Source: Acidobacteriota bacterium | GTDB lineage: Bacteria > Acidobacteriota > UBA890 | Length of the DNA: 64,000 nt | Reading direction: 5' to 3' | Assembly: GCA_965214245.1 (NCBI GenBank) | Contig: CBDCBL010000009.1 | Span: 210,214-274,213 of the forward strand | Part shown: one piece after another, positions 1 to 64,000 of the stretch | Layout of the letters: each line of letters begins with the position of its first letter | Position numbering within the stretch: position 1 is the first letter of the stretch | Program-made: the position numbers and the translations under genes | The notes under the pieces: generated by a model | The model's database searches: none | The model's input: only the letters and a program-made list of their open reading frames with translations | What the model was told of the DNA's origin: nothing

Positions 1-1543
1 CGACGTAGTCCTCATAGCTGGACTCGAGAACGCAACGGATCGCTGTCTCAGGATCAGCCGCAGCGGCCTGCACCCCACGCAACGTGGCGATGAAGCTCTT
101 CCACCCGGGTCGCGCACGAGCGGTAAGGAGCGTGTTCACGTTACCCGTGTCGAGCTCGTCGACCAGCGCCCCGGAATCCCCGGCCGGCCCGCCGACGATC
201 CGCCAGATGCGTTCGGCGGTAACGTTGCCGATACCGGCCTGCAACAACATCACGCGTCGAAAGGCGACTTCGTCCTGTGGGTTCTCCATGAGCCGCAAAT
301 GCGCCACGACGTCCTTGATGTGCGCCTGCTCGAAGAAGCGCAGCCCGCCACGGACCTCGTACGGAATGTCGTAGCGCAGCAACGTGGTCTCGACGCTCAA
401 CCGATGGGCATGAGCGCGGTAGAGCACCGCGATGTCATCGAGGTCGACTCCCTCGTCGCGCAACTGAAGAATGCGCTCGGCGATGAAGGCGGCTTCCTGT
501 TCGGGGTAGCTACACGGCAGCAGCGCCGGCAGCATGCCGTCGGAACGGCGGGCATGCAGCGTCTTGCGGTGCTGTTCGACGTTGTGGTGGATGCTGGCGT
601 TGGTCAACGTGAGGATCTGCGGCGTGCTCCGGTAGTTGGCCTCGAGCTTGAACACTTCGGTTTCGCTGTTGCGTTCCGGGAACCGCAGGATATTGTCGTA
701 GTTGGCGCCGCGGAACGCGTAGATACTCTGCGAATCGTCGCCGACGACCATCAAGTTGCCGCCCGCCTCCCCGGCGGCCAGCGCCTCGACGATCTCCGCT
801 TGTACGATGTTGGTGTCCTGGTACTCATCGACGAGAACGTGCCGGAACTGCTCACCGTAGCGCTGGCGGACGTCGTCGTGCTCGTGGAGGAGCTGCAGCC
901 AGCGCTCCAAAAGGTCGTCGTAGTCCATCGCGTTCGCCGCCTTCTTGCGGGCGACGTAGCGTTCGGCGACCTGGTGGATCGTGTCGCTCCAGTCGAGAAA
1001 GCGACTGTAGCGATCGGCGAGGAGCCCATCGAGCGGCACACGAGTATTGGTGTGCAGCGACAACAGGCCGGCAAGCACGCGGGGCGACGGGAATCGCTTC
1101 TGCTCCACCGGAACATCGAGATCGGTCGTGCACAAGCGCAGGAGGTCGCGCTGATCGCCTTCGTCGAGGATGGAGAAGCTGTCGCTATAGCCGAGCCTGT
1201 CGGCGTGGCGGCGCAGAATTCGCGCCCCAACCGAATGGAAGGTGCCGCCCCACAACCTGTGCGGCTCCAGCTGGGTGAGCTGGCTCACCCTCCCGAGCAT
1301 CTCGCGCGCTGCCTTGTTGGTAAATGTGACCAGGAGGATTCCGGCCGGTGGTATGCCTTGGTCGAGAAGATGAGCCACGCGGTAGGTCAGCGTGCGGGTC
1401 TTGCCGGAGCCGGCGCCGGCGATGACCAGCTTAGGGCCTTCGCCGCAGGTGACCACGGCGTACTGCTGGTCGTTGAGCTCCTTGCGAAAGTCCACGTCGA
1501 CGCTTGCATGGGCCCGCTGCGGAAGTACGAAACGGCGGACCAT
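1..1543 (-). CDS. UvrD/PcrA/Rep-family ATP-dependent DNA helicase (N-terminal ~514 aa in window; C-terminus beyond window start)
   Basis: Minus-strand translation from ATG at 1541-1543 gives MVRRF...QQYAVVTCGEGPKLVIAGAGSGKTRTLTYRVAHLL...LVTFTNKAAREM (Walker A and motif Ia of SF1 helicases); ORF runs off the window edge so it is absent from the ORF track. Confidence 0.8.
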   Translation of the reverse strand, partial: MVRRFVLPQRAHASVDVDFRKELNDQQYAVVTCGEGPKLVIAGAGSGKTRTLTYRVAHLLDQGIPPAGILLVTFTNKAAREMLGRVSQLTQLEPHRLWGGTFHSVGARILRRHADRLGYSDSFSILDEGDQRDLLRLCTTDLDVPVEQKRFPSPRVLAGLLSLHTNTRVPLDGLLADRYSRFLDWSDTIHQVAERYVARKKAANAMDYDDLLERWLQLLHEHDDVRQRYGEQFRHVLVDEYQDTNIVQAEIVEALAAGEAGGNLMVVGDDSQSIYAFRGANYDNILRFPERNSETEVFKLEANYRSTPQILTLTNASIHHNVEQHRKTLHARRSDGMLPALLPCSYPEQEAAFIAERILQLRDEGVDLDDIAVLYRAHAHRLSVETTLLRYDIPYEVRGGLRFFEQAHIKDVVAHLRLMENPQDEVAFRRVMLLQAGIGNVTAERIWRIVGGPAGDSGALVDELDTGNVNTLLTARARPGWKSFIATLRGVQAAAADPETAIRCVLESSYEDYV

Positions 1544-1562
1544 GATCAGCGGCCTGTCCGCA

Positions 1563-3317
1563 CTAGCGGGCAGCTGCCGGAAGCGCCGCGTCCATCAGCG
1601 TCCAAATCGGTCCGGAGGCCTGCAGCAGTCGCATGTGGCGCCAGGTTTCCACCGGGTCCACCGGCAGCCAGGACGTGAAGGTCGGCAGGCGGACCCCCAC
1701 TGTCCGCGCCGAGAAGATGCGTTGAAATTCCTCGAACAACGTCCGGCTGGGCGGATATATCCGAATTGCTACGCGATGCCCCGGCGCGATACCTGCTTCG
1801 GCGCGCGCCGCGATCAGCGCCTCGTGCAGGCCGCCCAATTCGTCGACCAGGCCGCTGTCGGCAGCTTGCTGCCCGGTCCACACGCGGCCGCCGCCCAAGG
1901 CATCGACCGCGTCCGCCTCCATGTCGCGGCCGGCGGCAACAAGGTTGATGAAGTCGTCGTACGTGGCGTGCACGCTGGCGTCGAGAATGTCGGCCTGTTC
2001 GGGGCGCAACGGCGCCGCGTCGGTGAGCAGATCGGCGTTCTCGCCGCGCTTCAACATCTCGTGGTTAATGCCGAGGAGCTTGTACGTTCCTTCCAGGTTG
2101 ATGCGACCCATGACGACGCCGATCGATCCGGTGTAGGTGCCGGGATTGGCGAGCACCCGGGTCGCGTGTGCGGCGATCCAGTAGCCCCCCGACGCCGCCA
2201 CGTCGGACATGCTCACGACGACGGGCTTGCGCTGCGCCGCCAGCTCGATCTCGCGTCCCATCACGTCGGCGGCGGTAACCGCGCCACCGCCGCTGTCGAT
2301 GCGCAGCACGATGGCCCGTACTGTGCTGTCCTCCCGGGCTTCACGGACATAGCGCGCGATCGTCGTTCCTGCCGCCACGTCGGCGCCAAACAGCGAATTC
2401 TCGAACTCGCCGGGAACCATGATGCCGCTGATGTTGATCAAGGCGATGGTGTCCGCCTGCCCGAAGATGTCGCGCAGTCCCGAGCTCTCCGTGGCCCCGA
2501 GGTAATCGCGCACGCTGACCCGCCGCGGCGAGCGGCCGGCAATTTGCACCAGCCGATCGCTGATCTGGTCCCGATATCCGAGCTCGTCGACGAGGCCGTC
2601 GGCGAGCGCCTGGCGCGCCGACACCAGTCCGCGATCAAAAGTCGCTTGGAGCGCCCCGCGCTCGAGGCCGCGATCCGCCGCGACGCCGTCGAGCCACTGG
2701 CCATAAAGGCTGTCGAGCAGGCTGTTGTCCATCTCGCGCTGCGCGTCGGTGAGCTCGCGGTTGGTAAACGAGTGCATGAGTGTCTTGAAAGGACCGCTGG
2801 TGAACACCTCGAACTCGACACCGATCTTGTCGAACAGGTCGCGATAAAACGGCTCCTGCACCAGAAAGCCGAGAATCAGCTGGCCGGTCGGTATCTGGTA
2901 AATCGTGTCGGCGGCGGCTGCCAGGTACATGTCCAGATTGGTGCCGTTCTCCAGCAGGGCAACCACCGGCTTGCCGGTGTTCCGGAAGTGGTGTACCGCG
3001 GCGCGAATTTCTTGTGCCTTGCCGTAGCCGCTGAGAACCGGCCCGATATCGAGAAAGATGGCCGCGACGCGATCGTCCTCCGCCGCCCGACGAATGGCTG
3101 CGTCGATCTCGCGTACGGTCAAGGGGCCGAGGAAGGGCCCGCGTTGGGCCATCTCACCGATGGCGCCACGCAGCGGGATCTCCAGGACGGTGCCGGAGCC
3201 GAGCGTGGCGCTGCCGCCCACCAGCATGCGGTTCAGACCCCACACGAAGACCGTGAAGACGAGCAGGAAGAAGAGAAACGTCGTCAGGAGCCAGAGGCCG
3301 GTGCGTTGGGATGCCAT
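1563..3317 (-). CDS. sppA: signal peptide peptidase SppA (protease IV, 67K type)
   Basis: 584-aa ORF with N-terminal TM segment and two ClpP/crotonase-fold halves typical of long SppA ([13 protein letters not shown]..., AASGGYWIA...). Confidence 0.85.
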
Positions 3318-3378
3318 ACCCAGATGCTAGCAGGCTGTGCAGCCGGGGTCAGCGGTGCTCCCGTGCGGGATTGAATCG

Positions 3379-3656
3379 TCAGTACCGCACCGCGAAGCCA
3401 TCGATTTCACCGCGCGGCGTCTCCCAGCGGACTTCGACGTCATCAACGCGCGCCCCCGATGGGGGGGGTGTCCGTGCCCACAGTAGTCGAGAAGCGCCTC
3501 ACAAGCCGATCTCGGGCCCTCTGCGACCGCCTCCACCCTGCCGTCCGGCAAATTGCGCACCCAACCCGAGAGTGCCAGGTCGGCGGCGCGACGCACGGTG
3601 CTGGCGCGAAAGAACACGCCTTGAACGCGACCCCTGACCCGCAGCTCGAGGCGCAC
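3379..3656 (-). pseudogene. acyP: acylphosphatase, interrupted by a frameshift in a G8/C8 homopolymer (3467-3474)
   Basis: GTG start at 3656 gives [48 protein letters not shown]...LLDYCGHG; after the 8-nt homopolymer the conserved C-terminus [28 protein letters not shown] is read in the adjacent frame, ending at TGA 3379-3381. Confidence 0.7.
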
Positions 3657-3673
3657 GGTGACGGGCGGAAGGC

Positions 3674-4087
3674 CTATTGCAGGTCGGTGCGGAACGTCTC
3701 CATCCTGATCTCGCGAGCCGGTCCCCAAATCGAGCTCTGCGTGCCGACTACCAGCGTCAGACTCTTGCGCGCCGCGTTGTCGTCGACAATTTGCCAGCGA
3801 ATGTATCGATCCGGGTCGCCGTTCCACGGATCAATCGAGTAGTTGGCATTCGATCCGACGATCGAGCCGCCGGCAGCGAGGTCGGCATGCGTGAAAGGCA
3901 AGGCGCGCATGATTTCCATTTGCTCGACGCCGGCTGCGGTCAGTTCTGTCATTTCCTGAGCCACCGCCGACGTCTGCACGGCCATCAGCATCATTGGCGC
4001 CACCGCCAACGAGATCAGGCCGACGAGGAACGTGGCCACCAGCACCTCGACGAGGGTGAAACCCGAAGCGTCTGTCTTTCGGATCAT
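3674..4087 (-). CDS. type IV pilin-like / pseudopilin (prepilin-type N-terminal cleavage-methylation domain)
   Basis: [31 protein letters not shown]: class III leader ending in Gly followed by F and hydrophobic helix with E5; ORF track 3674..4117, start taken at second Met. Confidence 0.6.
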
Positions 4088-4118
4088 GCGGGTGTTCCTT
4101 ACTGTGAACGATCCCAAC

Positions 4119-5933
4119 CTAGCACACGAATGGTGTACACGTTCGGCGTGCCGGGGGGAAGGTTGGCCGGGGGTCGAGGAAGTCGGTGTCGAAGCCCCAG
4201 TTGCGGATCGGCGCCGTGTAGATGGGGTTGCCGTAGCCCCACGCTCCGGTGGCGATCACCGAGTTCCACAGGTCGACGATGCTGCCCCGGTACAGCAGCG
4301 TGTCGCCACTCCAGCGCTCGATGAAGCGCAGCACGTTCTCGACGCCGCCGTTGTAGGCAACGCCGGGCACCGTGTCGGTGTTGCCCAGCATCAGCGCGGC
4401 GTTCACCGTCGTGCTCCAGGCGTTGCGGTTGTTCATCGATAGCTGGCTGTACTCGAGGTCACCGTCGCCCGCGTCCGTAGTGTCACCGTCGCCGTTCACG
4501 TCGCCCCAGCGGTTCGAGAGGATCGTGATGGCGGCGGCAATGACCGCGGCGCCGACCTTGTTGACGTCGTTGTAGTCGCCTTGGACGTAGGTCGGGTTGT
4601 CGCTCACGACCGTCACCGCGGCGTTCAGCTCGCTGCCATTATGCAGCATGACGCCGAAATGGCTCTCCAGCCCGCCGTTGGCCCAGGGTGGCGTGTAAGC
4701 GCCTCCCGCCCACGGCGGCGCGGGTTGTCCCACGCCGGGAAACCGCCAGCGGGATTGAAGCCACCAGCGTAGACGATGCCGTTGGCCGGCCAGCCCGGGC
4801 TGCGACCGAGTTTCGCCATGTCGATCTTCGTCACCAGGATGAATTTCTGCTCGCGCGGGTCCCAGAAATCCTCCTGCACGATGGCACTGGTCGCCGTGAC
4901 CGGATCGATCAGCGATACGAGGTTGCCGTTGTTCTCGTACCCCTTCCCGTTGATGATCCTCAAGTCGGCCTCGTACCACATCTTGCCGTCGATCTGGCCA
5001 GGCGTGTCGCCCACCAGGCCGGGTTCGATGATCATTCGCGGATTCGTCGGATCGTCGATGGTCATGTTCAACGGCTCGATGCCGTGCTCGGAGCTGCGCA
5101 CGTTGCCGTCCCAGCGGTTCAGCGCGTCGTCGTGCCAGTTCGGGCTGGTGGAGAGTCCAGGCCCGACATTCCCTGGAAGTTGCCGTCGGCATCGCGGATC
5201 TCCACGTCGCCGGCGCTCGTCCCGCCGTTGTTCTTGCGGAAGTTGAAGATGTCACCGGCTGCCGTCATCACCGCGTCGACGGTCAGTGTGTTGCCGCCGT
5301 CGATGTAGATGCTCTGGTTGCTGTGCACGCGACCCGCTAGCCACATGTCCGGTCCCGGCAGAAGCTCTAGGTCTTCCTCGTAGAAGATGGCGAACTGGAA
5401 GATCGGGATGATGTCGAAGTTCGACGTCATCGTGACCGTGGAGGTGCCGACTGGCTCGACGATGGTCGCCGCGGTGGCCGTGACTGTGTAGGGCACGGTG
5501 AGGGCAGTCAGGCCCTGATAGAGTAGCCGCTGGTCAAGGGCGCCTGCGTGAGCGGGCCGCTGGCCGCTACGGTGAATGTTGTGAAGGTGCTGCCTGGCAG
5601 TGGCGGCACGGTGATGGCCGCGAGCTCGGCAGCGGTGAGATGGCGGGACTTGCTCCTGCCCAGCTGGAGGAGCTCGTTGAGGCCGTATTCGGCGCCGCCG
5701 TCGGCGGCGAAGAACGCCTGGTTGGAGCCGCAGTAATGGCCGGTGAGCTCTACCTCGGTGCCGGCGATACGCGCCAGAGTTATGCCCGTCAAGGCGACGA
5801 TGAAGAGCGTTAACATGGTGATCAACAGCGTCATCCCGTCTTCGTTGCACCACGACTGGACGCTGTTCAACCTGCGTTTTCTGTTGTTTCCGCTCATGTC
5901 AAGCCTTCCTCGGTTCGTCCGTTGTCTTGCCAC
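4119..5933 (-). pseudogene. large type IV pilus PilX-N-domain protein (~600 aa), reading frame broken three times by single-base homopolymer indels
   Basis: Four consecutive minus-strand ORFs (5508..5933, 5119..5853, 4625..5101, 4119..5255) each contain a protein-like segment. N-terminus is PilX_N-like (GMTLLITMLTLFIVALTGITLA). Junctions (~5521-5527, ~5130-5140, ~4711-4718) are each restored by adding one C/G to a 2-3-nt run: SIRA-LTALTVPYTV, DSPPA-PNWHDDALNRW, AWDNP-APPWAGGAY. Confidence 0.5.
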
Positions 5934-5934
5934 C

Positions 5935-6742
5935 TTATGAGAGCACCATCGCGCGTGGCGTCATGCGCGTGGTGAGTGTCGTCGAACGTGTTTGATTCGT
6001 GTTCAGCTTGTTGTCTTCGGTCTCGATCTCGAGTGTTATTTCGACCGTCCGGATGCGGAGCTGCATCACCAGGGTGTTCGGGTTGAATTGCACCGCCGGC
6101 AACGAGTCATCCCAATAGATGATGTTGGTTCCGCCGGCCACGACGTTGGTGGCGATCGGCGCAACGGCATTGTTGTCTTCCTGGCGCACCAGCGTGAACA
6201 CGCCGCCGTTGTTCTGCAGGAAGTAGCTGATCGTCATAACTCGAGCCACTGCGGTTCCGTTGGCAACCGTGTACGCCTTTGACGCACCGGTGTGACTGAT
6301 CCGGTCGTTGGCTGCATCGATCGCCGTGATCGTGACGAAGTCGATGGAACCGCCGGAGTCGTACACGGCGAGTTGCATCCCCACCATAAAGCCGGTGACG
6401 TCGTCGACGGAGAAAGCGTCGTTGTTATTTGCCATATCGGCGACGAAGGCGGCCATGATGCCGCCCTGGTTCTGCCGGATGTCGATCCCGCCGTCGGCGC
6501 GCGGGATGATCACGGGGGTCGGCGGCAGTAACCACAACAGGCCGACGCCGGCGATCTGGATATCGCGCTGCATCTGGTCCATGGCGATACGCACCGCCTG
6601 CTGCGTGTCGATGAGCTGCTGGGAATCGCGGTGTATGTCGTTGAGCTCGACCGAGCATGGTCATGGCACCACCGACGACCATCAACGAGACCAACCCGGC
6701 GACCATGAGCTCCAGCAAGTTGGTACCGCTCTCCTCGGCCAT
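5935..6742 (-). pseudogene. type IV pilus assembly PilW-like minor pilin, one frameshift near 6647-6656
   Basis: N-terminal ORF (6425..6835) gives MAEESG/TNLLELMVAGLVSLMVVGGAMTML then nonsense; frame -1 continues VELNDIHRDSQQLIDTQQAVRIAMDQMQRDIQIAG... (ORF 5935..6594); removing one G in ctcGGtc joins them. Confidence 0.5.
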
Positions 6743-6839
6743 CAACCGCGGCAGGCGCGAATTTTCTATCGACTCGCTGATCTTCAAAATGTTTGCCTTC
6801 ATGCCGGAAGCCATCTCTTTGATTGCGTGTGGCACGCCT

Positions 6840-6965
6840 CTTTGGAGCGCCCGTACGTGTTAATCATTAATAGACTCGAAAACATACTATAAGACATAAA
6901 ACTATTTATATCAGCGTGTATAAGTCCTTATAAGTTATAAAAACACAAAGTTGATCAGGCTTTCC
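6840..6965. promoter_or_regulatory. AT-rich (~30% GC) divergent promoter island between the minor-pilin operon (minus) and the Wzy_C gene (plus); three TATAAG direct repeats
   Basis: ttaatcattaatagactcgaaaacatactataagacataaaactatttatatcagcgtgtataagtccttataagttataaaaacacaaag stands out in a 68% GC background; TTGACA at 6967-6972. Confidence 0.4.
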
Positions 6966-7165
6966 TGCTTGCGCACTGTGAAGGGCGTTTGACAAACGAC
7001 CTTCAGCGCCCCTATCCACTAGACCACAAATTACCTGCCCCGCGAAACGCCGAAAGCACGTCTTTTCACGCAGCCCGGCCTTCTACCCAGGAGACTTCCG
7101 GTCGCCTTGGCCTGCCCCCACACAACGGCTATCGTTGCCCTGACCGGGAGGCTGTTTCCGTTGCC

Positions 7166-8449
7166 ATGAGTGCGTCCGTGCCGCGTTCCGTTACCGAGCA
7201 GTTGCTGTGGATTTCCGGCGGCATGGCGCTCATATGGACGCTCTCCATGCCGCTGTCGGTGGCCGTCGCCGAGGCGGCGCTGTGGCTATCGGCGGCGCTG
7301 TGGGCCGTCGCCTGGTTGCGGCGCGAGCTCGGGCCGAATGGCGCCGAACCGCCCGCCGCGCCGGGGCCGGCGGGTGACGCTCTGGGCCTGGTGGGCGCCC
7401 CCATCATCGTCTTCTTCGCCGTTTCCTTGCTCTCCGCGGCCCTGTCGCGCGACAGCGTGGCCAGTGTCCTGGAGCTGCGCGAGCTATTTTTGTTCGCGGC
7501 GCCGCTGGTGACCTGGGCGACGTTCCGCGACGCGGCGGCGCGAGACCGCGGGCGCCTCATGTTCGGCATCGGCATCTTCGCGTGCACCGCCATGGGCTTG
7601 GCGCAAACGTTCGTGCATTTCGGCGACGCGATGTTCCGGCCCACAGGATTCCTCGGCCACTGGATGACCTTCTCGGGAATGCTGTTGATCGGCGTACCCC
7701 TGCTCCTCACGATCCGCTGTGGCGCGCGGCGCTACGCCGCACAAGCCGCGGCGGTATTGGCTGTCGGGATGATCGCCCTCACCATGACCCGCAGCGCTTG
7801 GATCGGCTGTGCCGTTGCCCTGGTCGTCTTCTTTGCGAGCGGGCGAGTGCGCGGCCTGGAGCCCTCCGAAACGGCGCAACCGCCTCGTCTCCGCCCCGCC
7901 CTCTACGGCATGACGTTGCTCATCGGCATCATCATCGTGGCGTTGCTGGTGGGTGCGATTGCCGGGCCTGATGCTCTCTTCAATCGCGCTGCCAGCATCT
8001 TCTCGATGAACGCGCCAAGCAACGTCGATCGCCTGGCAATGGCGGCAACCGGTCTGCGGATCATCAGGGCCTACCCGTACTTCGGCATCGGACCGGGCCT
8101 GGTTGGCGAGGTGTACTCCGCGTGGGTCGTCGATTGGGGGGTACGTGACGACAATCCGCATCTGCACAACAACATCATCCAGATCGCCGCCGAGCGGGGG
8201 CTGGTGGGTCTGGCCGCCTGGCTGTGGATGATGGCGGCACTTCTGGTGGTCGCCTGGAGGGTGTTACGCGCCGTGGGTCCGGACGGCGAAGGAGGACCGG
8301 AAGCGCGAGCCGCTCTCGCAGCCCTGCTCGGCTTCCTGTCCATGGGGATGTTCGAGTACAACTTCAGCGATTCTGAAGTCCTGATGGCCCTCCTGTACGT
8401 CGCCTCGCTACCGTTGGCGGCTAGTGCGGGGATGGGGAGGAAGACGTAG
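7166..8449 (+). CDS. O-antigen ligase family (Wzy_C) polytopic membrane protein; candidate pilin O-oligosaccharyltransferase (PglL/PilO-like) or WaaL
   Basis: Roughly 10 predicted TM helices, MTRSAWIGCAVALVVFFA and a periplasmic loop typical of Wzy_C; ORF track starts at TTG 6989 but first ATG with membrane start is 7166; divergent from the pilin operon. Confidence 0.65.
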   Translation: MSASVPRSVTEQLLWISGGMALIWTLSMPLSVAVAEAALWLSAALWAVAWLRRELGPNGAEPPAAPGPAGDALGLVGAPIIVFFAVSLLSAALSRDSVASVLELRELFLFAAPLVTWATFRDAAARDRGRLMFGIGIFACTAMGLAQTFVHFGDAMFRPTGFLGHWMTFSGMLLIGVPLLLTIRCGARRYAAQAAAVLAVGMIALTMTRSAWIGCAVALVVFFASGRVRGLEPSETAQPPRLRPALYGMTLLIGIIIVALLVGAIAGPDALFNRAASIFSMNAPSNVDRLAMAATGLRIIRAYPYFGIGPGLVGEVYSAWVVDWGVRDDNPHLHNNIIQIAAERGLVGLAAWLWMMAALLVVAWRVLRAVGPDGEGGPEARAALAALLGFLSMGMFEYNFSDSEVLMALLYVASLPLAASAGMGRKT

Positions 8450-8559
8450 GGGAGATTCGCGGCGGGGTGGAATGCTCCGATTTGTTTGAATACCCGCCGC
8501 CCTCCCCCTCCGGAAGTCGCGTTCCGCGTCTTCCCGGCCCGCTTTTCCACAGGTGTGAG

Positions 8560-9126
8560 TCAGGCGCCGGCCAACCCTAGCTCGCCAGCAATCCCCTGCA
8601 ACGCAGTCAGCACATGCTCGACGTGCTCGTCCATCGGCATGTCGATCTCGGCGGCGGCGGCGCGCAGGTGGTCGCGGTCGACGGCGCGGCAGAATGCCTT
8701 GTCCTTGAACTTCTTGGTGATCGACTTGACGGGTAGGTCGAGCAGGCTCTTGGTCGGGCGGATTAAGGCGCAGGCAACGATGAAGCCCGACAGCTCATCG
8801 ACGGAGTAGAGGGCCTTGGCCATCGGTGTCTGACGCGCGACGCCGGTGTGGTCGGCGTGGCCGAGAATCGCATCGACGATCTCGTCCGGGTAGTCGAGCA
8901 AGCGCAGAATCTCAGCGCCGGCAAACGGGTGCTCCTCGAGTGACGGGTGCTCCTCGTAATCGAAGTCGTGGAGCAAACCGGTCACACCCCACAGAGCCGC
9001 ATCACCGTCGAACCGCTCGGCGTAGTATCGCATCGCGGCCTCGACGCACAGCGCGTGCTTGACGAGATTCGGGTTCTTGGTGTGCTCCGTGAGCAACGTG
9101 TAGCACTGCTCGCGGGTGGGTGTCAT
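8560..9126 (-). CDS. HD-domain phosphohydrolase (HDIG-like)
   Basis: 188 aa with H...HD...H...D metal-binding pattern (HALCVEAAMRY, LLHDFDY, GHADHTG). Confidence 0.7.
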   Translation of the reverse strand: MTPTREQCYTLLTEHTKNPNLVKHALCVEAAMRYYAERFDGDAALWGVTGLLHDFDYEEHPSLEEHPFAGAEILRLLDYPDEIVDAILGHADHTGVARQTPMAKALYSVDELSGFIVACALIRPTKSLLDLPVKSITKKFKDKAFCRAVDRDHLRAAAAEIDMPMDEHVEHVLTALQGIAGELGLAGA

Positions 9127-9133
9127 CGGCCTG

Positions 9134-10165
9134 CTAGGCGCCGGGTACGATGCCGCCGAGTGGGTTCTCCAGATTGATCACCACGGAGCCGTTCAACGAC
9201 ATGATGCCGAAGCCCTCGACGATTGCCTGAATATTGCCGTCTTCGGCGAGCTGACGCAGCTCGGCCGGCGTCCTGTTGCGCAGGGAACCGCGCACGATGA
9301 CACACTCGCCTTCGAGCCGGTCGAGGCCCCAGCGCCACTCCGAGAGCAGCCGCTGGTTGTAATAAACCTGGGCACGACGACCTTCCTCGTCCTCGACGAT
9401 AAAGTACGGAGCCAGCTGTAGTGTCTGCCAACCGACGAGGCGGACGCCGTGCAAATCGATGAGCCCGCCCTGCAGGCGGTTGACGGTTTGAATGTAAAAT
9501 GTATCGTCAGACAGGTCGGCCAGCAATGCCGGCGTACCGGCGGGGTGCACGCCGGAAGCCAAACGCAGTTCACCCGTCTCGACGTACGGAACCGTGATCT
9601 CGGCACCGTTGGCGATGATCTTCAGCTGGTCGAGCTCGTCGAGCTCATCCTTGCTGAAACGTTCTTCCTGTTCGGAGGTGAGAGTCGGCTCGAGCGGTAT
9701 CCAGCCGAGACCGGATTCGAAAAGGCCGAAAACCCGGAGGGCAACCTGCTGCCCCTCGCTGAGCTCCAACAGGTCCATGTTGTCGCCGGCGATGAGAATG
9801 TCGGTGAGTGGGGTGTCGGCTTCGTCACCGATCATCCCTGGGGCCGGGCAGGCGCCAACGTTGGATCCGCTGCCTGCGGAGCCTGATTCGGAGGTCAACG
9901 TGATCGAGTCGGTGTCGATGTGCTTGACGGTCAAGCCTTCGAGGACGACCTCGATGCTCGAGGGCGGAGCGCCCAGCGAACGAAGCATCGGTTCACGCGG
10001 ATGGCTCGGGTTGTCCATGTACGCTGGCAGCGTCATGACCTGCGGGTCTTCCTTCAGGTAGTAGTTCTGCCAGTAAGGAATGGCCATCACGTAGTACGCG
10101 AAGGCCGATGCCAGAATCAGGAGCGCCCAGTTGAGGGGATCCCTGAGAGTGTTCTTAAGAGCCAT
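9134..10165 (-). CDS. hypothetical membrane-anchored protein (N-terminal TM, acidic extracytoplasmic domain)
   Basis: 343-aa ORF, protein-like composition, 8-nt gap to the downstream HD gene (operon); no family recognised. Confidence 0.5.
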   Translation of the reverse strand: MALKNTLRDPLNWALLILASAFAYYVMAIPYWQNYYLKEDPQVMTLPAYMDNPSHPREPMLRSLGAPPSSIEVVLEGLTVKHIDTDSITLTSESGSAGSGSNVGACPAPGMIGDEADTPLTDILIAGDNMDLLELSEGQQVALRVFGLFESGLGWIPLEPTLTSEQEERFSKDELDELDQLKIIANGAEITVPYVETGELRLASGVHPAGTPALLADLSDDTFYIQTVNRLQGGLIDLHGVRLVGWQTLQLAPYFIVEDEEGRRAQVYYNQRLLSEWRWGLDRLEGECVIVRGSLRNRTPAELRQLAEDGNIQAIVEGFGIMSLNGSVVINLENPLGGIVPGA

Positions 10166-10279
10166 CTGATGATCCTCAGTTCAGTAAACGCGCAAGATTT
10201 CCCCCGCAAAACGGGCCGATTATAGCTGCACAAGATCCAACCTGTCGAGCACATGCGAAACCGATTCTGCCAGGCGCAC

Positions 10280-11284
10280 CTAGTCGGTGGCGGTTTCTGC
10301 CGCAAAGCGGTCGAGATCTTCACGCCGCCCCAACACCAGCAACGTCGAACCAGCTTCAATAGTTTCGTTCGGCGACGGGTTGAACGCAAGCGTGTCGTCG
10401 GGTTGCACGCGCCCCACGACCAGCAATCCGAAACGGCGCCGGATGTCGGTTGCGCCGAGTGTTCGACCGGCGAGTGATGAATCTTCGGCAACCCGCAGCT
10501 CCTGCAACTCGAGTTCTTCCATGGTGGCGTGCCCCGACACGATGTCGATGAACTCGACCACGGTCGGGTTCAACACGGAGTGCGCCATGCGGTGGCCACC
10601 GATGATGTTCGGCGAAACGACGCGATCGGCACCCGCCGCGTTAAGCCGCCGTTCCCCGTTGTCGCTGATCGAACGCGCCAGAACGAAAAGGTCCGAGCAC
10701 AGGTCTTTGCTCAGCAGTGTCACGTAGACGCTGTCGGCTTCGCTGGGCAGCGCCAAGATGAGCCCCTTGGCGCGTTCCAGCCCGACGGCAAGCAGTGTTT
10801 TCTCTTCGGTAGCATCGCCGCAAAAGTACAGGTAGCCGTCACCCTCGATCCGTTCGGTCATTCTTTCGTTCGAATCGACGACGACAAACGGCGCGTGCGC
10901 TTTGGCGAGATCCTGGCACACGACCCTACCGACGCGGCCGTAGCCGCAAACGATGTAGTGTTCGCTCAACCGCATGATGTCGCGTTCCATTCCCCGTTTT
11001 CCTACGATGTCGCGGAGCTCGCCTTCGAAAATGGCCCGGGTAACCCCGGCTACCAGCAGGGAGATCGCAGTCAAACCGAAGCCGATCAAGGCCACCGTGA
11101 TCACCTTGCCCGTGTCGGACAGCGGCTGCACCTCACGGAAACCGACGGTGCTCAACGTGATGACGACCATGTAGAAGCTGTCGATCAACCTCCAGCCTTC
11201 TACATAGTAGTAGGCGAGCGTCCCCCCGATTACCGTAAGGGCCAACATCGGTAGGGCCCAACGCAACAGTTTCGAGGTTCCCAT
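10280..11284 (-). CDS. ion channel with RCK domains (TrkA-N NAD-binding + TrkA-C); pore filter TVGFRE is not a canonical GYG
   Basis: Two TM helices + pore helix (VITLSTVGFREV), then Rossmann GxGxxG (IVCGYGRVGRVV) and TrkA-C. Confidence 0.7.
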   Translation of the reverse strand: MGTSKLLRWALPMLALTVIGGTLAYYYVEGWRLIDSFYMVVITLSTVGFREVQPLSDTGKVITVALIGFGLTAISLLVAGVTRAIFEGELRDIVGKRGMERDIMRLSEHYIVCGYGRVGRVVCQDLAKAHAPFVVVDSNERMTERIEGDGYLYFCGDATEEKTLLAVGLERAKGLILALPSEADSVYVTLLSKDLCSDLFVLARSISDNGERRLNAAGADRVVSPNIIGGHRMAHSVLNPTVVEFIDIVSGHATMEELELQELRVAEDSSLAGRTLGATDIRRRFGLLVVGRVQPDDTLAFNPSPNETIEAGSTLLVLGRREDLDRFAAETATD

Positions 11285-11286
11285 GC

Positions 11287-11772
11287 TCAGTCCGAGTCGG
11301 GCGCCTCGTGAATCGTCGAGAAGCTGAGGATCTCGTAGCTTTTCAGCCCGCGTGGGGTCTCGACCTCGACCTCGTCGCCCCCATGTTTGCCGATCAACGA
11401 ACGACCGATGGGCGACGAAACGGAGATCTTGCCGTTCGGTGGGTCGGATTCGTCCGGACTCACGAGCCGGTACGTCAGCTCGTTGTCGGTATCCAGATCG
11501 AGGAGTTCGACGAGGGACCAGAAGCCGATCGAGTCGCGCGGAATCATGCGCTCCTCGATGTTGGCGAGCGACTGTTTCTTTTCGTACAAGCGCGCCAGCT
11601 GCGCCTGTACGAGATCCTTGCGCGCTTTGGCGGCGTCGTACTCGGCGTTCTCGCTCAAGTCGCCATGCGCCGCCGCTTCGGCGAGCTGACGCGGCAGCTC
11701 GACCTTGAGCTCGCGTTCCAGCGGCCCGATCTTGTCGTCCATCTTCTTCAAGAGCTTTTCGCGAATGCCCAT
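11287..11772 (-). CDS. greA: transcription elongation factor GreA
   Basis: 161 aa MGIREKLLKKMDDKIGPLERELKVELPRQLAEAAAHGDLSENAEYDAAK...; the longer ORF-track ORF (11287..12399) is N-terminally extended into the upstream gene in another frame. Confidence 0.9.
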   Translation of the reverse strand: MGIREKLLKKMDDKIGPLERELKVELPRQLAEAAAHGDLSENAEYDAAKARKDLVQAQLARLYEKKQSLANIEERMIPRDSIGFWSLVELLDLDTDNELTYRLVSPDESDPPNGKISVSSPIGRSLIGKHGGDEVEVETPRGLKSYEILSFSTIHEAPDSD

Positions 11773-11812
11773 CAGCGGAGTGTAACGGTCGAGAATCGGG
11801 CTGCCAAACTTG

Positions 11813-12892
11813 CTAACGGCGCCGCACGCGGCCGAGGGCAGCTTGGGCGGCGAACATCCCGGGCTCGATGCGCAACGCCCGCTGGTAGGCGCGTTCTGCT
11901 TCACGCGGCCGGTCTTGATACTCCAGCGCCAGTCCCAGGTTGTACCAAGCTGCCGCGTCGTTGCCCCGCGCTTCGAGCACCCGACGAAACGCAGCTTCGG
12001 CGGCTGCGTAGCTCTGTTGCAACAACGCAATATTGCCGCGGGTGGCCCGCGCGTCGACGTCGTCGGGGTTGTTCTCCAGCAAGCCATCGAGAAGAGTCGT
12101 TGCTTCCTCGTAGCCGCCTTGATAGAGCAGCGTGCGGGCGAGGTTGTAGCGCGCGTAGTCGTACGCGGGGGCAAGCTCCAGGGCGTGGCGAAAGTGCGTC
12201 GCCGCCGTTTCGAGCTCGCCTTGGTTGAAAGCACGGATGCCGAGTGACGTCCAATACTGCTGGTCGTCTGGTCCCGGCGGGCCGATGCTGATGATCTCGG
12301 GACCGATCTCGACGCGTGGGTCTTCCCGCGACTCGTAGCTACCGGGCGCGGCGTTGAAGTAGTACGCAACCGGCTCCTCGAGCTCATCGCCCGGGGCAAC
12401 GCCGGCGAACACCTCCGTCATGTAAAGGACGTATGCGCCGGCGCGCGACAAGCCGATGCCGGCGTGGGTGAACTCCGGATTCATTCGATTGCGGCGGTGA
12501 CCGTCGCTGCGCATGAGCGCGGCGTGCAGGTGCTCGACGCTACGGTTGCGGGCCACGTTCTCGCCCAACAACGGCACGGTGGGGAACGAGATCCGCAAGC
12601 GGCGTTCGGACGACAGGTTGAATTCATAAGAATGGTGCGAGACACGCCCGATCTCGGACTGCTCCTGACTCTGCCGACGCGCCAGTCTGCTCAGCGACTC
12701 ACTCGGGCGGAGCACGGCAAGTCCGGCGGCGAGCCGCTCGCTGTTGAGCAGCTCGAGTGCCCGCATCTCGAGGTTCTCCAGTTCCGGGTCCGGAGCCTGC
12801 TGGGCGCCGGCCCCGCCGAACGAGGTGCTGGCAAGCACGAACGCCACGCCGATCAGCGGCCACCAGGGCACCGGCAGGCGTCTGACGCTCAT
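11813..12892 (-). CDS. secreted CAP/SCP/PR1-like domain protein fused to C-terminal TPR repeats
   Basis: Signal peptide, CAP motifs (GHYTQVVW-like region, HLHAALMRSDGHRRNRMNPEFTHAGIG), then 3-4 TPR repeats (WYNLGLALEYQDRPREAERAYQRALRIEP). Confidence 0.65.
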   Translation of the reverse strand: MSVRRLPVPWWPLIGVAFVLASTSFGGAGAQQAPDPELENLEMRALELLNSERLAAGLAVLRPSESLSRLARRQSQEQSEIGRVSHHSYEFNLSSERRLRISFPTVPLLGENVARNRSVEHLHAALMRSDGHRRNRMNPEFTHAGIGLSRAGAYVLYMTEVFAGVAPGDELEEPVAYYFNAAPGSYESREDPRVEIGPEIISIGPPGPDDQQYWTSLGIRAFNQGELETAATHFRHALELAPAYDYARYNLARTLLYQGGYEEATTLLDGLLENNPDDVDARATRGNIALLQQSYAAAEAAFRRVLEARGNDAAAWYNLGLALEYQDRPREAERAYQRALRIEPGMFAAQAALGRVRRR

Positions 12893-13353
12893 GAGAACAG
12901 GATCGCCACCGTTCCGCAGGCCAGGTTGAACTGCATCGACAGCAGCGCGGTTTGGTGCAGGCGGTCGAACTCGGTCTGCTGCTCTCCCGCCTCTGCTCCC
13001 GCCGTTTCATCGCGCAGCGCTCGGATACGTGGCGACAGGACGAAGATGGAATAGATCGCCGACAGGCTCATCAACGCGATGCAGACGTACTCGATGGCGT
13101 ACCAGGGAGACCAGCGCCCGTACCAACGCACCATCAAGACACTCGAAAGAATCAGCGCCGTGATACACACCAGAACCACGCCGTCGAAGCGCTGCAACGC
13201 GCCGCCGACGATTCTCCCCGCCAGGCTACGGTCGGGGGCTTCCTTGAAAGCGATGGGCGCAACGATGATGCCGATGGCCACGATGCCGCCGACCCACAGG
13301 GCGAGCGCCATCGTGTGCAGGAAATGCAAGACAAGAAACGTCCAGTTCGGCAT
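12889..13353 (-). CDS. DUF4149-like small membrane protein (4 TM)
   Basis: 154 aa, four hydrophobic helices; 4-nt ATGA overlap with the downstream CAP-TPR gene. Confidence 0.5.
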   Translation of the reverse strand: MPNWTFLVLHFLHTMALALWVGGIVAIGIIVAPIAFKEAPDRSLAGRIVGGALQRFDGVVLVCITALILSSVLMVRWYGRWSPWYAIEYVCIALMSLSAIYSIFVLSPRIRALRDETAGAEAGEQQTEFDRLHQTALLSMQFNLACGTVAILFS

Positions 13354-13391
13354 GGCACACCTGGTCGAGTGGCTGTAAGGCGCGGCGCCGC

Positions 13392-16217
13392 TCAGCGGCG
13401 CTCGCCGGGGCGGACGCCATAATACCCGGGCCGCGCCTGGATGCGCCCTCCCCTACCCTTCAGCGTCACTTCGAGTTGTCGCCACTCCCCGTCCCATTGC
13501 TGGTTGGCCGGGTAGTACGAAACGGAATACTGGCTCTCGAGCTCAGCCGCGATCTCCGCATAGACGTTCTCGAGCTCGTCGAGCCGCAGCGGGAAATACG
13601 CGGAGCCGCCGGTGATCTCCGCCAGGGCACGCAGGTTTTCGACGCTCTCGCGCACCGCGTCGCTGGCGTCGCCGAGCTCCGTGGCGTCATGCATCAGTTG
13701 CAGGCCGACCGTGTACACCAGCACGTCGGACTGTCGCGTGTACTCCAGAACATCCGGAAAGTCGAACCTGCTGTGGACATCAAGGCCGTCCGACAGCACG
13801 ATGAGGGCCCGTCTTCCGGTACGGCGGTTTACCTTGCGCAGCGACTCGACCATGGCGTCGAACAGCGATGTAGCACCGTCGGAATGCATCGATGCGATGG
13901 CGGCGCGCAGCGCCTCGACTTCGTTGGTGAAGTCGGAATACAGATACAGCCTGTCGTTGAAGCCGAGCACCATGGCACGGTCGTTGCCACGCAACAGCGT
14001 GTCGACGAGCTTGTTGGCACCGGCCTTGGCGCTGGCAATGCCGCCGCCAATCATGCTGCTACTGGTATCGATGAGCATCGCCGCGGAAATCGCCGTGTCC
14101 TCGCCCTTGGCGAAGCTCACTACCTCCTGCATCACGCCGTCCTCGACAATCTGAAAATCCTCGGCTGTGAGATCTTCGATAAAACCGCCGCCGGGCTGTC
14201 GGACGGTGACGTTCAGAGTGACCAGGTCGACGCTGGCGCCGAAACCGAGGACGTCACTCCGCAGCAGCACGCGCGAATCGGTCGCGATCCGCCCGCCGGT
14301 GCCGACGGCGACGACCCGCAGGGCGAAGATGTGCTCGTCTTCGCTGGCCGCAAATGTCACCTGAGCGTTGGAGCCGGCGCCGCGGCCGACGATCTGATCG
14401 TTGACGTACAGCTCGGTCATCAGTGCCGGCGGTCCATCGACGGCAACCGAGAAGTTCATCTCGCCCAGCGGAATCGCGTTGACCGCAGGACTGATGATGC
14501 GCACCCCGAAGTCCTCTTCGTACGCCGACCCGGCAGCCGGATCTCCGGCGTTCGCGGGTGGACCGTTGTCGTCGAGCGCCGCTTCGGTTCGCACACCGCC
14601 ACCGGGGATCGTCAGCTCTGCTACGGGTTCGATGGTTTCGTTGGCGGCCAGGCGTTCGAGCGGCGAACCGTCAGGTCCGGTGGCCGCCGCCGGCATGCGG
14701 ATGATCAGATAGGAGTTCAGCAGATCCGCCGGATCGCGCAGGAGACGCTCGGTGAGCGCCTCGGGATCATCGGCGCGCCAGTACCGCGCCTCGATTCGCG
14801 CGCCCCCCTGGCCGCGGCGCGGGAACTCGACGAAGTCGCGCGCCATGCGGCTCTCGCCGGGTGGCAAAACCACAAAGACGCGCCGCTGCGTGCGGGCCGC
14901 AGGCCGGGCAATCCACTGGGCGCTCACCAGCAAACCGAGCCCCACGGGTTCTTTGCTCAGGTTGGTGAACGTGACGGTGAACTCCTCGACCCGCTTGCGA
15001 CCGACCTGTTTGATCTCGCCGCTGAAATGCAACTCGCCGATCTCGATCTGCTCGTCGAGGGGGAAAAAGCTGCGAATCCTGTCCGCACTCCCGAATCCGA
15101 AACGGTTATTGCTGCGTTTGACGTCGGGCAAACGGCCTTCGGGATCGAGGCGGACCTCGACGGGGGCGGCGGAGATCTCGATCTCCCACGGTTCCGTTTG
15201 TGTGCTCGCGGGGATGTCGGCATAGAGCCGCTCGCCGGTAGCGAGCCGCACTTCGACCTGCGCCCAGGTGGGGATCTCGCTGGCGCGGGTTACTTCACCG
15301 GAGATCCGTGTGCCTGCGTCGGTTACTTTGACGCGCGCCAAGCCGAGGTCCACTGCGGCGGTCGGTTCGAGCCAGGCGTCCAAGAGGACTTCAGGACGGG
15401 GCATGAGGTCGGCAGGCAGATTGCCGACCGCGGTCTCTCGAATGCCTCGCGCCGCCGGGGCGTTGGCACCCAATAGCAACAGGTTGTTGACCGCGGCCTC
15501 GCCGTACAACCCCTCGAGCAAGCGAAACGTTCCGTAGGCCTTGCCGCGCGCCGCATTGCCGGTGGCCGCGGCGCCGGCGCCCTCGAGCGGCACCGGCTGA
15601 CGCTGGCGTATGGCGATGGAGTAGGCGCTGTCGAGGTTGTACAGGATCGGCGTTGTCGCCCGAGCCCGGCGCGCCAGCACCTCGGTCAGGTACAGCGCCG
15701 CTCCGTCTGTCCACCAGGCCTCGGGATCTTCGGCGTCGGCGAAGTAGAGGCGGCCGAGTGCATACGCCATCAGCCAGGTGGCATAGCCCGTCGCGAACGC
15801 CACACCTTGATCCTCGGCGAGAATCGCGAAGGGATCGTTGAAATGAATCACCGGCCCGTTCGGCGTTTGCTCCAAGCGGACGCTGGCCGAGGTCTGCATG
15901 GCAACCATCGGGTCGGGCGTCCAGCGCAACTCGCCGGCGGGCACCTGGAGGCCGATGATTTCCTCCAGTGCCGTCGCCGCGTCGTTGGCGTAGCCCGCCA
16001 GGCGGAGGGCCCATTGCCCGCGATCGGCGGGGGCCACCAGCCGCACGGGCGCGGCGGACAGCTGTAACGTCTGCGGGGCCTGGGTCGCGGCCGGACCGGA
16101 GTACGCGGGTGCCGGCGCCGACGAAGCCGTGGCCGCGCAAGATATCGCAACTGCCACGACTGTGGCCATCGCGAACGAGCGGTGACGGGTTGCAACAGGA
16201 GGGAGAAACAAGGGCAT
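13392..16217 (-). CDS. large secreted protein with C-terminal von Willebrand factor A (VWA) domain
   Basis: 1030-aa ORF; likely start MPLFLPP... (16217) then signal peptide MATVVAVAISCAATASSA; MIDAS motif DTSSSM...DGATSL...SDG near the C-terminus. Confidence 0.6.
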   Translation of the reverse strand: MPLFLPPVATRHRSFAMATVVAVAISCAATASSAPAPAYSGPAATQAPQTLQLSAAPVRLVAPADRGQWALRLAGYANDAATALEEIIGLQVPAGELRWTPDPMVAMQTSASVRLEQTPNGPVIHFNDPFAILAEDQGVAFATGYATWLMAYALGRLYFADAEDPEAWWTDGAALYLTEVLARRARATTPILYNLDSAYSIAIRQRQPVPLEGAGAAATGNAARGKAYGTFRLLEGLYGEAAVNNLLLLGANAPAARGIRETAVGNLPADLMPRPEVLLDAWLEPTAAVDLGLARVKVTDAGTRISGEVTRASEIPTWAQVEVRLATGERLYADIPASTQTEPWEIEISAAPVEVRLDPEGRLPDVKRSNNRFGFGSADRIRSFFPLDEQIEIGELHFSGEIKQVGRKRVEEFTVTFTNLSKEPVGLGLLVSAQWIARPAARTQRRVFVVLPPGESRMARDFVEFPRRGQGGARIEARYWRADDPEALTERLLRDPADLLNSYLIIRMPAAATGPDGSPLERLAANETIEPVAELTIPGGGVRTEAALDDNGPPANAGDPAAGSAYEEDFGVRIISPAVNAIPLGEMNFSVAVDGPPALMTELYVNDQIVGRGAGSNAQVTFAASEDEHIFALRVVAVGTGGRIATDSRVLLRSDVLGFGASVDLVTLNVTVRQPGGGFIEDLTAEDFQIVEDGVMQEVVSFAKGEDTAISAAMLIDTSSSMIGGGIASAKAGANKLVDTLLRGNDRAMVLGFNDRLYLYSDFTNEVEALRAAIASMHSDGATSLFDAMVESLRKVNRRTGRRALIVLSDGLDVHSRFDFPDVLEYTRQSDVLVYTVGLQLMHDATELGDASDAVRESVENLRALAEITGGSAYFPLRLDELENVYAEIAAELESQYSVSYYPANQQWDGEWRQLEVTLKGRGGRIQARPGYYGVRPGERR

Positions 16218-16338
16218 GATCTGAGTATAGCATCGGGCCTCTGGCCGCACGTAGTTGAGCGGTGCCTGTTCCCGTGCTACGATCGGGCGTCCTGAAAGCC
16301 GCCTAACCTCTTTGTTTTCAGTTAGTTGCAGATTTCCT

Positions 16339-17643
16339 ATGGCGAGCGAACGCTTCCAGGTTGTCGTCGTCGGCGCCGGACTCGCCGGCACGGCCGCAGC
16401 CTTGACTCTGGCGCGCGAAGGCGTGGAAGTCCTGGTTATCGAGCGCGGCGATTTCCCGGGCGCCAAGAACCTCTTCGGCGGCATTCTCTACACCGGTGTT
16501 CTCGCGGAGTTGATACCCGAATTCTGGAACAGCGCCCCGATCGAACGGCACGTGGTGAACCGTCGCTGGGTGGCCCTCGATGAAGAGACGCAAGTTGCTC
16601 TGGATCTGAAGAGCGCGCGCTTCGACCAGCCGCCCTTCAACAACACGTTCACGGCGCTGCGCTCGAAGTTCGACCGCTGGTTCGCGGAGCAAGCCGAGGA
16701 GGCCGGCGCTTTCATCATCAGTGAGACCCCCGTCGAGGAGCTTCTCTTCGAGGGCGGCAAAGTAGTGGGCGTGCGCACGGGGCGCGACGACGGGGACGTA
16801 CTCGCTGACTGCGTGATCCTGGCGGAGGGCGCCAACGCCTTACTGGCCGAGGCCGCCGGGCTGCGCCAGCAGATGGGACCCACCAACCGGGTCAACGCTG
16901 TGAAGGAAGTCCTGGCCTTGCCCCCCGAGATCATCGAGGACCGGTTTCACCTCGAGGGCAACCAGGGCGCTGCCTTCGAGTACTTCGGCGGCGCCGTGAA
17001 AGGCATGATCGGCTCGTGCTTCATCTACACCAACAAGGACAGCATCTCGGTGGGCGTCGGTTGCTTGATCGAGGATTTTCTGCGCACCAAGACGGCTCCC
17101 TACGAGCTGCTGGACTACTTCAAGGCGCACCCGTCGGTCGCCCCGTTACTACGCGGCGCGGAGACCGTCGAGTACGCCACGAAGATGATCCCGGAGGATT
17201 CGTACAACGACCTGAGCGACCTCTACGGCGATGGCGTCATGCTGGTTGGTGACTGCGCCGGTCTTGTGAATCCCTCGATACACCACGAGGGCACCAACCT
17301 GGCGATGGCGTCGGGCGTGTTCGCCGCCGAGACGGTGCTGGAAGGCCGCCAGAAAAACGACTGGTCGCGCGCCACACTCGCCGGTTATCGGCGGCGGCTC
17401 GACGAATCATGGGTCATGAAGGACCTGGCGCACTACCGCGACACGGTTCACTTCCTGCGCACCAACCGCGAGTTCGTCGACGACTATCCGAAGCTCACCG
17501 TCGAGCTGTTGCGCAACTACTTCACCATCGACGACACGCCGAAGCCGGAAGTGCGCAAGCGCCTCATCCGCAAGGTTCGCGACGAAGTCGCGTTCCTGAA
17601 GGTAGCGCGGCAGCTGTGGAAGGCCCGCAAGACGTTGGTCTAG
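16339..17643 (+). CDS. fixC: FixC: FAD-dependent electron-transfer-flavoprotein:quinone oxidoreductase
   Basis: MASERFQVVVVGAGLAGTAAALTLAREG (FAD Rossmann), full-length similarity to FixC/ETF-QO; followed by fixX. Confidence 0.85.
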   Translation: MASERFQVVVVGAGLAGTAAALTLAREGVEVLVIERGDFPGAKNLFGGILYTGVLAELIPEFWNSAPIERHVVNRRWVALDEETQVALDLKSARFDQPPFNNTFTALRSKFDRWFAEQAEEAGAFIISETPVEELLFEGGKVVGVRTGRDDGDVLADCVILAEGANALLAEAAGLRQQMGPTNRVNAVKEVLALPPEIIEDRFHLEGNQGAAFEYFGGAVKGMIGSCFIYTNKDSISVGVGCLIEDFLRTKTAPYELLDYFKAHPSVAPLLRGAETVEYATKMIPEDSYNDLSDLYGDGVMLVGDCAGLVNPSIHHEGTNLAMASGVFAAETVLEGRQKNDWSRATLAGYRRRLDESWVMKDLAHYRDTVHFLRTNREFVDDYPKLTVELLRNYFTIDDTPKPEVRKRLIRKVRDEVAFLKVARQLWKARKTLV

Positions 17644-17693
17644 CCCTAGTGTGCTGAAGAACTCCCAAGGGCGCCTGCTACAGTGGGGTCATC

Positions 17694-18005
17694 ATGGCAA
17701 TCGAAGTCAAAGAGTACTTGAAGCCGCATGTGAGCCTGTCGATGGCCGAGCGCCTCGACTTGGTGCGGCGCCGGTTCGCTGAGGATAGTCACATCGAAGT
17801 CGACCAGGAGGCCTTCAAAGCCGACGTGGATAAGGCGGTGCTGTTCATCTGCCCCGCCCAGGTTTTCAAGCTCAACGAGAGCGCCGACACCTGCATCGTC
17901 AACTACGAAGATTGCTTGGAATGCGGTACCTGTCAGGTGGCCCGCCGCTACACGACGTGGCGCAATCCTAAGGGGGGCTACGGCGTTACCTATCGTTACG
18001 GATAG
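17694..18005 (+). CDS. fixX: FixX ferredoxin-like protein
   Basis: 103 aa, cysteine motifs CPAQVF...CLECGTC typical of FixX, immediately downstream of fixC. Confidence 0.8.
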   Translation: MAIEVKEYLKPHVSLSMAERLDLVRRRFAEDSHIEVDQEAFKADVDKAVLFICPAQVFKLNESADTCIVNYEDCLECGTCQVARRYTTWRNPKGGYGVTYRYG

Positions 18006-18028
18006 TTTTCCAACCCGCCCCGTTCCGC

Positions 18029-18358
18029 TTAACCGACTCCCTTCCTTACAAACACCCGGTACCGCGCCTCCTCCTTCAGCAGCCCCAAGTATTCGTTACC
18101 TGTACTCATGCACCAGGCCGGGATATCGATTTCTACTCCCGCATCATCGGCAAGCAGCAGCAGCACTCCGCCGGCGGGGATATCGCCAATACGGTCCTGT
18201 GTACGAATCACCGGCTCGGGACAAAACGTTCTGAGCGCGTCGACGGTGATCACGGGCTCGAGCCCAGCCAGCTCGCCGCCGGTAAGTGTGCCGTGAACGT
18301 GCCGGTAGATGTCGGGATTGCGCTGCAGTCGGCGGCCCCCGGCAGGGCGCTGCCTCAA
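18029..18358 (-). CDS. TusA/SirA-family sulfur carrier protein (CPxP motif); true start probably internal
   Basis: LDARGLKCPEP-like motif VDALRTFCPEPV...GGVLLLLADD...DIPAWCMSTGNEY; 4-nt overlap with upstream PP-loop gene. Confidence 0.6.
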   Translation of the reverse strand: MRQRPAGGRRLQRNPDIYRHVHGTLTGGELAGLEPVITVDALRTFCPEPVIRTQDRIGDIPAGGVLLLLADDAGVEIDIPAWCMSTGNEYLGLLKEEARYRVFVRKGVG

Positions 18359-19398
18359 ATGCGCATCTCCTCGAGCGCATCGTCGTCGGTCAGCGGCACG
18401 ACGGTTAGCTGGCCCTCGTCGTCGCCGATCCGCCAGCGGACCGGTACGGTGGGTTCGCTGCGACCGTCGCTGTAGCGAGCGGTGATCTGGCAGGCGGTTT
18501 CGAGATCGCGGGCCGACGGGCTGCCTTCGACGAGCGTCAGCGGCGACGGAAAATCGTCCACCCAGACTTCAGCCCGGCCGTCGACGAACCGATTCAGGTA
18601 GGCGTTTTCTCCCTCATCGCGGCCGACCACCATCTTGACCGCGTCGCTAAGCCGAAAGTGGCGTCCGACTTTCAGCAACATCATGTCGTCTGCCGACACA
18701 TCGGTGCCGTTGTGGGCCAGAAAGTCCCGCAGCTTGCGGGCGTAGTTCTGGTCGGGAAGGAAGCAGCAGCCCCCGGCCGGCTGTGGATAGTCGATGATGC
18801 CGAGCTCCTCGGCGAGCGCCATCTGGCACTTCCGCGAGCGGCCGGATATGTCGTAGAGGCGCTCGCGGTCGACCCAGCCGCGTTCCTCCGGGATGCTCGG
18901 CGGCAACAGTTTGGCGCACAGCGGCCGCAACAGCAGGCGCCCGAGCCCCGATTCCTCGGCGACGTTATCGAGCGGCGTACGGCGCTGGCTCATCGGCCGC
19001 TGGCCGAGAACTTCGCCGGTGAACACGAAATGAAAGCCGCGCTCGTCCATGATTTGCTTGGCCTTCTCGAGCATGAAGATGCGGCAATCGATGCAAGGAT
19101 TCATCCCCGAGCCGTAGCCATACTTCGGGTTGAGAACCACCTTGGGGAGGTATTCGTCCTTGATGTCGATGATCTCGATCGGCACGCTGAGATCGGCGCC
19201 GGCCCGCAACGCCTCGTTGCGGTAGGGCTTGTCGGGATTGCTGCGATTCCCCAGGATCCGGTGACGGTCGGCGAGACAGAAACCGGTGGAAAAGTGCAGG
19301 CCGAGCACCTCGACGCCCTGCTCTTGCATCACCCGTGCGGCGAGGGTCGAATCGAGACCGCCCGACAGCAGCCCCAAAGCGCGGATCTGTTCGCTCAT
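18355..19398 (-). CDS. PP-loop ATP pyrophosphatase, Fe-S-type tRNA thiolase-like (ThiI/TtuA-like)
   Basis: LGLLSGGLDSTLAA PP-loop plus CIDCRIFM (CxxC) and further Cys residues; translationally coupled to TusA. Confidence 0.6.
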   Translation of the reverse strand: MSEQIRALGLLSGGLDSTLAARVMQEQGVEVLGLHFSTGFCLADRHRILGNRSNPDKPYRNEALRAGADLSVPIEIIDIKDEYLPKVVLNPKYGYGSGMNPCIDCRIFMLEKAKQIMDERGFHFVFTGEVLGQRPMSQRRTPLDNVAEESGLGRLLLRPLCAKLLPPSIPEERGWVDRERLYDISGRSRKCQMALAEELGIIDYPQPAGGCCFLPDQNYARKLRDFLAHNGTDVSADDMMLLKVGRHFRLSDAVKMVVGRDEGENAYLNRFVDGRAEVWVDDFPSPLTLVEGSPSARDLETACQITARYSDGRSEPTVPVRWRIGDDEGQLTVVPLTDDDALEEMRI

Positions 19399-19451
19399 CG
19401 GATATCAGTCCGGTTCAAAAAGGGTCACTTGAAGCGTAGCAGACGCCAGCC

Positions 19452-19482
19452 GGCCATGGTGGAAGTGTGATGGGTCTGGTTG
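19452..19482 (+). repeat. copy 1 of a dispersed ~30-nt intergenic motif GGCCRTGGTGRAAGTGYGATGGGTCTGGTTG
   Basis: GGCCATGGTGGAAGTGTGATGGGTCTGGTTG between Rrf2 stop and PP-loop start; 28/31 identical to the copy at 40273. Confidence 0.6.
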
Positions 19483-19488
19483 AGGACG

Positions 19489-19950
19489 CTACCCTTGCAT
19501 CAGCGCCCGGCGCGCCTGGTCGCGCTCCTGCCGAGAGGCATCGCATAGGTCGCCCAGGGTTGTCGAATCGAAGGCGTCTTCGATTTGTCGATGGACCTTC
19601 ATCCACAGCAACCGCGACACGCAGAAGGCTCCCCTGCCGCAGTCATCGAAGTCGGGGTCGGGATCCGCGCAGGCCGCCACGAACACGGGACCTTCGAGCG
19701 CCCGGATGATCTGCCCCACCGAGATGTCCGCCGGGTGGCGGGCGAGCTGGTAGCCGCCCTTGCGTCCCCGGACGCTCTCCACCAGTCCGCTGCGCCGCAT
19801 GACAGCGACGAGCTGCTCCAGATACGCCAGCGACAGATCCTGCTCTTCGGCAACCGTGCGCAGCACAACCGGGCCCTCGCCCCAATGGCAGGCGAGCTGG
19901 AACATGGCACGCACGCCGTAGCGGGCGCGGCTGGAAAGGATCATTGCCAT
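19489..19950 (-). CDS. Rrf2-family transcriptional regulator (IscR/NsrR-like, three Cys)
   Basis: MAMILSSRARYGVRAMFQLA...GGYQLAR wHTH and Cys cluster CADPDPDFDDCGRGAFC. Confidence 0.8.
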   Translation of the reverse strand: MAMILSSRARYGVRAMFQLACHWGEGPVVLRTVAEEQDLSLAYLEQLVAVMRRSGLVESVRGRKGGYQLARHPADISVGQIIRALEGPVFVAACADPDPDFDDCGRGAFCVSRLLWMKVHRQIEDAFDSTTLGDLCDASRQERDQARRALMQG

Positions 19951-19956
19951 GGTCGG

Positions 19957-20571
19957 CTATCCCTGCGATCGAGGCCACGAGGCAGCCTCGAGGAACGGTT
20001 GCCACTGCGGGTGTTCATTGCCGTTGGTCGACGCGCTGAGTCCGGGATGCCAGCGCGGCCGCCTCGGGTGATTATGGGGACGCATTCCGGCCTCTTCCGG
20101 CAACCTGTTTCCCTTACGCCGGTTGCACGGAATACACGCCACCACGACGTTGTCCCACGTAGATTCGCCGCCGCGGGAGCGCGGTACCAGGTGGTCGATA
20201 TTGAGCTCGGACTTGCTTCCCTTGTGGCCACAGTACTGGCACCGATAGTGGTCGCGCAAATAGATATTGGCGCGGGTAAACTTGACCCGCGAACGCGGCA
20301 CCCTGTCGAAGTGGCGCAGTTGAATCACCCGCGGAACCAGCAGGCGCGTACTAACGCCGTGAATGAAGTCGGCGTCGGCGCCGTGGTCACCGTTCGACAG
20401 CGTTCGCCAGCCGTCCCAGTCGTGCGCGCCGAAGTCTTCATCGAGCGCCTTCGCACGACCGCCGTAGAGCAAAACGAAGGCCCGGCGAACTGTGGTGATA
20501 TGTACTGCTTGCCACAGCCGGTTCAGAAGGAGGACGTTTTGTCCGAGCATGGCACCCTTGGATCGCTGCAC
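19957..20571 (-). CDS. HNH endonuclease family protein
   Basis: CQYCGHKGSKSELNIDHLVPRSRGGESTWDNVVVACIPCNRRKGN (two CxxC + HNH catalytic motif). Confidence 0.75.
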   Translation of the reverse strand: MQRSKGAMLGQNVLLLNRLWQAVHITTVRRAFVLLYGGRAKALDEDFGAHDWDGWRTLSNGDHGADADFIHGVSTRLLVPRVIQLRHFDRVPRSRVKFTRANIYLRDHYRCQYCGHKGSKSELNIDHLVPRSRGGESTWDNVVVACIPCNRRKGNRLPEEAGMRPHNHPRRPRWHPGLSASTNGNEHPQWQPFLEAASWPRSQG

Positions 20572-20633
20572 ACCAATCCAGGTATCAGAATAGCTGCCGA
20601 GCTCGGACGGGTCTAGCAGGCTTTCATCGCCAG

Positions 20634-21827
20634 CTAGCGTTTGCCGAGGGCTCCGTGTCGCTCGAGGATTTCCAGCACTGCCTCGACCGGCAGAGCTTCG
20701 ACGCGACGGCCCTCGAATCCCTGTACGGTTCGCCCCATGAACAGGCTGTTGTAGATCGCCTCCTCGGTAGCTTCGGCGGCGGCCTGGAACAACGGTGAAA
20801 GACGCCCAGCCTCCAGCGTCCGCGTTGCCGGCACCTGCGGCGCGTCGGGCCCCGTCTGCAACGCCGGGTGCGTCGAGAACGCGATGACGTAGTCACCGCT
20901 GCCGTTGCTGAAGCTTGCTCCCGTCCGCGCCATGCCGGCGAGTGCGCGAAACGCCAGCCGTTCGAGACTGTGTCGATCAAGCGGCGCATCCGTGGCGACC
21001 ACCATCATGCACGAGCCGTCGTCTTCCCCGAGGTCGGCAGGCTGATTCCGGCGGCTTCGCAGTTGGTCACCCACCAGCACGCCGACGATCGTGAGACGGC
21101 CGCCGTAGTTGGTCTGCACCAGGACACCCACCGTCCATTCCTCACCGCGGGCGCTGACGATGCGCGATGAGGTGCCGATCCCGCCCTTGAATCCGAACGC
21201 GCTGGTTCCGGTACCGGCGCCCACCGGACCTTCCTCCACCGGCCCGTCAGCGGCGCTTTCGATGGCGCCGAACACATGCTCGGGCCCGATGGGGCGTCGC
21301 CGGATATCGCTGAGGCCTCCATCATTGGTTTCACCGACCACCGGGTTCACCGAGCGAACGTTCTCGTTGCCGGGAAGGCGGAGCATGTAGCTGATCAGTG
21401 CGTCGGCGACGCGCGGCACGCTCAACGTTCCGGTCAGCAAGATAGGCGTCTCGAGCGTACCGAGCTCCTGCACCTGGCTGAGCCCGGCGAGCTTGCCGAA
21501 GCCGTTACCCACCACGATGGCGGCAGGCACCTTGCGGCGGAACATGTTGCCGTCGTGCGGCAGGATGGCGGTCACGCCGGTACGCAGATCATCGCCCTCC
21601 CAAATCGTCGTGTGCCCGACCCGCACGCCGGCGACGTCCGTGATGGCATTCCGCGCCCCCGGATCCATGACGCCGGGAATGACGTTGAGGTCTCGCGCTC
21701 GACCTCGGGTTTGAGGCGGTGTGGGCGCTGCCGACGAAGCGAGACCGGGGCGCGGCAGCAAGGTGACGCTGCCGAGGCAGAACAGGATGAAAAGGATGGA
21801 AACGACGTGATGGGTCTTAGGCTTCAT
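20634..21827 (-). CDS. DmpA/ArgJ-fold peptidase S58 family (L-aminopeptidase/D-esterase), secreted
   Basis: Signal peptide; GVRVGHTT...GTGTSAFGFKGGIGTSSR typical of DmpA. Confidence 0.7.
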   Translation of the reverse strand: MKPKTHHVVSILFILFCLGSVTLLPRPGLASSAAPTPPQTRGRARDLNVIPGVMDPGARNAITDVAGVRVGHTTIWEGDDLRTGVTAILPHDGNMFRRKVPAAIVVGNGFGKLAGLSQVQELGTLETPILLTGTLSVPRVADALISYMLRLPGNENVRSVNPVVGETNDGGLSDIRRRPIGPEHVFGAIESAADGPVEEGPVGAGTGTSAFGFKGGIGTSSRIVSARGEEWTVGVLVQTNYGGRLTIVGVLVGDQLRSRRNQPADLGEDDGSCMMVVATDAPLDRHSLERLAFRALAGMARTGASFSNGSGDYVIAFSTHPALQTGPDAPQVPATRTLEAGRLSPLFQAAAEATEEAIYNSLFMGRTVQGFEGRRVEALPVEAVLEILERHGALGKR

Positions 21828-21947
21828 GGAATTCCTCGCGGTTGGTTGGCGCCTGAATTATACAGACCGCCCGGGCGTGGTCCGTATTAACGGTGTATCG
21901 TTTGCGTATGAGTATTTACACAGCCCTGTGAACAACGGTGAGCAGCG

Positions 21948-22490
21948 ATGTCTGAGGTCCGACAGGGTCCGGTCTCCCCCGTCTCGCCAACCGAGCGTGA
22001 CGAAATCAACCGGCTCATCTCGTATGTCGAGGCCGAAGTGCCCGACGTCTATCGCACGGTAGTGCTCGACTACCTGCTTCGCCTCCGGTCGCCGTTCACA
22101 GCGACTTCGGCTCCTGCTTGGCAGCCTGATGGTAACGCCGTCGAGGCGACAGTAGATGATTCCGCGGCCCGCCACTCCGTTGACGTGTCGATCTACGACT
22201 CCCTGTTGGCGCGCCGTGGCGAACCACTGCTGAAGTCGTTGGCGGCGCTGCACGCAAGCGAGACGCAGCTGGAGGTTCGGTGGATGACACCGGCGGAGAT
22301 TACGTTCTTCCTGCGCGACATTGCCGGCGTGACCTCGGCATACCGCTCGAACATCAGCAATGCCCTGCGACGGGAGCCGGCGTTGGTTGTGCGCCGCCCG
22401 CGGGGGCGTGGGTACGAGTACGGTCTGACGCGCCGCGGCCACTCCTACCTGAAGCGTCGCTTGCGACTCGTGGATGCCGACGGAGGTTGA
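21948..22490 (+). CDS. hypothetical protein (basic C-terminus, possible DNA binding)
   Basis: 180-aa ORF, protein-like; no family recognised; followed by paired palindromes. Confidence 0.45.
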   Translation: MSEVRQGPVSPVSPTERDEINRLISYVEAEVPDVYRTVVLDYLLRLRSPFTATSAPAWQPDGNAVEATVDDSAARHSVDVSIYDSLLARRGEPLLKSLAALHASETQLEVRWMTPAEITFFLRDIAGVTSAYRSNISNALRREPALVVRRPRGRGYEYGLTRRGHSYLKRRLRLVDADGG

Positions 22491-22505
22491 TGCCCGACCG
22501 ACCCG

Positions 22506-22569
22506 ATGTCGGCGCGCCGACATTGTGCGGTGGCCTCGACCATGCTGCCGATGTCGGCGTGCCGACATC
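22506..22569. repeat. two near-identical GC-rich palindromes (ATGTCGGCGCGCCGACAT at 22506-22523; GATGTCGGCGTGCCGACATC at 22550-22569) 14 and 57 bp past the parB stop
   Basis: Read directly; 9-bp arms identical in both copies, 44 bp apart, no U-tract. Confidence 0.55.
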
Positions 22570-22575
22570 AGGAGA

Positions 22576-23419
22576 TCACGACGAGGGCTCAAGCTCGTCG
22601 ATCGCCTCGCGTAGGGTCTGCTGGATCTCGGACACGGTGACCTCGGGGCGGCTGAGATACAGGGTCACGGTGATTCCGGTGCCGGACCGATAGGTGATCC
22701 GCCGACCACCCTTGGGTGCTCCATCCCCCTTGCCGCGCGGAGCGGGCTCCGCGGCGGCGTCGCCGCGGCGCAGGGCACGCAGTTGGTCGCGCGTCAGACC
22801 TTCGCTGACGATGCGTTCGACCAGAGCGGCCTGTTCTTTCCCGTCGGCGGTGCGAGCCACTTCCAATAGTATGGACTTGGTTTGCACCTCGGCCGCCTCC
22901 AGGCGATCGCGCAGCGCCGCCGGAATGTCCTTGAGAGAAAGCGTCTCGGTGACACTGGTGCGCGCCTTGCCGATCTTCTGAGCGACTTGATCATGCGTGT
23001 AGTCGAAGCGCTCGACCAAGGCCTGAAGACCCTCGGCCTCCTCGAACGGCGACAGGTCTTGCCGCTGCAGGTTCTCAATCAGTGCGATGACCAGCACGTG
23101 GGCCTCGTCGACATCGAGGACAACGCAGGGCAGCTTGTCGAGTCCGGCTTCCGCCGCAGCGCGGTAGCGCCGCTCGCCGGAGATGATCTGGAATCCGTCC
23201 GGGCAATGCCGCACCAGCAAGGGTTCGAGAACGCCGACCTCGCGGATCGATGCCACGAGCTCGTCAATCGCCTCGAATCTCTGGCGAGGCTGATGCGGAT
23301 TCGGAACCAGTACGCTGATCGCGATGTTCTCGCCGATGGCTTCCGTGTCACGTGCCACCAACTGTTCGACAAAGTGGTGATCGTGACGCATTCTGACTGT
23401 TGTGGGCAGACCGCGCTGC

Positions 23420-23427
<8 letters not shown>
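22576..23427 (-). CDS. parB: ParB/Spo0J partition protein
   Basis: ParB box ISGERRYRAA, HTH, C-terminal dimerisation; overlaps parA by 8 nt. Confidence 0.9.
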
Positions 23428-24175
<748 letters not shown>

Positions 24176-24309
24176 GCCGCCGCCAATGAAGAACTCGGGG
24201 TCACCGAAAGGGTTCGAAACTGTCCACCAGACGTGCCCCCGGGGGTGCTACCGGCCAGCAGCGGCATGCTAGACGTGGCGGTCAGGGGTGTCAAGCGTCC
24301 CTACCGGCC

Positions 24310-24795
24310 TCACATCTCGTACTTCGAGAAGTCCTCGGGGTCCAGACTTTCGAACCACCTCCGCAGGCGCTCGGAGTCCGACATCTCGCCGTCGTCGTCG
24401 AGGGTGCGCGACTGTTCGAGCACCGATTGCTCGACAAAAATGGGGGCGTCGGTGCGCAGGGCCAGGGCAATGGCGTCGCTGGGTCGCGAGTCAATCTGCT
24501 CGTTGCCACCGTTGACCAGCAGGTGGATGCGCGCGAAGTACGTATTGTCCTTGAGGTCCGAGACGACAATCCGCTCCACTTTGACATCGAGTGTATCGAG
24601 CAGATTGCTGAGCAAGTCGTGGGTCATCGGCCGCGGCGTGTCGATCTTCTCGATCCGCAGAGCGATGGCATTGGCTTCGAAGATTCCGACCCAAATCGGC
24701 AGGACGCGATCCTCCCCCTCGTCTTTGAGGATCACGATGGGCATATTGGTCACCGGATCGACGATCAAGCCCTTGATCTTCATCTCGATTTCCAT
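24310..24795 (-). CDS. bifunctional nuclease family protein (DUF151/BFN domain)
   Basis: 161 aa; LPIWVGIFEANAIA...SRPSDAIALALR characteristic of DUF151. Confidence 0.7.
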   Translation of the reverse strand: MEIEMKIKGLIVDPVTNMPIVILKDEGEDRVLPIWVGIFEANAIALRIEKIDTPRPMTHDLLSNLLDTLDVKVERIVVSDLKDNTYFARIHLLVNGGNEQIDSRPSDAIALALRTDAPIFVEQSVLEQSRTLDDDGEMSDSERLRRWFESLDPEDFSKYEM

Positions 24796-24824
24796 CGCAC
24801 TCTCCGCGCAAAGGACACTGATTC

Positions 24825-24917
24825 GACTATAGGGGCGGGCTATCGAGCGGTCAAGGAATCTGCAGTCGACTATATGGGTCTGGGGCGGGCTATCGAGCGG
24901 TCAAGGAATCTGCAGTC
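24825..24917. repeat. tandem direct repeat, 43-bp + 50-bp units sharing an identical 36-bp core GGGGCGGGCTATCGAGCGGTCAAGGAATCTGCAGTC
   Basis: Read directly in the 133-bp spacer between miaB stop and the DUF151 gene start. Confidence 0.65.
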
Positions 24918-24928
24918 ACCACGGCCTG

Positions 24929-26323
24929 CTAGTGCGGCGTTCCGGCCAGCGCACCGTGCAGGCTATGCGCCGCGGGGCGCGTAATCTCGACGTCGACGAG
25001 GTGCCCGATCAGCCCCGCGTCGCCGCGAAAGTTGACGATGTGATTGGTCGGCGTGCGACCGCTTACCTCGTCGTTCGACTGCTTGCTGAAGCTATCGACC
25101 AGCACCTCCACCGTTTTGCCGGTCCACGCCGCGTTCTTGTCGGCCTGGATGTCGCGCTGCAGATTCTGCAGCTCCACGAGACGGCGCCGCTTGTCCGCCG
25201 GCGCCACCGAGTCTTCGTACGTGAGCGCGCCCGTACCGGGCCGCGGTGAGTACTCGAAAGAGTAAAAGAAGTCGTAGCGGGCACGGCGCACCAGCTCCAT
25301 CGTCGCCGCGAAATCCTCTTCGGATTCGCCCGGAAACCCGACGATCAAATCGGTCGACAGACCGACCCCCGGCACCGCCTCACGCAGCCGCTCGACCAGC
25401 TGCAAGTACTCGGAGCGGGTGTAATGCCGGTTCATCCGGCTCAACACCCGATCTGATCCCGACTGCACCGGCAGGTGCAAATGCTCGGCGATCGTCGGGC
25501 ACTCGGCCATGGCCTCGATGAGGCGGGGCGACAGGTCCTTGGGGTGCGACGTCAAGAACCGTATGCGCTCGATACCGGAACCGTCGCCGGCGGTGAACCG
25601 CGCATCGAGAAGCTGCAACAGGCCGGGGAAGTCGAGATCGCCGTCGGGATCGACCCACGAGTTCACGTTCTGACCGAGCAGCGTAACCTCGCGGTAACCC
25701 CGCAGGCCGAGGCCGGTAATTTCATCGACGATATCGGGGGCGCTACGGTAGATCTCCATGCCGCGGGTCGATGGAACGATACAAAAGGAGCAATAGTTGT
25801 TGCAGCCCTCCATGATCGTGACGAATGCCTTGACCCGATCCGAGCGTTCCGCATCGGTGGCGTCGAAGTCGATGTAGTCTTCGGTGACAACCTGCGGCGC
25901 GTCGCCCGAATCGAGTGCTTCGAGCACCTGCGGCAGGGAACGGATGGCGCGCGTGCCGAGAACGAAATCGACGCTGGCCTCGCGCTCGAGAATCCCTTCG
26001 CCACGCTGCTGGGCGATACACCCGGTGACCCCGATCTTGACCGGCGCCCGCGAGCCGTCACGCCGTGGCAATTTCAGTCGGCGCAACCGGCCGAGCTCGG
26101 AAAACAGCTTTTCCTCGGCCTTCTCGCGCACGCTGCACGTGTTGACGAGGATGACGTCGGCATCGTCAGGTGAGTCCGCCGGCACATACCCGAGCCTGCG
26201 CAACTGGCCGGCGTAGATCTCGGAGTCGTGCACGTTCATCTGACAGCCGTATGTGCGAATCCAGTACCGCGGGGCCGCCGCCTGGGGTATACACGCGCTC
26301 AGGGCCAGATCTGTCTCGTTCAT
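24929..26323 (-). CDS. miaB: tRNA-2-methylthio-N6-dimethylallyladenosine synthase MiaB (radical SAM MTTase)
   Basis: RYWIRTYGCQMN..., CNNYCSFCIVP radical-SAM CxxxCxxC, TRAM domain; start at MNETDL (26323). Confidence 0.9.
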   Translation of the reverse strand: MNETDLALSACIPQAAAPRYWIRTYGCQMNVHDSEIYAGQLRRLGYVPADSPDDADVILVNTCSVREKAEEKLFSELGRLRRLKLPRRDGSRAPVKIGVTGCIAQQRGEGILEREASVDFVLGTRAIRSLPQVLEALDSGDAPQVVTEDYIDFDATDAERSDRVKAFVTIMEGCNNYCSFCIVPSTRGMEIYRSAPDIVDEITGLGLRGYREVTLLGQNVNSWVDPDGDLDFPGLLQLLDARFTAGDGSGIERIRFLTSHPKDLSPRLIEAMAECPTIAEHLHLPVQSGSDRVLSRMNRHYTRSEYLQLVERLREAVPGVGLSTDLIVGFPGESEEDFAATMELVRRARYDFFYSFEYSPRPGTGALTYEDSVAPADKRRRLVELQNLQRDIQADKNAAWTGKTVEVLVDSFSKQSNDEVSGRTPTNHIVNFRGDAGLIGHLVDVEITRPAAHSLHGALAGTPH

Positions 26324-26436
26324 GATCGGTACAAAGGTCCGCGAATTGCCCCGTCGCCGGCATCGAGGGGATGGCGCCACCAGCTGTTTCTTCTGAGGAT
26401 CTCGCCACCGGTTTGTTTCCTCAGTAGAAAGGAGAA

Positions 26437-27084
26437 CTATAGCAGCCCCAGCAGCGCTTCGATTTCATCCGCCGCAACGGCTCCGGCGCGCCGTATGAGC
26501 GGCTCATCGGTGGTCAGGTCGAGCAGCGTCGAGGGCTCTCCACCGGGCGTCGTGCCGGCGTCGAGGATGTGCATCGCCGTTTCGCCGAAGCCGCGCCTCA
26601 CGCCGGCGGCATCGACCGCGGGAGGGCCGCTCGTAGGATTGGCGGACGTCCCGGTGAGCGCCCCACCGCACCGGCCGATCAGCGCGCGCGCCACCGGATG
26701 AGAGGTCAGGCGCAACGCCACTGTATTTCCCCCACCCGTGATCGGTGCGGGCACGTCTGCCGCGGCGCGCAGGATGACGGTCAACGGACCCGGCCAGAAT
26801 CGCTCGGCCAACTCGGCAAACCGTACCGGGGCCTCGACAACCCAATCGTCAACCCGCTCGAGGCGATCGATCAACAGCAACAGGGGCTTGGTGGCGGAGT
26901 CCCTGCCCTTCAGACGAAGTACTTGCTGCAAGGCGGGTCCACTGCCGGGATGGGCGCCGAGCGCGTAAAAGGTCTCGGTCGGATAGGCCACGACCTCCCC
27001 ATCGCGGAGTGCCGCCGCGGCAGCCTCCAGGTCGGACTGTTCGGCTTTGCCATGCGTCGTACTGCTGGTGTAGATTTCGCCCAT
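26437..27084 (-). CDS. tsaC: L-threonylcarbamoyladenylate synthase TsaC/YrdC
   Basis: VVAYPTETFYALGAHP...KGRDSATKPLLLLI...RLTSHPVARAL. Confidence 0.8.
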   Translation of the reverse strand: MGEIYTSSTTHGKAEQSDLEAAAAALRDGEVVAYPTETFYALGAHPGSGPALQQVLRLKGRDSATKPLLLLIDRLERVDDWVVEAPVRFAELAERFWPGPLTVILRAAADVPAPITGGGNTVALRLTSHPVARALIGRCGGALTGTSANPTSGPPAVDAAGVRRGFGETAMHILDAGTTPGGEPSTLLDLTTDEPLIRRAGAVAADEIEALLGLL

Positions 27085-27110
27085 CGCTGTCTCCTGCCCC
27101 CAACTTTCGC

Positions 27111-28484
27111 ATGGTACCCGACGAGACCGACCGCCTGTTCGAAGAGCTCGACTTGTCGACGCCGTCGCCGCTTGCCGAGCGTATGCGACCCCGCACCGTG
27201 GACGAGTTCATCGGCCAGGCACACGTCGCCGCCCCCGGAAAGCTGGTGCGCCAAATCATCGACGGTGCCGAGCTTGCGTCGATTGTCTTGTGGGGCCCGC
27301 CGGGGAGCGGCAAGACGACGCTGGCGCGGATCATCGCCAACGCCACGCAAGCTGATTTCGTGGCCCTCTCGGCGGTTCTGTCAGGCGTCCGCGAAGTACG
27401 CTCAGTGGCCCAAGACGCCGCCCGCCACCGGCGGCTCGGCCGCCGTACGATTCTCTTCATCGACGAGATCCATCGCTTCAACAAGGCGCAGCAAGACGCC
27501 TTTCTCCCCTTTCTCGAGACCGGTGACCTGGTCCTGATCGGGGCGACGACCGAGAACCCGGCATTGGAGCTCGTCTCTCCCCTGCTGTCGCGGTGCCGTG
27601 TCATCCAGCTACAGGCGTTGAGCGCCGACGACCTGAAACAGATTCTGCGCCGGGCGCTCGACAGCGAGTCACCGCGCGGACTCGGAGGTGTGGGCGTCGC
27701 GTCCGCCGACGAGCTGCTCGAGGACATCGCCGTATTTGCCGACGGCGACGCCCGGGTGGCCCTTACAACGTTGGAGATTGCCGCCAACATCGCGCTGCGT
27801 GGCGACGGCGTGATCGGCGCGGAAGCGGCAAAGGAGGCCATGCAGAGCCGAATGGTGCGCTTCGACAAAGGCGGCGAGGAACACTTCAATCTGATTTCCG
27901 CGGTACACAAGAGCATCCGCAACAGCGACGCGGACGCGGCGCTGTACTGGTTGGTGCGCATGCTCGAAGGCGGTGTCGAGCCCCGTTACGTGGCGCGCCG
28001 GCTCATTCGCATCGCCTCCGAAGACATCGGCCTGGCGGCGCCACAAGCGTTACCGGTGGCCCTGGCGGCGTTCGATGCCGTCGAGCGGATCGGCCTGCCG
28101 GAGTGCAATCTGGCGCTGGTTCAGGCCACCGTCTATCTTGCCCTTGCGCCGAAAAGCAACGCGTTGTACCGCGCCTACGCTGCGGCCCGTGCCGACGTCA
28201 CGGAGGGTGAAAACCCGCCCGTTCCGATGCATCTACGCAATGCGGTTACCCCTTTGCCCGGCGAGTGGGGGTACGGCGATGGCTACCGGTATGCCCACGA
28301 CGAGGAGGACGGCGTCAGCGACATGAGCTGCCTGCCGGAACGATTGGCGGAGCGTGCCTACTACGAGCCTACCGACCGTGGTTTCGAGGCGGAGCTGGCC
28401 GAACGCTTGCGCCGCTTGGTGGAGCAGCGCCGAGCGGCGCGCGACGCGCGCCCTTCCCCATCCCCGCGGAACAAGACCCGCTAA
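27111..28484 (+). CDS. rarA: replication-associated recombination protein A (RarA/MgsA AAA+ ATPase)
   Basis: LWGPPGSGKTTLARIIA Walker A, FIDEIHRFNK, C-terminal MgsA helical domain; start at MVPDETDRL. Confidence 0.85.
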   Translation: MVPDETDRLFEELDLSTPSPLAERMRPRTVDEFIGQAHVAAPGKLVRQIIDGAELASIVLWGPPGSGKTTLARIIANATQADFVALSAVLSGVREVRSVAQDAARHRRLGRRTILFIDEIHRFNKAQQDAFLPFLETGDLVLIGATTENPALELVSPLLSRCRVIQLQALSADDLKQILRRALDSESPRGLGGVGVASADELLEDIAVFADGDARVALTTLEIAANIALRGDGVIGAEAAKEAMQSRMVRFDKGGEEHFNLISAVHKSIRNSDADAALYWLVRMLEGGVEPRYVARRLIRIASEDIGLAAPQALPVALAAFDAVERIGLPECNLALVQATVYLALAPKSNALYRAYAAARADVTEGENPPVPMHLRNAVTPLPGEWGYGDGYRYAHDEEDGVSDMSCLPERLAERAYYEPTDRGFEAELAERLRRLVEQRRAARDARPSPSPRNKTR

Positions 28485-28494
28485 AAAATACGGG

Positions 28495-30234
28495 CTAACC
28501 CCTCCAGCGCAGCAACATCAGCGTCACGTCGTCGCCGCGCGGGCTGGCTCCACGAAAGGCTCGCGCATCGTGTCGCACGGCGGCGATAATCTCGCTGACG
28601 GGGCGCTCACGCTCGTCCTTGATCAGCCGGGACAAGCGCTCGAGCCCGAAATCCTCACCCTCCTGATTGTACATCTCCGTGAGTCCATCGGTGTAAAAGA
28701 CAATCAGGTCCCCGGCATCGAGGTCGATGGATCGTTCCTCGTACGCGGCGCCGGCGAACGCTCCGATGATCAGACCCGTGCTGTCGAGCTGCTCCGCGAC
28801 GTTCGCCCCGATACGTAGCGGCGGCGCGTGGCCGCCATTGCTGTACACCAAGTGCCCGGAGCCCGTATCGAGATGCGCCAATACCGCGGCGACGTACTGA
28901 TTGGCAGGTGTCGACTCGTACAGCAACCTGTTGAGCCGCGTTGCCAGAGCCGCCGGCTGGGCGTCGGCGCCGCTGAATCGAACGGCGCTACGTACCGCCG
29001 ACATCAGCAAAGACGCCGACAAGCCATGTCCCGAAACGTCGGCGAGCGCCAGGCGAAGGCACCCTTGCTCCGTCCAAAAATAGTCGAAGTAGTCGCCACC
29101 TACTACGTTCGAGGCCACGTTCACGCCCATCACGTCGACGCGATCGTCGGACAGGTGCTCGGCGGGTAGCGCCGCCGCCTGAATCTCGCGGGCCAGCTCG
29201 AGCTCGTGGTCCAGTCGTGACCTTTCAACGTCGCGCTGATACAGGCGGGCGTTGGTGATCGCCGAAGCCACATGACCGCCGAAGATCTCCATCAAACCAA
29301 CCTGCCGATCGCTGTATGCTGCGCCGGCGTCGGACTCGACGGTGATCACGCCGATAACCTCGTTAGCGCGCAGAATGGGTACCGCTACCTCCGATCGGGT
29401 GCTGGGGCGGACCTCGATGTAACGCGGGTCCTCTTTGACGCGGCCGGCATTGACGCTGGTCTTGTGGCGCGCCACCCACCCGGTGATCCCGGTGCCCGGC
29501 TCCTCGTTCAGCCGTAACACCACGTCGGGTGGATAGCCGCGATGCTGCACGTCGGTGAACTTGCCGGTTTCGCTGTCGAGCAGGTATACGCCCACGGCGT
29601 CGTAGGGCACCAGCTCGGCCAGCGTTGTCAGCAGCGCCGCAAGCACCTGGTCGAGATCGAGCGTTCCGCCGACGGCGCGTGCCGCATCGAGAAGCAGCTC
29701 GCGCTCGCGGACGTCCTTCTGCAACTGTTCGATCAGTCGAGCGTTCTCCACAGCCACGGCGAGCTCATCGCCAACCGCCATGAGGAATTGCAAGTCGTCT
29801 TCGGCGAAAGGCTCCGGACGCTCACGAATGCCCTCGATCAGGCCGTTCAACACCTCTCGCCGCCGCATCGGCACCGCGATGAGCGCCCGGGCCCGGGTAC
29901 CGAACTCAGAATCCAGCTTGCCCTCGTAACGCGGCTCATCCGCAACGTCGTCGACCATGACCGGCTCGCCGGTGTCGAGCACGTAGCCACTGATGCCGAG
30001 GTCAACACTTACCGCCCCACGTTCCATCGCGCCGCCGCGCCGGGCGAAGGACACCTGCAGGTCCTGGGCTTCCTGACGCTCAGCGGCGGTGATGAAAATG
30101 GACACCGCGTCGGCGCCGATCGCCTCACCGATCAGCTCCAAGACCCGCCCGACGGCCGTTTCGAGCGTCAACGACGCGTTCAAGGCCCGGGCTATCGAAA
30201 GCATCACCGCTTCGCGCTCGATCACGCTCATCAA
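28495..30234 (-). CDS. GAF-GAF-PP2C (SpoIIE/RsbU-like) serine phosphatase
   Basis: Two GAF domains followed by PPM phosphatase motifs (GGDYFDYF...DVSGHGLSA...FYTDGLTE). Confidence 0.8.
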   Translation of the reverse strand: MMSVIEREAVMLSIARALNASLTLETAVGRVLELIGEAIGADAVSIFITAAERQEAQDLQVSFARRGGAMERGAVSVDLGISGYVLDTGEPVMVDDVADEPRYEGKLDSEFGTRARALIAVPMRRREVLNGLIEGIRERPEPFAEDDLQFLMAVGDELAVAVENARLIEQLQKDVRERELLLDAARAVGGTLDLDQVLAALLTTLAELVPYDAVGVYLLDSETGKFTDVQHRGYPPDVVLRLNEEPGTGITGWVARHKTSVNAGRVKEDPRYIEVRPSTRSEVAVPILRANEVIGVITVESDAGAAYSDRQVGLMEIFGGHVASAITNARLYQRDVERSRLDHELELAREIQAAALPAEHLSDDRVDVMGVNVASNVVGGDYFDYFWTEQGCLRLALADVSGHGLSASLLMSAVRSAVRFSGADAQPAALATRLNRLLYESTPANQYVAAVLAHLDTGSGHLVYSNGGHAPPLRIGANVAEQLDSTGLIIGAFAGAAYEERSIDLDAGDLIVFYTDGLTEMYNQEGEDFGLERLSRLIKDERERPVSEIIAAVRHDARAFRGASPRGDDVTLMLLRWRG

Positions 30235-30610
30235 TTCAACCGTTTTCCACTAGTGGACTAAATGCCCGGTCTGCCTTTGATGGCAAGGGTTTACGAGGAA
30301 CGCACAGTCTACGCGAGGTCTCCGCGAATGGGTAGTTTTGGGCTATTTTTGGTATCAGTCTAGTTGGGCTTTCGTCCCCGAGCACCGACACCCCGCCGCG
30401 CTGACGCCCCCGGCCCGGAAGCTCAAGGCGTCACCGAACGTCCGTGTACGCATGTCGGTTTGCCAAACATCGGGGGCCGCCCGGCGAGGTGCTCCCCGGC
30501 CAGGTGGGCAGGCGTGAGCGAGCGCGAGCTGACGTCAGCCATGCACCCCGGGTGGGGGGTTTTAACTTCAAGGGGTGCGGGCGGGCGAGTACCCGTCCAG
30601 GCTTCAGAGC

Positions 30611-30646
30611 GCGACAAAAACGAAACGGGGTTAAGGCCCCCGTCGC
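30611..30646 (-). terminator. candidate intrinsic terminator downstream of the PilZ gene
   Basis: Minus strand reads ACGGGGGCC-UUAA-CCCCGU followed by UUUCGUUUUUG (stem 5-6 bp, U-rich tail). Confidence 0.4.
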
Positions 30647-30695
30647 CCGTGGACAAGATGGTCCCTGGCGACTAGGGCGTGGCGTCGCTTGTCGC

Positions 30696-30944
30696 TCAGG
30701 ACTCCGACGCGGTGGTCTCGGGATCACTGCCCGTGTTCAGGACTTCCAGCGGGCTGTCGAACTCGACGACGTATTGTCCAAACACCTCCATCCGCAGCAC
30801 CTTCCCGTGCATGGTCTTCGTGCCGCCGACACGGTCTTGCGGGTCCTCGGCGAAGTGAACAAGGCAACCGTCGCCGAGCAATGGCTCGGGTATCCCATGC
30901 TCAAGGACCACTTTCATCCCGCCACGGCTGATGTCCCGCACCAC
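30696..30944 (-). CDS. small PilZ-domain (c-di-GMP receptor-like) protein, possibly N-terminally truncated
   Basis: GVVRDISRGGMKV (DxSxxG) ...; the in-frame upstream 32 codons (RSHDERQGYLRVEVD...) contain an RxxxxR-like segment but no ATG/GTG/TTG between the stop at ~31043 and GTG 30944. Confidence 0.5.
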   Translation of the reverse strand: MVRDISRGGMKVVLEHGIPEPLLGDGCLVHFAEDPQDRVGGTKTMHGKVLRMEVFGQYVVEFDSPLEVLNTGSDPETTASES

Positions 30945-31174
30945 TCCGTTGGTTGGTTCGATACCAAGGCACCCGATGGTGACCTGGAGCCTGTCCAGGT
31001 CAACCTCGACCCGCAGATACCCCTGACGCTCATCGTGTGATCTTCAGGCAATGTCATGGTCCTCGAACAGCAGCAGAGAGCAGCGGCAGCACGGCGACGA
31101 GTGTAGGTTCATACGCACGATCTCTCCTGTAACGGGACGAAAGGCGTTTCGGCCTGGCTTGTCGAGCACGCTCA

Positions 31175-31828
31175 TCAATCAGCGGGTCCTCTGGGCTGCG
31201 CCTGTAGCAGTGGGTCGGTGTGCTCGTCGAGATGCCCGGTTGCATTGAGAGCGCGCAGACACGTTCGCCTCTCGCCGATGTCGAGCACCGTCAACGCCGT
31301 GTTGTCCACCGTGATGGAACGATACAACTGTAACGACATGTCCAGGGCATCGAGCACGGCGATGCGAATCACCCCGTCGTGAGTCGTCGCCGCGACGCTC
31401 TGGCCTTGGTGGTTGCGGCGCATCCGTTGCAGCGCTTGGCGAATACGCCCGCGCAGATCGGCGAACGGCTCGATTCCCTCCACCAACAAGGCGGACGGGT
31501 CGGCGCACCAGGTCCGCCACGCCTGCGGGTCGCGGGCTTCGATCTCCGCCGCCGACAGGCCTGCCCAACGGTCGAGGCCGAGCTCGTTGAGCCCCGGCTC
31601 GACCCGGACCTGGAGGGCGTGCGGCTGGTTGACGATCTCGGCGGTCTCTTTGGCGCGCCGCAACGGGCTGGTGTAGAAGGCGTCAATGCGGGCGCTGGCG
31701 AGCCGCTGCGCCAGGCGTCGCGCCTGCCATCTGCCGGCGCTCGCCAGCGGCTCCTCGGACCGACCCATGTAGCGCCGCTCCTTGTTCGACTCGGTAACAC
31801 CGTGGCGGATCAGAAGAAGACGCGTCAT
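31175..31828 (-). CDS. histidine phosphatase family protein (phosphoglycerate-mutase-like, CobC-like)
   Basis: LLLIRHGVTESN RHG catalytic motif; 4-nt overlap with lon stop. Confidence 0.7.
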   Translation of the reverse strand: MTRLLLIRHGVTESNKERRYMGRSEEPLASAGRWQARRLAQRLASARIDAFYTSPLRRAKETAEIVNQPHALQVRVEPGLNELGLDRWAGLSAAEIEARDPQAWRTWCADPSALLVEGIEPFADLRGRIRQALQRMRRNHQGQSVAATTHDGVIRIAVLDALDMSLQLYRSITVDNTALTVLDIGERRTCLRALNATGHLDEHTDPLLQAQPRGPAD

Positions 31829-34338
31829 GAGGGCCGCCGCGGCGTCGCACCGGCGCTGCGCGAGCGTTTGGCAGCCAGCGAAGCCTTTGCCCGCTTGCGG
31901 CGTCGCGACCGCTTGGGATCGGTGCCCAGCGCCACGTGAAGCACTTCACCGATGTTCTTGACGAACACGAACTCGAGCCCCTCGCGCGCCTGCTCGGGCA
32001 CTTCCTCGAGGTCCTTCTCGTTCTTCGCCGGCAAAACGATGCGCTTCAAGCCGGCACGGCGCGCTGCCAGCACCTTGTTCTTGATCCCGCCCACCGGCAG
32101 CATCAGGCCGCGCAGCGTGATCTCACCGGTCAGGCCCAGATCCGGCGCCACCGGCTTGCCGCTGAACAGGGAGGCCAACGCCACCAGCATGGCGATCCCC
32201 GCCGAGGGGCCGTCCTTGGGTACGGCGCCGGCTGGAACGTGAACGTGCAGATCGTACGACTCGAAATCTCGAGCCGAGATGTCAAACTCCGCGGCGCGGC
32301 TGCGCAGGTATGAGAGCGCCGCCTGGGCGGATTCCTTCATGACCTCGCCGAGCTGGCCCGTCAAGGTCAGCTCCCCCTTGCCGGGCATTCGAGTTGCCTC
32401 GACGAAGAGTATGTCGCCGCCGTACGGGGTCCATGCCAGGCCGGTGGCAATTCCCGGCAAGGCGGTGCGCTCGGCAACCTCGGCGAAGTACTGGATCGGG
32501 CCGAGGAATCCATGCAAAGAGTCGGCGGACACCGTCTGCGTCGCCGCCGCAGCATCGCTGTCGCCCCGATCTAGACTCTCGGCAACGGTGCGCGCCACCG
32601 CCCGGCAGATCGCCGCGATTTGACGCTCCAGGCCGCGCACGCCGGCTTCTTCCGTGTAGCTCTGAACGATCTCTGTGATGGCCGCGGCATCGAACTCGAG
32701 GCGCGCGGCGTCCAATCCGTGTTCCTCGATCTGTCGCGGCACCAGGAAGCGCTGCGCGATCAGTGTCTTTTCTTCGGCCGTGTACCCGGGCAGTTCGAGA
32801 ATCTCCATACGGTCGAACAGGGCGTCCGGAATCTGTTCCGGAACGTTGCCGGTGGCAATGAACAGCACCTTCGACAGGTCGACGGCCACCTCCAGGTAGT
32901 GGTCCGAGAACATGTGGTTCTGCTCCGGATCCAGCACCTCCAGCAACGCCGACGACGGATCGCCACGGAAGTCGTTGCCGAGCTTGTCGATCTCGTCGAG
33001 CATGAACACCGGGTTCATCGAGCCGGCGCGCTTGAGCCCTAACAAAATCCGCCCCGGCAAGGCACCGACATAGGTTCGCCGGTGCCCGCGTATCTCGGCC
33101 TCGTCGTGCACACCGCCGAGCGAGATACGCACGAACTCGCGCCCTAGAGCTCGCGCGATCGACCGTCCGAGCGAGGTCTTGCCGACGCCCGGAGGTCCCA
33201 CGAAGCAGAGGATCGGCCCCTTGGTGTCCGGCTTGAGCTTGCGGACGGCCAGATACTCCAGAATTCGCTTCTTGACCTTGTCGAGGTCGTAGTGGTCCTC
33301 GTGAAGGATGGCCTCCGCCGCCACGATGTCGAGGTTGTCCTCTGTTGATGTGGCCCAAGGGATGTCCAAGATCCAATCGAGGTAGGTGCGTACGACGTTG
33401 TGCTCGGCTGCAACCGGTGACATTCGCGACAATCTGTCGAGCTCCTGCCGGGCGACCTTCTCTACCTCGTCGGGCATCTCGGCCTTGGCGATTCGCTGCC
33501 CCAGGTCCTCGACCTCCGCCAGATCGTCGTCGGCTTCACCTAGCTCGCGACGGATCGCCTGCAGGCGCTCGCGCAGATAGAACTCACGTTGACTCTTGTC
33601 GATCTCGTCCTGTACTTCAGATTCGATCTTCTGCGACAGTTCGAAGATCTGGACCTGGCGCGCCAAGCGGCGGACCAGCAGCTCGAGACGAGCTTCGGGC
33701 TCATCGCTCTCCAGAAGCTCCTGCCTGTCGGCCACCGAGATGCTCAGGTGAGCCGCCACGAGGTCGGCGAGCCCACCCGGATCGGGGGTGGCTCCAGCGA
33801 GGCCCTGGATTTCCGGCGGCAGGTTGCTCGGCAGCTTGACGATCTGCTCGAGGAGGCGATGCACGCTCAGCATCAGGGCCTCGATCTCGATGCTCTCCGC
33901 CGCTGTTGCCGGCTCGATCGGTTCGGCCGCGGCCGTGAAGTACCCGTCGGTGATCCGGATCTCGTCGAGATCGACACGCACCAGACCTTGGACGATGACG
34001 TTGAGCTTGTCGTTGGGCAGCTGCAACGTCTTCAAGATACGGGCGGCCGTCGCGCGCCGATAGATATGTTCGGCCTGAGGATCCTCAGGGCTGCCGTCCT
34101 TAGTGGCTGCCGCGGCGAACACACGCTCACCGCCACGCGCCGCTTCGACGAGCTCGAGCGCCGCCGGGCGGGTGACCAGCAACGGCATAACAACGCCCGG
34201 GAAGAGCACAGTGCCGCGCAACGGCAGCACCGGAAGAGCGTCGGGAAGCTCGGCTACCGAGCCGTCGGACTGTAACGCGTCCTCCAACAATTCGGTGAGG
34301 TTGGGATCGGTCGGGTCGTTCACGAAATCATCCTTCAA
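31825..34338 (-). CDS. lon: ATP-dependent protease Lon (La)
   Basis: 837 aa: LON N-domain, [18 protein letters not shown] Walker A, catalytic [11 protein letters not shown] Ser and K; unusual ~35-aa basic C-terminal tail. Confidence 0.95.
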
Positions 34339-35285
34339 GACTTGAATCGGTCGCGCGGGTCATAAGGATGATCGCGCTGGAATTTCTCGAGGAGATTCTT
34401 GGTCTCCTTATCGAGCTTTTCCGGCAGCTCGATGCGAACTTTCACGTACAGATCGCCGCGATCGTCTTTCCCTGCCTTTGGAACCGGTGCCCCCTTGCCG
34501 GCGATGCGAATCACCTGGCCGTTCCGCGTCCCAGCGGGCAACTTGATGCTGGTCGAGCCGTTCAGCGTCCGCACTTGAATGGTACCGCCCAAGCCAGCCT
34601 CGTACAGCGTCACCGGTAGATCGAGATGCAGGTCGGTGCCGCGCCGTTCGAAGAGCCGATGCTTTGCCACATCGAGTCGCAGATAAAGGTCGCCTGGAGG
34701 ACCGCCGCCGATCCCGGGTTCGCCCCGCCCAGCGACCCGAATTCGTTTGCCGGCGGCCACTCCGGCCGGGATCCGCACCTTGGTGGAACTGGTTTCGCTG
34801 CCACCCTGTTCGGTGGGGCGCATGTAGCGAACCGTTCGTTCGACGCCATGCACCGCTTCTTCGAAGGATAAGGAAAGGGGCATCTCGATGTCGCGGCCGG
34901 CGGACATCATCCCCATGCCGGGCCGGCCGGGCCGTCCGCCGCCCTGCCCCGCGAACACCCCGAAAATGTCTTCCAAGCCGCCAACGCCGAACGAGAAGCC
35001 GCCACCCATTCCTCCGAAGCCGCCTTGGAATTGTTGGAAGAAGTCGCTCAGATCGACGTCCTGGGCGAACTGCTCGGGGCCGCGGTCATACGCGGCGCGA
35101 CGCTCCGCGTCGCCGACGACGTGGTACGCCTCCGCGATCTCCTTGAAACGCTCCTCGGCTGCGGGATCCCCCGGGTTCACATCGGGGTGATGCTTGCGGG
35201 CGAGCTTCCGGTAGGAACGCTTGATCTCGTCCGCGTCGGCGTCCTTGGAGACCCCGAGGATCCCGTAGTAGTCCTTCTCCGCCAT
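34335..35285 (-). CDS. cbpA: DnaJ-class chaperone without zinc finger (CbpA-like)
   Basis: J-domain DYYGILGVSKDADADEIKRSYRKLARKHHPD, Gly-rich linker, DnaJ C-terminal domains, no CxxCxGxG repeats. Confidence 0.75.
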   Translation of the reverse strand: MAEKDYYGILGVSKDADADEIKRSYRKLARKHHPDVNPGDPAAEERFKEIAEAYHVVGDAERRAAYDRGPEQFAQDVDLSDFFQQFQGGFGGMGGGFSFGVGGLEDIFGVFAGQGGGRPGRPGMGMMSAGRDIEMPLSLSFEEAVHGVERTVRYMRPTEQGGSETSSTKVRIPAGVAAGKRIRVAGRGEPGIGGGPPGDLYLRLDVAKHRLFERRGTDLHLDLPVTLYEAGLGGTIQVRTLNGSTSIKLPAGTRNGQVIRIAGKGAPVPKAGKDDRGDLYVKVRIELPEKLDKETKNLLEKFQRDHPYDPRDRFKS

Positions 35286-35299
35286 GTGCGACGCCCTGT

Positions 35300-37942
35300 C
35301 TAATTTCCGGCGTCGGCTGCCATCGGCTCTTCTTCGGGCCGCGGCGCCGCGCTCTTTTTGAACACCAGGATGGAGTCCGACACGTCGACATCGGCCCAGA
35401 TGAGGTCGCCCTCCTGGAACTCATCGCTCAGGATTCCCTGGGCGAGGGGGTTCTCGAGCAGTTTCTGGATGACGCGCTTCAAGGGCCGGGCACCGTAGAC
35501 CGGATCGAACCCGCGATCGGCAACGAAACGTTGCGCCTCATCGGTCAGCTCCAGTCGCAAGTGGCGATCGGCCAGCCGCTGATTCAAGTCGGCGAGCTGG
35601 ATGTCAACGATCTCGATGATCTGCGCGGCGCTGAGCGGATGAAACAGGATCGTCTCGTCGATTCGATTGAGGAACTCCGGGCGAAACGTTGCGCGCAACT
35701 CCTCGAAAACACGCTCGCGCGTCTCGTCGAGGCCCAGATCGGCGAGCTCCTGTAGGTACTGGCTGCCGACGTTCGACGTCATGATGACCACCGTGTTGGA
35801 AAAGTCCACGGTGCGGCCCTTGCCGTCGGTCAAACGGCCGTCGTCGAGGATCTGCAAGAGAATGTTGAAGACATCAGGATGGGCTTTCTCGGTTTCGTCG
35901 AAGAGAATCACCGCATACGGCCGACGGCGGACGGCCTCCGTCAGGTAACCGCCCTCATCGTGTCCGACGTAGCCGGGTGGAGCCCCGATCAAGCGCGCCA
36001 CCGCGTGGCGTTCCATGTACTCGGTCATGTCGATGCGAATCAGCGCGTCGATGCTGTCGAAGAGGAACTCGGCCAACGCCTTGGCAAGCTCGGTCTTGCC
36101 GACTCCGGTCGGCCCCAAGAAAAAAAACGAGCCGTAGGGTTGGTTCGGCGCCTGCAGACCGGCACGGGCCCTGCGGATAGCGTTCGAGACCGCCTCGATC
36201 GCTTCATCCTGGCCGATGACCCGCGCGTGCAGCTGCTCCTCCATGCGCAGGAGCTTTTCGGTCTCGCGCTCCAGCAGGCGGGTTACGGGGATTGCGGTCC
36301 AGCCCGACACGACCGCGGCGATGTCGTCGGCATCCACCTCTTCCTTGAGCATGCCGTGCTCGTCGCCCTGCAGCTCCTCGAGCTGTTTTTTTGCGGTCTC
36401 CAACGCCTGCTGACGATCGAGAATCGTACCGTAGCGCAGCTCGGCGGCGCGCTCGAGATCACCTTCGCGCTCGGCCTTCTCGGCCTGGTTCTTGGCGTCC
36501 TCGATGTCACGTTTCAAGCCCCGGAGCGCCGCCACCTGATCCTTCTCGGCCTGCCAGCGAGTGTGTAGCTCGTCGTACGAGGCGTTCAGGGTGGCGAGAT
36601 CCTCCTCGATCTTGGCGAGACGGTCTTTGGAGTTCCGATCACGCTCCTTGGCCAACGCCTGGCGCTCGATCTCCAGCTGGCGGCGCCGGCGGCCGAGCTC
36701 GTCCAACTCGACCGGCAGGCTGTCGATCTCCATGCGCAGGTGCGCGGCGGCCTCGTCCACCAGGTCGATGGCCTTGTCGGGCATGAAGCGATCGGCGATG
36801 TACCGCTCCGCCAGATTGGCGGCGGCGACCAGCGCGCTGTCCTTGATGCGGACACCATGGTGTACCTCGTAGCGCTCCTTGAGCCCCCGTAGAATCGAGA
36901 TGGTCTCCTCGACAGACGGCTCGCCTACCATCACGGGCTGGAAACGGCGCTCGAGGGCGGGGTCCTTCTCGATGTACTTGCGAAACTCGTTCAGCGTCGT
37001 GGCGCCCACCGCATGCAGCTCGCCGCGGGCGAGCGGCGGCTTGAGCATGTTCGCCGCATCGACGGCGCCTTCGGCAGCGCCGGCGCCGACCACCGTGTGC
37101 AATTCATCGATGAACAGAATGACGTCGGTGTCCTCCTGGATCTCGCGTAGAAAAGCCTTCAATCGATCCTCGAACTCGCCGCGATACTTGGCGCCGGCGA
37201 GCATCGAGCCGATGTCCATACGCACGACACGTCGGTTCGCCAGGCTCGAGGGCACGTCGCCGTTGATGATGCGCTGCGCCAAGCCTTCTACAATGGCCGT
37301 CTTGCCGACGCCCGGCTCGCCGAGAAGCACCGGATTGTTCTTCGTACGCCGCGACAGCACTTGCACCACGCGACGGATCTCCTCGTCGCGTCCGATCACT
37401 GGATCCAGTTTGCCCCGGCGCGCCATCTCAGTCAGATCGACGCCGTACTGCTCGGTGGCGTTGTACTTGTCTTCCGGGTTGGGATCGGTCACACGCATGG
37501 TGCCGCGCACCTGTTTGAGGGCGGCGAACAGCGCGTCGCGCTCGATGCCGGCCTGCTGCAGAACGGTCGCCGCCGCGCCGTCAGCGGCCAGGAGACCGAG
37601 GAGGATGTGCTCGGTTGAGACGTATTTGTCATCGAGCTGATCAGCCTCGGCCTGTGCCGCGTCCAGCGCCACCTTGGCCTCGGCCTCCAGATAGAGCTCG
37701 AGCGCAGCGTCTCCCTCGACGGACGGCTTACGATCGATCTCGGCGCGCGCCGCGTTGGCGATCGCGTCGGGGTCACCTCCCAATCGTTCGATGATGTTGC
37801 GCACCACGCCTTCGCGCTGCTCGAGTAGGGCCAGCAACAGATGCGGCCCGTCCAGCCCCTGGTGTTGCTGCGACTGCGCCAGTTGCTGGGCCCGCTGAAC
37901 AGCCTCTTGTGCCTTCACAGTGAAACGGTCGAAACGAATCAT
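35300..37942 (-). CDS. clpB: chaperone ClpB
   Basis: 880 aa, two AAA+ modules ([15 protein letters not shown]; [15 protein letters not shown]) and coiled-coil M-domain. Confidence 0.95.
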
Positions 37943-38565
37943 GTCTTGTAGGTCCTTGTCCCATCATCCATCGAGCGCAACACCGCTACGACTCGCCCCA
38001 ACAGCTCGAACTCGTCGCGGTACACAGTAGCGTCGTCGACGCGGCGAACACCACGCCGCCCTGGGAGCATCTCGACCAGCGTGGTGCCGCGACCGATCTG
38101 GCCCACGGCGAGCTCACCGGCTGCCGGCTTGGTGCCGGACACCACGATCACGTAGTCGCCGCGCAGGATGCCGTGACGTTCCAGACCACTGAGATTGACG
38201 CGCACGGCAATGGCGCCGTGTCCGGCTAGCCGGCTGTCGAAGAGCAAGTGCCGGCGCTTGCGACCTTCCGCAGACAGCCGCTTGCGGGCCGGCAAAGTGC
38301 CGATCACCGGAACCCGCACAGCCGTATCTGAGGGGTTGTGCCGCTGGCTCAGATCCGTCAGCTCGATGCCTCGCGCCATTCCCGGCCGACGGCGTATGTA
38401 GCCCTTCCGCTCGATCGCCCGTAGGTGATCGGCTACCCCGGAGGCCGAGGCCAGCTCGAAGGCCTGGGCTATCTCGGTAAGGCTGGGGGGGATGCCGCGG
38501 CCGCGAACCCGCTCCACGATGAAGTCGTAGATCGCGCGCTGCCTCGATGTGAGAGAGGTCGTCAC
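37939..38565 (-). CDS. lexA: LexA-family repressor homolog; Ala-Gly scissile bond and catalytic Lys apparently not conserved
   Basis: GTG start at 38565 gives LTSRQRAIYDFIVERVRGRGIPPSLTEIAQAFELASASGVADHLRAIERKGYI (LexA wHTH); S24-like C-domain aligns GILRGDYVIV with LexA GILDKDYVIV; Ser retained (VNLSGL) but the TVKR Lys position reads TLVEML and the cleavage region VPVIGTLPARKRL lacks Ala-Gly. Confidence 0.75.
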   Translation of the reverse strand: MTTSLTSRQRAIYDFIVERVRGRGIPPSLTEIAQAFELASASGVADHLRAIERKGYIRRRPGMARGIELTDLSQRHNPSDTAVRVPVIGTLPARKRLSAEGRKRRHLLFDSRLAGHGAIAVRVNLSGLERHGILRGDYVIVVSGTKPAAGELAVGQIGRGTTLVEMLPGRRGVRRVDDATVYRDEFELLGRVVAVLRSMDDGTRTYKT

Positions 38566-38597
38566 CGTAGTTTCGGATTGGAGTATTGCGTTGTCGT

Positions 38598-38612
38598 TCG
38601 GAGGTTGTTCAG
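38598..38612. promoter_or_regulatory. GTTC-N7-GTTC direct repeat (alphaproteobacterial-type LexA box) between a putative sigma-70 promoter and the lexA start
   Basis: GTTCGGAGGTTGTTC on plus strand (GAACAACCTCCGAAC on the coding strand); putative -35 TTGCTG / -10 TATACT, 17-nt spacer, in the AT-rich stretch 38640-38668. Confidence 0.4.
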
Positions 38613-38689
38613 AAGTGCCGGCGCTTCCGGAGGCAACGACCAGTATACTATAAATATTTACAGGCAGCAACGAAACGAGAGCCGACCTG

Positions 38690-39370
38690 TTAGCCGACGT
38701 TCTCTCGGTACCACAGGCAAAGGTCGGGCAGCGCGCAGCTATCACATAGGGGCCGCCGCGACTTGCAGGTGTAGCGGCCGTGCCAGATGAACAGGCGTGT
38801 GATGTCGGCCCAATGCCTCTCATCGTAGAGCTCGCGCAGCTCGGCCTCGACCTTGTCGGGCTTGTCCTCGACGGTGAGCCCCAACCGTTGGCTCACGCGG
38901 CGGCAATGAGTGTCAACCGCGATCGCCGGCTTGCCATAGGCCTGAGCCAACACGACGCTCGCCGTCTTGCGCCCGACGCCGGCAAGCGACGTGAGGTCTT
39001 CCATCGTGTCGGGAACTTCGCCGGCGAAGCGCTCGACGACATCCGTACAGCACGACTGTATGTTATTGGCCTTCTGTCGAAAGAACCCGGTGGAGTGAAT
39101 CGCGTCTTCGAGCCCGCCGCGATCGGCGTTGGCGTAGGCGCGAGCGTCCGGGTAGTCGACAAACAGGGTCTTGGTAACCCGGTTGACGCGGTTGTCGGTG
39201 CACTGCGCCGACAAGATGGTCGCCACCAACAGCTCCAGCGGGTTGCTGAAGTTCAGCTCGACACGGGCGTCCGGATACGATTCGTCAATGCGGGCGAGGA
39301 TCTCGTTGGCCTGCTCCACCTGGTTCACGTTCGGCCGGCGCGGACGTTCACTCTTCCTCGCCCTCATCGC
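38690..39370 (-). CDS. nth: endonuclease III (Nth)
   Basis: HhH-GPD, LAGVGRKTASVVL, [4Fe-4S] loop CKSRRPLCDSCALPDLC. Confidence 0.85.
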   Translation of the reverse strand, partial: AMRARKSERPRRPNVNQVEQANEILARIDESYPDARVELNFSNPLELLVATILSAQCTDNRVNRVTKTLFVDYPDARAYANADRGGLEDAIHSTGFFRQKANNIQSCCTDVVERFAGEVPDTMEDLTSLAGVGRKTASVVLAQAYGKPAIAVDTHCRRVSQRLGLTVEDKPDKVEAELRELYDERHWADITRLFIWHGRYTCKSRRPLCDSCALPDLCLWYRENVG

Positions 39371-40169
39371 CCTGTCCATCCTCGGCGCCCGGTTCCTCCC
39401 AGGGGATCTCGTCGCCAACGCGCAGCGCCGTAGTCAGCAATTGGGTGTGCCCCACCATCCGGTGGCCCGGACGGGTACGGCCCGGACGAGCGAGGATCTC
39501 GCGAACCAGAATCTCGATGGTTTTCACCATGGCAAAGCCCTCACCGACAAGGCACGCGGCAAGCTTTTCCACCTGGTTGAAGGTCGGCGTCGCGGAAGCG
39601 AAGCGACCACTGCCGATAAGGCACTCGCGTGCCGCCGTCACCTCGTCCCATGGCTCTGGAATGTCGCACATCACGGCGTTGACTTCCGGTTCCAGGGGCT
39701 CAGCGTTGTTGCGCAGCCGAAATTCGACAAGCGACGGATCGACGCCGGCGCGGGCAACGTTGTCGGCGGCGCGCTGCTTGAACTCGGCGCGGCGGTCGTA
39801 CGTGAACACCTTGCCGCCGGGCGCCACGGCATGCGCCAACGCGATGGTCATCGCCCCCGACCCCGTGCCGAGCTCGACCACCCGATCCCCAGGCGACAAG
39901 CCGAGCTCGGATATCAAGTAGCCAACGTCCTTCGGATACATGATGTTGGTGCGTCGCTGGACCTTCATCATCCGATCGACCCAGGTTGGAAACATGGCGT
40001 GAATGGGCGACCCGGAGCTCGTGCGCAGCAGCGAGCCGTATGGCTGGTCGATCAAGCGGTCATGGTGCACGACGCCCTTGTGCGTCGAAAAGGTGCGCCC
40101 CGGATGCAAATGAATCAGGAATCGGCGCTCGTCCTCCAGAACAAGGAGCACCACGTCACCTTCGGCCAT
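39348..40169 (-). CDS. trmI: tRNA (adenine-N1)-methyltransferase TrmI/GCD14-like
   Basis: MAEGDVVLLVLEDERRF..., SAM motif VVELGTGSGAMTIALA; start at M29 of the ORF-track ORF. Confidence 0.7.
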   Translation of the reverse strand: MAEGDVVLLVLEDERRFLIHLHPGRTFSTHKGVVHHDRLIDQPYGSLLRTSSGSPIHAMFPTWVDRMMKVQRRTNIMYPKDVGYLISELGLSPGDRVVELGTGSGAMTIALAHAVAPGGKVFTYDRRAEFKQRAADNVARAGVDPSLVEFRLRNNAEPLEPEVNAVMCDIPEPWDEVTAARECLIGSGRFASATPTFNQVEKLAACLVGEGFAMVKTIEILVREILARPGRTRPGHRMVGHTQLLTTALRVGDEIPWEEPGAEDGQGDEGEEE

Positions 40170-40272
40170 GCGGCCGTGGCCGGTGGTAGGCATCACGGAC
40201 CTCGAAGTGGAGGTAGGAAGGCGGAATCGCCGCGGGAGGGCTGACTGTACCACGCAGAAAGGACCCCAAGCA

Positions 40273-40303
40273 GGCCGTGGTGAAAGTGCGATGGGTCTGG
40301 TTG
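40273..40303 (+). repeat. copy 2 of the dispersed ~30-nt motif
   Basis: GGCCGTGGTGAAAGTGCGATGGGTCTGGTTG in the divergent trmI/CNNM intergenic region, ~110 nt upstream of the CNNM ATG. Confidence 0.6.
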
Positions 40304-40414
40304 CGACGACAAGAGGCCAGATGCAAGGCGCCGCGACCTGATGCTATTCTCGATTCGTGCATCATGCGCCGCCGTCGCGGCTCATTCCCGCCACCGAATA
40401 CCGAGGTAACTCTC

Positions 40415-41671
40415 ATGCCCGACCCGGTGCCGGCGATCGCCGGCCTGGTGCTCCTGCTCGCGTTGTCTGGTTTCTTCTCCGGCTCCGAGACCGCCCTCAT
40501 CGCGGTCAATCGCTACCGACTCAGCTACCTGGCGCACCGCGGTGACCGGCGCGCCGCGGCCGTACGTTCTCTGGTATCCAATCCGGAGCGCATGCTGTCG
40601 ACAATCCTCGTCGGCAACAACTTCGCGAACATCGCGGCGTCGGCTCTGGCGACGATGATCGCCATTCGCCTGGTCGGCGAGGAAGGCGCGATCTACGCCA
40701 CTGTGGTGATGACCACGCTGATCCTGGTGTTCTCAGAGATCGCTCCGAAGACGCTTGCCGCCCGGTCTCCCGAGAGAGTCTCGTTCTGGGTGGCGCCGCC
40801 CATCGGGCTGCTCGTAAAGCTGCTGCATCCCATCGCCAGCACCGCGGTCGTCGTCGCCAACGCGGCGCTCTGGTTCTTCGGCAGACCATCGCCGGATTCG
40901 CACGTTGTCTCCGAGGAGGAGATCAAGGGCATGATCTTCCTCGGCGAGGAAGAACTGGCGATCGCCCGCGAGAAGCGTCTGATGCTGCACGGCATCTTTC
41001 GCCTCGGCGACCTGACGATCGAGGACGTCATGATTCCGCGCACCAAGGTCGTGGCGGTCGATATCGACGCGTCGCCACGTGAGATCATCGACGTGATCCG
41101 GCGCTCCGGCTACACACGCTTCCCCGTGTGCCGGGGCACCCTGGACGACGTCGTCGGCGTGATGAACTCGAAGGACATGTTCAAGTACTCGGAACGGCTC
41201 GAAGATCTGCAGCTCGGACAACTCACGAGACAGCCGTTGTTCATTCCGGAGTCGGCCACGTTACAGTCCGCGTTGCAGGCGTTTCGCGAGCAGCGACAGC
41301 ATCTCGCGATCGTGATCGATGAGTACGGCGGCGTAGAAGGCATCGTGTCGCTCGAGGACCTTCTCGAGGAAATCGTCGGCGAGATCGACGATGAGTTCGA
41401 CTTGCCGCAAATGCCGCAGGTCATGGAGCTCGACGGCGGCGCCCTGCGAGCCGTCGGCAGCTGCCCCTTGGCAGTCCTGAACCAGCGCTACGGGCTCGAG
41501 CTCGAAGCGGCGGAGAGCCATACCCTGGCCGGCCTGATCCTCGAGATCAGCGGGCATGTTCCGGTCACCGGCGAGCGGATTGCGTACAAGAACCTCGAGT
41601 TGATCGTCGAGCGCGCCGTGCCCAACCGCATCGACCAAGTACGCATCGAGCAGGCCGTCGCAAAACCCTGA
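40415..41671 (+). CDS. CNNM/HlyC-CorC family transporter (DUF21-CBS pair-CorC_HlyC; TlyC-like)
   Basis: DUF21 TM domain starting MPDPVPAIAGLVLLLALSGFFSGSETAL, two CBS domains, C-terminal CorC/HlyC domain. Confidence 0.8.
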   Translation: MPDPVPAIAGLVLLLALSGFFSGSETALIAVNRYRLSYLAHRGDRRAAAVRSLVSNPERMLSTILVGNNFANIAASALATMIAIRLVGEEGAIYATVVMTTLILVFSEIAPKTLAARSPERVSFWVAPPIGLLVKLLHPIASTAVVVANAALWFFGRPSPDSHVVSEEEIKGMIFLGEEELAIAREKRLMLHGIFRLGDLTIEDVMIPRTKVVAVDIDASPREIIDVIRRSGYTRFPVCRGTLDDVVGVMNSKDMFKYSERLEDLQLGQLTRQPLFIPESATLQSALQAFREQRQHLAIVIDEYGGVEGIVSLEDLLEEIVGEIDDEFDLPQMPQVMELDGGALRAVGSCPLAVLNQRYGLELEAAESHTLAGLILEISGHVPVTGERIAYKNLELIVERAVPNRIDQVRIEQAVAKP

Positions 41672-41733
41672 TGCGTCTGGCGCGTGGGTGTTGCGACGTC
41701 GAGCGACATGCGTAGCGCAACACGCTAGCCCGG

Positions 41734-42870
41734 CTAGTGCCGGTACGAAGCTCCCGACAAGCGGCGTTCCAAGGCGGCCGTTGCGCCGTTGAAGCGCCGC
41801 TCAAACTGCAACCGCCAACCATCACCTTCGGTCTCGAGCGCCAGCCGCTCGATGGTGACGTCCTCGCTGCGCTCGTCGAGTTGCGCCAGCAACTCCTTCG
41901 CCGCCGCTTCGTCGTGCAGCCAAACGCTGTACTGCTCGGCGAGGAGACCGCCGCTCTCGACTTCTTTTGCCGCGGCGGCAAGCGGCGCCAGCAGCACTTT
42001 ACCGACGTTTTCCCAGTCCCAGTTGTCGGCGGCGCGATCCATCCCCGTGGCTACGCACGCGGCCTGCACCAGACGCTCGAAGAACGGATGCTCGTCGTCG
42101 GAGCTTTCGAATCCAGCCCACGCCGGCATCTCGGCGAGCAGTGCCGTCGGAAACGAGAACTTGAGGGGCCGATGGTGGCGTTCGGAGGGTTTCAAGATCA
42201 CCCCCGGGGCGCCGCGATCTTCGATGTTGCGCATCCAGGCCTCGAGCTCTTCGAGGTGGTCGGCCTCGAACGAACCGACTCGATCGGGTTCCTTCAAGCC
42301 GTGCTTACCGAAGAGCTCATAACGTTCCGCCGACTCCACGGGCTCGCGAACGTCGAGCTCCAGCAGATCGGTTGCGTAGCCGCTGACCTCATCGACGCCG
42401 TTCATGGAACCCGCCTTGGTATACGGAATGCCGCGACCGGCGACGGTCAAGCAGACCACCAAATGCGGGTTGTCTCGAAAGAGCTCATCGGGAATGAAGT
42501 CGGGCGCCCGATCCGTCGTGAAGGCGCAATACCGGCCGTCGCGGGTAAACGCGATCTGTCGACCGCCGATCCACGCCACACGGGCGTGGTAGCCGGGGAC
42601 TTTCTCCTCGACGTAGAACGGGCTGTAGTAATACTTGACGATCGCGTTCGCCAGATGAAAAACCCGGCGGACACGGCCGTAATCGGGAATCACACCCTCT
42701 TCCGTCACGACCAACCCGCGCCCGAGCGCCGGCAGACTGCGCGCCATCCGGTAGCTCGTCGTATCGGCCATGACCTGCTTCACCAGGCCGTCCCGGACCC
42801 GCGGGGCGAGCTTCTCGCGGTCCATGCGGCCGACGAAGTCCTGCAGGCGCCCGATTACCCAATCATCCAC
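41734..42870 (-). CDS. hypothetical protein, weak resemblance to ATP-dependent RNA ligase (Rnl) nucleotidyltransferase motifs
   Basis: 378 aa; EEKVPGYHARV (KxxG, motif I-like) and GAPGVILKPSER (motif IV-like); assignment tentative. Confidence 0.4.
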   Translation of the reverse strand: MDDWVIGRLQDFVGRMDREKLAPRVRDGLVKQVMADTTSYRMARSLPALGRGLVVTEEGVIPDYGRVRRVFHLANAIVKYYYSPFYVEEKVPGYHARVAWIGGRQIAFTRDGRYCAFTTDRAPDFIPDELFRDNPHLVVCLTVAGRGIPYTKAGSMNGVDEVSGYATDLLELDVREPVESAERYELFGKHGLKEPDRVGSFEADHLEELEAWMRNIEDRGAPGVILKPSERHHRPLKFSFPTALLAEMPAWAGFESSDDEHPFFERLVQAACVATGMDRAADNWDWENVGKVLLAPLAAAAKEVESGGLLAEQYSVWLHDEAAAKELLAQLDERSEDVTIERLALETEGDGWRLQFERRFNGATAALERRLSGASYRH

Positions 42871-42919
42871 GACAAATCTCCAGGAAAACTTCGGAAAATC
42901 TTAGCAGGCTCCTGATGCG

Positions 42920-44164
42920 TCAGAACAACGTCACCTCGAAGCGTGCGCCCGCCGCGGCGCGGGTTGTGCCCTCCGGGATCTCGACCCAGCCGTCCGCCGC
43001 CGAGACGCTGGTCAGCGCGCTCGACGCGCGGTATGCCGGTACCGCCTTTCCGTTGACGAGCTTGACAGTGAGGAACTGCCTCTTTCGCGGCGGCGAATGG
43101 ACCTCTTCGGCGAGCTCGGCGCTGACCCGGGAGCGGAAATCGGGCGCCAACCCGGCCATGACGCGCACCATCGGTTCCACGAAGATGTATCCCGTCATCA
43201 GGCACGACGTCGGGAATCCCGGCAGGCCGACGACGGCGGTGTCTCCGACGCGCGCCAGGAGCAGCGGCTTGCCCGGCTTCAGGGCGACGCCGTGGACCAG
43301 AACCTCGCCGAGGCTGCGCACCACGTCCAACACCAGATCGTGGCGGCCCACCGATGTGGCGCCCAAGGTAACCACCAGATCCCACTGCGGGTCCTCGAAG
43401 GCGGCTGCCAACGCCGCAGCGTCGTCGCCCACAACGGGCGAGCGCTCGACCACTGCGGTAGTGGCGGAAAGAAGTGCGCGGAGGGCAACGGAGTTCGAGT
43501 CGTATGACTGGCCCGGCCGCAGCTCTTCGCCCAACGGCACGAGCTCGTCACCGGTCGGAATCAACAAAACGCGAGGTGCCTTCACTACGTCGATCTCCGA
43601 GACTCCGATCGATGCCAGCACGCCCGAGGTCGCGGGGCTCACCAGCTGCCCCGCGGCAATAACGGGGTCGCCGCGGTGCAGATCCTCGCCGCGGCGCGAT
43701 ACGTGCTCCCCGACGTTACTGGGGACATCGACAACCACGCCGTCGCCGTCTTCGCGGGTGTGCTCTACGGGAACCACCGCGTCGCTGCCGCGCGGCAGCT
43801 GCGCCCCCGTCGCTACCTCGATGCAGTTCCCTGCTTGGAGGGCTGCATCGCCCAAGTCACCCGCCAGTATCCGCCCGGCGGCCCGTAGGCGTACGGGAGC
43901 GCCGCCGGTGGCGCCTACCAGGTCGGCAGCGATCACCGCGTACCCGTCCATCGCCGCCCGGTCGGTAGACGGTACGTCGACGGGAGAGCGGATCGAGTCG
44001 ACAGTGACGCGGCCGACGGCCTCCGTTACGTGCACGCGATCGGTGACCGCCGGGCGCTCTGCCAGCGACAGTGCGGTGCGCCGCGCGTCGTCGAACGACA
44101 CGAGCTCTCCGAACGGCTTCATGGCCTGTCGAATCGATGCTGGCTCCATCATAAGCACGGACAT
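42920..44164 (-). CDS. moeA: molybdopterin molybdotransferase MoeA
   Basis: Full MoeA architecture, ...GGVSMGxxD-like LGATSVGRHD; divergent from the Mo-enzyme operon. Confidence 0.8.
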   Translation of the reverse strand: MSVLMMEPASIRQAMKPFGELVSFDDARRTALSLAERPAVTDRVHVTEAVGRVTVDSIRSPVDVPSTDRAAMDGYAVIAADLVGATGGAPVRLRAAGRILAGDLGDAALQAGNCIEVATGAQLPRGSDAVVPVEHTREDGDGVVVDVPSNVGEHVSRRGEDLHRGDPVIAAGQLVSPATSGVLASIGVSEIDVVKAPRVLLIPTGDELVPLGEELRPGQSYDSNSVALRALLSATTAVVERSPVVGDDAAALAAAFEDPQWDLVVTLGATSVGRHDLVLDVVRSLGEVLVHGVALKPGKPLLLARVGDTAVVGLPGFPTSCLMTGYIFVEPMVRVMAGLAPDFRSRVSAELAEEVHSPPRKRQFLTVKLVNGKAVPAYRASSALTSVSAADGWVEIPEGTTRAAAGARFEVTLF

Positions 44165-44366
44165 TGTAGTCGCTGCCGCATGCGGAGGCTCAACAGGCAG
44201 AACGTCGAGCACGTTGATCTGCGGGCCAGCCCGGACCTCTTAACGAGTATCTTTACCCTTTGAAGGTCCAGGCTGAGGTTGCCATCGATCACGGACCGTT
44301 TTAGCGTGCCTGTCGTGTGGCGCCGGGCGCCGCCAGCCCACTTGAACTCAATCGTTCGGAGGTTGC

Positions 44367-44846
44367 ATGGCACGCATCAACGTGACCGTCAACGGGGTCG
44401 AACACAGCCACGAGGTCGAGCCGCGCACGCTCCTGGTGCACTACCTTCGGGAGACGTTGGGGCTCACCGGAACACACGTCGGCTGTGAGACCAGTATTTG
44501 TGGAGCCTGCACCGTCATGATTGATGGGCGAGCCACCAAGTCCTGCACCAAGCTCGCCGTGCAGGTCGACAGCGTAGCTATCATGACCGTCGAAGGCCTT
44601 GCCGCCAACGGTGAGCTGCATCCTCTGCAGCAGAGCTTCTGGGACGACCATGGGCTGCAATGCGGCTTCTGCACGCCGGGAATGCTCCTTTCCGCGGCCC
44701 AACTCCTCGAGCACAACACCGACCCCGATGAAGCCGAGGTCCGGCACGCTCTCGAGGGCAACCTGTGCCGCTGCACGGGTTACCAGAACATCGTGAAAGC
44801 GGTGCAGTCGGCGGCCCGCGTCCTGCGCGAAGGAGGTTCGGCATGA
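44367..44846 (+). CDS. coxS: (2Fe-2S)-binding small subunit of a xanthine-dehydrogenase-family molybdoenzyme (CoxS-like)
   Basis: [43 protein letters not shown]...CGFCTPGM...CRCTGY. Confidence 0.85.
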
Positions 44847-47188
44847 GCGAGCCCCAAGCCCCCCAGGTCCCAAAATTCATCGGCGCGAGAATTCGACGCA
44901 AGGAGGATCCGCGGCTGATCACCGGGGCGGCGACCTATACCGACGACATCACGCTCCCCGGAATGCTGTACATGGCGCTGACACGCAGCCCCGAGGCCCA
45001 CGCACGTGTGGTCGGCGTCGATACTTCGACGGCCGTCGCGATGCCCGGCGTGACCGCCGTATACACCGGTGCGGACCTCGCCGACGCCATCGCATCCTTG
45101 CCCTGCGTGCACAGTATCGAGGACCTGAAAGAGCCGCCCCACCCCGCGGTCGCAACCGATCATGTGTGCTACGCCGGAGACGCCGTCGCCGTGGTCATCG
45201 CCGCGACGCCGGCGCAGGCAGAGGACGCGGTGGGCGCCGTCGAGGTCGAGTACGAATCCCTGCCGGTAGTCACCGACATGGTTACCGCCACGGAAGAGGG
45301 CAGCGACCTGGTGCACGAGGCCCTCGGCACCAACATTGCCTGCACCTCGGTGACCGAGGCGGGAGACGTCGCGGCGGCATTCGACAACGCCGAGGTCGTG
45401 GTCTCACAACGTATCGTCAATCAACGCCAGGTGCCGCTGGCCATGGAACCGCGGGCCGTGGTGGCCGAATACGACGCCGGCCACGACAAGCTCACGGTGT
45501 GGACGACGACGCAGGTGCCGCACTTCGTGCGCCTGCTTGTAGCCGCGGTTTGCGGACATCCCGAGCACCGGGTGCGGGTTGTTGCCCCGGAAGTCGGCGG
45601 CGGCTTCGGCAGCAAGCTCAACTTCTACGCCGAAGAGGCGCTGGCACCGTACTTCGCCAAGACCCTCGGGCGCCCGATCAAATGGACCGCCCGGCGTACC
45701 GAGGACATGTTGGTCACGACGCACGGACGCGATCAGGTATGCGACCTCGAGGCCGCGGCCGACAGCGAGGGCAAGTTGCTCGGCCTGAGAATCACGCTCT
45801 ACCAGGATCACGGCGCGTATCACCAGCTGCTGACGCCGGTGATCGCCGGTCTGACGGTGCTCATGATCGGCGGTTGCTACACGGTGGAGAACATTCATGT
45901 CACACAGCACGGTGTGTTTACCAACAAGACGCCGATCGACGCCTACCGCGGCGCCGGCCGGCCGGAGGCGACGTTCATCATCGAGCGGGCGATGGATCTG
46001 ATCGCCGGCGCCGTGAGGAAGGACCCCATCGAGGTGCGGCGGCTCAACTTTCCCGCCGCCGACGCGTTTCCGTTCGCCACGGCGACGGAACTCGAATACG
46101 ACTCGGGTAACTACCAGGCAACGCTCGACAAGCTCGTCGACAGCGTTGATTACGACGCGCTGCGGGCGGAGCAGGAGCAACGCCGCGGCGACGGTGAGCT
46201 GGTCGGCATCGGCCTGTCGACGTATGTCGAGATCTGCGGCATCGGTCCTTCGGCCGCAATGACCGCCGGTGGCTGGGAGGCTTGCGAGCTCGAGGTGCGG
46301 CGCACCGGAGCCGTCGTCGTCAAGACGGGCATCTCGGTGCACGGCCAGGGACAGGAAACGACCTTCGCCCAGATCGTCGCCGATGGCCTCGGCGTGGCGC
46401 TGGACAATGTCGAGGTGATACACGGTGACACCGATACCGTGGAGCAAGGCATCGGCACCTTCGGGTCGCGCGGTCAGGCGGTGGGCGGGGCGGCGCTGTC
46501 GCTTTGCCTCGACACGATCCAAACGAAGGCTCGCCGCATCGCGGCCCACCTGCTGGAAGCAGCGGAAGACGACATCGTGTTCGAGGACGGCAAACTGTTC
46601 CCCAAGGGCGTGCCGGCCAAGGCGCTGGAGTTTCAGCAGATCGTCGACGCCGCCTACGTCGCGCAAGACCTTCCCGAAGCCATGGAGCCCGGCCTTTCAG
46701 CGACGCATTTCTTCGAACCGCCGAACTTCACCTTTCCCTTCGGTGCCCACCTGGCGCTGGTCTCGATCGACGCGCAGACCGGTGTTGTCGACCTCGAGCG
46801 CTACGTCGCGGTCGACGACTGCGGGCGCATCATCAATCCGACGATCGTCGAAGGGCAGCTGCACGGCGGCATTGCCCAAGGCATATCGGAGGCCCTGCTC
46901 GAGAACGGGGTGTATGACACCAACGGCCAACTCGTCAGCGGCTCGTTGATGGACTACGCCATCGCCAAGGCCGATTCCCTGCCCCACCTCGAGCTCCACC
47001 AGACCGAAACCTTGACGCCGGTAAATCCCCTCGGTGCCAAGGGAGTCGGCGAGGCCGGAACGATCGGCAGCCCGGTGGCCGTGATGAACGCGGTCGTCGA
47101 TGCGTTGTCGGCGTTCGGCGTAACGCACATGGACATGCCGGCGTCGCCGCAAAAGGTGTGGCGCGCAATGCAGAGAGGCGCAGAATGA
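44843..47188 (+). CDS. coxL: molybdopterin-binding large subunit, form II CO-dehydrogenase-like (AYRGAGR active-site loop)
   Basis: 782 aa from MSEPQAPQV; GGGFGSK Mo-cofactor motif; [11 protein letters not shown] matches the form II (not form I VAYRCSFR) signature; ATGA overlap with coxS stop. Confidence 0.85.
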
Positions 47189-48045
47189 TCCCCGGAGCCT
47201 TCGAATATCACCGCGCGGGGTCCATATCAGAAGCCGTCGAGCTGCTCGCCGCCAACCAAGACGCCAGGCTGCTGGCCGGGGGGCATAGCCTCCTGCCGAT
47301 GATGAAGCTCCGCCTGGCCGCACCCGCCGTGCTCATCGATATCGGCGGCATCAGCGAGCTGTCGTTCATCAACGCCGAAGACGGCGGGCTTGCGATCGGT
47401 GCCATGACGACGCACGCCGAGGTCGCTGCCAGCGACGATGTGCGGCAGGCACACGCGGCGCTCGCCGAGGCAGCTGCTTCGATCGGCGACGTACAGGTGC
47501 GCAACTGCGGCACCCTTGGCGGCAGCGTAGCCCACGCCGATCCTGCGGCTGACTACGCCGCGGCACTCATGGCGCTCGATGCAGAGATCGATGTCGTCGG
47601 CCCCGCCGGCGAGCGCTCGGTCAACGCGGCCGACCTGTTCACCGGCTTGCTGCAAACCAGTCTCGAGCCCGGGGAACTGCTCGTCAGCGTTTGTTTTCCG
47701 GCATCCGCCGGTCGCAGCGCCTACGAAAAGTTCGCCCAGCCGGCGTCCGGCTTCGCCATCGTTGGCGTCGCCGCGGATGTCGCGACCGATGACACGGGTG
47801 CCTGCAGCGCGGCCCGTGTCGCGGCCACCGGCATATCCGACCGGCCGCTGCGCTTGAGCGCCGTCGAAAACGCCTTGTCGGGCGCGACCCTCGACGCCGA
47901 CAGCATCGCGAGCGCGGCACAGTCCGCCGATGAGGGCATCGCCTACGTCCGCGACGACATGCACGCTGCAGAGGACTATCGGCGGCACCTGTTACGCGTC
48001 GTGGTCGAGCGCGCCGTCGGAAGGGCGGCATCCTGTCGGGTGTGA
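47185..48045 (+). CDS. coxM: FAD-binding medium subunit (CoxM-like)
   Basis: [36 protein letters not shown]; S-L-M gene order typical of form II clusters. Confidence 0.8.
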   Translation: MIPGAFEYHRAGSISEAVELLAANQDARLLAGGHSLLPMMKLRLAAPAVLIDIGGISELSFINAEDGGLAIGAMTTHAEVAASDDVRQAHAALAEAAASIGDVQVRNCGTLGGSVAHADPAADYAAALMALDAEIDVVGPAGERSVNAADLFTGLLQTSLEPGELLVSVCFPASAGRSAYEKFAQPASGFAIVGVAADVATDDTGACSAARVAATGISDRPLRLSAVENALSGATLDADSIASAAQSADEGIAYVRDDMHAAEDYRRHLLRVVVERAVGRAASCRV

Positions 48046-49190
48046 GCGACAGCGCGCCCGAGCCGATTGAGCTGACACGACGCGTGGTTCATCTCGCCGA
48101 GGAACTCGGTTTCGACCGCTGCGCCGTCGCTCCGGTCGAGGAGCTGCCGGCCGGCCTGCGCCTCGAGGAATGGATGGCCCGCGACATGCATGGCAGCATG
48201 GCGTGGATGGCCCGCGATCCGGCGCGTCGCAGCGACCCGCGTCGCGTCGTTCCCGAGGCAAAGTCAGTGGTCGTCGTGGCGATGAACTATCACACCGACG
48301 ACGACGCCAGCCACGATCCGCGAACCGGTTGCATCTCGCGGTACGCCTGGGGAGACGAGTACCACCGCGTTCTCGGGGAGCGTCTCCAGACCTTGGTCGA
48401 AGCCCTCGAGAACCTGGTCCCTGACCTGCAAGGCCGCTGGTACGTCGACACGGGGCCGGTCATGGAGAAAGCGTGGGCCGAGCGTGCCGGCCTCGGCTGG
48501 ATCGGCAAGCACACGAACCTGATTCATCGTGACCTCGGGTCGTGGATTTTTTTGGGCGCCGTGATCACCAACGCGCCCCTGCACGCCAGCAGCGCACACC
48601 GCGACTATTGCGGCACCTGCACCGCGTGCATCGACGTGTGCCCCACCGACGCCATCGTGGCGCCCTACGTTCTGGATGCAAGACGGTGCATCTCGTACCT
48701 GACCATCGAGAACCGCGGCCCCATCCCCGTCGAGTTCCGTACCGCGATGGGCAACCGTGTCTTCGGCTGCGACGATTGTCAGGACGTCTGTCCGTGGAAC
48801 CGCTTCGCTCAGGTGTCCGTCCAGGCCCGGAGCTTCGCGCCGCGCGATCACGCCCGCGCCCCGGCGCTCGTCGAGTTGCTGAAGCTCGACAACGATGAAT
48901 TTCGCTCGCGTTTTCGCGACAGCCCTGTGCTGCGCGCCCGCCGCAACGGGTTTGTCCGCAACGTCGCAGTGGCTCTCGGCAACAGCGGCGACATCACCGC
49001 GGTCGGTCCGCTGATCGAATCTCTCGGTGACGAGGATCCTCTGGTCCGCGGCCACGTTGCGTGGGCCCTGGGGCAGCTGGGCGGACATACGGCCGTCGAC
49101 GGCTTGCGCTCACGCCTGGCGGTGGAGGAGGACGAGAGTGTCCGCCACGAGATCGAGCGGGCGCTCTCCGTGATAGGTTCCGTACCGTGA
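48042..49190 (+). CDS. queG: epoxyqueuosine reductase QueG
   Basis: Two 4Fe-4S ferredoxin motifs (CGTCTACIDVCP; CDDCQDVCP), HEAT-like C-terminus; 4-nt overlap with coxM. Confidence 0.85.
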   Translation: MSDSAPEPIELTRRVVHLAEELGFDRCAVAPVEELPAGLRLEEWMARDMHGSMAWMARDPARRSDPRRVVPEAKSVVVVAMNYHTDDDASHDPRTGCISRYAWGDEYHRVLGERLQTLVEALENLVPDLQGRWYVDTGPVMEKAWAERAGLGWIGKHTNLIHRDLGSWIFLGAVITNAPLHASSAHRDYCGTCTACIDVCPTDAIVAPYVLDARRCISYLTIENRGPIPVEFRTAMGNRVFGCDDCQDVCPWNRFAQVSVQARSFAPRDHARAPALVELLKLDNDEFRSRFRDSPVLRARRNGFVRNVAVALGNSGDITAVGPLIESLGDEDPLVRGHVAWALGQLGGHTAVDGLRSRLAVEEDESVRHEIERALSVIGSVP

Positions 49191-50083
49191 TGCAGATATT
49201 TTGCCTGAGCCGTTTCCGCTTTGCGGCCTCGACCCTCGGCGTCGTGTGCCTATCGGCGATCGTGATGCTACCGCTCACCGCGCCGGCTAAGACGAGAGCC
49301 CCGCAGGAGTCGACGGCACTCGCCTACCCTGTCGACGTCATCGCCGACGGCGACGATCTCATCGTCGCCGACTTCAAGCGCTACGGATTGCTGCGCCTCG
49401 GACCGCAGGGCGTCGTACAGACGATACGTACCGGCGACGGTCTGCCGCGCACGCCCCTGTACGGCACACGCTCGGTGGTCGCGGCCCCAGACGGCAACGG
49501 CTGGCTGGTGGCCGATCCGGCGACCTTCGGCCTGTACCGGGTCGCTGCCGACACGACGCTGTCGACGATCACCACGGAGCTCGATATTCCTCAGGGTCTG
49601 GTGGCCTTCGATGAAGATTCCGTTCTGGTGTCCGACCTGCGCAGCGGCATCGGCGCCGTGATGCGCGTCACGCTCGACGGCATCGTCACGGTCTTTGCCG
49701 AGGTCGACAGCCCCAAGGGCATCGTCGCCGACGGTGAAGGCGGCTTTGTTGTCGTATCGCACGGCGCCCGTGCCCTCTTTCGACTTTCGCGCGACGGTAC
49801 GGTGGACACCCTGATCAGCGGAGCGCCGTTCGATTTCCCGCACGATCTCGTACGACTGGACGATGGCAACTTCGTGGTCACCGACGGCTACGCTGCGGCG
49901 CTGTTTCGGGTCTCTGCCGCCGGAGAGGTCAGCGTTCTGGCGCAGGGACCCCCACTAGTCAATCCGCAGGGCATCACCCGCGCCGCAGATGGCAACCTCG
50001 TCGTCACAGATCCGCAGGCCGGGTCCGTGTTCAGCGTCACGCTCGAAGGCACCGTGTCGACGCTGGCGCGAGCTAGCCGCTAG
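49190..50083 (+). CDS. secreted NHL/SMP-30-like beta-propeller repeat protein
   Basis: Signal peptide MQIFCLSRFRFAAS...; repeated ~40-aa units with V.DxxGNxxVxD pattern. Confidence 0.55.
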   Translation: MQIFCLSRFRFAASTLGVVCLSAIVMLPLTAPAKTRAPQESTALAYPVDVIADGDDLIVADFKRYGLLRLGPQGVVQTIRTGDGLPRTPLYGTRSVVAAPDGNGWLVADPATFGLYRVAADTTLSTITTELDIPQGLVAFDEDSVLVSDLRSGIGAVMRVTLDGIVTVFAEVDSPKGIVADGEGGFVVVSHGARALFRLSRDGTVDTLISGAPFDFPHDLVRLDDGNFVVTDGYAAALFRVSAAGEVSVLAQGPPLVNPQGITRAADGNLVVTDPQAGSVFSVTLEGTVSTLARASR

Positions 50084-50670
50084 TCTCCGGAAATTACGGC
50101 CCACAGCTCAGGGCGCTTCTCGCGCAACTCCTCGTCGGTCAGGCTCGCGAGCTCGTGCGGGAAGACGATCCAACGATTGTCGGCGATCGCGTAGTAATCG
50201 GGTTCGATATCCGTCTCGTTCTTGTCGGGCTTGTAGTAGACGGTGGCGACCTTGCACGTGGGAGTGTTGCGCCGCGCGCGACGACGAATGTCCTCGAGAA
50301 TTGCCACCATCGTGTGCCCGGTATCGAACACGTCGTCGACGAACAACAAGCTGTCCTCGGCGTTCACCACGTCGATCACGTGACCGAGACCTTTCACCTC
50401 GACCGCCGCGCCGAGACGCTGCGCGCCGCGGTACGACTGTGTCTTGATTGTCGTGTGATAAGGCTCGAGGCCGCACAGCCGAAAGAACTCGTGCATCGCC
50501 ACGCCCGGAGGCGTGCCACCGCGCCATATGCCGACTATGCAGTCGGGGCGAAAACCGTCATCCCAGATCTTGCGGGCCAGCACGACGGAATTCAGCAGTA
50601 GCGTTCGCGCATCGACGTAGAGCTTGCCGTCTGGCGAGGACATGGCGCCCGATTCTATCTCGGGCGCCAT
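50080..50670 (-). CDS. phosphoribosyltransferase (purine/xanthine-guanine PRT-like)
   Basis: PRPP-binding loop LLFVDDVFDTGHTM; the ORF-track ORF is N-extended, start taken at MAPEIESG (50670). Confidence 0.6.
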   Translation of the reverse strand: MAPEIESGAMSSPDGKLYVDARTLLLNSVVLARKIWDDGFRPDCIVGIWRGGTPPGVAMHEFFRLCGLEPYHTTIKTQSYRGAQRLGAAVEVKGLGHVIDVVNAEDSLLFVDDVFDTGHTMVAILEDIRRRARRNTPTCKVATVYYKPDKNETDIEPDYYAIADNRWIVFPHELASLTDEELREKRPELWAVISGD

Positions 50671-52076
50671 GCCGTAACGACAATACAGGTCACCGCCCCC
50701 GCCGCCGTACCGAACAAGAAGGGCCAGAAACTCGCCGTCACGGCGCCGCCGTGCCACACGATGGTACCGATCGCCATCAGCAGCGCCACGATCATCGACG
50801 CCAGCGTCGGCGTGCTCCCGACGCGCGGGGCGAACATGCCGGCGAACAGCGGCACCACCATGGCGATCACCAGGAGCCCGTAGAACACCCGCAAGTTGGC
50901 GATCACCGAAGGCACGCCGAGCGCCACGAACAGTCCCAGCGCTAATCCCACTACGGCGGCAACTCGGCCGGACAGGAGCAGCCCGCGATCGTCGACATCC
51001 GGACGCAGGTGCCCCTGATACAGGTCTCGGGAGAACGACGTCGACAACATGAAAAGCACCGCATCCGCGGAAGAGAGCTCCGCCGAGAGCAAGGCGGCCA
51101 GGGCCAGCAGGCCGATCCACGCCGGTGTCGCTTCCACGAGCAACAGGGGCAACGCCGTCTGGCTGCTGGCAGCTGACAGGTCCGGCCACTGGACCCGGGC
51201 CAACATGCCGAGCCCGGTCGGAACCACGGCGAACAAGAGCATCACGATCCCTGCGATCGCCACTCCGCACCGCACGGTGCTCGCATCACGGGCTCCGAAA
51301 GACTTCTGCAGGAGCCCCGGTGAGACGACAAAGGACGGCACGAGCACCAGGAACATGCCGAGCACTCCGGCGCCGCCGATGCCCACCGGCGACAGGTACG
51401 CATCCCCCATACCGCTGCTCGTGGCGGCGGCGCGGAGCGCCGTGCCGATGCCTCCGTCGCCGGCTATCGTGCGCGCCGCGAAAAGCAGGGCTAGCGGGAA
51501 CGCCACCAACTTCACCGCCAGCTCGGCGACATTGACGACGGAAGACGACCACAAGCCCCCGGCGCCGTAATACACGAGCACGATCAGCCCACCGATCACC
51601 GTCCCGTACGAGAGCGGGATTCCGGCAGCCACATTGAAGACGATCCCCATGGCAACGAGCTGGGCCGCAAGGATGGCCAACGTTCCGACCCACAGGATAG
51701 TCATCGAAAGCCCGCGCACACCACGGCCGAAGCGCGACTCGAGATAGTCGCCCACCGTGAAGCAATCGCGGGAGCGGGCCTCCTCCCAAAACAGTGGGCC
51801 GAACCAGAACGCGAGGATCAGCGTGCCGATGGCGGCAGAGCCAACCCACCACCATGCCGACGCGCCACTCGTGTACGCGAGCCAGGCAACACCGACGGTT
51901 GTGCCGGCGCCAATGTTGGCGGCGGTGACCGACGCCGCCAACATGCCCGGGCCGAGCCGGCGGCCGGCGACGTAGAAGTCGGCCGCCGTGCGCACCCGGC
52001 GTCCGGCCCAGACTCCGGCAAGCGCCAGAAAAACGCCGTACAGCAACAAGATTAGCAGCGCTGGTGTTCCTCTCAT
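50655..52076 (-). CDS. sodium:solute symporter family (SSF) transporter
   Basis: 473 aa, 13-14 TM helices, SSF-type N-terminal region. Confidence 0.75.
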   Translation of the reverse strand: MRGTPALLILLLYGVFLALAGVWAGRRVRTAADFYVAGRRLGPGMLAASVTAANIGAGTTVGVAWLAYTSGASAWWWVGSAAIGTLILAFWFGPLFWEEARSRDCFTVGDYLESRFGRGVRGLSMTILWVGTLAILAAQLVAMGIVFNVAAGIPLSYGTVIGGLIVLVYYGAGGLWSSSVVNVAELAVKLVAFPLALLFAARTIAGDGGIGTALRAAATSSGMGDAYLSPVGIGGAGVLGMFLVLVPSFVVSPGLLQKSFGARDASTVRCGVAIAGIVMLLFAVVPTGLGMLARVQWPDLSAASSQTALPLLLVEATPAWIGLLALAALLSAELSSADAVLFMLSTSFSRDLYQGHLRPDVDDRGLLLSGRVAAVVGLALGLFVALGVPSVIANLRVFYGLLVIAMVVPLFAGMFAPRVGSTPTLASMIVALLMAIGTIVWHGGAVTASFWPFLFGTAAGAVTCIVVTAWRPR

Positions 52077-52333
52077 CGCTTCGGACGATACTCCAAGTCA
52101 GCCGACCGTGACGGTGGAGTTGACAACTCCTCATGTTCGGCCGTAGGCTGCCCACGAGCCCACCGGGTACGTCGTCGAAGCCGGAACTTTCGAGTACAGT
52201 GCACCGGCCCGACCGAGCAGGGGGCGCCGCGAGGGCCCGTTCGGCAGGGAACGTCACCACGCCGTCTCGTATACCTGCCCGCCGTGTATCTCGTCGACCA
52301 CCGCAGCGGGTCTTCACCGGGGAGTGGAAGCAC

Positions 52334-53773
52334 ATGCATTCCGCAGGCAACGATTTTGTTCAACGAGTTCGGAATTTCTCAGAGGAGATGGTGGCGTATA
52401 CGAGCGCCCACGTGCCCCTCGAGTACGGCGTTCCGCAGGGGCTCCACCTCACGACGAAAGAAGAAGTTCTCGCCTACATCAAGGAACACGAGATCACTTC
52501 GATTCGCTTGTGGTTCACCGACATCCTCGGATTTCTCAAGAAGTTCGAGGTGACGCCGGCCGGAATCGAGGGCGCCTTCGACGAGGGCATGGGCTTCGAC
52601 GGCTCCTCGGTGGAAGGCTACCAGCGCATCCAGGAAAGCGACATGGTTGCTTTCCCGATCCCCGAAACGGCGCAGTTCATCCCGTTCCCGGTGGGGCCCG
52701 CTCGTTGCATCCGGATGTTTGCGGAGATCCGCAGCCCGGAAGGCGTGCCCTACGCCGGCGACCCGCGCGTGATTCTCACGAAGGAGCTCGCGCGCCTCGT
52801 GGACCACGGCTTCTCGCACATGAATATCGGTCCCGAGGCCGAATTTTTCTACTTCGCGTCCGCCGAATCTCCCGAGGTTCTCGACCACGCCGGCTACTTC
52901 GACATGGTGCCGGTCGACGTCGGCGACGACTTTCGCGAGGCCACTCGCTTCGCGCTGCAGGCCATGGGAATCAAAGTGGAGTACATGCACCACGAGGTGG
53001 CCCATAGCCAGCACGAGATCGACCTGAAGTATGCCGAAGCGCTGCGCATGGCGGACAATTTGCAAACCTACAAGTGGCTCGTGAAGGAAATTGCGCGCCG
53101 CAACGGCATCCACGCCACGTTCATGCCCAAGCCGCTGTCGGGACAGAACGGCAGTGGCATGCACGTGCACCTGTCGATCTTCCGCGACGAAAAGCGCAAC
53201 GCCTTCTACGACAGCGACGACCCGCACTATTTGTCGGCGACGGCGCGCCACTTTCTCGCCGGCTGCCTGGCGCACGCCCGTGAGATGTGCCTGATCACCA
53301 ACCAGTGGTACAACTCGTACAAGCGCCTGGTTCCCGGATACGAAGCACCGGTGTACATCGCCTGGGCGGAGCGTAACCGTTCGGCGCTGGTGCGCATCCC
53401 GATGTACAAGCCCGGTAACGAGGTCGCGACGCGCATCGAGCTGCGCTTTCCGGACGCGGCATGCAATCCGTATCTGGCATTCGCGGTCATGCTCGCTGCC
53501 GGGCTCAAGGGGCTCGACGACAAGCTGCCCTTGGCCGAACCCGTGGTCGACGACCTCTACGACTACACGGCGTTGCAACGCGAGCAGCAGGGCATCGAAT
53601 CGCTGCCGCATGACCTGTACGACGCCGTGCAGGCTACCGCCGGGTCAGCGGTCATCCGCGCGACGTTGGGCGACGAGGTGGTCGACAAGCTGCTGGAGAA
53701 GAAGCTCGAGGAGTACGACGGCTACCGCTTGCACGTCTCGAACCGCGAGCTCGAAGAGAGCATCAACCTGTAA
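52334..53773 (+). CDS. glnA: glutamine synthetase type I
   Basis: GS beta-grasp and catalytic domain motifs (FDGSS, KPLSGQNGSGMHVHLS, NPYLAFA); start MHSAGN at 52334. Confidence 0.9.
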   Translation: MHSAGNDFVQRVRNFSEEMVAYTSAHVPLEYGVPQGLHLTTKEEVLAYIKEHEITSIRLWFTDILGFLKKFEVTPAGIEGAFDEGMGFDGSSVEGYQRIQESDMVAFPIPETAQFIPFPVGPARCIRMFAEIRSPEGVPYAGDPRVILTKELARLVDHGFSHMNIGPEAEFFYFASAESPEVLDHAGYFDMVPVDVGDDFREATRFALQAMGIKVEYMHHEVAHSQHEIDLKYAEALRMADNLQTYKWLVKEIARRNGIHATFMPKPLSGQNGSGMHVHLSIFRDEKRNAFYDSDDPHYLSATARHFLAGCLAHAREMCLITNQWYNSYKRLVPGYEAPVYIAWAERNRSALVRIPMYKPGNEVATRIELRFPDAACNPYLAFAVMLAAGLKGLDDKLPLAEPVVDDLYDYTALQREQQGIESLPHDLYDAVQATAGSAVIRATLGDEVVDKLLEKKLEEYDGYRLHVSNRELEESINL

Positions 53774-53813
53774 TCGAGGCGCGCCGCGTCTCGTACCCAT
53801 CGACAGGGCTACC

Positions 53814-54737
53814 GAGATGGGAGCGACCGACGACCAGATCGACGATCTCATCGAGTGGGAGCCCGGTTCGCCACAAGCCGCCCGCACCAGCCCGCTTGGC
53901 GCCCTGGCGTGGGGCGCGCGGCGCGCCTGGCGCTCGAAGGCGCTGATCTTCTGGCTGTGGTTGTTGCAGTTCGTGCTGGTCAGCCAGGCGCTGCGTAGCC
54001 TGCTGCCGCCGACGCGTTTCTGGTCGGTCGGAGCCAGCGAGCCATTGGCGTGGGCCGCCGTTCTCGACGCCTCGTCGCGATTGTGGAACCTGGGCAACTC
54101 CCTTCAAGGAACCATGGCGGGCTCGCTCGAGCGTCCGCTGTGGAGCCCGAACGTCTATTTCGTCCTCTTCTACGGCATTCTTGCCGGTGGCGCGATCGCC
54201 TATCTGCACGCCCCCCGTAAGGCTCCCTTTCTGGCGCAGTTCGGCGCCGCCAGTGGCCTGTATGTCGGGCGCTTCCTGCGGCTGATGATCGTCGGTGCGC
54301 TCGGCCTGTGGCTTCTGCTCGGCCTCGTCGGGCTCCTGACGCCGGGCGCTCAGGTGCGCGGCGGCTGGCTCGGCATCGTGGCCCGCGAGGTGTGCGTATC
54401 GCTGCTGGCACTGATCATCGACTACGCCCGCGTCCGCACGGTGGCGCGCGACAGCCGCTCCATGTTGATCGAGATGCTGCGCTCGCTACGCTTCGTGTTC
54501 CGCCACTTTCCGCGGATCTTGTTGCTGCAACTCTCGCTCTTCGTCGTCGGCCTGTTGGTAGCGGTGAGCATCTTGATGCTGGCACGGGGCCTCGCCGCAG
54601 TGGGAGCCGGCTCCATTGGCACATTCGCGGCCGGGCAGATCTATGTCGTCGGGCGCATCTGGCTGCGCCTCGCCATGTGGGGATCGATGCTGTCGCTGTA
54701 CCAGGGGTTGATCACCAGCGAGAAGTCGGCAGAATGA
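53814..54737 (+). CDS. hypothetical polytopic membrane protein
   Basis: 307 aa from MGATDDQIDD; 6-8 hydrophobic helices; no family recognised. Confidence 0.45.
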   Translation, partial: EMGATDDQIDDLIEWEPGSPQAARTSPLGALAWGARRAWRSKALIFWLWLLQFVLVSQALRSLLPPTRFWSVGASEPLAWAAVLDASSRLWNLGNSLQGTMAGSLERPLWSPNVYFVLFYGILAGGAIAYLHAPRKAPFLAQFGAASGLYVGRFLRLMIVGALGLWLLLGLVGLLTPGAQVRGGWLGIVAREVCVSLLALIIDYARVRTVARDSRSMLIEMLRSLRFVFRHFPRILLLQLSLFVVGLLVAVSILMLARGLAAVGAGSIGTFAAGQIYVVGRIWLRLAMWGSMLSLYQGLITSEKSAE

Positions 54738-54904
54738 GGCGGTGGGAGCGGCAGTGACGGGGGTCGGGGGCGCGGGGGGCGCCTGATTGACGGTGCACGT
54801 CGTGTTCTCATCCACTCGTTCCGCCTGGTTGCCCAGCACGTCAACGGCGACATGCGAGCCCCCGATGCCCGTCACCCGCCGACCGCTCTTTGTGACTCAG
54901 GACA

Positions 54905-55696
54905 CTAGGTCATCGCTTGACTGCGACCCCCGTCGACGGCGATCGTCGCCCCGTGGACGTACGATGCGGCGTCCGAAGCCAGGAAGACCACAACGTTGGC
55001 GAACTCTTCCGGCGTCGCGAGCCGGCGTAGAGGCGTGAGCGCAGCCCAGTTCTCGAACACCTGATCCGCGTCGATGCCCTGACGCTCGGCAACCGCGCCG
55101 GCGAGTTGTGCCAGGCGCTCGGTGGTCGTGTAGCCCGGGCAGACGTTGTTCACCAGAACCTGCTCCGGGCCGATCTCGTTGGCCAGTGTTTTAGCCCAGC
55201 CGACGACCGCGGAGCGAATGCTGTTCGACAAGATCAGACCATCGACCGGCTGTTTCACGGACGTCGACGTGACGTTGATCACCCTGCCCCATTGCTGGGC
55301 ACGCATCGCCGGGAGCAACCTGCGGGTGAGCTCCACGGCCGACATCAAGGTCAGGTCCACGGCGTGGCGCCAGGCGGCTTCGTCGAGATCGTCGAAGGTC
55401 CCCGGGGGCGGCCCGCCGGCGTTGTTGACCAGAATGTCCACGGTGCCGAAGCGTTCGAGCGCTTGATTCGCCAGCCCGTCGATTTGATCAACCTGCGTCA
55501 GGTCGGTGGGGACCGTCAGCACGTCCGCGGCGCCGGCTCCGTCGACTTGTTCCGCAGCGCGCGCCAGGTTCTCCTCGGATCGGGCGCACAGCACCACGTT
55601 GGCACCGACCGTGGCGAGACCGCGCGCGATCGCCAAACCGATCCCTTCCGACGAGCCGCCGACGAGCGCCGTTCGTCCGGAGAGGTCAATCTTCAT
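54905..55696 (-). CDS. SDR-family oxidoreductase
   Basis: TALVGGSSEGIGLAIA (TGxxxGxG), NNAG, catalytic YxxxK (SNSIRSAVVGWAK region). Confidence 0.8.
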   Translation of the reverse strand: MKIDLSGRTALVGGSSEGIGLAIARGLATVGANVVLCARSEENLARAAEQVDGAGAADVLTVPTDLTQVDQIDGLANQALERFGTVDILVNNAGGPPPGTFDDLDEAAWRHAVDLTLMSAVELTRRLLPAMRAQQWGRVINVTSTSVKQPVDGLILSNSIRSAVVGWAKTLANEIGPEQVLVNNVCPGYTTTERLAQLAGAVAERQGIDADQVFENWAALTPLRRLATPEEFANVVVFLASDAASYVHGATIAVDGGRSQAMT

Positions 55697-56051
55697 CGCC
55701 ACCTCGCAGGTACGCGTCGTCACCCGACAACCAGTCCTCGCGGGGCGGACTGAAAGCGTCCAGATCGATCGTGTCTTCCAATGCGAGGGCCTCGTGGCCG
55801 ACGTTCGACGGTATGGTGAGCGTGTCGCCGCCACGCACGTCGATCACGCTGCCGTCCTCCATCGTGAAGCGAAGATGCCCCTCGATCACGAAGGTGATCT
55901 GCTCGTTGTGGTGCTTGTGCATCGGCACCAACGCGCCCTCCTTGAGGTCGACGATGGCCAGCATTACCTGGTCGCCGGTAACCATGCGCCGCAGGATCTT
56001 CGGATTGAGCTCTTCTCGCGGGATGTCATCCCATGCCTTGTGACGAACCAA
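55686..56051 (-). CDS. cupin-domain protein
   Basis: 121 aa with HKHHNEQITFVIEG...IPSNVGHEA two-His cupin motifs. Confidence 0.65.
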   Translation of the reverse strand: MVRHKAWDDIPREELNPKILRRMVTGDQVMLAIVDLKEGALVPMHKHHNEQITFVIEGHLRFTMEDGSVIDVRGGDTLTIPSNVGHEALALEDTIDLDAFSPPREDWLSGDDAYLRGGDED

Positions 56052-56228
56052 GTCTGCCTCCTGCCCAACGGGTGTGCGGCGAACATCGTCGCGACCCTGT
56101 GTTTTAGCCGTAGTCTCGCCGCAGTGTCGCGCTACAATGGAAGAATCGGCAACGTAGCACGGGACTCTGGGACCATCAACGAAACACGCACAGTCGGGCG
56201 CCGGACACTCCTCGTCATCGGGACCGCT

Positions 56229-56906
56229 GTGCTGTTGAGCACTGCCGCAGTGGTAGCCGACGAGGTCATCACGTCACCGTCGGCCAGCTTGCCGAGCGTG
56301 CCCTGGATGCTCGTCGTTTTCTCTGCAGCCTTTACGATTACCAGCACCTTCGCCGTGTGGACGGCACGCAGCCTCGGGCTGCCCAGCTTTCTGCTGTTGT
56401 CTCGCTTGTCGAGTCGACGCCGCTGGCTGCGCTTCGCCGTATACGGCGTCGGTGTGGGTGTGTTCATCTCGTTGACCGGCGGCGCTCTGCATCTGACGAC
56501 GAGGGCGACGCCGTTCGGCCCGTCGACCGTCTACGCGATCGACGGCCACCTGAAGGTCTTGACGCTGTCGGCGCGGGCGGCGCTGGCGGAGGAGACGATC
56601 TACCGCCTCTTCGCCATTCCGTTCTTCGTTTCTCTGGCGATGCGCTGTTACGGGTGGCGGCCCCGTTTCGGCTTCGAGGAGGAGCCGCTCGCTCCATCCG
56701 ACCCGGTGCGGCCGACGCACCGCTTGGTGCTCGCCGCGCTGCTGATATCGGCGCTTTTCTTCGGCATGGCGCACCAAACCAGCCCTGTGGCGGCGACCGG
56801 CTTCGGTTTGGCACTCGGTTTCGCCTACCTGCGTGGTGGCTGGGAATCGGCGGTCACGGCGCACTTTCTCGGCAACTACCTGCTGTTTGTCGGGCTGTTC
56901 TTGTAG
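56229..56906 (+). CDS. CPBP-family intramembrane metalloprotease (CAAX protease-like)
   Basis: EETIYRLFAIPFF (EExxxR), FFGMAH (FxxxH), HFLGNY (HxxxN); start tentatively at GTG 56229. Confidence 0.6.
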   Translation: MLLSTAAVVADEVITSPSASLPSVPWMLVVFSAAFTITSTFAVWTARSLGLPSFLLLSRLSSRRRWLRFAVYGVGVGVFISLTGGALHLTTRATPFGPSTVYAIDGHLKVLTLSARAALAEETIYRLFAIPFFVSLAMRCYGWRPRFGFEEEPLAPSDPVRPTHRLVLAALLISALFFGMAHQTSPVAATGFGLALGFAYLRGGWESAVTAHFLGNYLLFVGLFL

Positions 56907-57038
56907 CCGACTCGAACAGACGGTTCCGGTGTCGCGAGGTGAAATGAAACCCACGGCTGCGGCACACGTCAGGAACAGGAAGGGACCGATACGCCCACCG
57001 GCCGTCGCCGGTACGGCGATCGATGGAGGGAAACGCTG

Positions 57039-57368
57039 ATGTTCGAGTTCTTGGGACTGATCGGTATCGTCTTCCTGTTCGGCGTCGTGGCGCTCGTCGG
57101 GTGGATCTTGCTGGTGCCCTTTTACCTATTGTTCCGCCTGTTCGGCTTCGCGCTGAAAGTCGGCTTCGCCGGCATCTTCATGGTGGTCGCCGGGCTGCTG
57201 CTGTTGCCAATCATGCTGCTATTCGGCGCCCTTCTGCTGCTCAAGCTTCTGATCATCGGCATCCCGCTGCTGATCGCGTTCGCGCTCTTCGGCTGGCTCA
57301 TCGGCTTCTTCTACAGTACCCCGGCATCGCACGCCACAATATCCGCCCAACCGATACCGCCAGTCTAG
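57039..57368 (+). CDS. small hydrophobic membrane protein (4 TM, 109 aa)
   Basis: Good SD (GGAGGGAAACGCTGATG); almost entirely hydrophobic; no family recognised. Confidence 0.4.
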   Translation: MFEFLGLIGIVFLFGVVALVGWILLVPFYLLFRLFGFALKVGFAGIFMVVAGLLLLPIMLLFGALLLLKLLIIGIPLLIAFALFGWLIGFFYSTPASHATISAQPIPPV

Positions 57369-58360
57369 CCCGAACTTCTCGACGCTCGCCGACCCAGATC
57401 GTGTAGCGCCCGCCGGACCTCGATGCGCACCATTTTCTTACGCCAGTGGTACATCAGGTCGACATTGTCGAGCGGCGTCGCCGCCTTGAACGCGGCAGCC
57501 GCGGCCGCCTCGATCGCGTCGTCGGTGAGCTCGCGACCCTGCAGCAACTCCGCCGCCGCATCGACTTCGACGGGATGCGTGTGCACTGCCCCCAACACGA
57601 GGCGGGCGTGCTCGACCGTCGCTCCTGAGAACCGGAGGCTCGCCGCAACGCCGAGGATCGGGAAATCGATGCTTCCCCGACGCCGGACCTTCCGGTACGT
57701 GCTGACGGCCCCGGCGGATCTGGGAATCAAGACCTTGGTGAGAATCTCGTCGGGCTGACGGGTCAGGTAATCGATGCCGTCGTCCCGGTACATCGCCCGC
57801 AGTGGAATATCGCGCTCGCCCGACGGGCCGGTCAAGACGACGCGCGCCCCCAGCGCCATCAAAGCCGGCGCCGCGTCCGTCGAGGACACCGCCCAGCATT
57901 TGGCGCTTCCCGGGGCAACCAGACAAATGTCGCCTTCCCGCTTCATGCAGAAACCGATGGACTCGCGCCACTCATGCGTCTGGTTGTAGTAGTTGCAGCG
58001 TGTATCGACGCACAGATTCCCGCCGAGCGTTCCCTGGCGCTGGATCTGCGGATTCGCGATCTGCCGGACGGCCTCGACCAATCCCGGCAGCTCGGCGGCG
58101 AGCGCCGCGTTGTCGGAGATTTCCTGCAGGCGCATGCCGCCACCTAGAACCACCTCCCCATTCATCGATGTGCCGCGTAGGTCCGCAAGGCTGCCGACGG
58201 ATACCAATACCTTGGCGTCGAACTGACGGCGCTTGAGGTTGGGAATCAGGTCGGTCCCGCCGGCGAGAACCATGGATTCGCCGAGGTGATCGGCGAGCAC
58301 CCGCGCGGCTTCCTGCACTGAGGTCGGACGAACGTAACGGAACGGAGGGAGTCGCAGCAT
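57365..58360 (-). CDS. hcrB: FAD-binding medium subunit with extra 4-Cys [4Fe-4S]-type insertion, 4-hydroxybenzoyl-CoA reductase HcrB-like
   Basis: MLRLPPFRYVRPTSVQEA...AGGTDLIPNLK FAD domain; insertion GGNLCVDTRCNYYNQTHEWRESIGFCMKREGDICLVAPGSAKCWA with Cys spacings 16/8/9; ATGA overlap with upstream large subunit. Confidence 0.75.
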   Translation of the reverse strand: MLRLPPFRYVRPTSVQEAARVLADHLGESMVLAGGTDLIPNLKRRQFDAKVLVSVGSLADLRGTSMNGEVVLGGGMRLQEISDNAALAAELPGLVEAVRQIANPQIQRQGTLGGNLCVDTRCNYYNQTHEWRESIGFCMKREGDICLVAPGSAKCWAVSSTDAAPALMALGARVVLTGPSGERDIPLRAMYRDDGIDYLTRQPDEILTKVLIPRSAGAVSTYRKVRRRGSIDFPILGVAASLRFSGATVEHARLVLGAVHTHPVEVDAAAELLQGRELTDDAIEAAAAAAFKAATPLDNVDLMYHWRKKMVRIEVRRALHDLGRRASRSSG

Positions 58361-60786
58361 CAGCTCGCCTCCACGCGGCTCGCCGGTCGTCGTCGCGTCT
58401 CGACCCACTGTTCGGGAGGTTTGTCGTACCAGACAGGGTCGACGACCACCGGCTCAGGCCAGTTGATGAGAGGGACGGAAGTGGGGCCGAAACGCGGCGT
58501 CTCTCCCTTTTCCTTGCGCTCCAGGGCGGCGCGGACCTTCTCCGGGGTGATCGGCAGCTCGTCGATACGCACCCCGACGGCGTCGAACACCGCGTTGGCG
58601 ACCGCCGGGGGCACGGGCAGCAACGGGCCCTGCCCTGCCTCCTTCGCCCCGAACGGGCCCTCCGCATCATCGGTCTCGACGAGAAACGTCTCTACCGGCG
58701 GCATCTCGAGGAACGTCGGGCTCTTGTAGTCGAGCATCGATGGACATTGGTGTTGGCCACTACGGAAGGCCTGCTCCTCCATGAAGATCTCGCCGAGCGC
58801 CATGTAGACGCTGCCTTCCACCTGTCCCTGAGCCAATGTTGGATTTATGGCACGGCCGATGTCGTGGGCGATCCAGATCTTCTCGGGGGTCACCACGCCG
58901 GTGTCCACGTCGACATCGACAAGAGCCACGGCGGCGGAATACGAGTACGCCGGCGTCGGCCCGACTCCCGAGCCCTTGAAAGGTCCACCGAGCTTCGCCG
59001 GTGTGTAGGAGCCCGTCGACGAGAGCTGGCCGAACTTGGCTTCGGCGAGCGGCGCAGCGTCGAGGAAGCTGATGCTGCGGCCTGATGGTGCGTGGCTGAT
59101 CCGGCCGTGCGCCGCGCTGAGGCCTTCGACATCGACCTCCAGCTCTTCGGCCGCCGCCGCGAAGATCTTGTCACGAATCTTCTCGGCCGCTTCGATCGCC
59201 GCGTTGCCCATCATGAAGGTCACGCGGCTCGCGTAGGAACCCAGGTCGATCGGCGTCGTGTCGGTGTCGGCGCAGGTCAGCTGCACATCGCTCGGCTCGA
59301 TGCCGAGCACCTCGGCGACGGTCATCGCCAGGACCGAATTGGACCCCTGGCCGATGTCGATCTGCATGCATTTCACCGCCACACCGCCTCCACGATCCAC
59401 CTTCAGGTCAACCGATGTGTGCGGCATCTTGTTCCAGTAGATCGGCAAGCCGGCACCGGAGAGATACGAGCCGACGCCGATGCCGATGCCCTTGCCCTCG
59501 GGCAGATTGCCGCGCAGCTCGCTGAAACGCGATGCCTCAGCCACCTTGTCGATGCATTCCTTGAGCCCGCACGAGGTCACCCGCATGTGGTTGGCGGTCA
59601 TCGAGTACTCGTCGACGCAGATACGCTTGCGGTAGTCAGCAGGGTCGAGCCCCAGCGCCTCAGCGACACGATCGAGGTGGATCTCCAGGGCATACCGTGG
59701 CTGTGGCGTGCCGTGACCCCGTTTCGGTCCGCACGGCGGCTTGTTGGTAAACACCCGGATGCCGCGAAATCGATAGGCAGGGATCTTGTAGGTCACCGTT
59801 TGCAGGGCGCCTGTGTAGTAGGTGCTGGCGACGCCGTAGCTGCCATAGCCGCCGCCGTCGAGAAACGACTGGAAATCGAGCGCCGTGATCGAACCGTCGC
59901 CCCTGACGCCCATTTTCACGTGCATGAGCACGGGATGGCGGCCGCGATGCGTGTAGAACACCTCTTCTCGGGTCAACGTGATCTTCACCGGGCGCCCGGT
60001 GATCATTGCCAGTTTGGCAGCGCAAAACTCGTGGGGAAACGGATCCGACTTGCCACCGAAGCCGCCGCCAACCGGCGTGGCGATTACCCGAATCCGGCTG
60101 GCCGGCATCTCGAGCACCCGCGCCATCGCCTTGTGGACGTAGTGCGGGGTTTGCGTCGATGACCACAATGTCAACTTGCCGCCGGCATCGTACGAGGCCA
60201 CCGCCGCATGCTGCTCCATCGCCAGGTGGTTGTTGCCGGAGTAGAAGTACGTCTCCTCGAAAACGTGGTCCGCGACGGCGAAACCGCTGTCGAGGTCGCC
60301 GAACTCCAGATTGACCTCCTTGTGCACGTTGCCGTGGGCGCCGTAGTCGTGGATTCGTTCGTCCTCGGCAACCGGTTGTAGGCCCTCCTCGATGTCGAAC
60401 GCGGTAGACAGGTCCTCGTACTCGACGTCGATGAGGCGAACGGCCGCCTCGGCGGTGAACTCGTCGACGGCGGCGAGGGCGACGATGGGGTCCCCGACGA
60501 AACGCACGCGGTCGATCTCCAGGGGGTACTCGTCTTCGCTGATCGGCAGTATTCCGTACTTCCCCGGCAGATCCCCGCCCGTGATAATCGCTTTCACTCC
60601 AGGCAGGGTCGCGGCCCTCGACGTATCGATGCTGACAATGCGGGCGTGCGGCCGCCGGCTGCCGAGCAGTTTGCCGTACAGCATACGGGGCAGGTACATG
60701 TCGTCGGCGTAGACCGTCTGGCCGCTCGCGTGGCGCAGCCCGTCGACCTTGGGGATGGGCTTGCCGACGACGCTGTAGTCGCTCAT
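58360..60786 (-). CDS. hcrA: molybdopterin-binding large subunit of xanthine-dehydrogenase-family enzyme, HcrA-like
   Basis: 808 aa, GGGFGGK, aldehyde-oxidase/XDH a/b hammerhead and Mo-binding domains. Confidence 0.8.
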   Translation of the reverse strand: MSDYSVVGKPIPKVDGLRHASGQTVYADDMYLPRMLYGKLLGSRRPHARIVSIDTSRAATLPGVKAIITGGDLPGKYGILPISEDEYPLEIDRVRFVGDPIVALAAVDEFTAEAAVRLIDVEYEDLSTAFDIEEGLQPVAEDERIHDYGAHGNVHKEVNLEFGDLDSGFAVADHVFEETYFYSGNNHLAMEQHAAVASYDAGGKLTLWSSTQTPHYVHKAMARVLEMPASRIRVIATPVGGGFGGKSDPFPHEFCAAKLAMITGRPVKITLTREEVFYTHRGRHPVLMHVKMGVRGDGSITALDFQSFLDGGGYGSYGVASTYYTGALQTVTYKIPAYRFRGIRVFTNKPPCGPKRGHGTPQPRYALEIHLDRVAEALGLDPADYRKRICVDEYSMTANHMRVTSCGLKECIDKVAEASRFSELRGNLPEGKGIGIGVGSYLSGAGLPIYWNKMPHTSVDLKVDRGGGVAVKCMQIDIGQGSNSVLAMTVAEVLGIEPSDVQLTCADTDTTPIDLGSYASRVTFMMGNAAIEAAEKIRDKIFAAAAEELEVDVEGLSAAHGRISHAPSGRSISFLDAAPLAEAKFGQLSSTGSYTPAKLGGPFKGSGVGPTPAYSYSAAVALVDVDVDTGVVTPEKIWIAHDIGRAINPTLAQGQVEGSVYMALGEIFMEEQAFRSGQHQCPSMLDYKSPTFLEMPPVETFLVETDDAEGPFGAKEAGQGPLLPVPPAVANAVFDAVGVRIDELPITPEKVRAALERKEKGETPRFGPTSVPLINWPEPVVVDPVWYDKPPEQWVETRRRPASRVEAS

Positions 60787-61376
60787 TCGGCACCGACCAG
60801 GGTGGGTTCGGACGTCCTGTCGCCTGATTCGGCTGTCGGCATGCGGTCCGTTTCGCGCGTGGTCATTACGCCGTCGTCCCCGGCCAACCGGCCGGCGGCG
60901 GTCTCGATGGCGTCAAGAATCTGCAAGTACCCGGTGCAGCGACACAGGTTGCCGGCCAGCTGTTCTTTGATTTGATTGCGGCTCGGCCGCGGTATTTCCT
61001 CGAGGAGCGCCTTCACCGACATCATGATCCCGGAAGTGCAGTAACCGCACTGCGAGGCACCGAGCTCGGCAAAGGCGATCTGCAGCTCGTGCGGCTTGCC
61101 GCCGGTCGCCAGCCCCTCGACGGTATCGATCTCCTGCCCGTCGGCTTCGACGGGAAGCACCAGACATGAAAGCTGCGGCGCGCCGCCGATCAGCACGGTA
61201 CAGGTACCGCACTCGCCGAGCTCGCACCCGTGTTTCGTACCGGTCAGCGCCAGGTCTTCGCGCAACACCTCGAGGAGGGTCTTGTTGACCGGCACGATCA
61301 GATCGTGCTCTTCGCCGTTGACGCGTAGCCGCACCCGCTCCGTGATCGTGGTGCTTGGCGGCGCCGACACGCTCAC
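60783..61376 (-). CDS. hcrC: (2Fe-2S)-binding small subunit, HcrC-like, with ~30-aa C-terminal extension
   Basis: GAGGAG SD 6 nt before GTG 61376; VNGEEHDLIVPVNKTLLEVLREDLALTGTKHGCELGECGTCTV...CGYCTSG...CRCTGY. Confidence 0.75.
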   Translation of the reverse strand: MSVSAPPSTTITERVRLRVNGEEHDLIVPVNKTLLEVLREDLALTGTKHGCELGECGTCTVLIGGAPQLSCLVLPVEADGQEIDTVEGLATGGKPHELQIAFAELGASQCGYCTSGIMMSVKALLEEIPRPSRNQIKEQLAGNLCRCTGYLQILDAIETAAGRLAGDDGVMTTRETDRMPTAESGDRTSEPTLVGAE

Positions 61377-61398
61377 GGTTCGCTCCTCGGCGTCCCGT

Positions 61399-62220
61399 TC
61401 ATGCGAGGCTTCCCGGCCGCGGCGCCACAACGGTCTGCCCGGCCGGCCGGGTGCTCTCGAAACCGAGGTCGTACGAAAGCGACTCCGCGGCGCCCCGCAC
61501 CGCTTCAGCGATGCGCCCAAGCTCGGGACGTTTGTAGGACGCCGCCAGCCCGATGAGACAGATACCACCGGCAACCTCTCCGTCGCGGCCGCGCACGGCA
61601 GCCCCAACGGCGACGATGCCGTCGATGTATTCCTCCTGGTCGAGCGCGTAGCCACGCTCGCGCACGCGGTGCAGGTCTTCTCGATAGTCGTCGGCGGAAC
61701 GCATGCTCTTGTCGGTAAACGTCGGCAGCGGGTGTTGCAGCAGCTCGTCCAGCTCGGCGGGGCTCAAGGCGGCGGCGAGAAGCTTGCCGAAAACGCCGGC
61801 ACGCAGATCGAGCCGATGGCCGATCGGCGCGCTGACATCGATAGGATCGGGGCTGTCAATCTTGGCCGCCAGGACCACGCCGTCGGGGCGGCGCAGACCC
61901 AAAAGCGCCGTCATGCGCGCCGCAGCAGACAGTTCCTCGAGGTACGGACCGGCAAGTTCCGGAAGATCCACGTAGCTGCGGCGGCGCGCGACGATTCGCG
62001 TCAGCCCCGGCCCCAGACGGTATCCCTGGGTGTCGGCGTCGCGCTCCAGCACGCCGTGGTGCACGAGGGTCGTGGCAATTTGATGGGCACTCGACTTGGG
62101 GATCTCGAGGTCTCGAGCCAGGTCCGAGATCCGTCGGCCGGCCTCGGAATCCTGCAGCGTCGCGAGCATACGCAGGGCGCGATCGACGGCGGGAACAAGC
62201 TGTGGTGCGGATCGGGGCAT
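61399..62220 (-). CDS. IclR-family transcriptional regulator
   Basis: N-terminal wHTH (ALRMLATLQDSEAGRRISDLARDLEIPKSSAHQIATTL) and C-terminal IclR effector domain. Confidence 0.8.
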   Translation of the reverse strand: MPRSAPQLVPAVDRALRMLATLQDSEAGRRISDLARDLEIPKSSAHQIATTLVHHGVLERDADTQGYRLGPGLTRIVARRRSYVDLPELAGPYLEELSAAARMTALLGLRRPDGVVLAAKIDSPDPIDVSAPIGHRLDLRAGVFGKLLAAALSPAELDELLQHPLPTFTDKSMRSADDYREDLHRVRERGYALDQEEYIDGIVAVGAAVRGRDGEVAGGICLIGLAASYKRPELGRIAEAVRGAAESLSYDLGFESTRPAGQTVVAPRPGSLA

Positions 62221-62255
62221 GTTCAGTATCCAGAACAGTGTTCAGTATACCGAAC
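62221..62255. promoter_or_regulatory. two adjacent GTTC-N8-GAAC palindromic operator-like sites immediately upstream of the iclR start codon
   Basis: GTTCAGTATCCAGAAC agt GTTCAGTATACCGAAC read directly. Confidence 0.45.
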
Positions 62256-62349
62256 GATAATGGAATGACAACCCCTTTTCCCCTACAGAAGGCGAGCCAT
62301 TTTCTGCGTGGGCGGCAGGAGATGACGGGCGCATCGGTCGGTTGACGCG

Positions 62350-63138
62350 CTAGCGACCGTCGAACTCGGGCCTGCGCTTGTCGAGGAACGCCCGGAGGCC
62401 CTCACGGAAATCGTCGCTCGCGAAGCATTCTTCCTGGGTCTCCGACTCGCGGGCGATGGCGGACTCGAGGGAGTCCTCGGCGCCGAGCCGGACGAGACGT
62501 TTGGCATGCGCGACGGCGTAGGAGGCGGCACCGAGTCGCGCAGTCTTTTCCTGTACGGCGCCGATGAAGTCGTCTGCGTCGACAATCTCGGTGATCAGTC
62601 CGGTGCGCAACGCTTCCTCTGCGTCGACGAGCTGACCGGTGAGCACCATCTCCATGGCCCGCCCGGCGCCGATCAAGCGGGGCAGCCAGAAGGTCGCACC
62701 TCAGTCGGGCACCAGGCCGAGCTTGATCCACGGGGCGGCGAAACGCACCCCCGGCGCCACAAAGCGAAGGTCGCAGGATAGTGCCAATGAGAGACCCGCA
62801 CCGGACGCCACACCGTTGACTGCCGCCACGGTCAGCCCGGGAAACGCTTGCAGCGCCAGCATCACCTCGGCACCGGCGTGCAGCAGCTTACGAAAACCGG
62901 CGTCATCACTCTCGCTGCGCAACGTGACCATGTTGTCGATGTCGCCGCCGGCACAAAAGGCCTTGCCTTCGCCGGTAACCACCACGGCGCGCACGCTGTC
63001 GTCTCCGGCCGCCGCAACGACATGCTGCAGGAGCTGCTCGCGCATGGTACCGGCCAATGCGTTGTACTTGTCGGGACGGTTGAGCGTGATCCACGCCACG
63101 GTGTCGCGAACGTCGTAGTCGACTCTGGGCTCACCCAT
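62350..63138 (-). pseudogene. enoyl-CoA hydratase/isomerase (crotonase) with an in-frame TGA (62701-62703) at a conserved position
   Basis: ORFs 62701..63138 and 62350..62676 are in the same frame: ...AAPWIKLGLVPD*GATFWLPRLIGAGRAMEMVLTG aligns with the crotonase consensus KLGLIPGxGGTQRLPRLVG...AMEMILTG. Confidence 0.7.
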
Positions 63139-63142
63139 AGCA

Positions 63143-63170
63143 GGCCGTGGTAAAAATGTGATGGGTTTGG
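63143..63170 (+). repeat. copy 3 of the dispersed ~30-nt motif
   Basis: GGCCGTGGTAAAAATGTGATGGGTTTGG between thiolase stop and crotonase start (its reverse complement abuts the crotonase ATG). Confidence 0.55.
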
Positions 63171-63180
63171 CGCGCCGGCA

Positions 63181-64000
63181 TCATGGATCCCGCTCGACGA
63201 GTAACGAAGTACCCATTCCCCCGGATACGCACAGAGTTGCAACCCCGCGGGCGGCACTCCTGCGTTCCATCTCGTGCAGCAGCGTAACCACGATCCGGGT
63301 CCCGGTGCAGCCGATCGGATGCCCCAAGGCGATGGCGCCGCCGTTGACGTTGAGCTTGTCGCGATCGAGGTGAAGGTCGCGATCGACGGCAATCACCTGG
63401 GCCGCGAAGGCCTCGTTGAGCTCGATCAGGTCGATGTCGGCAAGGTCGATATCGAGCCCTGACATCAACTGCCGCATCGCCGGCACGGGTCCGATTCCCA
63501 TGATCGCGGGATCGACACCGGCCTGAGTAGCGGCAACGACTCGCGCCATCGGCGTAACGTCGAGCCGCTCGGCTGCCTCCTCGGACAACACAATGAGCGC
63601 CGCCCCACCATCGGTGACGCCGCTGCTGTTGCCCGGGTGCACCGTGCCCCCATCCTTGAAGACGGCGCGAAGCCTGGCGAGCTGTTCCATGGTCACATCG
63701 TCACGCGGGTGCTCGTCGGTGGCGATGACCTGCGAATCGCCTTTGCGCTGCGGCACGTCAACAGGGACGATCTCGGCTTCAAACACCCTGCCGGCGCGGG
63801 CCGCTTGGGCTCGTTGCTGCGTCTCCACGGCGTAGGCGTCCTGTTCCTCGCGGCTGATGTCGTATCGCTCCGCCAGCCGCTCCGCCGTACGGCCCATCAA
63901 GTCGCCGCATAGAGGGCACAGAAAGCCGTCGCGATACTGGCCATCGACCAGCTGATCGTGGCCTAACCGGTATCCCCAGCGCGCCCCGGTGAGCAGGTAG
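63181..64000 (-). CDS. acetyl-CoA C-acyltransferase (thiolase), C-terminal ~270 aa; N-terminus beyond window end
   Basis: ...[25 protein letters not shown]..., [33 protein letters not shown] catalytic motifs; frame stays open to position 64000. Confidence 0.85.

Follow-up and report, generated by a model that had tools for sequence, protein, structure and literature searches.

In a 64,000-nucleotide stretch of Acidobacteriota DNA (the window), a minor-pseudopilin operon resembling HpsA/B/C was interrupted by six frame breaks, and the reading that we favour, with a probability of roughly 0.65, is a real, lineage-specific decay of this operon. The operon would have been freed from selection in this Acidobacteriota species and would now be decaying, its six breaks being true mutations fixed in the strain lineage: one +1 in pilW, four 2-nt insertions in pilX and, in acyP, one insertion that ends with a G8 run. 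The lesions appear to lie in the DNA and not in the consensus; selection may have been relaxed, or loss of the pilus may have been favoured, for example as an escape from pilus-dependent phage. Genuine decay of a minor-pilin operon was one of the explanations offered in a preliminary description of this region, and it is favoured by the different lesions found in sister strains, by recurrence across contigs and by the loss of genes from the cluster.

Layout of the operon and sites of the frame breaks

Three-frame translation and a GC3 frame plot revealed repeated changes of reading frame in the minus-strand genes at 3379-6814, which form a single operon belonging to a type IV pilin-like (pseudopilin) system. 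The genes follow one another in the order PilW/HpsC-like, PilX_N/HpsA-like, PilV/HpsB-like 137-aa pilin and acylphosphatase:

5935..6814, minus strand: PilW/HpsC-like minor pseudopilin, pseudogene, one extra base (+1) at 6651-6652
4099..5897, minus strand: PilX_N/HpsA-like protein of ~596 aa, pseudogene, four 2-nt insertions
3674..4087, minus strand: PilV/HpsB-like minor pilin of 137 aa, intact, PF07963 and TIGR02532 above cut-off
3379..3656, minus strand: gene for an acylphosphatase, frame broken at a G8 run, PF00708 after repair
6840..6965, no strand: AT-rich intergenic region (33% GC) between the divergent operon and Wzy_C gene

The AT-rich region, which contains the palindrome TTAATCATTAA at 6860-6870, is probably the promoter/operator of the operon. 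The cluster has no PilY1 gene and instead an embedded acylphosphatase gene, which accompanies the pilin cluster in relatives too. In a functional operon each pilin gene would be uninterrupted; here pilW had one frame break and pilX four, and the 137-aa pilin gene was the sole intact member of the operon. Its product is of prepilin type, with 26.9 bits against PF07963 (cut-off 21.2) and 20.7 against TIGR02532 (cut-off 16.3), and the exact protein is recorded on three contigs.

We determined the size of each lesion by comparison with the same-species scaffolds L014, L015, L016 and L047 and with five orthologous loci. The preliminary description had listed five single-base homopolymer frameshifts. 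The actual number is six, the missed break being close to the 3′ end of pilX, at 4169-4173, and the single-base description is wrong at five of the six sites, since the pilX lesions are +2 and acyP exceeds its closest orthologs by 8 nt at the break. The 2-nt insertions were mostly tandem duplications (CT, CT/TC, CG, CC and CC), and three of the +2 events duplicated CT or CG outside any homopolymer. Five +2 events and not one -1 make an unusual indel spectrum for natural mutation, an observation that counts against decay.

The sole +1 lesion was that of pilW, where the window reads CTCGGTC and the orthologs CTC-GTC, in the segment encoding the N-terminal hydrophobic helix. Removal of one base gave a 292-aa ORF, the product of which was covered over 99% by intact 288-aa homologs with 82-83% identity; it had no Pfam match, and a G|TNLLE sequence, of the prepilin G|FxxxE type, was seen by eye. 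The extra G was also present in the short-read scaffold L014. Differences between strains in pilW were mostly synonymous (6 versus 2 nonsynonymous, binomial P = 0.003), which would be odd for a gene inactivated long ago by the shared +1 and to that extent speaks against decay.

In pilX the 2-nt insertions were located at 5520-5523 (AG.AG on the plus strand), at 5150-5155 (previously placed at ~5130-5140), at 4719-4722 (GC.GC; previously ~4711-4718) and at 4169-4173, where a G5 stands against G3. Removal of 2 nt at each site yielded a clean 596-aa ORF, equal in length to the intact ortholog P0119, and the rebuilt protein was colinear with intact homologs of 596-602 aa, those of 597-602 aa matching 98-100% of its length. 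The proposal that each protein is restored by a single base was therefore right in that colinear, family-like proteins were obtained and wrong for the pilX sites, which need 2 nt removed. The rebuilt protein scored 23.4 bits against PF14341 (PilX_N; gathering cut-off 25.5), a domain precomputed on many of its full-length homologs. We looked for the contig location of the intact proteins P0119 and P0121 and found none.

The assembled acyP was split at its G8 run, and the complete PF00708 domain occupied a single frame only after repair (88 bits, positions 2-84 of 85), the frame being restored by G6 or G9. No other G/C run in the window is as long as this G8 run, which is located at 3461-3468 and not at 3467-3474 as first given, and which sits within an 8-nt insertion relative to the closest orthologs (GHG-PSG or RRG-PSG).

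The clustering of breaks in the pilin block held up, as approximately 40 other ORFs in the window had complete Pfam domains, the only disruption elsewhere being an in-frame TGA in the crotonase gene (62701-62703). The lesions ended at the operon borders, where the flanking S49 peptidase and Wzy_C genes were intact, and the genes at 1-3300 and 7000-16500 had the same lengths as in relatives. The view that such clustering argues against uniform sequencing error was, in our judgement, right.

Recurrence of the lesions in other contigs

The second long-read contig, L001 (ENA ERZ25069191 ctg586109_7x_l, where we take 7x to be coverage, as in metaMDBG-style headers), had 16 SNPs relative to the window in 14 kb and, in another 20.8 kb, 14 SNPs without a single indel. 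All six lesions were identical in L001, and neither contig had a private one; over the 35 kb overlap there was no frameshifting indel difference. In acyP, L001 had the same G8 run and an adjacent 3-nt duplication. The exact broken protein fragments were recorded on three contigs. The window and L001 were fully identical from 3470 to 6750 (P about 0.015), which would also be expected if both contigs drew on the same few reads here and in that respect counts against decay.

The same-species contigs L014, L015, L016 and L047, with SPAdes- or scaffold-style names, were 98-98.5% identical to the window. None of the four pilX +2 insertions was present in them, and their lesions were the shared +1 and a GAG>TAG change in pilW, and TAC>TAG, TGG>TAG and a 7-nt deletion in pilX. 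In the comparison with other assemblies of the same lineage that had been suggested at the outset, the six breaks were reproduced in L001, and the pilX +2 insertions were absent from the short-read scaffolds. These scaffolds break at window positions 4329 and 4737, and the unrelated tails of L014, L015 and L016, which had no match among the sequences compared, could be rearrangements or chimeras. No further copy of the same-species locus was found in a scan of JGI metagenomes or of GTDB genomes; L025 was just 79% identical. Searches with two protein variants specific to the window gave no recorded match.

The substitutions in pilX look unconstrained: the window lineage had three nonsynonymous changes (P>L and D>A among them, both where homologs are invariant) to three synonymous ones, and the short-read lineage approximately seven to one. 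Neutral decay would be expected to leave fewer indels than five beside approximately nine private substitutions, and this ratio weighs against it. The repaired pilX ORF is otherwise free of defects, which also counts against decay in that it allows for recent lesions only.

In the relatives L010 and L013 the gene order was pilin-pilW1-pilX1-pilin-pilW2-acyP-pilX2, and the window lineage has neither the first pilin nor pilW2 and pilX2 of this arrangement. The first pilin of the relatives stands between the AT-rich region and pilW, and judging from L013 and L010 this gene appears to have been deleted in the window lineage. In the sister lineage L013, pilW had an independent -1 at 10 nt from the +1 of the window, and the resulting 239-aa fragment was found on two contigs. 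The dN/dS values against L013 (0.12-0.31 for the pil genes and 0.10-0.22 for the flanks) did not separate the pil genes from their flanks, so any decay must be recent.

Alternative explanations for the frame breaks

Decay has to be weighed above all against a consensus artefact of long reads at a locus of variable structure, in which the pilW +1 is real and the five +2 events are errors. Few reads would span the block, and uncorrected errors or a mis-polished consensus would be carried into assemblies with overlapping data. We regard this as unlikely, without being far-fetched. It is in keeping with the low coverage indicated by contig names reading '7x' and '2.14x', with the scaffold breaks just described, with the lack of differences between L001 and the window across exactly this block, and with window-lineage lesions that are all insertions, with zero stop codons and an indel to substitution ratio too high for ordinary decay. 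The +2 insertions are moreover confined to long-read contigs: the contigs that bear them all seem to come from one low-coverage long-read project and those free of them are short-read and from another strain, an observation against decay, so that platform and lineage are confounded. In a paper on this assembler family, frameshifts of long-read metagenome assemblies are for the most part regarded as errors (PMC13087279).

The contig L046, which comes from the window's own strain at 2.14x, served as a control for low-coverage errors. Like the window it had genes split by small indels, and it is a direct example of such artefacts; its errors, however, were four ±1 indels in C/G runs of 2-4 nt, and none was +2 (five of the six window lesions versus none of four, Fisher p = 0.024). 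Homopolymer errors of long reads should be ±1 and not reproduced elsewhere, whereas the window lesions are mostly +2, with three of them outside homopolymers, and all six recur in L001, which is a distinct strain by its SNPs. The lack of frameshifting differences along the overlap and the end of the lesion cluster at the operon borders likewise argue against an artefact, as does the fact that short-read assemblies of sister strains show this operon broken independently. Known haplotypes were uniform in length at the lesion sites, and mixing of strains should therefore not produce the lesions. The earlier suggestion of a strain-collapsed or low-coverage assembly is less probable, if still conceivable, given these haplotypes, the lesions shared with L001 and the ±1 character of the platform errors. 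By inspection, the spacings of the lesions (707, 549, 429, 372 and 1130 nt) had no common period, and an artefact at the window boundaries of a polishing program was rejected.

Within the decay reading, the five 2-nt insertions in 2.1 kb might conceivably stem from one local mutational process, such as a burst of error-prone repair or the end-joining of breaks with 2-nt overhangs, although we consider this improbable. A study of trapped topoisomerase II in yeast describes de novo duplications of 2-4 bp arising by end-joining of staggered breaks (bioRxiv 10.1101/2020.05.03.075358), and the events described there are similar to ours in being short tandem duplications of non-repeated sequence. 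That system is eukaryotic and nothing in the present data points to breaks, end-joining genes or a link to topoisomerase; the parallel serves as a lead only. Apart from an ACT>ACTCT context shared by two sites, we found no common motif at the +2 sites that would suggest methylation or restriction. Footprints of transposon excision were considered and rejected, as the duplicated dinucleotides are neither TA nor any single target.

Slipped-strand phase variation, proposed earlier for the acyP G8 run and perhaps extending to other short runs as reversible switches, seems very improbable. In its favour, the G8 tract is unmatched in length in the window, and one extra base would restore the frame. 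In a phase-variable locus the tract length would vary and toggle the frame, but it was equal in the window and L001 despite the neighbouring 3-nt duplication, and the tract belongs to an insertion of 8 or 11 nt absent from the orthologs. The other lesions duplicate non-repeated sequence and would not revert at a useful rate, and several independent lesions in one gene are useless for a switch. Expression through programmed ribosomal frameshifting or transcriptional slippage is harder still to credit, in spite of repaired ORFs that are otherwise clean and the mostly synonymous pilW differences, as inspection revealed no slippery heptamer and no stop or rare-codon context at any of the six sites, one gene would require four shifts, no relative has the insertions, same-species strains have stop codons in their place, and the pilW shift of L013 is opposite in sign.

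Resemblance to known systems and significance

The operon resembles the minor-pilin operons of type IV pili (FimU-PilV-PilW-PilX) and the T2SS pseudopilins in its small proteins with a leader of the G|FxxxE type followed by an N-terminal hydrophobic helix and in the presence of PilW-like and PilX_N proteins in one operon; homologs are named 'PilW family protein' and 'PilX N-terminal domain-containing pilus assembly protein' in the sources. It differs from them in the missing PilY1, in the acylphosphatase and in its two pseudogenes, and classical PilX is far shorter than the ~600-aa PilX_N protein. In the cyanobacterial Hps (hormogonium polysaccharide secretion) system, HpsA, HpsB and HpsC were the best or near-best NCBIfam matches of pilX, the 137-aa pilin and pilW, respectively, and the polysaccharide-type Wzy_C gene adjoining the operon is a further likeness. 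The scores were far under the curated cut-offs (HpsA 54.8 versus 400, HpsB 20.6 versus 150 and HpsC 25.6 versus 200), and on these model matches the likeness to Hps is a resemblance and not membership.

For annotation, pseudogene labels are warranted for the broken genes, with no silent repair. The analysis also indicates that real lesions can be separated from long-read errors without reads, when contigs of sister strains are compared and a contig of the same strain at very low coverage serves as the error control. The biology is modest: an uncultured Acidobacteriota species would be losing an HpsA/B/C-like pseudopilin operon through lesions that differ between strains. The run of 2-nt insertions is its one unusual feature and, if confirmed by reads, could reflect a mutational signature that is uncommon. 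Should a single local process prove to be at work, then together with the independent knock-outs in sister strains and in a sister lineage it would suggest that this pseudopilin system is repeatedly inactivated, possibly under pressure from phage, in wild Acidobacteriota.

Layout of the operon and its frame breaks

Four minus-strand genes occupied bases 3379–6814 of the window (64.5% GC). Three-frame translation and a GC3 frame plot agreed that the coding frame jumps inside the first, second and fourth of them.

Genes of the operon
6814 to 5935, minus strand: PilW-like gene (pilW), frame-broken
5897 to 4099, minus strand: PilX_N gene (pilX), frame-broken
4087 to 3674, minus strand: prepilin-type gene, 137 aa, intact
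3656 to 3379, minus strand: acylphosphatase gene (acyP), frame-broken

Once rebuilt, the acyP product covered positions 2–84 of 85 of the PF00708 profile, the PilX_N protein aligned end to end with intact 597–602 aa proteins from Acidobacteriota MAGs (at most 80% identity), and the PilW-like protein aligned over 99% of its length to intact 288-aa proteins (82–83% identity). The 137-aa protein passed prepilin N-terminal models, and the PilX_N score fell slightly below the Pfam cut-off. In NCBIfam the PilX_N, 137-aa and PilW-like proteins matched HpsA, HpsB and HpsC, respectively, the pseudopilins of polysaccharide secretion in cyanobacteria (Hps), but these matches were weak and far sub-threshold. 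Together with a Wzy_C gene adjoining the operon, these matches point to a minor-pseudopilin operon of the type IV pilin-like kind, similar to Hps but outside that family. Mature PilW is predicted to begin with GTNLLE (6720–6740), versus GFSLLE in relatives, and PilX has an Asp/Gly-rich stretch GDVNGDGDTTDAGDGDL (4470–4520), like a calcium-binding loop, that is kept in homologs. Between the operon and the divergent Wzy_C gene, bases 6840–6965 have only 33% GC (genome 64.5%) and include a palindrome, TTAATCATTAA (6860–6870), that is probably an operator or promoter and is also kept in L013, the closest other lineage.

Six frameshifts lay within 3.3 kb, none was detected in ~57 kb elsewhere in the window, and the lesions ended at the operon borders; the clustering claimed in the preliminary description thus holds. 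Its count of five has to be raised, since it missed a break at the G5 run 4169–4173. PilX_N alignment to intact homologs exposed this break, because the conserved C-terminus FLDPANLPPGTPNVYTIRVLGWDRSQ lies in another frame than the sequence before it. The genes at 1–3300 and 7000–16500 were equal in length to their counterparts in relatives. A Pfam scan of ~40 further ORFs found complete domain coverage with one exception, an enoyl-CoA hydratase (ECH_1) gene, bearing out the earlier remark that a crotonase TGA was the only other disruption. In that gene (62350–63180, minus strand) the in-frame TGA is at 62701–62703 (GLVPD*GATFWLPRLI), with profile positions 4–133 before and 135–250 after the stop, which takes the place of the residue at position 134. 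We take the conserved Gly of the crotonase motif to fall there, which would mean GGA>TGA; a second pseudogene and a substitution error are both possible.

The lesions were set against the intact orthologs at four loci (L003, L010, L004 and L008), against L013 (89% nucleotide identity across the block) and against four same-species scaffolds (L014, L015, L016 and L047; 98–98.5% identity).

Lesions, window versus comparison loci
6651–6652, PilW-like gene, one extra base: CTCGGTC versus CTC-GTC
5520–5523, PilX_N gene, two extra bases: TACTCTATC versus TA--CTATC
5150–5155, PilX_N gene, two extra bases: GACTCTCC versus GACTCT--A or GA--TTCC
4719–4722, PilX_N gene, two extra bases: CCCGCGCCG versus CC--CGCCG
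4169–4173, PilX_N gene, two extra bases: GACCCCCGG versus GA--CCCGG
acyP site: 8 nt longer in the window and 11 nt longer in the long-read contig L001 than in the closest orthologs (GHG-PSG)

Removal of two bases at each of the four pilX sites gave a clean ORF of 596 aa, exactly the length of the intact ortholog P0119. The G8 run of acyP had been misplaced and lies at 3461–3468; given the 8 and 11 nt of extra length, it belongs to a larger insertion. The description of each break as one base in a short run fits only one of the six lesions.

Comparison with other contigs of the species

Over 14 kb, contig L001 (ENA ERZ25069191, ctg586109_7x_l, 497 kb) had 16 SNPs and two small indels relative to the window, with all six lesions common to both; further along there were 14 SNPs and zero indels over 20.8 kb. 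Broken protein fragments exactly like those of the window were on record on three contigs. L046 (ERZ25070530, ctg117651_2.14x_l, a name indicating very low coverage) is a contig of the window's own strain (zero mismatches across 10.7 kb) and a convenient internal control for platform error type. Over 14126–31751 it showed four indels, each ±1 in a C/G run of 2–4 bases, with the GAF-SpoIIE and MiaB-like genes split by two of the four. Such indels are this platform's error type, unlike the lesions of the pilin block (Fisher p=0.024).

The same-species scaffolds, taken to be short-read because of their SPAdes-style or 'scaffold' names, lacked all four +2 insertions in pilX. They were broken otherwise, with the window's same +1 and a GAG>TAG change in pilW, and, in pilX, with TAC>TAG, TGG>TAG and a tandem 7-mer reduced by one copy.

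Three of these scaffolds left the pilX sequence altogether, L014 at window position 4329 (scaffold 2319–2429), and L015 (1653–1804) and L016 (1080–1190) at 4737, the latter two by an identical junction from two ENA analyses. The tails past the junctions had no match among the sequences compared, one of them resembles part of a housekeeping enzyme gene, and they could be rearrangements or chimeras. Elsewhere, between a BFN-domain gene and the MiaB-like gene (24850–24916), 31 nt are enclosed by the 18-nt direct repeat GTCAAGGAATCTGCAGTC. There L046 has roughly 165 nt more than the window (about 6835–6998 of L046) and the L001 alignment is also discontinuous, so that the region looks like a variable intergenic element.

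Gene content and substitutions in sister lineages

The cluster is larger in L010 and L013 (pilin, pilW1, pilX1, pilin, pilW2, acyP, pilX2); its first pilin, pilW2 and pilX2 have been lost from the window lineage. The acyP gene accompanies the cluster in L010, L013, L005, L007 and L044, and acylphosphatase is a regular member of the pseudopilin cluster in related Acidobacteriota. It follows the second PilW-like gene in L010 (6884–7168), L013 (13097–13387) and L044 (611–898), and precedes the second PilX-like gene in the first two.

In the L013 lineage, pilW1 carries a separate −1 frameshift, at a distance of 10 nt from the +1 in the window, leaving a 239-aa fragment on two contigs. Two more genes of that lineage are frameshifted, pilX1 by +1 and pilW2 into pieces of 206 and 72 aa; the frameshifts of L013 were noted for its bases 9107–9985 and 12280–13094, its flanking genes are intact, and P0119 sits on another contig of this lineage. 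Polarised with L013 as outgroup, pilX substitutions appear unconstrained in both lineages, and in the window lineage P>L and D>A fall on residues that do not vary among homologs. Differences between strains in pilW were mostly synonymous (6 to 2, P=0.003). This agrees poorly with the shared +1 being old and could be explained by recombination or by a recent spread of the +1.

Origin of the lesions

The simplest account, to which we give a probability of about two in three, is that this species has ceased to maintain the operon, in which disabling mutations have accumulated differently from strain to strain. Among the options raised in the preliminary description, this corresponds to genuine decay of a minor-pilin operon.

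The main rival, which we consider unlikely, accepts that pilW is truly broken and attributes the five +2 insertions to long-read error. Every contig with +2 insertions apparently comes from a single long-read project of low coverage, no difference separates the window from L001 across 3470–6750 (P about 0.015), a natural spectrum of five +2 events to about nine private substitutions is odd, and short-read data show the locus to be structurally variable. Programmed frameshifting was unsupported, with the +2 insertions absent from sister strains, the sister-lineage shift of opposite sign, and no slippery sites visible at the frame breaks. Phase variation, proposed earlier for the G8 tract, was likewise unsupported, as G8 length is equal in the window and L001 and none of the other lesions is a slip in a repeat.

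There is nothing new in kind about a pilin-like operon in decay, and the finding is real but ordinary. Only the series of 2-nt insertions stands out as unusual. In yeast, short de novo duplications are known to mark end-joining repair where breaks are staggered (bioRxiv 10.1101/2020.05.03.075358), and the 2-nt insertions might be likened to such duplications.

Follow-up and report, generated by a model that had tools for sequence, protein, structure and literature searches.

Does a block of about 30 nt that recurs in three unrelated intergenic regions of one bacterial genome represent a signal that is read by the cell, or is it the trace of something that has moved? For the window analysed here, a 64-kb stretch of Acidobacteriota DNA taken as a whole (G+C content 61-67%), the original prediction had left four readings side by side: a transcription-factor site, a small-RNA or terminator piece, a uORF-type attenuator and a REP-like genome-wide repeat. 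The evidence set out below indicates that the block is very probably the 31-nt terminal inverted repeat (TIR; TA-GCAGGCCGTGGTGAAAGTGTGATGGGTCTGG) of a hairpin-forming, non-autonomous DNA transposon (MITE) of 270-277 bp. The three-copy motif is an ordinary relic of selfish DNA and not a regulatory signal.

Three copies in the window and their neighbours

Re-reading the sequences confirmed three copies of the motif, at 19452-19482, 40273-40303 and 63143-63170, all on the plus strand. Searching with the 28-mer consensus and up to three mismatches returned exactly these three sites in the 64 kb, and dinucleotide-preserving shuffles contained no motif site in 100 trials. When the copies are aligned together with 80-nt flanks, a sharply bounded conserved block of ~33 nt stands out and nothing else is common to them. 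All three are intergenic and their neighbours, as originally named, are supported by Pfam: an Rrf2 regulator and a PP-loop/NFACT-R protein for copy 1, TrmI and CNNM/CorC for copy 2, and a thiolase and a crotonase for copy 3 (Table 1). An exact look-up of the PP-loop protein next to copy 1 returned no record, and a TrmI 99% identical to that of the window (P0001; gene at 39348-40193, minus strand) is present on a 1.5-kb ENA contig, which indicates that public assemblies include the organism of the window or a very close strain.

Several finer points of the original prediction can now be read in terms of the repeat. The sequence AGCAGGCC is indeed common to copies 2 and 3 and belongs to the repeat; copy 1 possesses the same TAGCAG terminus (19437-19442), moved 10 nt outward by a small insertion. 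Conservation does end with the block, as originally stated, when the window copies are compared with one another, but copy 2 follows the family consensus for ~45 nt further, to ~40340-40347 (nhmmer). Similarly, the letters of the proposed mini-ORF are present but are merely TIR sequence, and nothing else backs a uORF. Copy 3 does abut the crotonase gene, its flanking TA overlapping the ATG (63136-63138), such that T63138 pairs with the A of the start codon.

No tRNA or tmRNA was detected in a scan of the window, nor any transposase in a Pfam scan of ten window ORFs of odd composition. At 3674-6594 (minus strand), small ORFs in which G+C is reduced at the first codon position form a cluster. 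A prepilin-type N-terminal methylation motif is encoded at 3674-4117 and a PilX_N domain at 5508-5933; the cluster is probably a minor-pilin or pseudopilin operon.

Table 1. Repeat remnants, their parts and the adjoining genes in the window
Feature	Position	Strand	Basis or detail
Copy 1, one-ended MITE remnant	19437..19486	+	nhmmer, HMM positions 2-36
Copy 1, flanking TA	19437-38	+	
Copy 1, terminus GCAG	19439-42	+	
Copy 1, 10-nt insertion	19443-52	+	
Copy 1, remaining TIR	19453-19479/82	+	
Copy 2, one-ended MITE remnant	40268..40340	+	nhmmer, HMM positions 2-84 (40269-40347), E=6e-15
Copy 2, mutated flank AA	40268-69	+	consensus TA
Copy 2, 31-nt TIR	40270-40300	+	1 mismatch
Copy 3, one-ended MITE remnant	63138..63177	+	nhmmer, HMM positions 1-46
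Copy 3, flanking TA	63138-39	+	
Copy 3, TIR	63140-63170	+	3 mismatches
PP-loop/NFACT-R gene	18355-19398	-	Pfam; one side of copy 1
Rrf2 regulator gene	19489-19950	-	Pfam; other side of copy 1
trmI	ends 40193 or 40253	-	Pfam; divergent spacer holds copy 2
CNNM/CorC gene	from 40415	+	Pfam; divergent spacer holds copy 2
Crotonase gene	start 63138	-	Pfam; one side of copy 3
Thiolase gene	stop 63181-83	-	Pfam; other side of copy 3

Anatomy and distribution of the full element

A collection with one genome per species (GTDB representatives) was scanned with the pattern CCNTGGTNNAANTGNGATGGGTNTGG, which fits all three copies and for which ~1 chance hit is expected across the whole collection. Among the matches listed, 13 MAGs contain the motif, in a total of at least 98 8-kb bins; 11 of these MAGs bear the label Acidobacteriota or Acidobacteria and the other two 'uncultured bacterium'. 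CBDFKO accounts for at least 20 bins, OZ244217.1 for at least 14 and JACZXM for at least 28. These loci are unrelated, and a multitude of copies in random contexts is what the original prediction had said would speak against its own proposal. The one of its four options that survives in part is the last: the motif is a dispersed genome-wide repeat found in many unrelated contexts, but it is a MITE terminus and not REP-like.

Several bins contain two inverted motif matches exactly 239 bp apart, and the intact element has the form cTA-GCAGGCCGTGGTGAAAGTGTGATGGGTCTGG...~210 bp...CCAGACCCATCACACTTTCACCACGGCCTGC-TAg. Inverted TIR pairs with cTA/TAg flanks, with up to five mismatches allowed, number 34 among the matches listed and span 163-277 bp; most are 270-277 bp long and the shorter forms (163-237 bp) are internally deleted. 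In 141 distinct termini C stands at flank position -3 in 80%, T at -2 in 85% and A at -1 in 95% of cases, and further out the flank is uninformative. The TIR positions 1-31 are conserved at 95-100%, except for three known polymorphic sites, and conservation falls steeply past position 31; these figures are partly inflated because the scan demanded an exact match at 20 positions, but positions left free (N) in the pattern are equally conserved, as are positions 1-5, which lie outside it. A full copy is predicted to fold into a 33-bp outer stem carrying two internal hairpin arms (-198 kcal/mol, z = -17.7).

Within a genome, copies from loci unrelated to one another share 96-97% and up to 99.6% identity, whereas two genomes compared with each other share 79% identity overall, with 93% in the TIR and 74% in the interior. 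Such a pattern would be expected of lineage-specific bursts of a mobile element with ends constrained by transposase recognition, and the family has apparently been active recently. It displays the features that define a MITE, namely TIRs around a short non-coding body, a duplicated flank, many near-identical copies and empty sites. A literature search for Acidobacteria MITEs or for this sequence found no description, and the full MITE has no match in a plasmid collection; the family thus appears to be undescribed so far, in a poorly studied phylum.

In short-read MAGs many matches lie no more than ~130 nt from contig ends (L009, L018, L020, L045, L069, L071, L084, L085, L093 and other fetched loci, which are designated by L numbers throughout). 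Because so many matches sit there, the contig breaks are ascribed to the repeat, which is a frequent cause of them in these assemblies.

Remnants, empty sites and possible functions

A profile HMM of the full MITE (277 positions) matches the window only at the three sites (nhmmer). All three TIR matches are on the plus strand, the 64 kb contain no inverted partner TIR, and no copy possesses both TIRs, so that the window holds no intact MITE. In copy 1 a few inner bases persist to ~19486, and the right half has been lost together with the right TIR and right TA. On the outer side this copy really ends at its flanking TA, 14-15 nt outside the start originally given; the outer end points towards the start of the PP-loop gene (19398), and 3 nt separate the inner end from the stop codon of Rrf2 (19489-91). 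Copy 2 keeps ~40 nt of the left internal arm (GGTTGCGACGACAAGAGGCCAGATGCAAGGCGCCGCGAC), and copy 3, which retains few inner bases (CGCGCC), occupies almost the whole of the 42-nt thiolase-crotonase spacer. In the family at large, one-ended and internally deleted copies are frequent, with HMM end points that form a continuum from 34 to ~250. As one-ended forms are also found in bins from megabase-scale contigs and long-read assemblies (OZ244217.1, CBDFKO), they are not assembly artefacts. Some apparent single copies (L026, L083, L035, L032 and L027) retain the last 8-12 bases of the second end immediately after the first TIR, and must therefore have arisen by internal deletion. The three window copies are immobile, one-ended relics.

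Comparison with orthologous spacers supports insertion at two of the sites in particular. On L124, a metagenome contig, the PP-loop protein has 97% identity with that of the window, and the adjacent spacer reads, in plus orientation, ...GAAGC-TA-GCGCTCCC..., with an intact CTAG and ~48 bases fewer than the window. At this empty site the window carries copy 1, as TA-GCAG-(10-nt insertion)-GCCATGG...GGTTGAGGA. The empty CTAG of L124 itself forms the stop codon of Rrf2 (...QRER, then stop). In the window, small indels at 19487-19500 give the Rrf2 gene a TAG two codons earlier (...QG, then stop), beside copy 1; insertion of the element and later deletion appear to have remodelled the Rrf2 C-terminus. 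The copy 2 block is absent from the orthologous CNNM/trmI spacers of L100, L101 and L102 (TrmI 74-77% identical). L099 (84% identical) has the same inner junction as copy 2 (TAGCATCrGG followed by GTCGCGGC) and the outer flank (TTGGG...), and ~54 nt including the TIR core are deleted from it at the orthologous site. The shared junction implies that the truncated element is older than the split of these two lineages, and the loss of the core that the TIR was dispensable in one of them. L099-L102 have in common the order trmI, thiS-like gene, (TtuA-like PP-loop ATPase), HhH-GPD glycosylase and lexA, with CNNM divergent upstream.

For copy 3 the comparison, made with relatives that are 62-82% identical, is weaker evidence than for copies 1 and 2. 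In these relatives (L184 and L185) no spacer exists, and the genes for thiolase and crotonase have 4 nt in common (GTGA/ATGA); in the window, copy 3 now parts two genes that overlap in relatives. The crotonase gene of the window (62350-63138, minus strand) is frameshifted, with 62701-63138 corresponding to positions 4-133 of ECH_1 and 62350-62676 to positions 144-250. Its orthologs are also split, at other points, in L183 (46 + 209 aa) and L184 (69 + 193 aa), which points to independent gene decay in this clade or to sequencing errors.

The repeat also misleads ORF finders, which turn it into false N-terminal extensions; one strand yields VMGLV... and the other PDPSHFHHGLL. Extensions of this kind were seen in L007 (3136), L012 (2193-2954), L037 (610-2073) and, in the window, in the plus-strand ORF 40277-41671; the latter begins within copy 2, and the CNNM orthologs (421-424 aa) favour a start at 40415.

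No function of their own has been demonstrated for the single copies, and their visible effects are structural only. That they were co-opted as cis-regulatory sites upstream of three minus-strand genes, as an outward promoter or as an operator for a host or domesticated transposase-derived protein, is improbable. It is true that in the window each outer end is directed at the start of the following minus-strand gene, that the 31-nt core has changed little (1-3 mismatches), and that MITE ends supply promoters or binding motifs in other bacteria, for example in the Correia elements of Neisseria (PMC2229807). Across the family, however, the outer ends of one-ended copies (n=54) are turned towards a gene start in 20 cases and towards a gene end in 19, no differently from paired copies (25 against 23), by counts that rest on a crude GC3-based ORF caller; this balance also tells against a promoter and against the transcription-factor site of the original prediction. 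In addition, the three sites possess no sigma-70-like promoter or intrinsic terminator, their distances to the start codons are disparate (1, ~38-50 and ~76 nt), the three downstream genes are functionally unrelated, and L099 has dispensed with the TIR core at the site orthologous to copy 2. TIRs that the scan pattern does not match, and which are free of its ascertainment, carry a mean of 4.5 mismatches in one-ended copies versus 2.75 in the partner TIRs of intact pairs, as is expected for decaying relics. Promoter readings involving sigma-54, sigma-B/F or ECF factors were also considered by eye and rejected, as the spacings misfit and the putative elements are not common to the three copies.

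Next to no credence can be given to a structured RNA, or to an attenuator acting through the mini-ORF GTG GTG AAA GTG TGA. Its letters are in the TIR consensus, but its strand is opposite to the downstream genes in two of the three window cases, and the orientation of the repeat relative to genes is random family-wide. There is no stable fold either, as the three copies folded with their flanks, on both strands, do no better than shuffles (z = +0.7 to +1.4). Rfam gave 0 window matches at gathering thresholds. For the full MITE it returned nothing but long plant miRNA hairpin models, at 52 bits and thus far below the gathering score of 137, a resemblance due solely to the shape of the hairpin; with neither a promoter or terminator consensus nor an Rfam family, the small-RNA or terminator option is without support as well. 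It is also highly improbable that the family is a REP/BIME-type repeat handled by a RAYT (IS200/IS605-like) transposase. In common with REPs, the repeat is short, dispersed, high-copy and mostly extragenic, and occurs singly or in inverted pairs. A REP is, however, a 20-40-nt imperfect palindrome bearing the GTAG or CGTC tag that defines the REP super-families (PMC3733652), whereas the Acidobacteriota unit is neither palindromic, as the folding scores attest, nor tagged, its flank being CTAG. Its pairs, moreover, enclose a conserved ~210-bp body between duplicated TA flanks, which is the anatomy of a cut-and-paste MITE.

The MITE reading leaves some room for a wider influence on neighbouring genes. 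Because the element targets CTAG it lands on TAG stop codons, and at 23 of 124 termini the TAG stop of the adjoining predicted gene is composed of the flanking TA and the first G of the element. It is conceivable, although unlikely, that the family systematically places large 3' hairpins or single protein-binding ends beside genes and that some single TIRs persist as regulator-binding sites; if so, retained single TIRs such as those of the window would be sites for a transposase-derived or host regulator.

The mobilising transposase and relationship to known elements

No plus/minus TIR pair 0.8-3 kb apart, as an autonomous element would possess, was found in any fetched locus, and ORFs inside long one-ended copies, considered as its possible coding part, proved to be ordinary genes. 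A motif scan of six-frame translations of the fetched loci identified an IS5-type ADKGYD transposase in four bins of the MAG CBDFKO. The co-resident IS is 1.3 kb long and encodes a transposase of 358 aa with the Pfam domains DUF772 and DDE_Tnp_1; the NCBIfam model NF033581 ('IS5 family transposase', cut-off 140) recognises this protein at 277 bits. Its ends, cTA-GCAGGCTGCTGAAAAAC...GTTTTTCAGCAGCCTGC-TAg, comprise a 17-nt TIR (cTA-GCAGGCTGC(T/G)GAAAAAC when the variant position is written out) and a flank identical to that of the MITE. When the two elements are anchored at the terminus, they agree at 11-12 of the 17 outermost bases; among random genomic 17-mers, 12 or more identities occur at a frequency of 4e-4, and the chance frequency for 11-12/17 is 4e-4 to 1.6e-3. 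The IS has nothing that corresponds to positions 18-31 of the MITE TIR. As only the outer ~17 nt are shared, the IS is best regarded, from this comparison of ends, as a relative of the autonomous partner of the MITE and not the partner itself.

Copies of this IS, with transposases of 358-359 aa, lie in L028 (6062-7375), L031 (2593-3905), L048 (reverse strand) and L186 (1413-2714). It is massively expanded in CBDFKO, where two contigs hold dozens of distinct transposase variants, and OZ244217.1 contains a single copy, whose ends are alike. The additional IS copies are all at CTAG, with metagenome flanks that look chimeric, and homologs of the transposase in OZ244217.1 and in metagenomes are likewise bordered by the 17-nt TIR and not by that of the MITE; one look-up (P0311) returned nothing. 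In L048 and L092 the IS directly adjoins a MITE terminus, with the CTAG common to both.

The flank profile of the MITE is Y-T-A-R, with Y (C/T) in 91% and R (G/A) in 99% of cases, and so fits YTAR, the target of IS5. The TA is present on both sides, and since CTAG is palindromic and the element ends in G...C, the duplication may be of 2-4 bp. The informative pairs conflict: CTAA/CTAA in L004 and L063 favours 3-4 bp, whereas L039 and L042 (ATAG or GTAG against CTAG) and L057 favour 2-3 bp. On balance, an IS5-like transposase is the likelier agent of mobilisation, because an IS5-family IS with matching ends is present, the flanks fit YTAR and no IS630 signature was detected in the fetched loci. 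It is possible, with a distinctly lower probability, that the same MITE was derived from or mobilised by a transposase of the IS630/Tc1-mariner family, with a 2-bp TA duplication and a preference for CTAG. TA flanks on both sides with this preference are the published behaviour of IS630/ISY100 (PMC2170065 and, in its reference list, the title of Tenzen & Ohtsubo 1991), elements that insert at TA and duplicate it, IS630 with a preference for TA within CTAG. Within the 34 pairs, moreover, non-consensus cases number 10 at the outer flank versus 2 at the terminal G...C, and aTA...TAg (L039), gTA...TAg (L042) and tTA...TAc (L057) fit a 2-bp duplication. Against this, the CTAA/CTAA pairs do not, Y-T-A-R agrees equally well with the IS5 target, and the only IS found with a matching flank and terminal bases belongs to the IS5 family. 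A six-frame regex search for a YSPxLNPIE-like signature found none in ~1 Mb of fetched loci, of which ~0.65 Mb come from repeat-carrying genomes and represent a partial sample of them.

On the best account of these observations, a MITE has spread in a lineage of Acidobacteriota, its TIR being the site that a DDE transposase acting in trans, most likely of the IS5 family and less likely of the IS630 family, would bind and cut. Insertion takes place at CTAG/TA sites; at 65% G+C such sites are scarce, and they often coincide with a TAG stop codon, which the terminal G of the element rebuilds. Each window copy started as an insertion between genes and was then stripped, through internal deletion, of the second TIR and of most of the body, perhaps through instability of the palindrome or through abortive excision and repair.

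Recognition of the family explains a recurrent conserved 'motif' in Acidobacteriota MAGs that might otherwise pass for a regulatory element, uORF or small RNA. In practice, contig breaks caused by the repeat and false N-terminal gene extensions become recognisable, and the presence or absence of copies provides insertion markers for closely related strains. Together with its likely IS5-family relative and its habit of targeting CTAG and TAG stop codons, the element is a modest addition to the catalogues of mobile elements.

Among known systems, IS630/Tc1-mariner elements and their MITEs (ISY100 and IS630, RUP, plant Stowaway) insert at TA, which they duplicate, and IS630 prefers TA within CTAG (PMC2170065 and its reference list), in which they resemble the family; they differ in that their transposase was not detected in the fetched host-genome DNA and that the ends are similar only to those of an IS5-family IS. 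IS5-family ISs (DUF772 + DDE_Tnp_1, YTAR) share the cTA-G...C-TAg flanks and the 11-12 of 17 terminal bases, whereas the TIR of the co-resident copy stops at 17 nt, leaving positions 18-31 of the MITE unmatched, and no IS in the fetched loci carries the full MITE TIR. The closest likeness is to the bacterial MITEs, for which a review (PMC2229807) names TIRs, a duplicated target with 5'-TA-3' at the termini, folding into a stable stem-loop, numerous intergenic copies and empty sites; the classical examples, including Correia/NEMIS of Neisseria and RUP of Streptococcus pneumoniae, are shorter than 200 bp and A+T-rich. The anatomy of the Acidobacteriota element, which is likewise small and non-coding, with TIRs, duplicated TA termini, long stable stem-loops and presence/absence polymorphism, agrees with every reviewed feature except an identified autonomous partner. 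In the window it is represented by one-ended remnants only. In contrast to those families it is larger (270-277 versus <200 bp) and G+C-rich rather than A+T-rich, and possesses a longer TIR (31 nt) and a body composed of two hairpin arms.

Follow-up and report, generated by a model that had tools for sequence, protein, structure and literature searches.

The lexA-like gene analysed here probably encodes a non-cleaving, autoregulated repressor of the LexA family that controls a proteostasis operon. In textbooks, LexA is the switch that turns on the bacterial DNA-damage response by cleaving itself. The loss of its catalytic residues, the position of the gene at the head of a clpB-dnaJ-lon operon and a conserved palindrome in the promoter together give the protein the look of an SOS repressor turned to the control of a stress operon. 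Features of the locus are listed in Table 1 by their positions in the 64-kb stretch of DNA analysed (hereafter, the window).

Table 1. Features of the lexA-like locus in the window and their conservation or context
Feature	Positions	Strand	Remarks
Histidine-phosphatase family gene	31175..31828	-	ATG overlaps lon stop
lon protease gene	31825..34338	-	True start probably ~10 codons inside listed ORF
dnaJ/cbpA-like co-chaperone gene	34335..35285	-	Pfam J domain and DnaJ_C; zinc-finger domain absent
clpB disaggregase gene	35300..37942	-	ATG overlaps lexA-like stop (ATGA)
lexA-like gene, 208 aa, GTG start	37939..38565	-	LexA winged-helix domain and S24-like fold
GTTC-N7-GTTC repeat, GTTCGGAGGTTGTTC	38596..38610	+	In predicted 5' untranslated leader
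-10 hexamer TATACT	38642..38647	-	TAnnnT in 16/16 orthologous loci
Proposed operator, 16-bp imperfect palindrome CTGTAAATATTTATAG	38648..38663	.	Same place in 16/16 orthologous loci
-35 hexamer TTGCTG	38665..38670	-	TTGnnn 17 bp upstream of -10 in 14/16 orthologous loci
nth (endonuclease III) gene	38690..39418	-	Conserved upstream neighbour

The minus-strand open reading frame is intact, with its GTG start at 38563-38565 and its stop at 37939-37941, and several assemblies encode an identical 208-aa protein (P0001). A Pfam profile search of the product matches residues 4-67 to LexA_DNA_bind (PF01726, E=1e-22), which confirms the original prediction of a LexA homologue whose N-terminal domain is canonical. 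This is the sole domain above threshold in that search, as Peptidase_S24 (PF00717) reaches 13.8 bits, short of its cut-off of 23.3. The product also falls below the whole-protein threshold of the lexA model TIGR00498 (107 bits, cut-off 110.95). The AF2 model has a mean pLDDT of 85, and its top Foldseek matches are the full-length LexA proteins of T. maritima and E. coli; more widely, the structure search leads to the LexA, lambda cI and UmuD family. The N-terminal domain superimposes on the solution structure 1lea with a TM of 0.89, and the C-terminal domain on that of LexA with a TM of about 0.67-0.71. According to the model, the LexA-like C-terminal fold is retained despite the S24 sequence score below cut-off.

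Residues of the protein are numbered on the 209-codon translation, with E. coli LexA as the reference, and were mapped by HMMER alignments to solved LexA structures and by MAFFT alignments, which agree. The position of the scissile bond, A84-G85 in E. coli, holds A94-R95, an Ala-Arg pair in place of Ala-Gly. At the K156 position stands V165, and there is no Lys anywhere near the K156 strand. Both losses, of the Ala-Gly bond and of the catalytic Lys, had been predicted, and both stand. The Glu proposed for the Lys position lies one residue off, at the position of R157, and the catalytic column itself holds Val. The Ser region had also been thought roughly kept, which the alignments contradict: the S119 position is occupied by G128, and the nearby Ser, one residue earlier (the E. 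coli M118 position), is out of register and lies in a column that is variable across the family. With no Ala-Gly bond and no catalytic Lys, self-cleavage of the protein is not expected, as had been anticipated, and HMMER and MAFFT concur on the missing residues.

These losses extend well beyond the window. The clade comprises about 90 clusters at 90% identity (roughly 8-10 at 50%), and the reading frame is intact in about 90 clusters. Lys156 is missing in 91 of 91 close relatives, none of which has the full AG+S+K site, and no clade member has Ala-Gly at the scissile position, whereas AG/S/K is kept in all 29 canonical neighbours from the same match list. Loss of the catalytic apparatus is, on this comparison, a trait of the whole family. 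The N-terminal domain is strongly conserved within the clade (mean pairwise identity 74%), and the core of its recognition helix is invariant. The C-terminal domain averages 43% identity and holds residues that are invariant across the clade, a pattern indicating that it is still under constraint. The named closest canonical relatives belong to Gemmatimonadota, Latescibacterota and similar groups, most matches being nameless.

Across the 16 orthologous loci, the gene order lexA-like, clpB, dnaJ, lon is kept wherever the sequence reaches far enough, and it occurs in 0 of 73 canonical-LexA loci of other phyla. The lexA-like gene and clpB are translationally coupled, the stop codon of the first overlapping the start of the second, in the window and in L007, L084 and L087; ClpB domain matches come from the orthologous loci. 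This order and the overlapping stop and start codons support the reading of lexA-like to lon as a single predicted transcript. The histidine-phosphatase gene, similarly arranged in L087, may close the operon. Upstream, nth is followed by a terminator-like hairpin (38681-38698) and, lying upstream of the promoter and the proposed operator, would be outside their control. In L086, an IS1595 insertion parts the lexA-like gene from nth, and the operator-bearing promoter and clpB are kept. Synteny in the lineage extends over more than 15 kb to either side of the lexA-like gene, so gene adjacency is weaker evidence than it appears. One locus outside the clade, L038 (Planctomicrobium), was considered as the same arrangement and rejected, as its LexA is canonical and its downstream Clp ATPase gene is 240 nt away.

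The TTGCTG and TATACT hexamers of the original prediction are present and conserved (Table 1); the two orthologous loci that depart from TTGnnn are L007 (TTTTAT) and L086 (TGATAT). The 17-bp spacer between the hexamers is filled by the palindrome, an arrangement that recurs in 16 of 16 orthologous loci with the clade consensus ACCGTAAATATTTACGGT. A PSSM of the palindrome has only one match in the 64-kb window, at this promoter, and zero matches outside these promoters in 173 kb of clade loci. In one subclade, a further site lies exactly 20 bp upstream and overlaps the -35 hexamer. In L007, the most distant clade member, the box reads CGAAC-N4-GTTCG, which is a classical LexA motif, and canonical lexA genes of Gemmatimonadota, Latescibacterota, Nitrospirota and Terriglobia have a LexA box in the same promoter spacer. 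Between two subclades, the recognition helix and the palindrome half-sites change in step. The palindrome is likely the operator of the LexA-like protein, which we infer to be its binder. Sequence comparison supports autoregulation through a palindromic box in the gene's own promoter.

A point against this reading is that the copy in the window is among the more degenerate ones, with outer CCT/AGT versus ACC/GGT. Neither the conserved 16-bp palindrome in the promoter spacer nor the clpB-dnaJ-lon operon was part of the original prediction. Metagenome contigs were scanned with the exact pattern ACCGTAAWNNWTTACGGT, and the clade promoter accounts for 1 of 80 among the matches listed (L141). None of the remaining 79 among the matches listed lies close to a LexA-like, clpB or nth gene; nine of these were inspected closely, and a LacI-type operator (L105) and sites within open reading frames were among them.

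The mechanism that we favour involves a dimeric LexA-family repressor that retains its DNA-binding domain and S24 beta-fold but has neither the scissile bond nor the two catalytic residues. Given these losses, it would not be switched off by RecA-stimulated self-cleavage. It would bind the palindrome between the -35 and -10 hexamers of its own promoter, and the bound repressor would block RNA polymerase there. The repressed unit would consist of the lexA-like, clpB, dnaJ/cbpA-like and lon genes, and possibly the histidine-phosphatase gene. By analogy with CtsR and HspR, proteotoxic or heat stress may lead to derepression, with release either through thermal instability of the repressor or through its dependence on the chaperones under its control. 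A more far-reaching version, which we offer tentatively as a possibility, is that this Acidobacteriota lineage turned LexA into a new proteostasis (heat-shock-type) repressor. Its non-catalytic S24 domain would serve in dimerisation and stress sensing, and the protein would autoregulate clpB-dnaJ-lon and answer protein damage, not DNA damage; the lineage may then lack classical LexA-controlled SOS.

Is the protein, then, still a regulator of the DNA-damage response? It might be inactivated by means other than self-cleavage (through a partner protease, by an anti-repressor or by Lon) and govern a wider repair regulon, in which clpB-dnaJ-lon would be just one target, or a passenger. In architecture, the promoter is homologous to those of true lexA genes, the constant upstream presence of nth, a DNA-repair gene, keeps a link to DNA damage in play, and no canonical lexA was found in the 64-kb window. 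One candidate from outside the window, P0095, was rejected as the canonical LexA of the L081 genome: it comes from the same sample, but its separate contig and its coverage (109x versus 12.7x) indicate an organism other than L081. We nevertheless consider a DNA-damage role unlikely. The residues needed for a RecA-stimulated response are gone in every one of the 91 members, operator copies occur only at this promoter in 236 kb of clade DNA, and the genes predicted to be co-transcribed are all proteostasis genes, none of them for repair.

It is quite improbable that the palindrome is bound by another regulator or is a mere feature of the spacer, the LexA-like protein being a relic of little regulatory role. 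Faster evolution of the C-terminal than of the N-terminal domain might be read in this way, but the conservation of the N-terminal domain and its recognition-helix core, the reading frame intact in about 90 clusters and the confident structure model all argue against decay. The palindrome, moreover, has LexA-box geometry and is placed where canonical lexA genes carry their box.

In Acidobacterium capsulatum, a member of the same phylum and background to the idea of a direct-repeat operator, the LexA box is reportedly GTTC-N7-GTTC. The repeat of this form that had been proposed as the LexA box of the gene is indeed present in its leader, but a role as operator is not supported. The window contains 3 copies against 2.2 expected, and at least 3 are reached in 41 of 100 shuffles; the other two copies lie at 2403-2417 and at 3612-3626, the latter within an acylphosphatase-like ORF. 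A second canonical lexA beside the 3612-3626 copy was considered and rejected, given that the site is inside that ORF and the adjoining 215-aa ORF is spurious. Among the 15 orthologous upstream regions, the repeat occurs at the same place in one, L001, with one mismatch, and because L001 is the closest relative (its protein is 87% identical) this retention counts for nothing. We rejected the repeat as an operator, as it is not enriched and is conserved, with a mismatch, only in the nearest relative; from these comparisons, we judge it to be a chance or lineage-private feature.

A separate reading would make the leader repeat the true operator of a second LexA, of the type found in Alphaproteobacteria and encoded elsewhere in the genome. 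It could draw on the perfect match at 38596-38610, on the imperfect copy in L001 and on the alpha-type lexA reported from A. capsulatum (Mazon et al. 2006, title cited in PMC4951493). With the repeat unenriched in the window and missing in 14 of 15 other orthologous leaders, L001 too close to weigh and no alpha-type LexA encoded in the window, we regard this as very improbable. The A. capsulatum protein is reportedly a canonical, alpha-type and laterally acquired LexA, whereas the LexA-like protein is closest to LexA of the Gemmatimonadota/Latescibacterota type, and its promoter has a palindrome, not a conserved direct repeat.

There is next to no chance that the protein is an ordinary self-cleaving LexA whose missing catalytic residues are an alignment artefact, for although TIGR00498 is missed by little, two alignment methods agree, Pfam S24 is below threshold, the K156 strand has no Lys near it and the whole clade is cleanly distinct from its canonical neighbours.

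The favoured reading, a non-cleaving repressor of a proteostasis operon, can be set against known systems. The two-domain architecture and the fold are shared with canonical LexA (E. coli LexA, B. subtilis LexA/DinR and the TIGR00498 family), which has a similar 16-bp palindromic box within its own promoter spacer. In the window, CTGT-N8-ATAG matches the gammaproteobacterial box CTGT-N8-ACAG in geometry. However, canonical LexA has Ala-Gly, Ser119 and Lys156, none of which is found in the LexA-like protein, which scores under both the NCBIfam and the Pfam S24 cut-offs. The recognition helix reads S-A-S-G-V-A-D-H, versus S-P-N-A-A-E-E-H in canonical LexA, and the partner genes are clpB, dnaJ and lon instead of repair genes.

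In their predicted logic, the closest parallels are CtsR, HspR and HrcA, which are autoregulated repressors transcribed together with the Clp, DnaJ and Lon genes under their control. CtsR is encoded by the first gene of the clpC operon, and HspR is encoded in the dnaK operon, with a regulon that includes clpB and lon. Their operators lie over the core promoter, as does the operator proposed here. By Pfam and Foldseek, the LexA-like protein has no sequence or fold kinship with CtsR, the MerR-type HspR or HrcA. The promoter likewise shows no operator of the HrcA or HspR type: no CIRCE was found in the window with up to 3 mismatches allowed, and no HAIR at the operon promoter, the 3 HAIR-like matches elsewhere in the window being at chance level. 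An Rfam scan of the window, covering RNA thermometers and other RNAs, gave zero matches, and PADLOC gave no meaningful match.

A LexA without Ala-Gly and the catalytic Ser is known from Synechocystis sp. PCC 6803 (Sll1626), where it does not act as an SOS on/off switch but binds the hspA promoter and regulates stress genes, among them the small heat-shock gene hspA (PMC3091678, PMC7567884). Both proteins lack the Ala-Gly bond and the nucleophile Ser. Only these two are named as missing from the Synechocystis protein (PMC3091678, PMC7567884), and here the Lys is gone as well. The lineages are unrelated, one cyanobacterial and the other of Acidobacteriota, and no cyanobacterial protein is among the named close relatives of the LexA-like protein, most matches being nameless. 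In the Acidobacteriota, the trait is clade-wide and the gene is built into a chaperone/protease operon. A literature search for a LexA-like regulator of clpB or lon, or for LexA in these Acidobacteria, returned nothing relevant.

To our knowledge, work on non-cleaving LexA has so far centred on one cyanobacterium. Here, the catalytic loss is fixed across a whole environmental lineage of Acidobacteriota. Because the putative repressor heads a clpB-dnaJ-lon operon and has a well-defined proposed operator in the promoter, it offers a clear, testable target. If the favoured reading is true, the few bacterial repressors known for heat shock or proteostasis would be joined by one derived from LexA, and stress regulation in a poorly cultured Acidobacteriota group would become accessible for the first time. 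The protein would also be a clean case of a protease domain put to new use in regulation, without catalysis.

The product of the lexA-like gene lacks all three sequence requirements for LexA self-cleavage. Residues were mapped with HMMER alignments to solved LexA structures and with MAFFT alignments that included E. coli LexA and canonical relatives, and the two mappings were concordant at the catalytic positions (numbering follows the 209-codon translation; subtract one for the mature product). The scissile bond is lost (E. coli A84-G85 corresponds to A94-R95), S119 corresponds to G128 and K156 to V165. Because these positions read A-R, G and V, the protein is predicted to be unable to use LexA self-cleavage chemistry, in line with the original prediction of a homologue that does not autocleave and has no Ala-Gly bond. 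That prediction held the Ser region to be roughly kept, which proved incorrect: its Ser (S127) occupies the M118 position, a variable column in the family, and the loss of Ser makes the case stronger. The catalytic Lys is indeed gone, but the Glu assigned to its place is the next residue, at the R157 position.

Family scans divide the protein: residues 4-67 match LexA_DNA_bind (PF01726, E = 1e-22), confirming the canonical N-terminal domain, whereas Peptidase_S24, at 13.8 bits, misses its cut-off of 23.3 and the NCBIfam lexA equivalog, which aligns end to end, scores 107 against 110.95. In the profile alignment, Ala-Gly, Ser and Lys are not at the conserved positions. The LexA fold is kept. 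An AlphaFold model has a mean pLDDT of 85 and is closest in structure to the full-length LexA proteins of T. maritima and E. coli; its C-terminal domain aligns with solved LexA C-terminal domains at TM ~0.67-0.71. Mean identity within its clade of close relatives is 74% in the N-terminal and 43% in the C-terminal domain, with several invariant residues, and for these reasons the protein is not decaying. An identical protein is recorded in several assemblies, one contig being 1.36 Mb long, and a near-identical family member sits on a 4.39-Mb contig.

Among the best 120 matches from 5.8 billion proteins, 91 form this clade. The combination of Ala-Gly, Ser and Lys occurs in none of these, the Lys156 position always being V, I, A, M or L, and in all of the other 29. 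The clade is small: when a profile was searched against 1.84 billion representatives at 50% identity, ~8-10 clusters scored above 190 bits, followed by a drop to the canonical LexA background. A few unrelated LexA-like proteins outside the clade in the same search (P0148, P0157, P0163, P0166, P0194 and P0141) also have an incomplete cleavage site or dyad, such as Ser or Ala combined with Arg at the Lys156 position, and LexA catalysis seems to have been lost several separate times. Clade members from a one-genome-per-species scan (L001-L007) all come from MAGs labelled Acidobacteriota or unclassified; metagenome assemblies yielded more (L081-L089), one with a cluster member annotated Acidobacteria. 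The nearest canonical LexA among source-named proteins are from Gemmatimonadota, Latescibacterota, Tectomicrobia and other phyla.

The main alternative to the repressor of chaperone and protease genes that we propose is a DNA-damage regulator that is still in service and is switched by another route, which we consider unlikely. The LexA of Synechocystis, which like the window protein lacks Ala-Gly and Ser, is a precedent for the proposed repressor: it does not work as an SOS switch, it binds the hspA promoter, and phosphorylation may tune it (PMC3091678, PMC7567884). For the genome of locus L081, a canonical LexA found in the same sample was considered and rejected, its very different contig coverage pointing to another organism.

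The promoter originally called, with its 17-bp spacer, holds across the family: a -35 hexamer, 17 bp holding a palindrome and TAnnnT are found in this layout in 16 of 16 loci, with TTGnnn as the -35 in 14. A LexA-type palindrome thus lies in the core promoter of all relatives, and in the window it and one extra base make up the spacer exactly. The family consensus, with one flanking base per side, is ACCGTAAATATTTACGGT.

Features of the lexA-like locus, in window coordinates unless a locus is named
Feature	Position	Strand	Remarks
lexA-like ORF, intact	37939-38565	-	GTG start 38563-38565, stop 37939-37941, 208 aa
GTTC-N7-GTTC box, GTTCGGAGGTTGTTC	38596-38610		Originally predicted; in predicted leader of lexA-like transcript
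-10, TATACT	38642-38647		Originally predicted
16-bp palindrome, CTGTAAATATTTATAG	38648-38663		Proposed operator, window copy
-35, TTGCTG	38665-38670		Originally predicted
Tandem operator, example	L082:7920-7957		
Histidine phosphatase gene	31175-31828	-	Directly past lon
GAF-GAF-SpoIIE (PP2C-type) phosphatase gene	28495-30234	-	Past lon

A PSSM made from the palindrome sites, at a threshold where 0.35 false matches are expected per 64 kb, found no other site in the 64-kb window, and across 173 kb of clade loci its matches were confined to lexA-like promoters, bar two apparent exceptions. One subclade (L006, L082, L084, L088 and L089) has a second site exactly 20 bp upstream (start to start), overlapping the -35, an arrangement hinting that two dimers bind cooperatively to the same face of the DNA. 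At L086 (4759-4796 and 4859-7849), nth, the upstream neighbour, is separated from the lexA-like gene by an inserted IS1595-family transposase with several small ORFs; the old tandem pair, 20 bp apart, remains beside nth, and a new promoter with one operator, at 7916, serves the displaced gene.

Three observations connect the palindrome with the LexA-like protein. GAAC-N4-GTTC is the classical LexA motif, and the box of the most distant member, L007, carries it (CCGAACAAATGTTCGG). Canonical lexA genes of Gemmatimonadota, Latescibacterota, Nitrospirota, a deltaproteobacterium and a Terriglobia MAG likewise carry their box between -35 and -10, exactly in the 17-bp spacer at L010, L016, L026, L034, L210, L014, L019 and L069, and the promoter design was therefore inherited from true lexA. 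Those promoters are of near-consensus TTGACA/TATAAT type and their boxes vary (TGAAC-N4-GTTCA, TGCAC-N4-GTGCA, CTGAAAATATTTTCAG, CTGT-N8-ACAG, CGAAC-N4-GTTCG). Finally, half-sites shift with the recognition helix: S-x-S-G-V-x-D-H accompanies GTAAA in both arms in the window's subclade, versus S-x-A-G and frequent CGAAA in the other. Matches listed in a metagenome scan with the 18-bp operator pattern were almost all unrelated. One (ACCGTAAACGTTTACGGT, L105:11039-11056) lies on an unrelated contig, flanked by genes for a Gfo/Idh/MocA-type oxidoreductase and a LacI-family regulator; it is probably an operator of LacI type and shows that palindromes of this class also occur outside the clade.

The GTTC-N7-GTTC box predicted upstream of the gene is present, but an operator role for it is ruled out as a conserved feature: the window holds 3 copies against 2.2 expected, another of them within an acylphosphatase-like ORF, and of 15 orthologous upstream regions only that of L001, the closest relative, shares it, with one mismatch. 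That it serves a second, alpha-type LexA in this species finds no support here. Acidobacterium capsulatum is reported to have an alpha-type LexA (Mazon et al. 2006, as cited in PMC4951493).

The stop of the lexA-like gene overlaps the clpB ATG (ATGA, 37939-37942), and the same strand continues with a dnaJ/cbpA-like gene (J domain and DnaJ_C; Pfam reported no zinc-finger domain), lon, and a histidine-phosphatase gene overlapping the lon stop. The order nth, lexA-like, clpB, dnaJ, lon is kept in every clade locus of sufficient length, and occurs in none of 73 canonical-LexA loci of other phyla; at L038 a Clp ATPase gene lies 240 nt past lexA, yet that LexA is canonical. The lexA-like and clpB genes overlap by 4 nt at one extreme and stand a few tens of bases apart at the other, except in L081, where a ~300-bp insertion (L081:8597-8904) with long inverted repeats (GGCCGTGGTGAAAGTGTG ... 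CACACTTTCACCACGGCC) resembles a miniature transposable element or a REP; L084 has a related repeat, CACACTTCCACCACGGCC, 3' of clpB. Synteny in the lineage extends beyond 15 kb to either side (glnA ... moeA, corC, trmI, nth ... rarA), which makes adjacency alone weak evidence; the argument for a putative operon is built on the reading-frame overlap and the single operator-bearing promoter. Neither a CIRCE element anywhere in the window nor a HAIR element at the promoter of the operon was found.

The phosphatase pair also follows lon in L087, and L081 has the GAF-SpoIIE gene there. The ~940-bp gap between the two genes in the window (30235-31174, no ORF of at least 200 aa) is missing at the matching junction in L087. 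Should the repressor be under phosphorylation control, as suggested for Synechocystis LexA, these phosphatase genes may matter. An Rfam scan of the window gave no matches. Elsewhere in the window, a small ORF with a type IV pilin-like N-terminal segment (3674-4117, -) adjoins large secreted-looking ORFs, and the xanthine dehydrogenase/aldehyde oxidase family is represented by two separate molybdopterin-binding large subunits (44765-47188, +; 58360-60786, -) <15 kb apart.

The conserved spacer operator and the fixed clpB-dnaJ-lon coupling across this Acidobacteriota lineage are the more interesting facts, and we found no description of them for such a LexA-like gene in the searchable literature. 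We propose that the protein binds the palindrome as a dimer and, once bound, would occlude RNA polymerase, repressing an autoregulated lexA-like, clpB, dnaJ, lon transcript. Lon-dependent release is less likely: if damaged proteins titrated Lon away, the effect would have the wrong sign for a repressor. CtsR and RheA are thermally unstable, HspR requires DnaK and HrcA requires GroEL; by analogy, the LexA-like repressor could itself be thermally unstable, or could depend on the chaperones under its control, and would be released under proteotoxic or heat stress.

Follow-up and report, generated by a model that had tools for sequence, protein, structure and literature searches.

A private in-frame TGA at an invariant tryptophan codon of an otherwise intact crotonase-family gene

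Introduction

What does a TGA codon mean when it lies inside an otherwise intact bacterial enzyme gene? The question is raised by a crotonase-family gene in a 64-kb stretch of DNA from an Acidobacteriota bacterium. We refer to the whole stretch as the window. Two minus-strand open reading frames in the window are separated by a TGA codon. An earlier note on this DNA had proposed that they are one frame interrupted by a nonsense allele, a sequencing error or local read-through, with no global recoding. Our analysis supports this short list and reduces it to a fresh allele or a base-call error. The explanation that we favor, with moderate confidence, is a real loss-of-function allele that arose very recently and is private to this strain: a nascent pseudogene in an uncultured bacterium.

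The organism has only remote named kin. Its GlnA protein finds named relatives only at 64-71% identity, among Acidobacteriota and Gemmatimonadota MAGs, and a scan of GTDB representative genomes for relatives returned distant matches only (36-45% identity).

Results

One crotonase-family frame with a single internal stop

The minus strand of positions 62350..63138 translates as one 262-codon frame that ends in TAG and holds a single internal stop, TGA at 62701-62703 (TCA on the plus strand). This TGA is codon 146 of the crotonase-family gene. The two open reading frames listed for the region, 62701..63138 (145 aa) and 62350..62676 (108 aa, from an internal TTG), lie in this common frame with no further stop between them, just as had been proposed. 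Only codon 146 is damaged. There is no frameshift and no second stop, and the derived base is an A at 62701 on the minus strand. The predicted truncated product (62701..63138, minus strand) would have 145 residues, end at Asp145 and lack the C-terminal 117 residues; its exact sequence (P0121) is present in a public protein collection, on a 1,356,750-bp contig from which the window presumably comes. The in-frame remainder, codons 147-262 (62350..62700, minus strand), still resembles coding sequence, with a coding score of +37.5 in frame against -61 and -56 in the other two frames, and it carries zero window-specific substitutions.

When the two parts are joined with X at the stop, the product matches the Pfam family ECH_1 from end to end (residues 12-261 on profile positions 4-250 of 251, E = 8e-58). 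The score of 196.2 bits, against a gathering cutoff of 27, places it in the crotonase superfamily. Together with the uninterrupted 262-codon frame, this match bears out the view that the TGA sits inside an otherwise intact crotonase. Among solved structures, about 230 crotonase-family chains match the joined product, with 2EJ5 in first place (E = 4e-55). This structure, named 'enoyl-CoA hydratase subunit II' and assigned to the crotonase superfamily (PF00378), shares with our product the conserved Asp in the GLVPD motif. The solved homologues differ at the next residue, where they have Ala or Tyr and the subfamily studied here has an invariant Trp.

The canonical hydratase has two catalytic glutamates, Glu144 and Glu164 in rat ECH. 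In alignments to the true hydratases 5ZAI and 9QWV, these glutamates are replaced in our product by S117 and W137. Across 122 homologues, position 117 is S, A, N or G and position 137 is W or F. Judged by its sequence, the protein is a crotonase superfamily member and not a canonical hydratase. The closest named NCBIfam equivalog is PaaG (TIGR02280), at 181.5 bits against a cutoff of 345.15, and the product reaches none of the NCBIfam equivalog cutoffs. In JGI annotation, several homologues are called a PaaG-type isomerase. Unlike PaaG, the 2-(1,2-epoxy-1,2-dihydrophenyl)acetyl-CoA isomerase, our crotonase falls below the family cutoff and does not lie in a paa (phenylacetate) cluster.

The ancestral codon is TGG and the stop is private

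We searched a collection of 5.8 billion protein clusters and obtained 2,774 matches at E <= 1e-30. When the query is aligned with 122 homologues (42-98% identity), all 122 have Trp in the stop column. Asp145, immediately before it, is invariant too, and the local motif among homologues reads VPDWGA[ST]FWLP. One homologue (P0001) is intact, has 262 aa and is 98% identical to the joined product. The residue at the stop had been described as variable (commonly Ala, Gly, Phe or Trp), which does not hold for this subfamily. Nor is the segment the oxyanion-hole region for which it had been taken. The backbone amides of the crotonase oxyanion hole lie upstream, in the FCAGGD and GxGAG motifs, and the VPDW segment is the loop after the position of the second hydratase glutamate.

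The DNA of relatives agrees with the proteins. Codon 146 is TGG in all four related contigs compared: L001 (98.9% identical to the window), L007 (99.75-99.92%), L008 (about 97%) and L002 (85-92%). In the JGI metagenomes, a degenerate pattern for PD-TGG-GA[ST]FWLP found 20 contigs, and the corresponding pattern with TGA, PD-TGA-GA[ST]FWLP, found 0 relatives. The comparison of orthologues that had been suggested thus gives Trp throughout, encoded by TGG. It had also been noted that the stop is one step from TGG (Trp) or GGA (Gly); the first of these origins stands and the second falls. A stop therefore occupies a conserved sense codon, as in a nonsense pseudogene. Because all four contigs have TGG, including one that is 99.9% identical, the stop is private to the window. 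Read from these alignments, the change is a private TGG>TGA, a single G>A transition at the invariant Trp146.

UGA is a working terminator in the window

We examined how genes in the window end. A crude codon-usage map holds 57 ORFs, of which 28 stop at TGA, 23 at TAG and 5 at TAA, with 1 running off the window edge. Even without the crotonase N-terminal fragment there are 27 TGA stops. TGA is the commonest stop, and several of these codons lie in ATGA overlaps. Two TGA-ended genes, those for an IclR-family regulator (273 aa) and a Mo subunit (808 aa), have identical lengths in relatives. Other genes in the window thus truly end in TGA, as had been assumed. In the crude ORF map, in-frame coding potential continues past a TGA at two stops only, codon 146 of the crotonase gene and the stop of the thiolase gene. 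The thiolase TGA was rejected as a read-through candidate, since the next gene merely shares its frame. Because TGA is the commonest stop and only the TGA at codon 146 has coding sequence of the same gene beyond it, global recoding can be considered excluded.

A selenocysteine codon, or a reassigned code in which UGA is sense (table 4 or 25), would explain a bare in-frame UGA within a conserved enzyme, and it explains nothing else here. The homologues have Trp and never Cys or Sec (122 of 122). A 96-nt RNA starting 12 nt before the stop folds no better than shuffled sequences (z = +0.87; 160 of 200 shuffles fold at least as well). Rfam gave nothing at gathering thresholds over the whole window and nothing at E <= 1 locally, SECIS elements included. 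By eye, no Sec-insertion stem-loop had been obvious downstream, and the fold and the Rfam search agree with that impression. ARAGORN found no tRNA genes in the 64-kb window, so no suppressor or Sec tRNA is encoded there. Neither mark of a selenoprotein gene, a SECIS 3' of the UGA or Cys/Sec in relatives, is therefore present. As for tables 4 and 25, UGA serves as a terminator and one gene only has an in-frame TGA; the thiolase, IclR, Fer2 and Mo-subunit genes all end in TGA at positions conserved in relatives, and the G+C content is 64.5%. These data make selenocysteine or a reassigned code vanishingly unlikely.

Could ribosomes usefully read UGA146 as Trp, so that the cell has the enzyme at reduced dosage? 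The decoder would be the near-cognate tRNA-Trp(CCA) or a tRNA-Trp with a 4-bp anticodon stem. Near-cognate suppression at UGA inserts Trp, which is the ancestral residue at this position (PMC10570021). tRNA-Trp species with 4-bp anticodon stems, recently described in diverse bacteria, promote UGA read-through in E. coli (PMC13092985). The base at +4, after the TGA, is G; it is U at +4 that is reported to lower read-through (PMC5289835). Against these points, the TGA is conserved in no relative (metagenomes 0 TGA against 20 TGG, W in 122 of 122), no other gene in the 64 kb continues coding past an in-frame TGA, TGA ends 28 of the 57 mapped ORFs with gene lengths conserved in relatives, and no stimulatory structure lies downstream. 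We consider useful read-through or ambiguous decoding very unlikely. In its programmed form, in which the stop and its context would be conserved, read-through is unsupported as far as these sequences go: the metagenomes and the close relatives have TGG.

A broader version of the idea is that TGG>TGA changes at Trp codons are nearly neutral in this organism and that the locus shows UGA ambiguity at an early stage in a free-living lineage of high G+C. There is one private TGA and no second case among the 57 mapped ORFs, which speaks against such ambiguity, and we hold this to be highly improbable.

The two parts might instead be translated separately, the 145-aa N-terminal fragment joining a re-initiated 108-aa C-terminal fragment (from the TTG at 62676) in an active two-piece enzyme. 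The in-frame TTG does lie 8 codons past the stop, and a GAGG overlaps the stop codon. About 20 nt separate the GAGG from the TTG, more than a Shine-Dalgarno-driven start allows, and the C-terminal fragment would lack residues 146-153, which include the conserved WGA[ST]FWLP. No relative is split; all have single proteins of 262-264 aa. We give a split gene almost no credence.

The change is very recent

To place the stop in time, differences between the window and its near-twin L007 were polarised against L008, L002 and L001 over their shared length of 10.4 kb. The window lineage carries 4 private substitutions and no indel over those 10.4 kb. Two are in the crotonase gene, on the minus strand: the nonsense change at 62701 and a synonymous GGC>GGT at Gly109 (62812), which is the only other window-specific change in the gene. 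The others are P42L in the FAD subunit (58284) and L157M in an unnamed protein (54285), polarised in the same way. The one at 54285 is a G:C>T:A transversion, and the other three are G:C>A:T transitions.

Codon 42 of the FAD subunit shows an odd coincidence. At 58283-58284 an ancestral CC became TC in the window (P42L) and CT in L007 (synonymous). These are adjacent and independent changes, and the window and L007 differ at only about 10 sites in 10 kb.

Compared with L008, L002 and L029, dN/dS is 0.05-0.16 on either side of the stop, and 0.11-0.16 in codons 147-262. The 351 bp downstream of the stop hold no private change. The relaxed constraint and secondary lesions expected of a decaying pseudogene are thus absent past the stop. 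Low dN/dS on both sides and the lack of private change downstream indicate that purifying selection acted over the whole gene until very recently, and hence that the event itself is very recent. Either the event is too recent for decay to have begun, or the stop is an artefact. It had been suggested that close relatives might carry the same stop with degraded flanks, the mark of a fixed pseudogene. We see the opposite: relatives are intact at codon 146 and the flanks are not degraded. On these grounds an old fixed pseudogene is excluded.

Synonymous divergence between the window and L002 (10001-10789) is uneven along the gene, with a dS of 0.23 over codons 1-145 and of 1.27 over codons 147-262. 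Comparison with L029 gives the same rise, as does L008 against L002. It may reflect an old recombination breakpoint near the middle of the crotonase gene.

Is the base real?

The main competitor of a real allele is that the organism's DNA reads TGG, that the gene is intact, and that the A at 62701 is an artefact of base calling, of polishing or of mixed strains in what was probably a long-read metagenome assembly. We regard this as a possible but less probable account. Only one assembly has the allele; every relative, even the contig that is 99.9% identical, reads TGG. The TGA allele occurs only in this genome's own records. A count of '2 contigs' for the 145-aa product was dropped as independent support, as other window-specific proteins have the same count. 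An error would also leave the rest of the gene as we find it, with no other decay and low dN/dS on both sides.

The assembly has at least one suspicious site elsewhere. An acylphosphatase gene (about 3370-3660, minus strand) is thrown out of frame at a G8/C8 homopolymer (3461-3468), and adding one C to the run restores a 94-aa product. The restored protein matches Pfam Acylphosphatase over positions 2-84 of 85 with 88 bits; as it stands, the match covers 2-65 with 69.9 bits. Such a homopolymer frameshift is typically the classic signature of a long-read consensus error. Sibling contigs at 3x-7x coverage likewise show homopolymer frameshifts and fused or split genes. Their names, which give 3x-7x coverage, resemble the format of a long-read metagenome assembler ('ctgN_Cx_l'). 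Confusion between the purines A and G is the commonest nanopore substitution error (PMC11610573).

Other features of the data favor a real base. All 4 private differences are substitutions and none is an indel, whereas long-read consensus errors are mostly indels. Methylation-induced nanopore errors have been reported in RA/TY context (PMC11610573); none of the 4 substitutions lies in that context, and no shared error motif was seen among them. The 1.36-Mb length of the contig suggests reasonable coverage. This all-substitution pattern looks like strain divergence, which it fits better than long-read error. A random substitution creates a stop in only a few percent of cases, and nonsense alleles are common in bacterial genomes. 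Finally, the same gene cluster is truly disrupted by an IS in a sibling genome, as described below.

The low-coverage relatives have several broken genes of their own. In L007, opposite window position 55409, an extra C in a C5 run breaks an SDR gene, and at 6959-8433 an aldehyde dehydrogenase is split into 251 + 164 aa. L008 has a single fused ORF of 1005 aa (3382-6399) in place of separate Fer2 and Mo genes. The crotonase C terminus of protein P0035 is frameshifted. These four cases are probably assembly errors or pseudogenes.

We also asked whether other genes in the window are broken. Overlapping ORFs at 11287-12892 (GreA beside a TPR/CAP protein) and at 50080-52076 (a phosphoribosyltransferase beside an SSF transporter) proved to be separate genes. 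Same-frame ORFs split by a TAG at 19957 (an HNH endonuclease beside an Rrf2 regulator) and by a TAG at 3327 (an acylphosphatase beside SppA) are likewise distinct genes.

A further ORF in the window resembles LexA (208 aa, 37939-38565, minus strand). It has a clear LexA DNA-binding domain and no Peptidase_S24 match at E <= 0.01. On visual inspection the motif of the catalytic Ser seems to be replaced, and the ORF has an ATGA overlap with a downstream 880-aa gene. It may encode a non-cleavable LexA paralogue.

The crotonase gene lies in a conserved cluster that is also damaged in a sibling

The gene belongs to an eight-gene cluster in the order ECH (257 aa), aldehyde dehydrogenase, thiolase, the Asp/Trp crotonase, IclR, Fer2, Mo and FAD subunits. 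At least 10 metagenome loci and one 4.39-Mb contig keep this arrangement, in which the ECH is a second crotonase. In the window the cluster occupies 57365-64000, and it was also seen in L002, L008, L010, L017, L020, L026, L028 and L029. Upstream of the crotonase is the 3' part of the thiolase gene (63181..64000, minus strand), whose TGA stop lies 42 nt ahead of the crotonase ATG; the thiolase-crotonase order is kept in related loci. Downstream is the gene for the IclR-family regulator (61399..62220, minus strand; 273 aa, ending in TGA). It is followed by HcrCAB-like molybdenum hydroxylase genes (57365..61430), assigned by NCBIfam matches and synteny. The best NCBIfam models for the Mo and FAD subunits are the alpha and beta subunits of 4-hydroxybenzoyl-CoA reductase, and the gamma model ranks third for Fer2; all of these matches are below cutoff.

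Directly upstream of the IclR ATG (62220), the minus strand carries two tandem 16-bp near-palindromes, GTTCGGTATACTGAAC and GTTCTGGATACTGAAC, at 62221-62255, with starts 19 bp apart. They occur nowhere else in the window, where 0.01 would be expected by chance. In 10 related loci they are kept upstream of iclR though the remaining spacer diverges, and they overlap a sigma-70-like promoter match at 62271-62244. The pair is probably the IclR operator.

In L007, an IS3-type element (HTH_Tnp_1 and rve ORFs) at 10740-12010 replaces 2.6 kb of the window sequence (59816-62398). The loss covers the 3' end of the crotonase gene, IclR, the Fer2 subunit and the N terminus of the Mo subunit. The L007 crotonase (P0123) runs into the IS, and its C terminus is altered. 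The IS-linked deletion is an independent lesion of the same cluster, and it is certainly physical. This lesion indicates that loss of the cluster is tolerated in this population, where the eight-gene catabolic cluster appears dispensable.

Discussion

We infer that the base at 62701 is real rather than a consensus error, and that the gene has lost its function. On this favored explanation of a recent nonsense allele, a single G>A transition would have turned the TGG codon of Trp146 into TGA. Ribosomes would terminate after Asp145 and release a 145-residue fragment. In the crotonase fold, the C terminus completes the spiral core and supplies the helical domain, which forms the trimer and closes the acyl-CoA pocket as a lid. 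Since the end of the core and the trimerisation/lid domain would be missing, loss of the C-terminal 117 residues would leave the enzyme effectively null. At most a small fraction of ribosomes may insert Trp at the UGA through near-cognate tRNA-Trp and restore the wild-type protein. Such insertion would be background leakiness, incidental and not programmed. In E. coli, UGA read-through is governed by competition between Trp-tRNA-Trp and RF2 (PMC10570021).

Several practical points follow for annotation. The two ORFs should be treated as one interrupted crotonase gene and not as two small proteins, and public protein collections already list the 145-aa fragment as a protein in its own right. 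For quality control, the stop and the homopolymer frameshift at 3461-3468 flag the assembly for checking at the level of reads. If the stop is real, it and the IS-linked deletion in L007 would mean that this population is in the course of losing a widely conserved eight-gene cluster. In itself the locus carries little weight: a single copy of an accessory enzyme gene has been broken, or its sequence mis-called.

How does the locus compare with known systems? It resembles bacterial selenoprotein genes, in which UGA is followed by a SECIS hairpin, in having an in-frame UGA within an enzyme gene. It differs from them in that the crotonase gene has no hairpin, the homologues have Trp and the position is not a redox-active site. 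With UGA read-through systems it shares the stop UGA and the ancestral residue Trp, so that a leak rebuilds the wild-type protein. In contrast to those systems, the stop is unconserved here, there is no stimulatory context or structure, and other genes in the window give no sign of UGA ambiguity.

The closest parallel is with bacterial nonsense pseudogenes and segregating loss-of-function alleles. Unlike such pseudogenes, the crotonase gene has no secondary lesions yet, so the allele is either extremely young or not real. The likenesses are that one transition makes a stop of a conserved sense codon, that the orthologues of close relatives are intact, and that the gene belongs to an accessory catabolic cluster which is also IS-damaged in a sibling genome. 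A private nonsense change of this sort is an ordinary kind of event.
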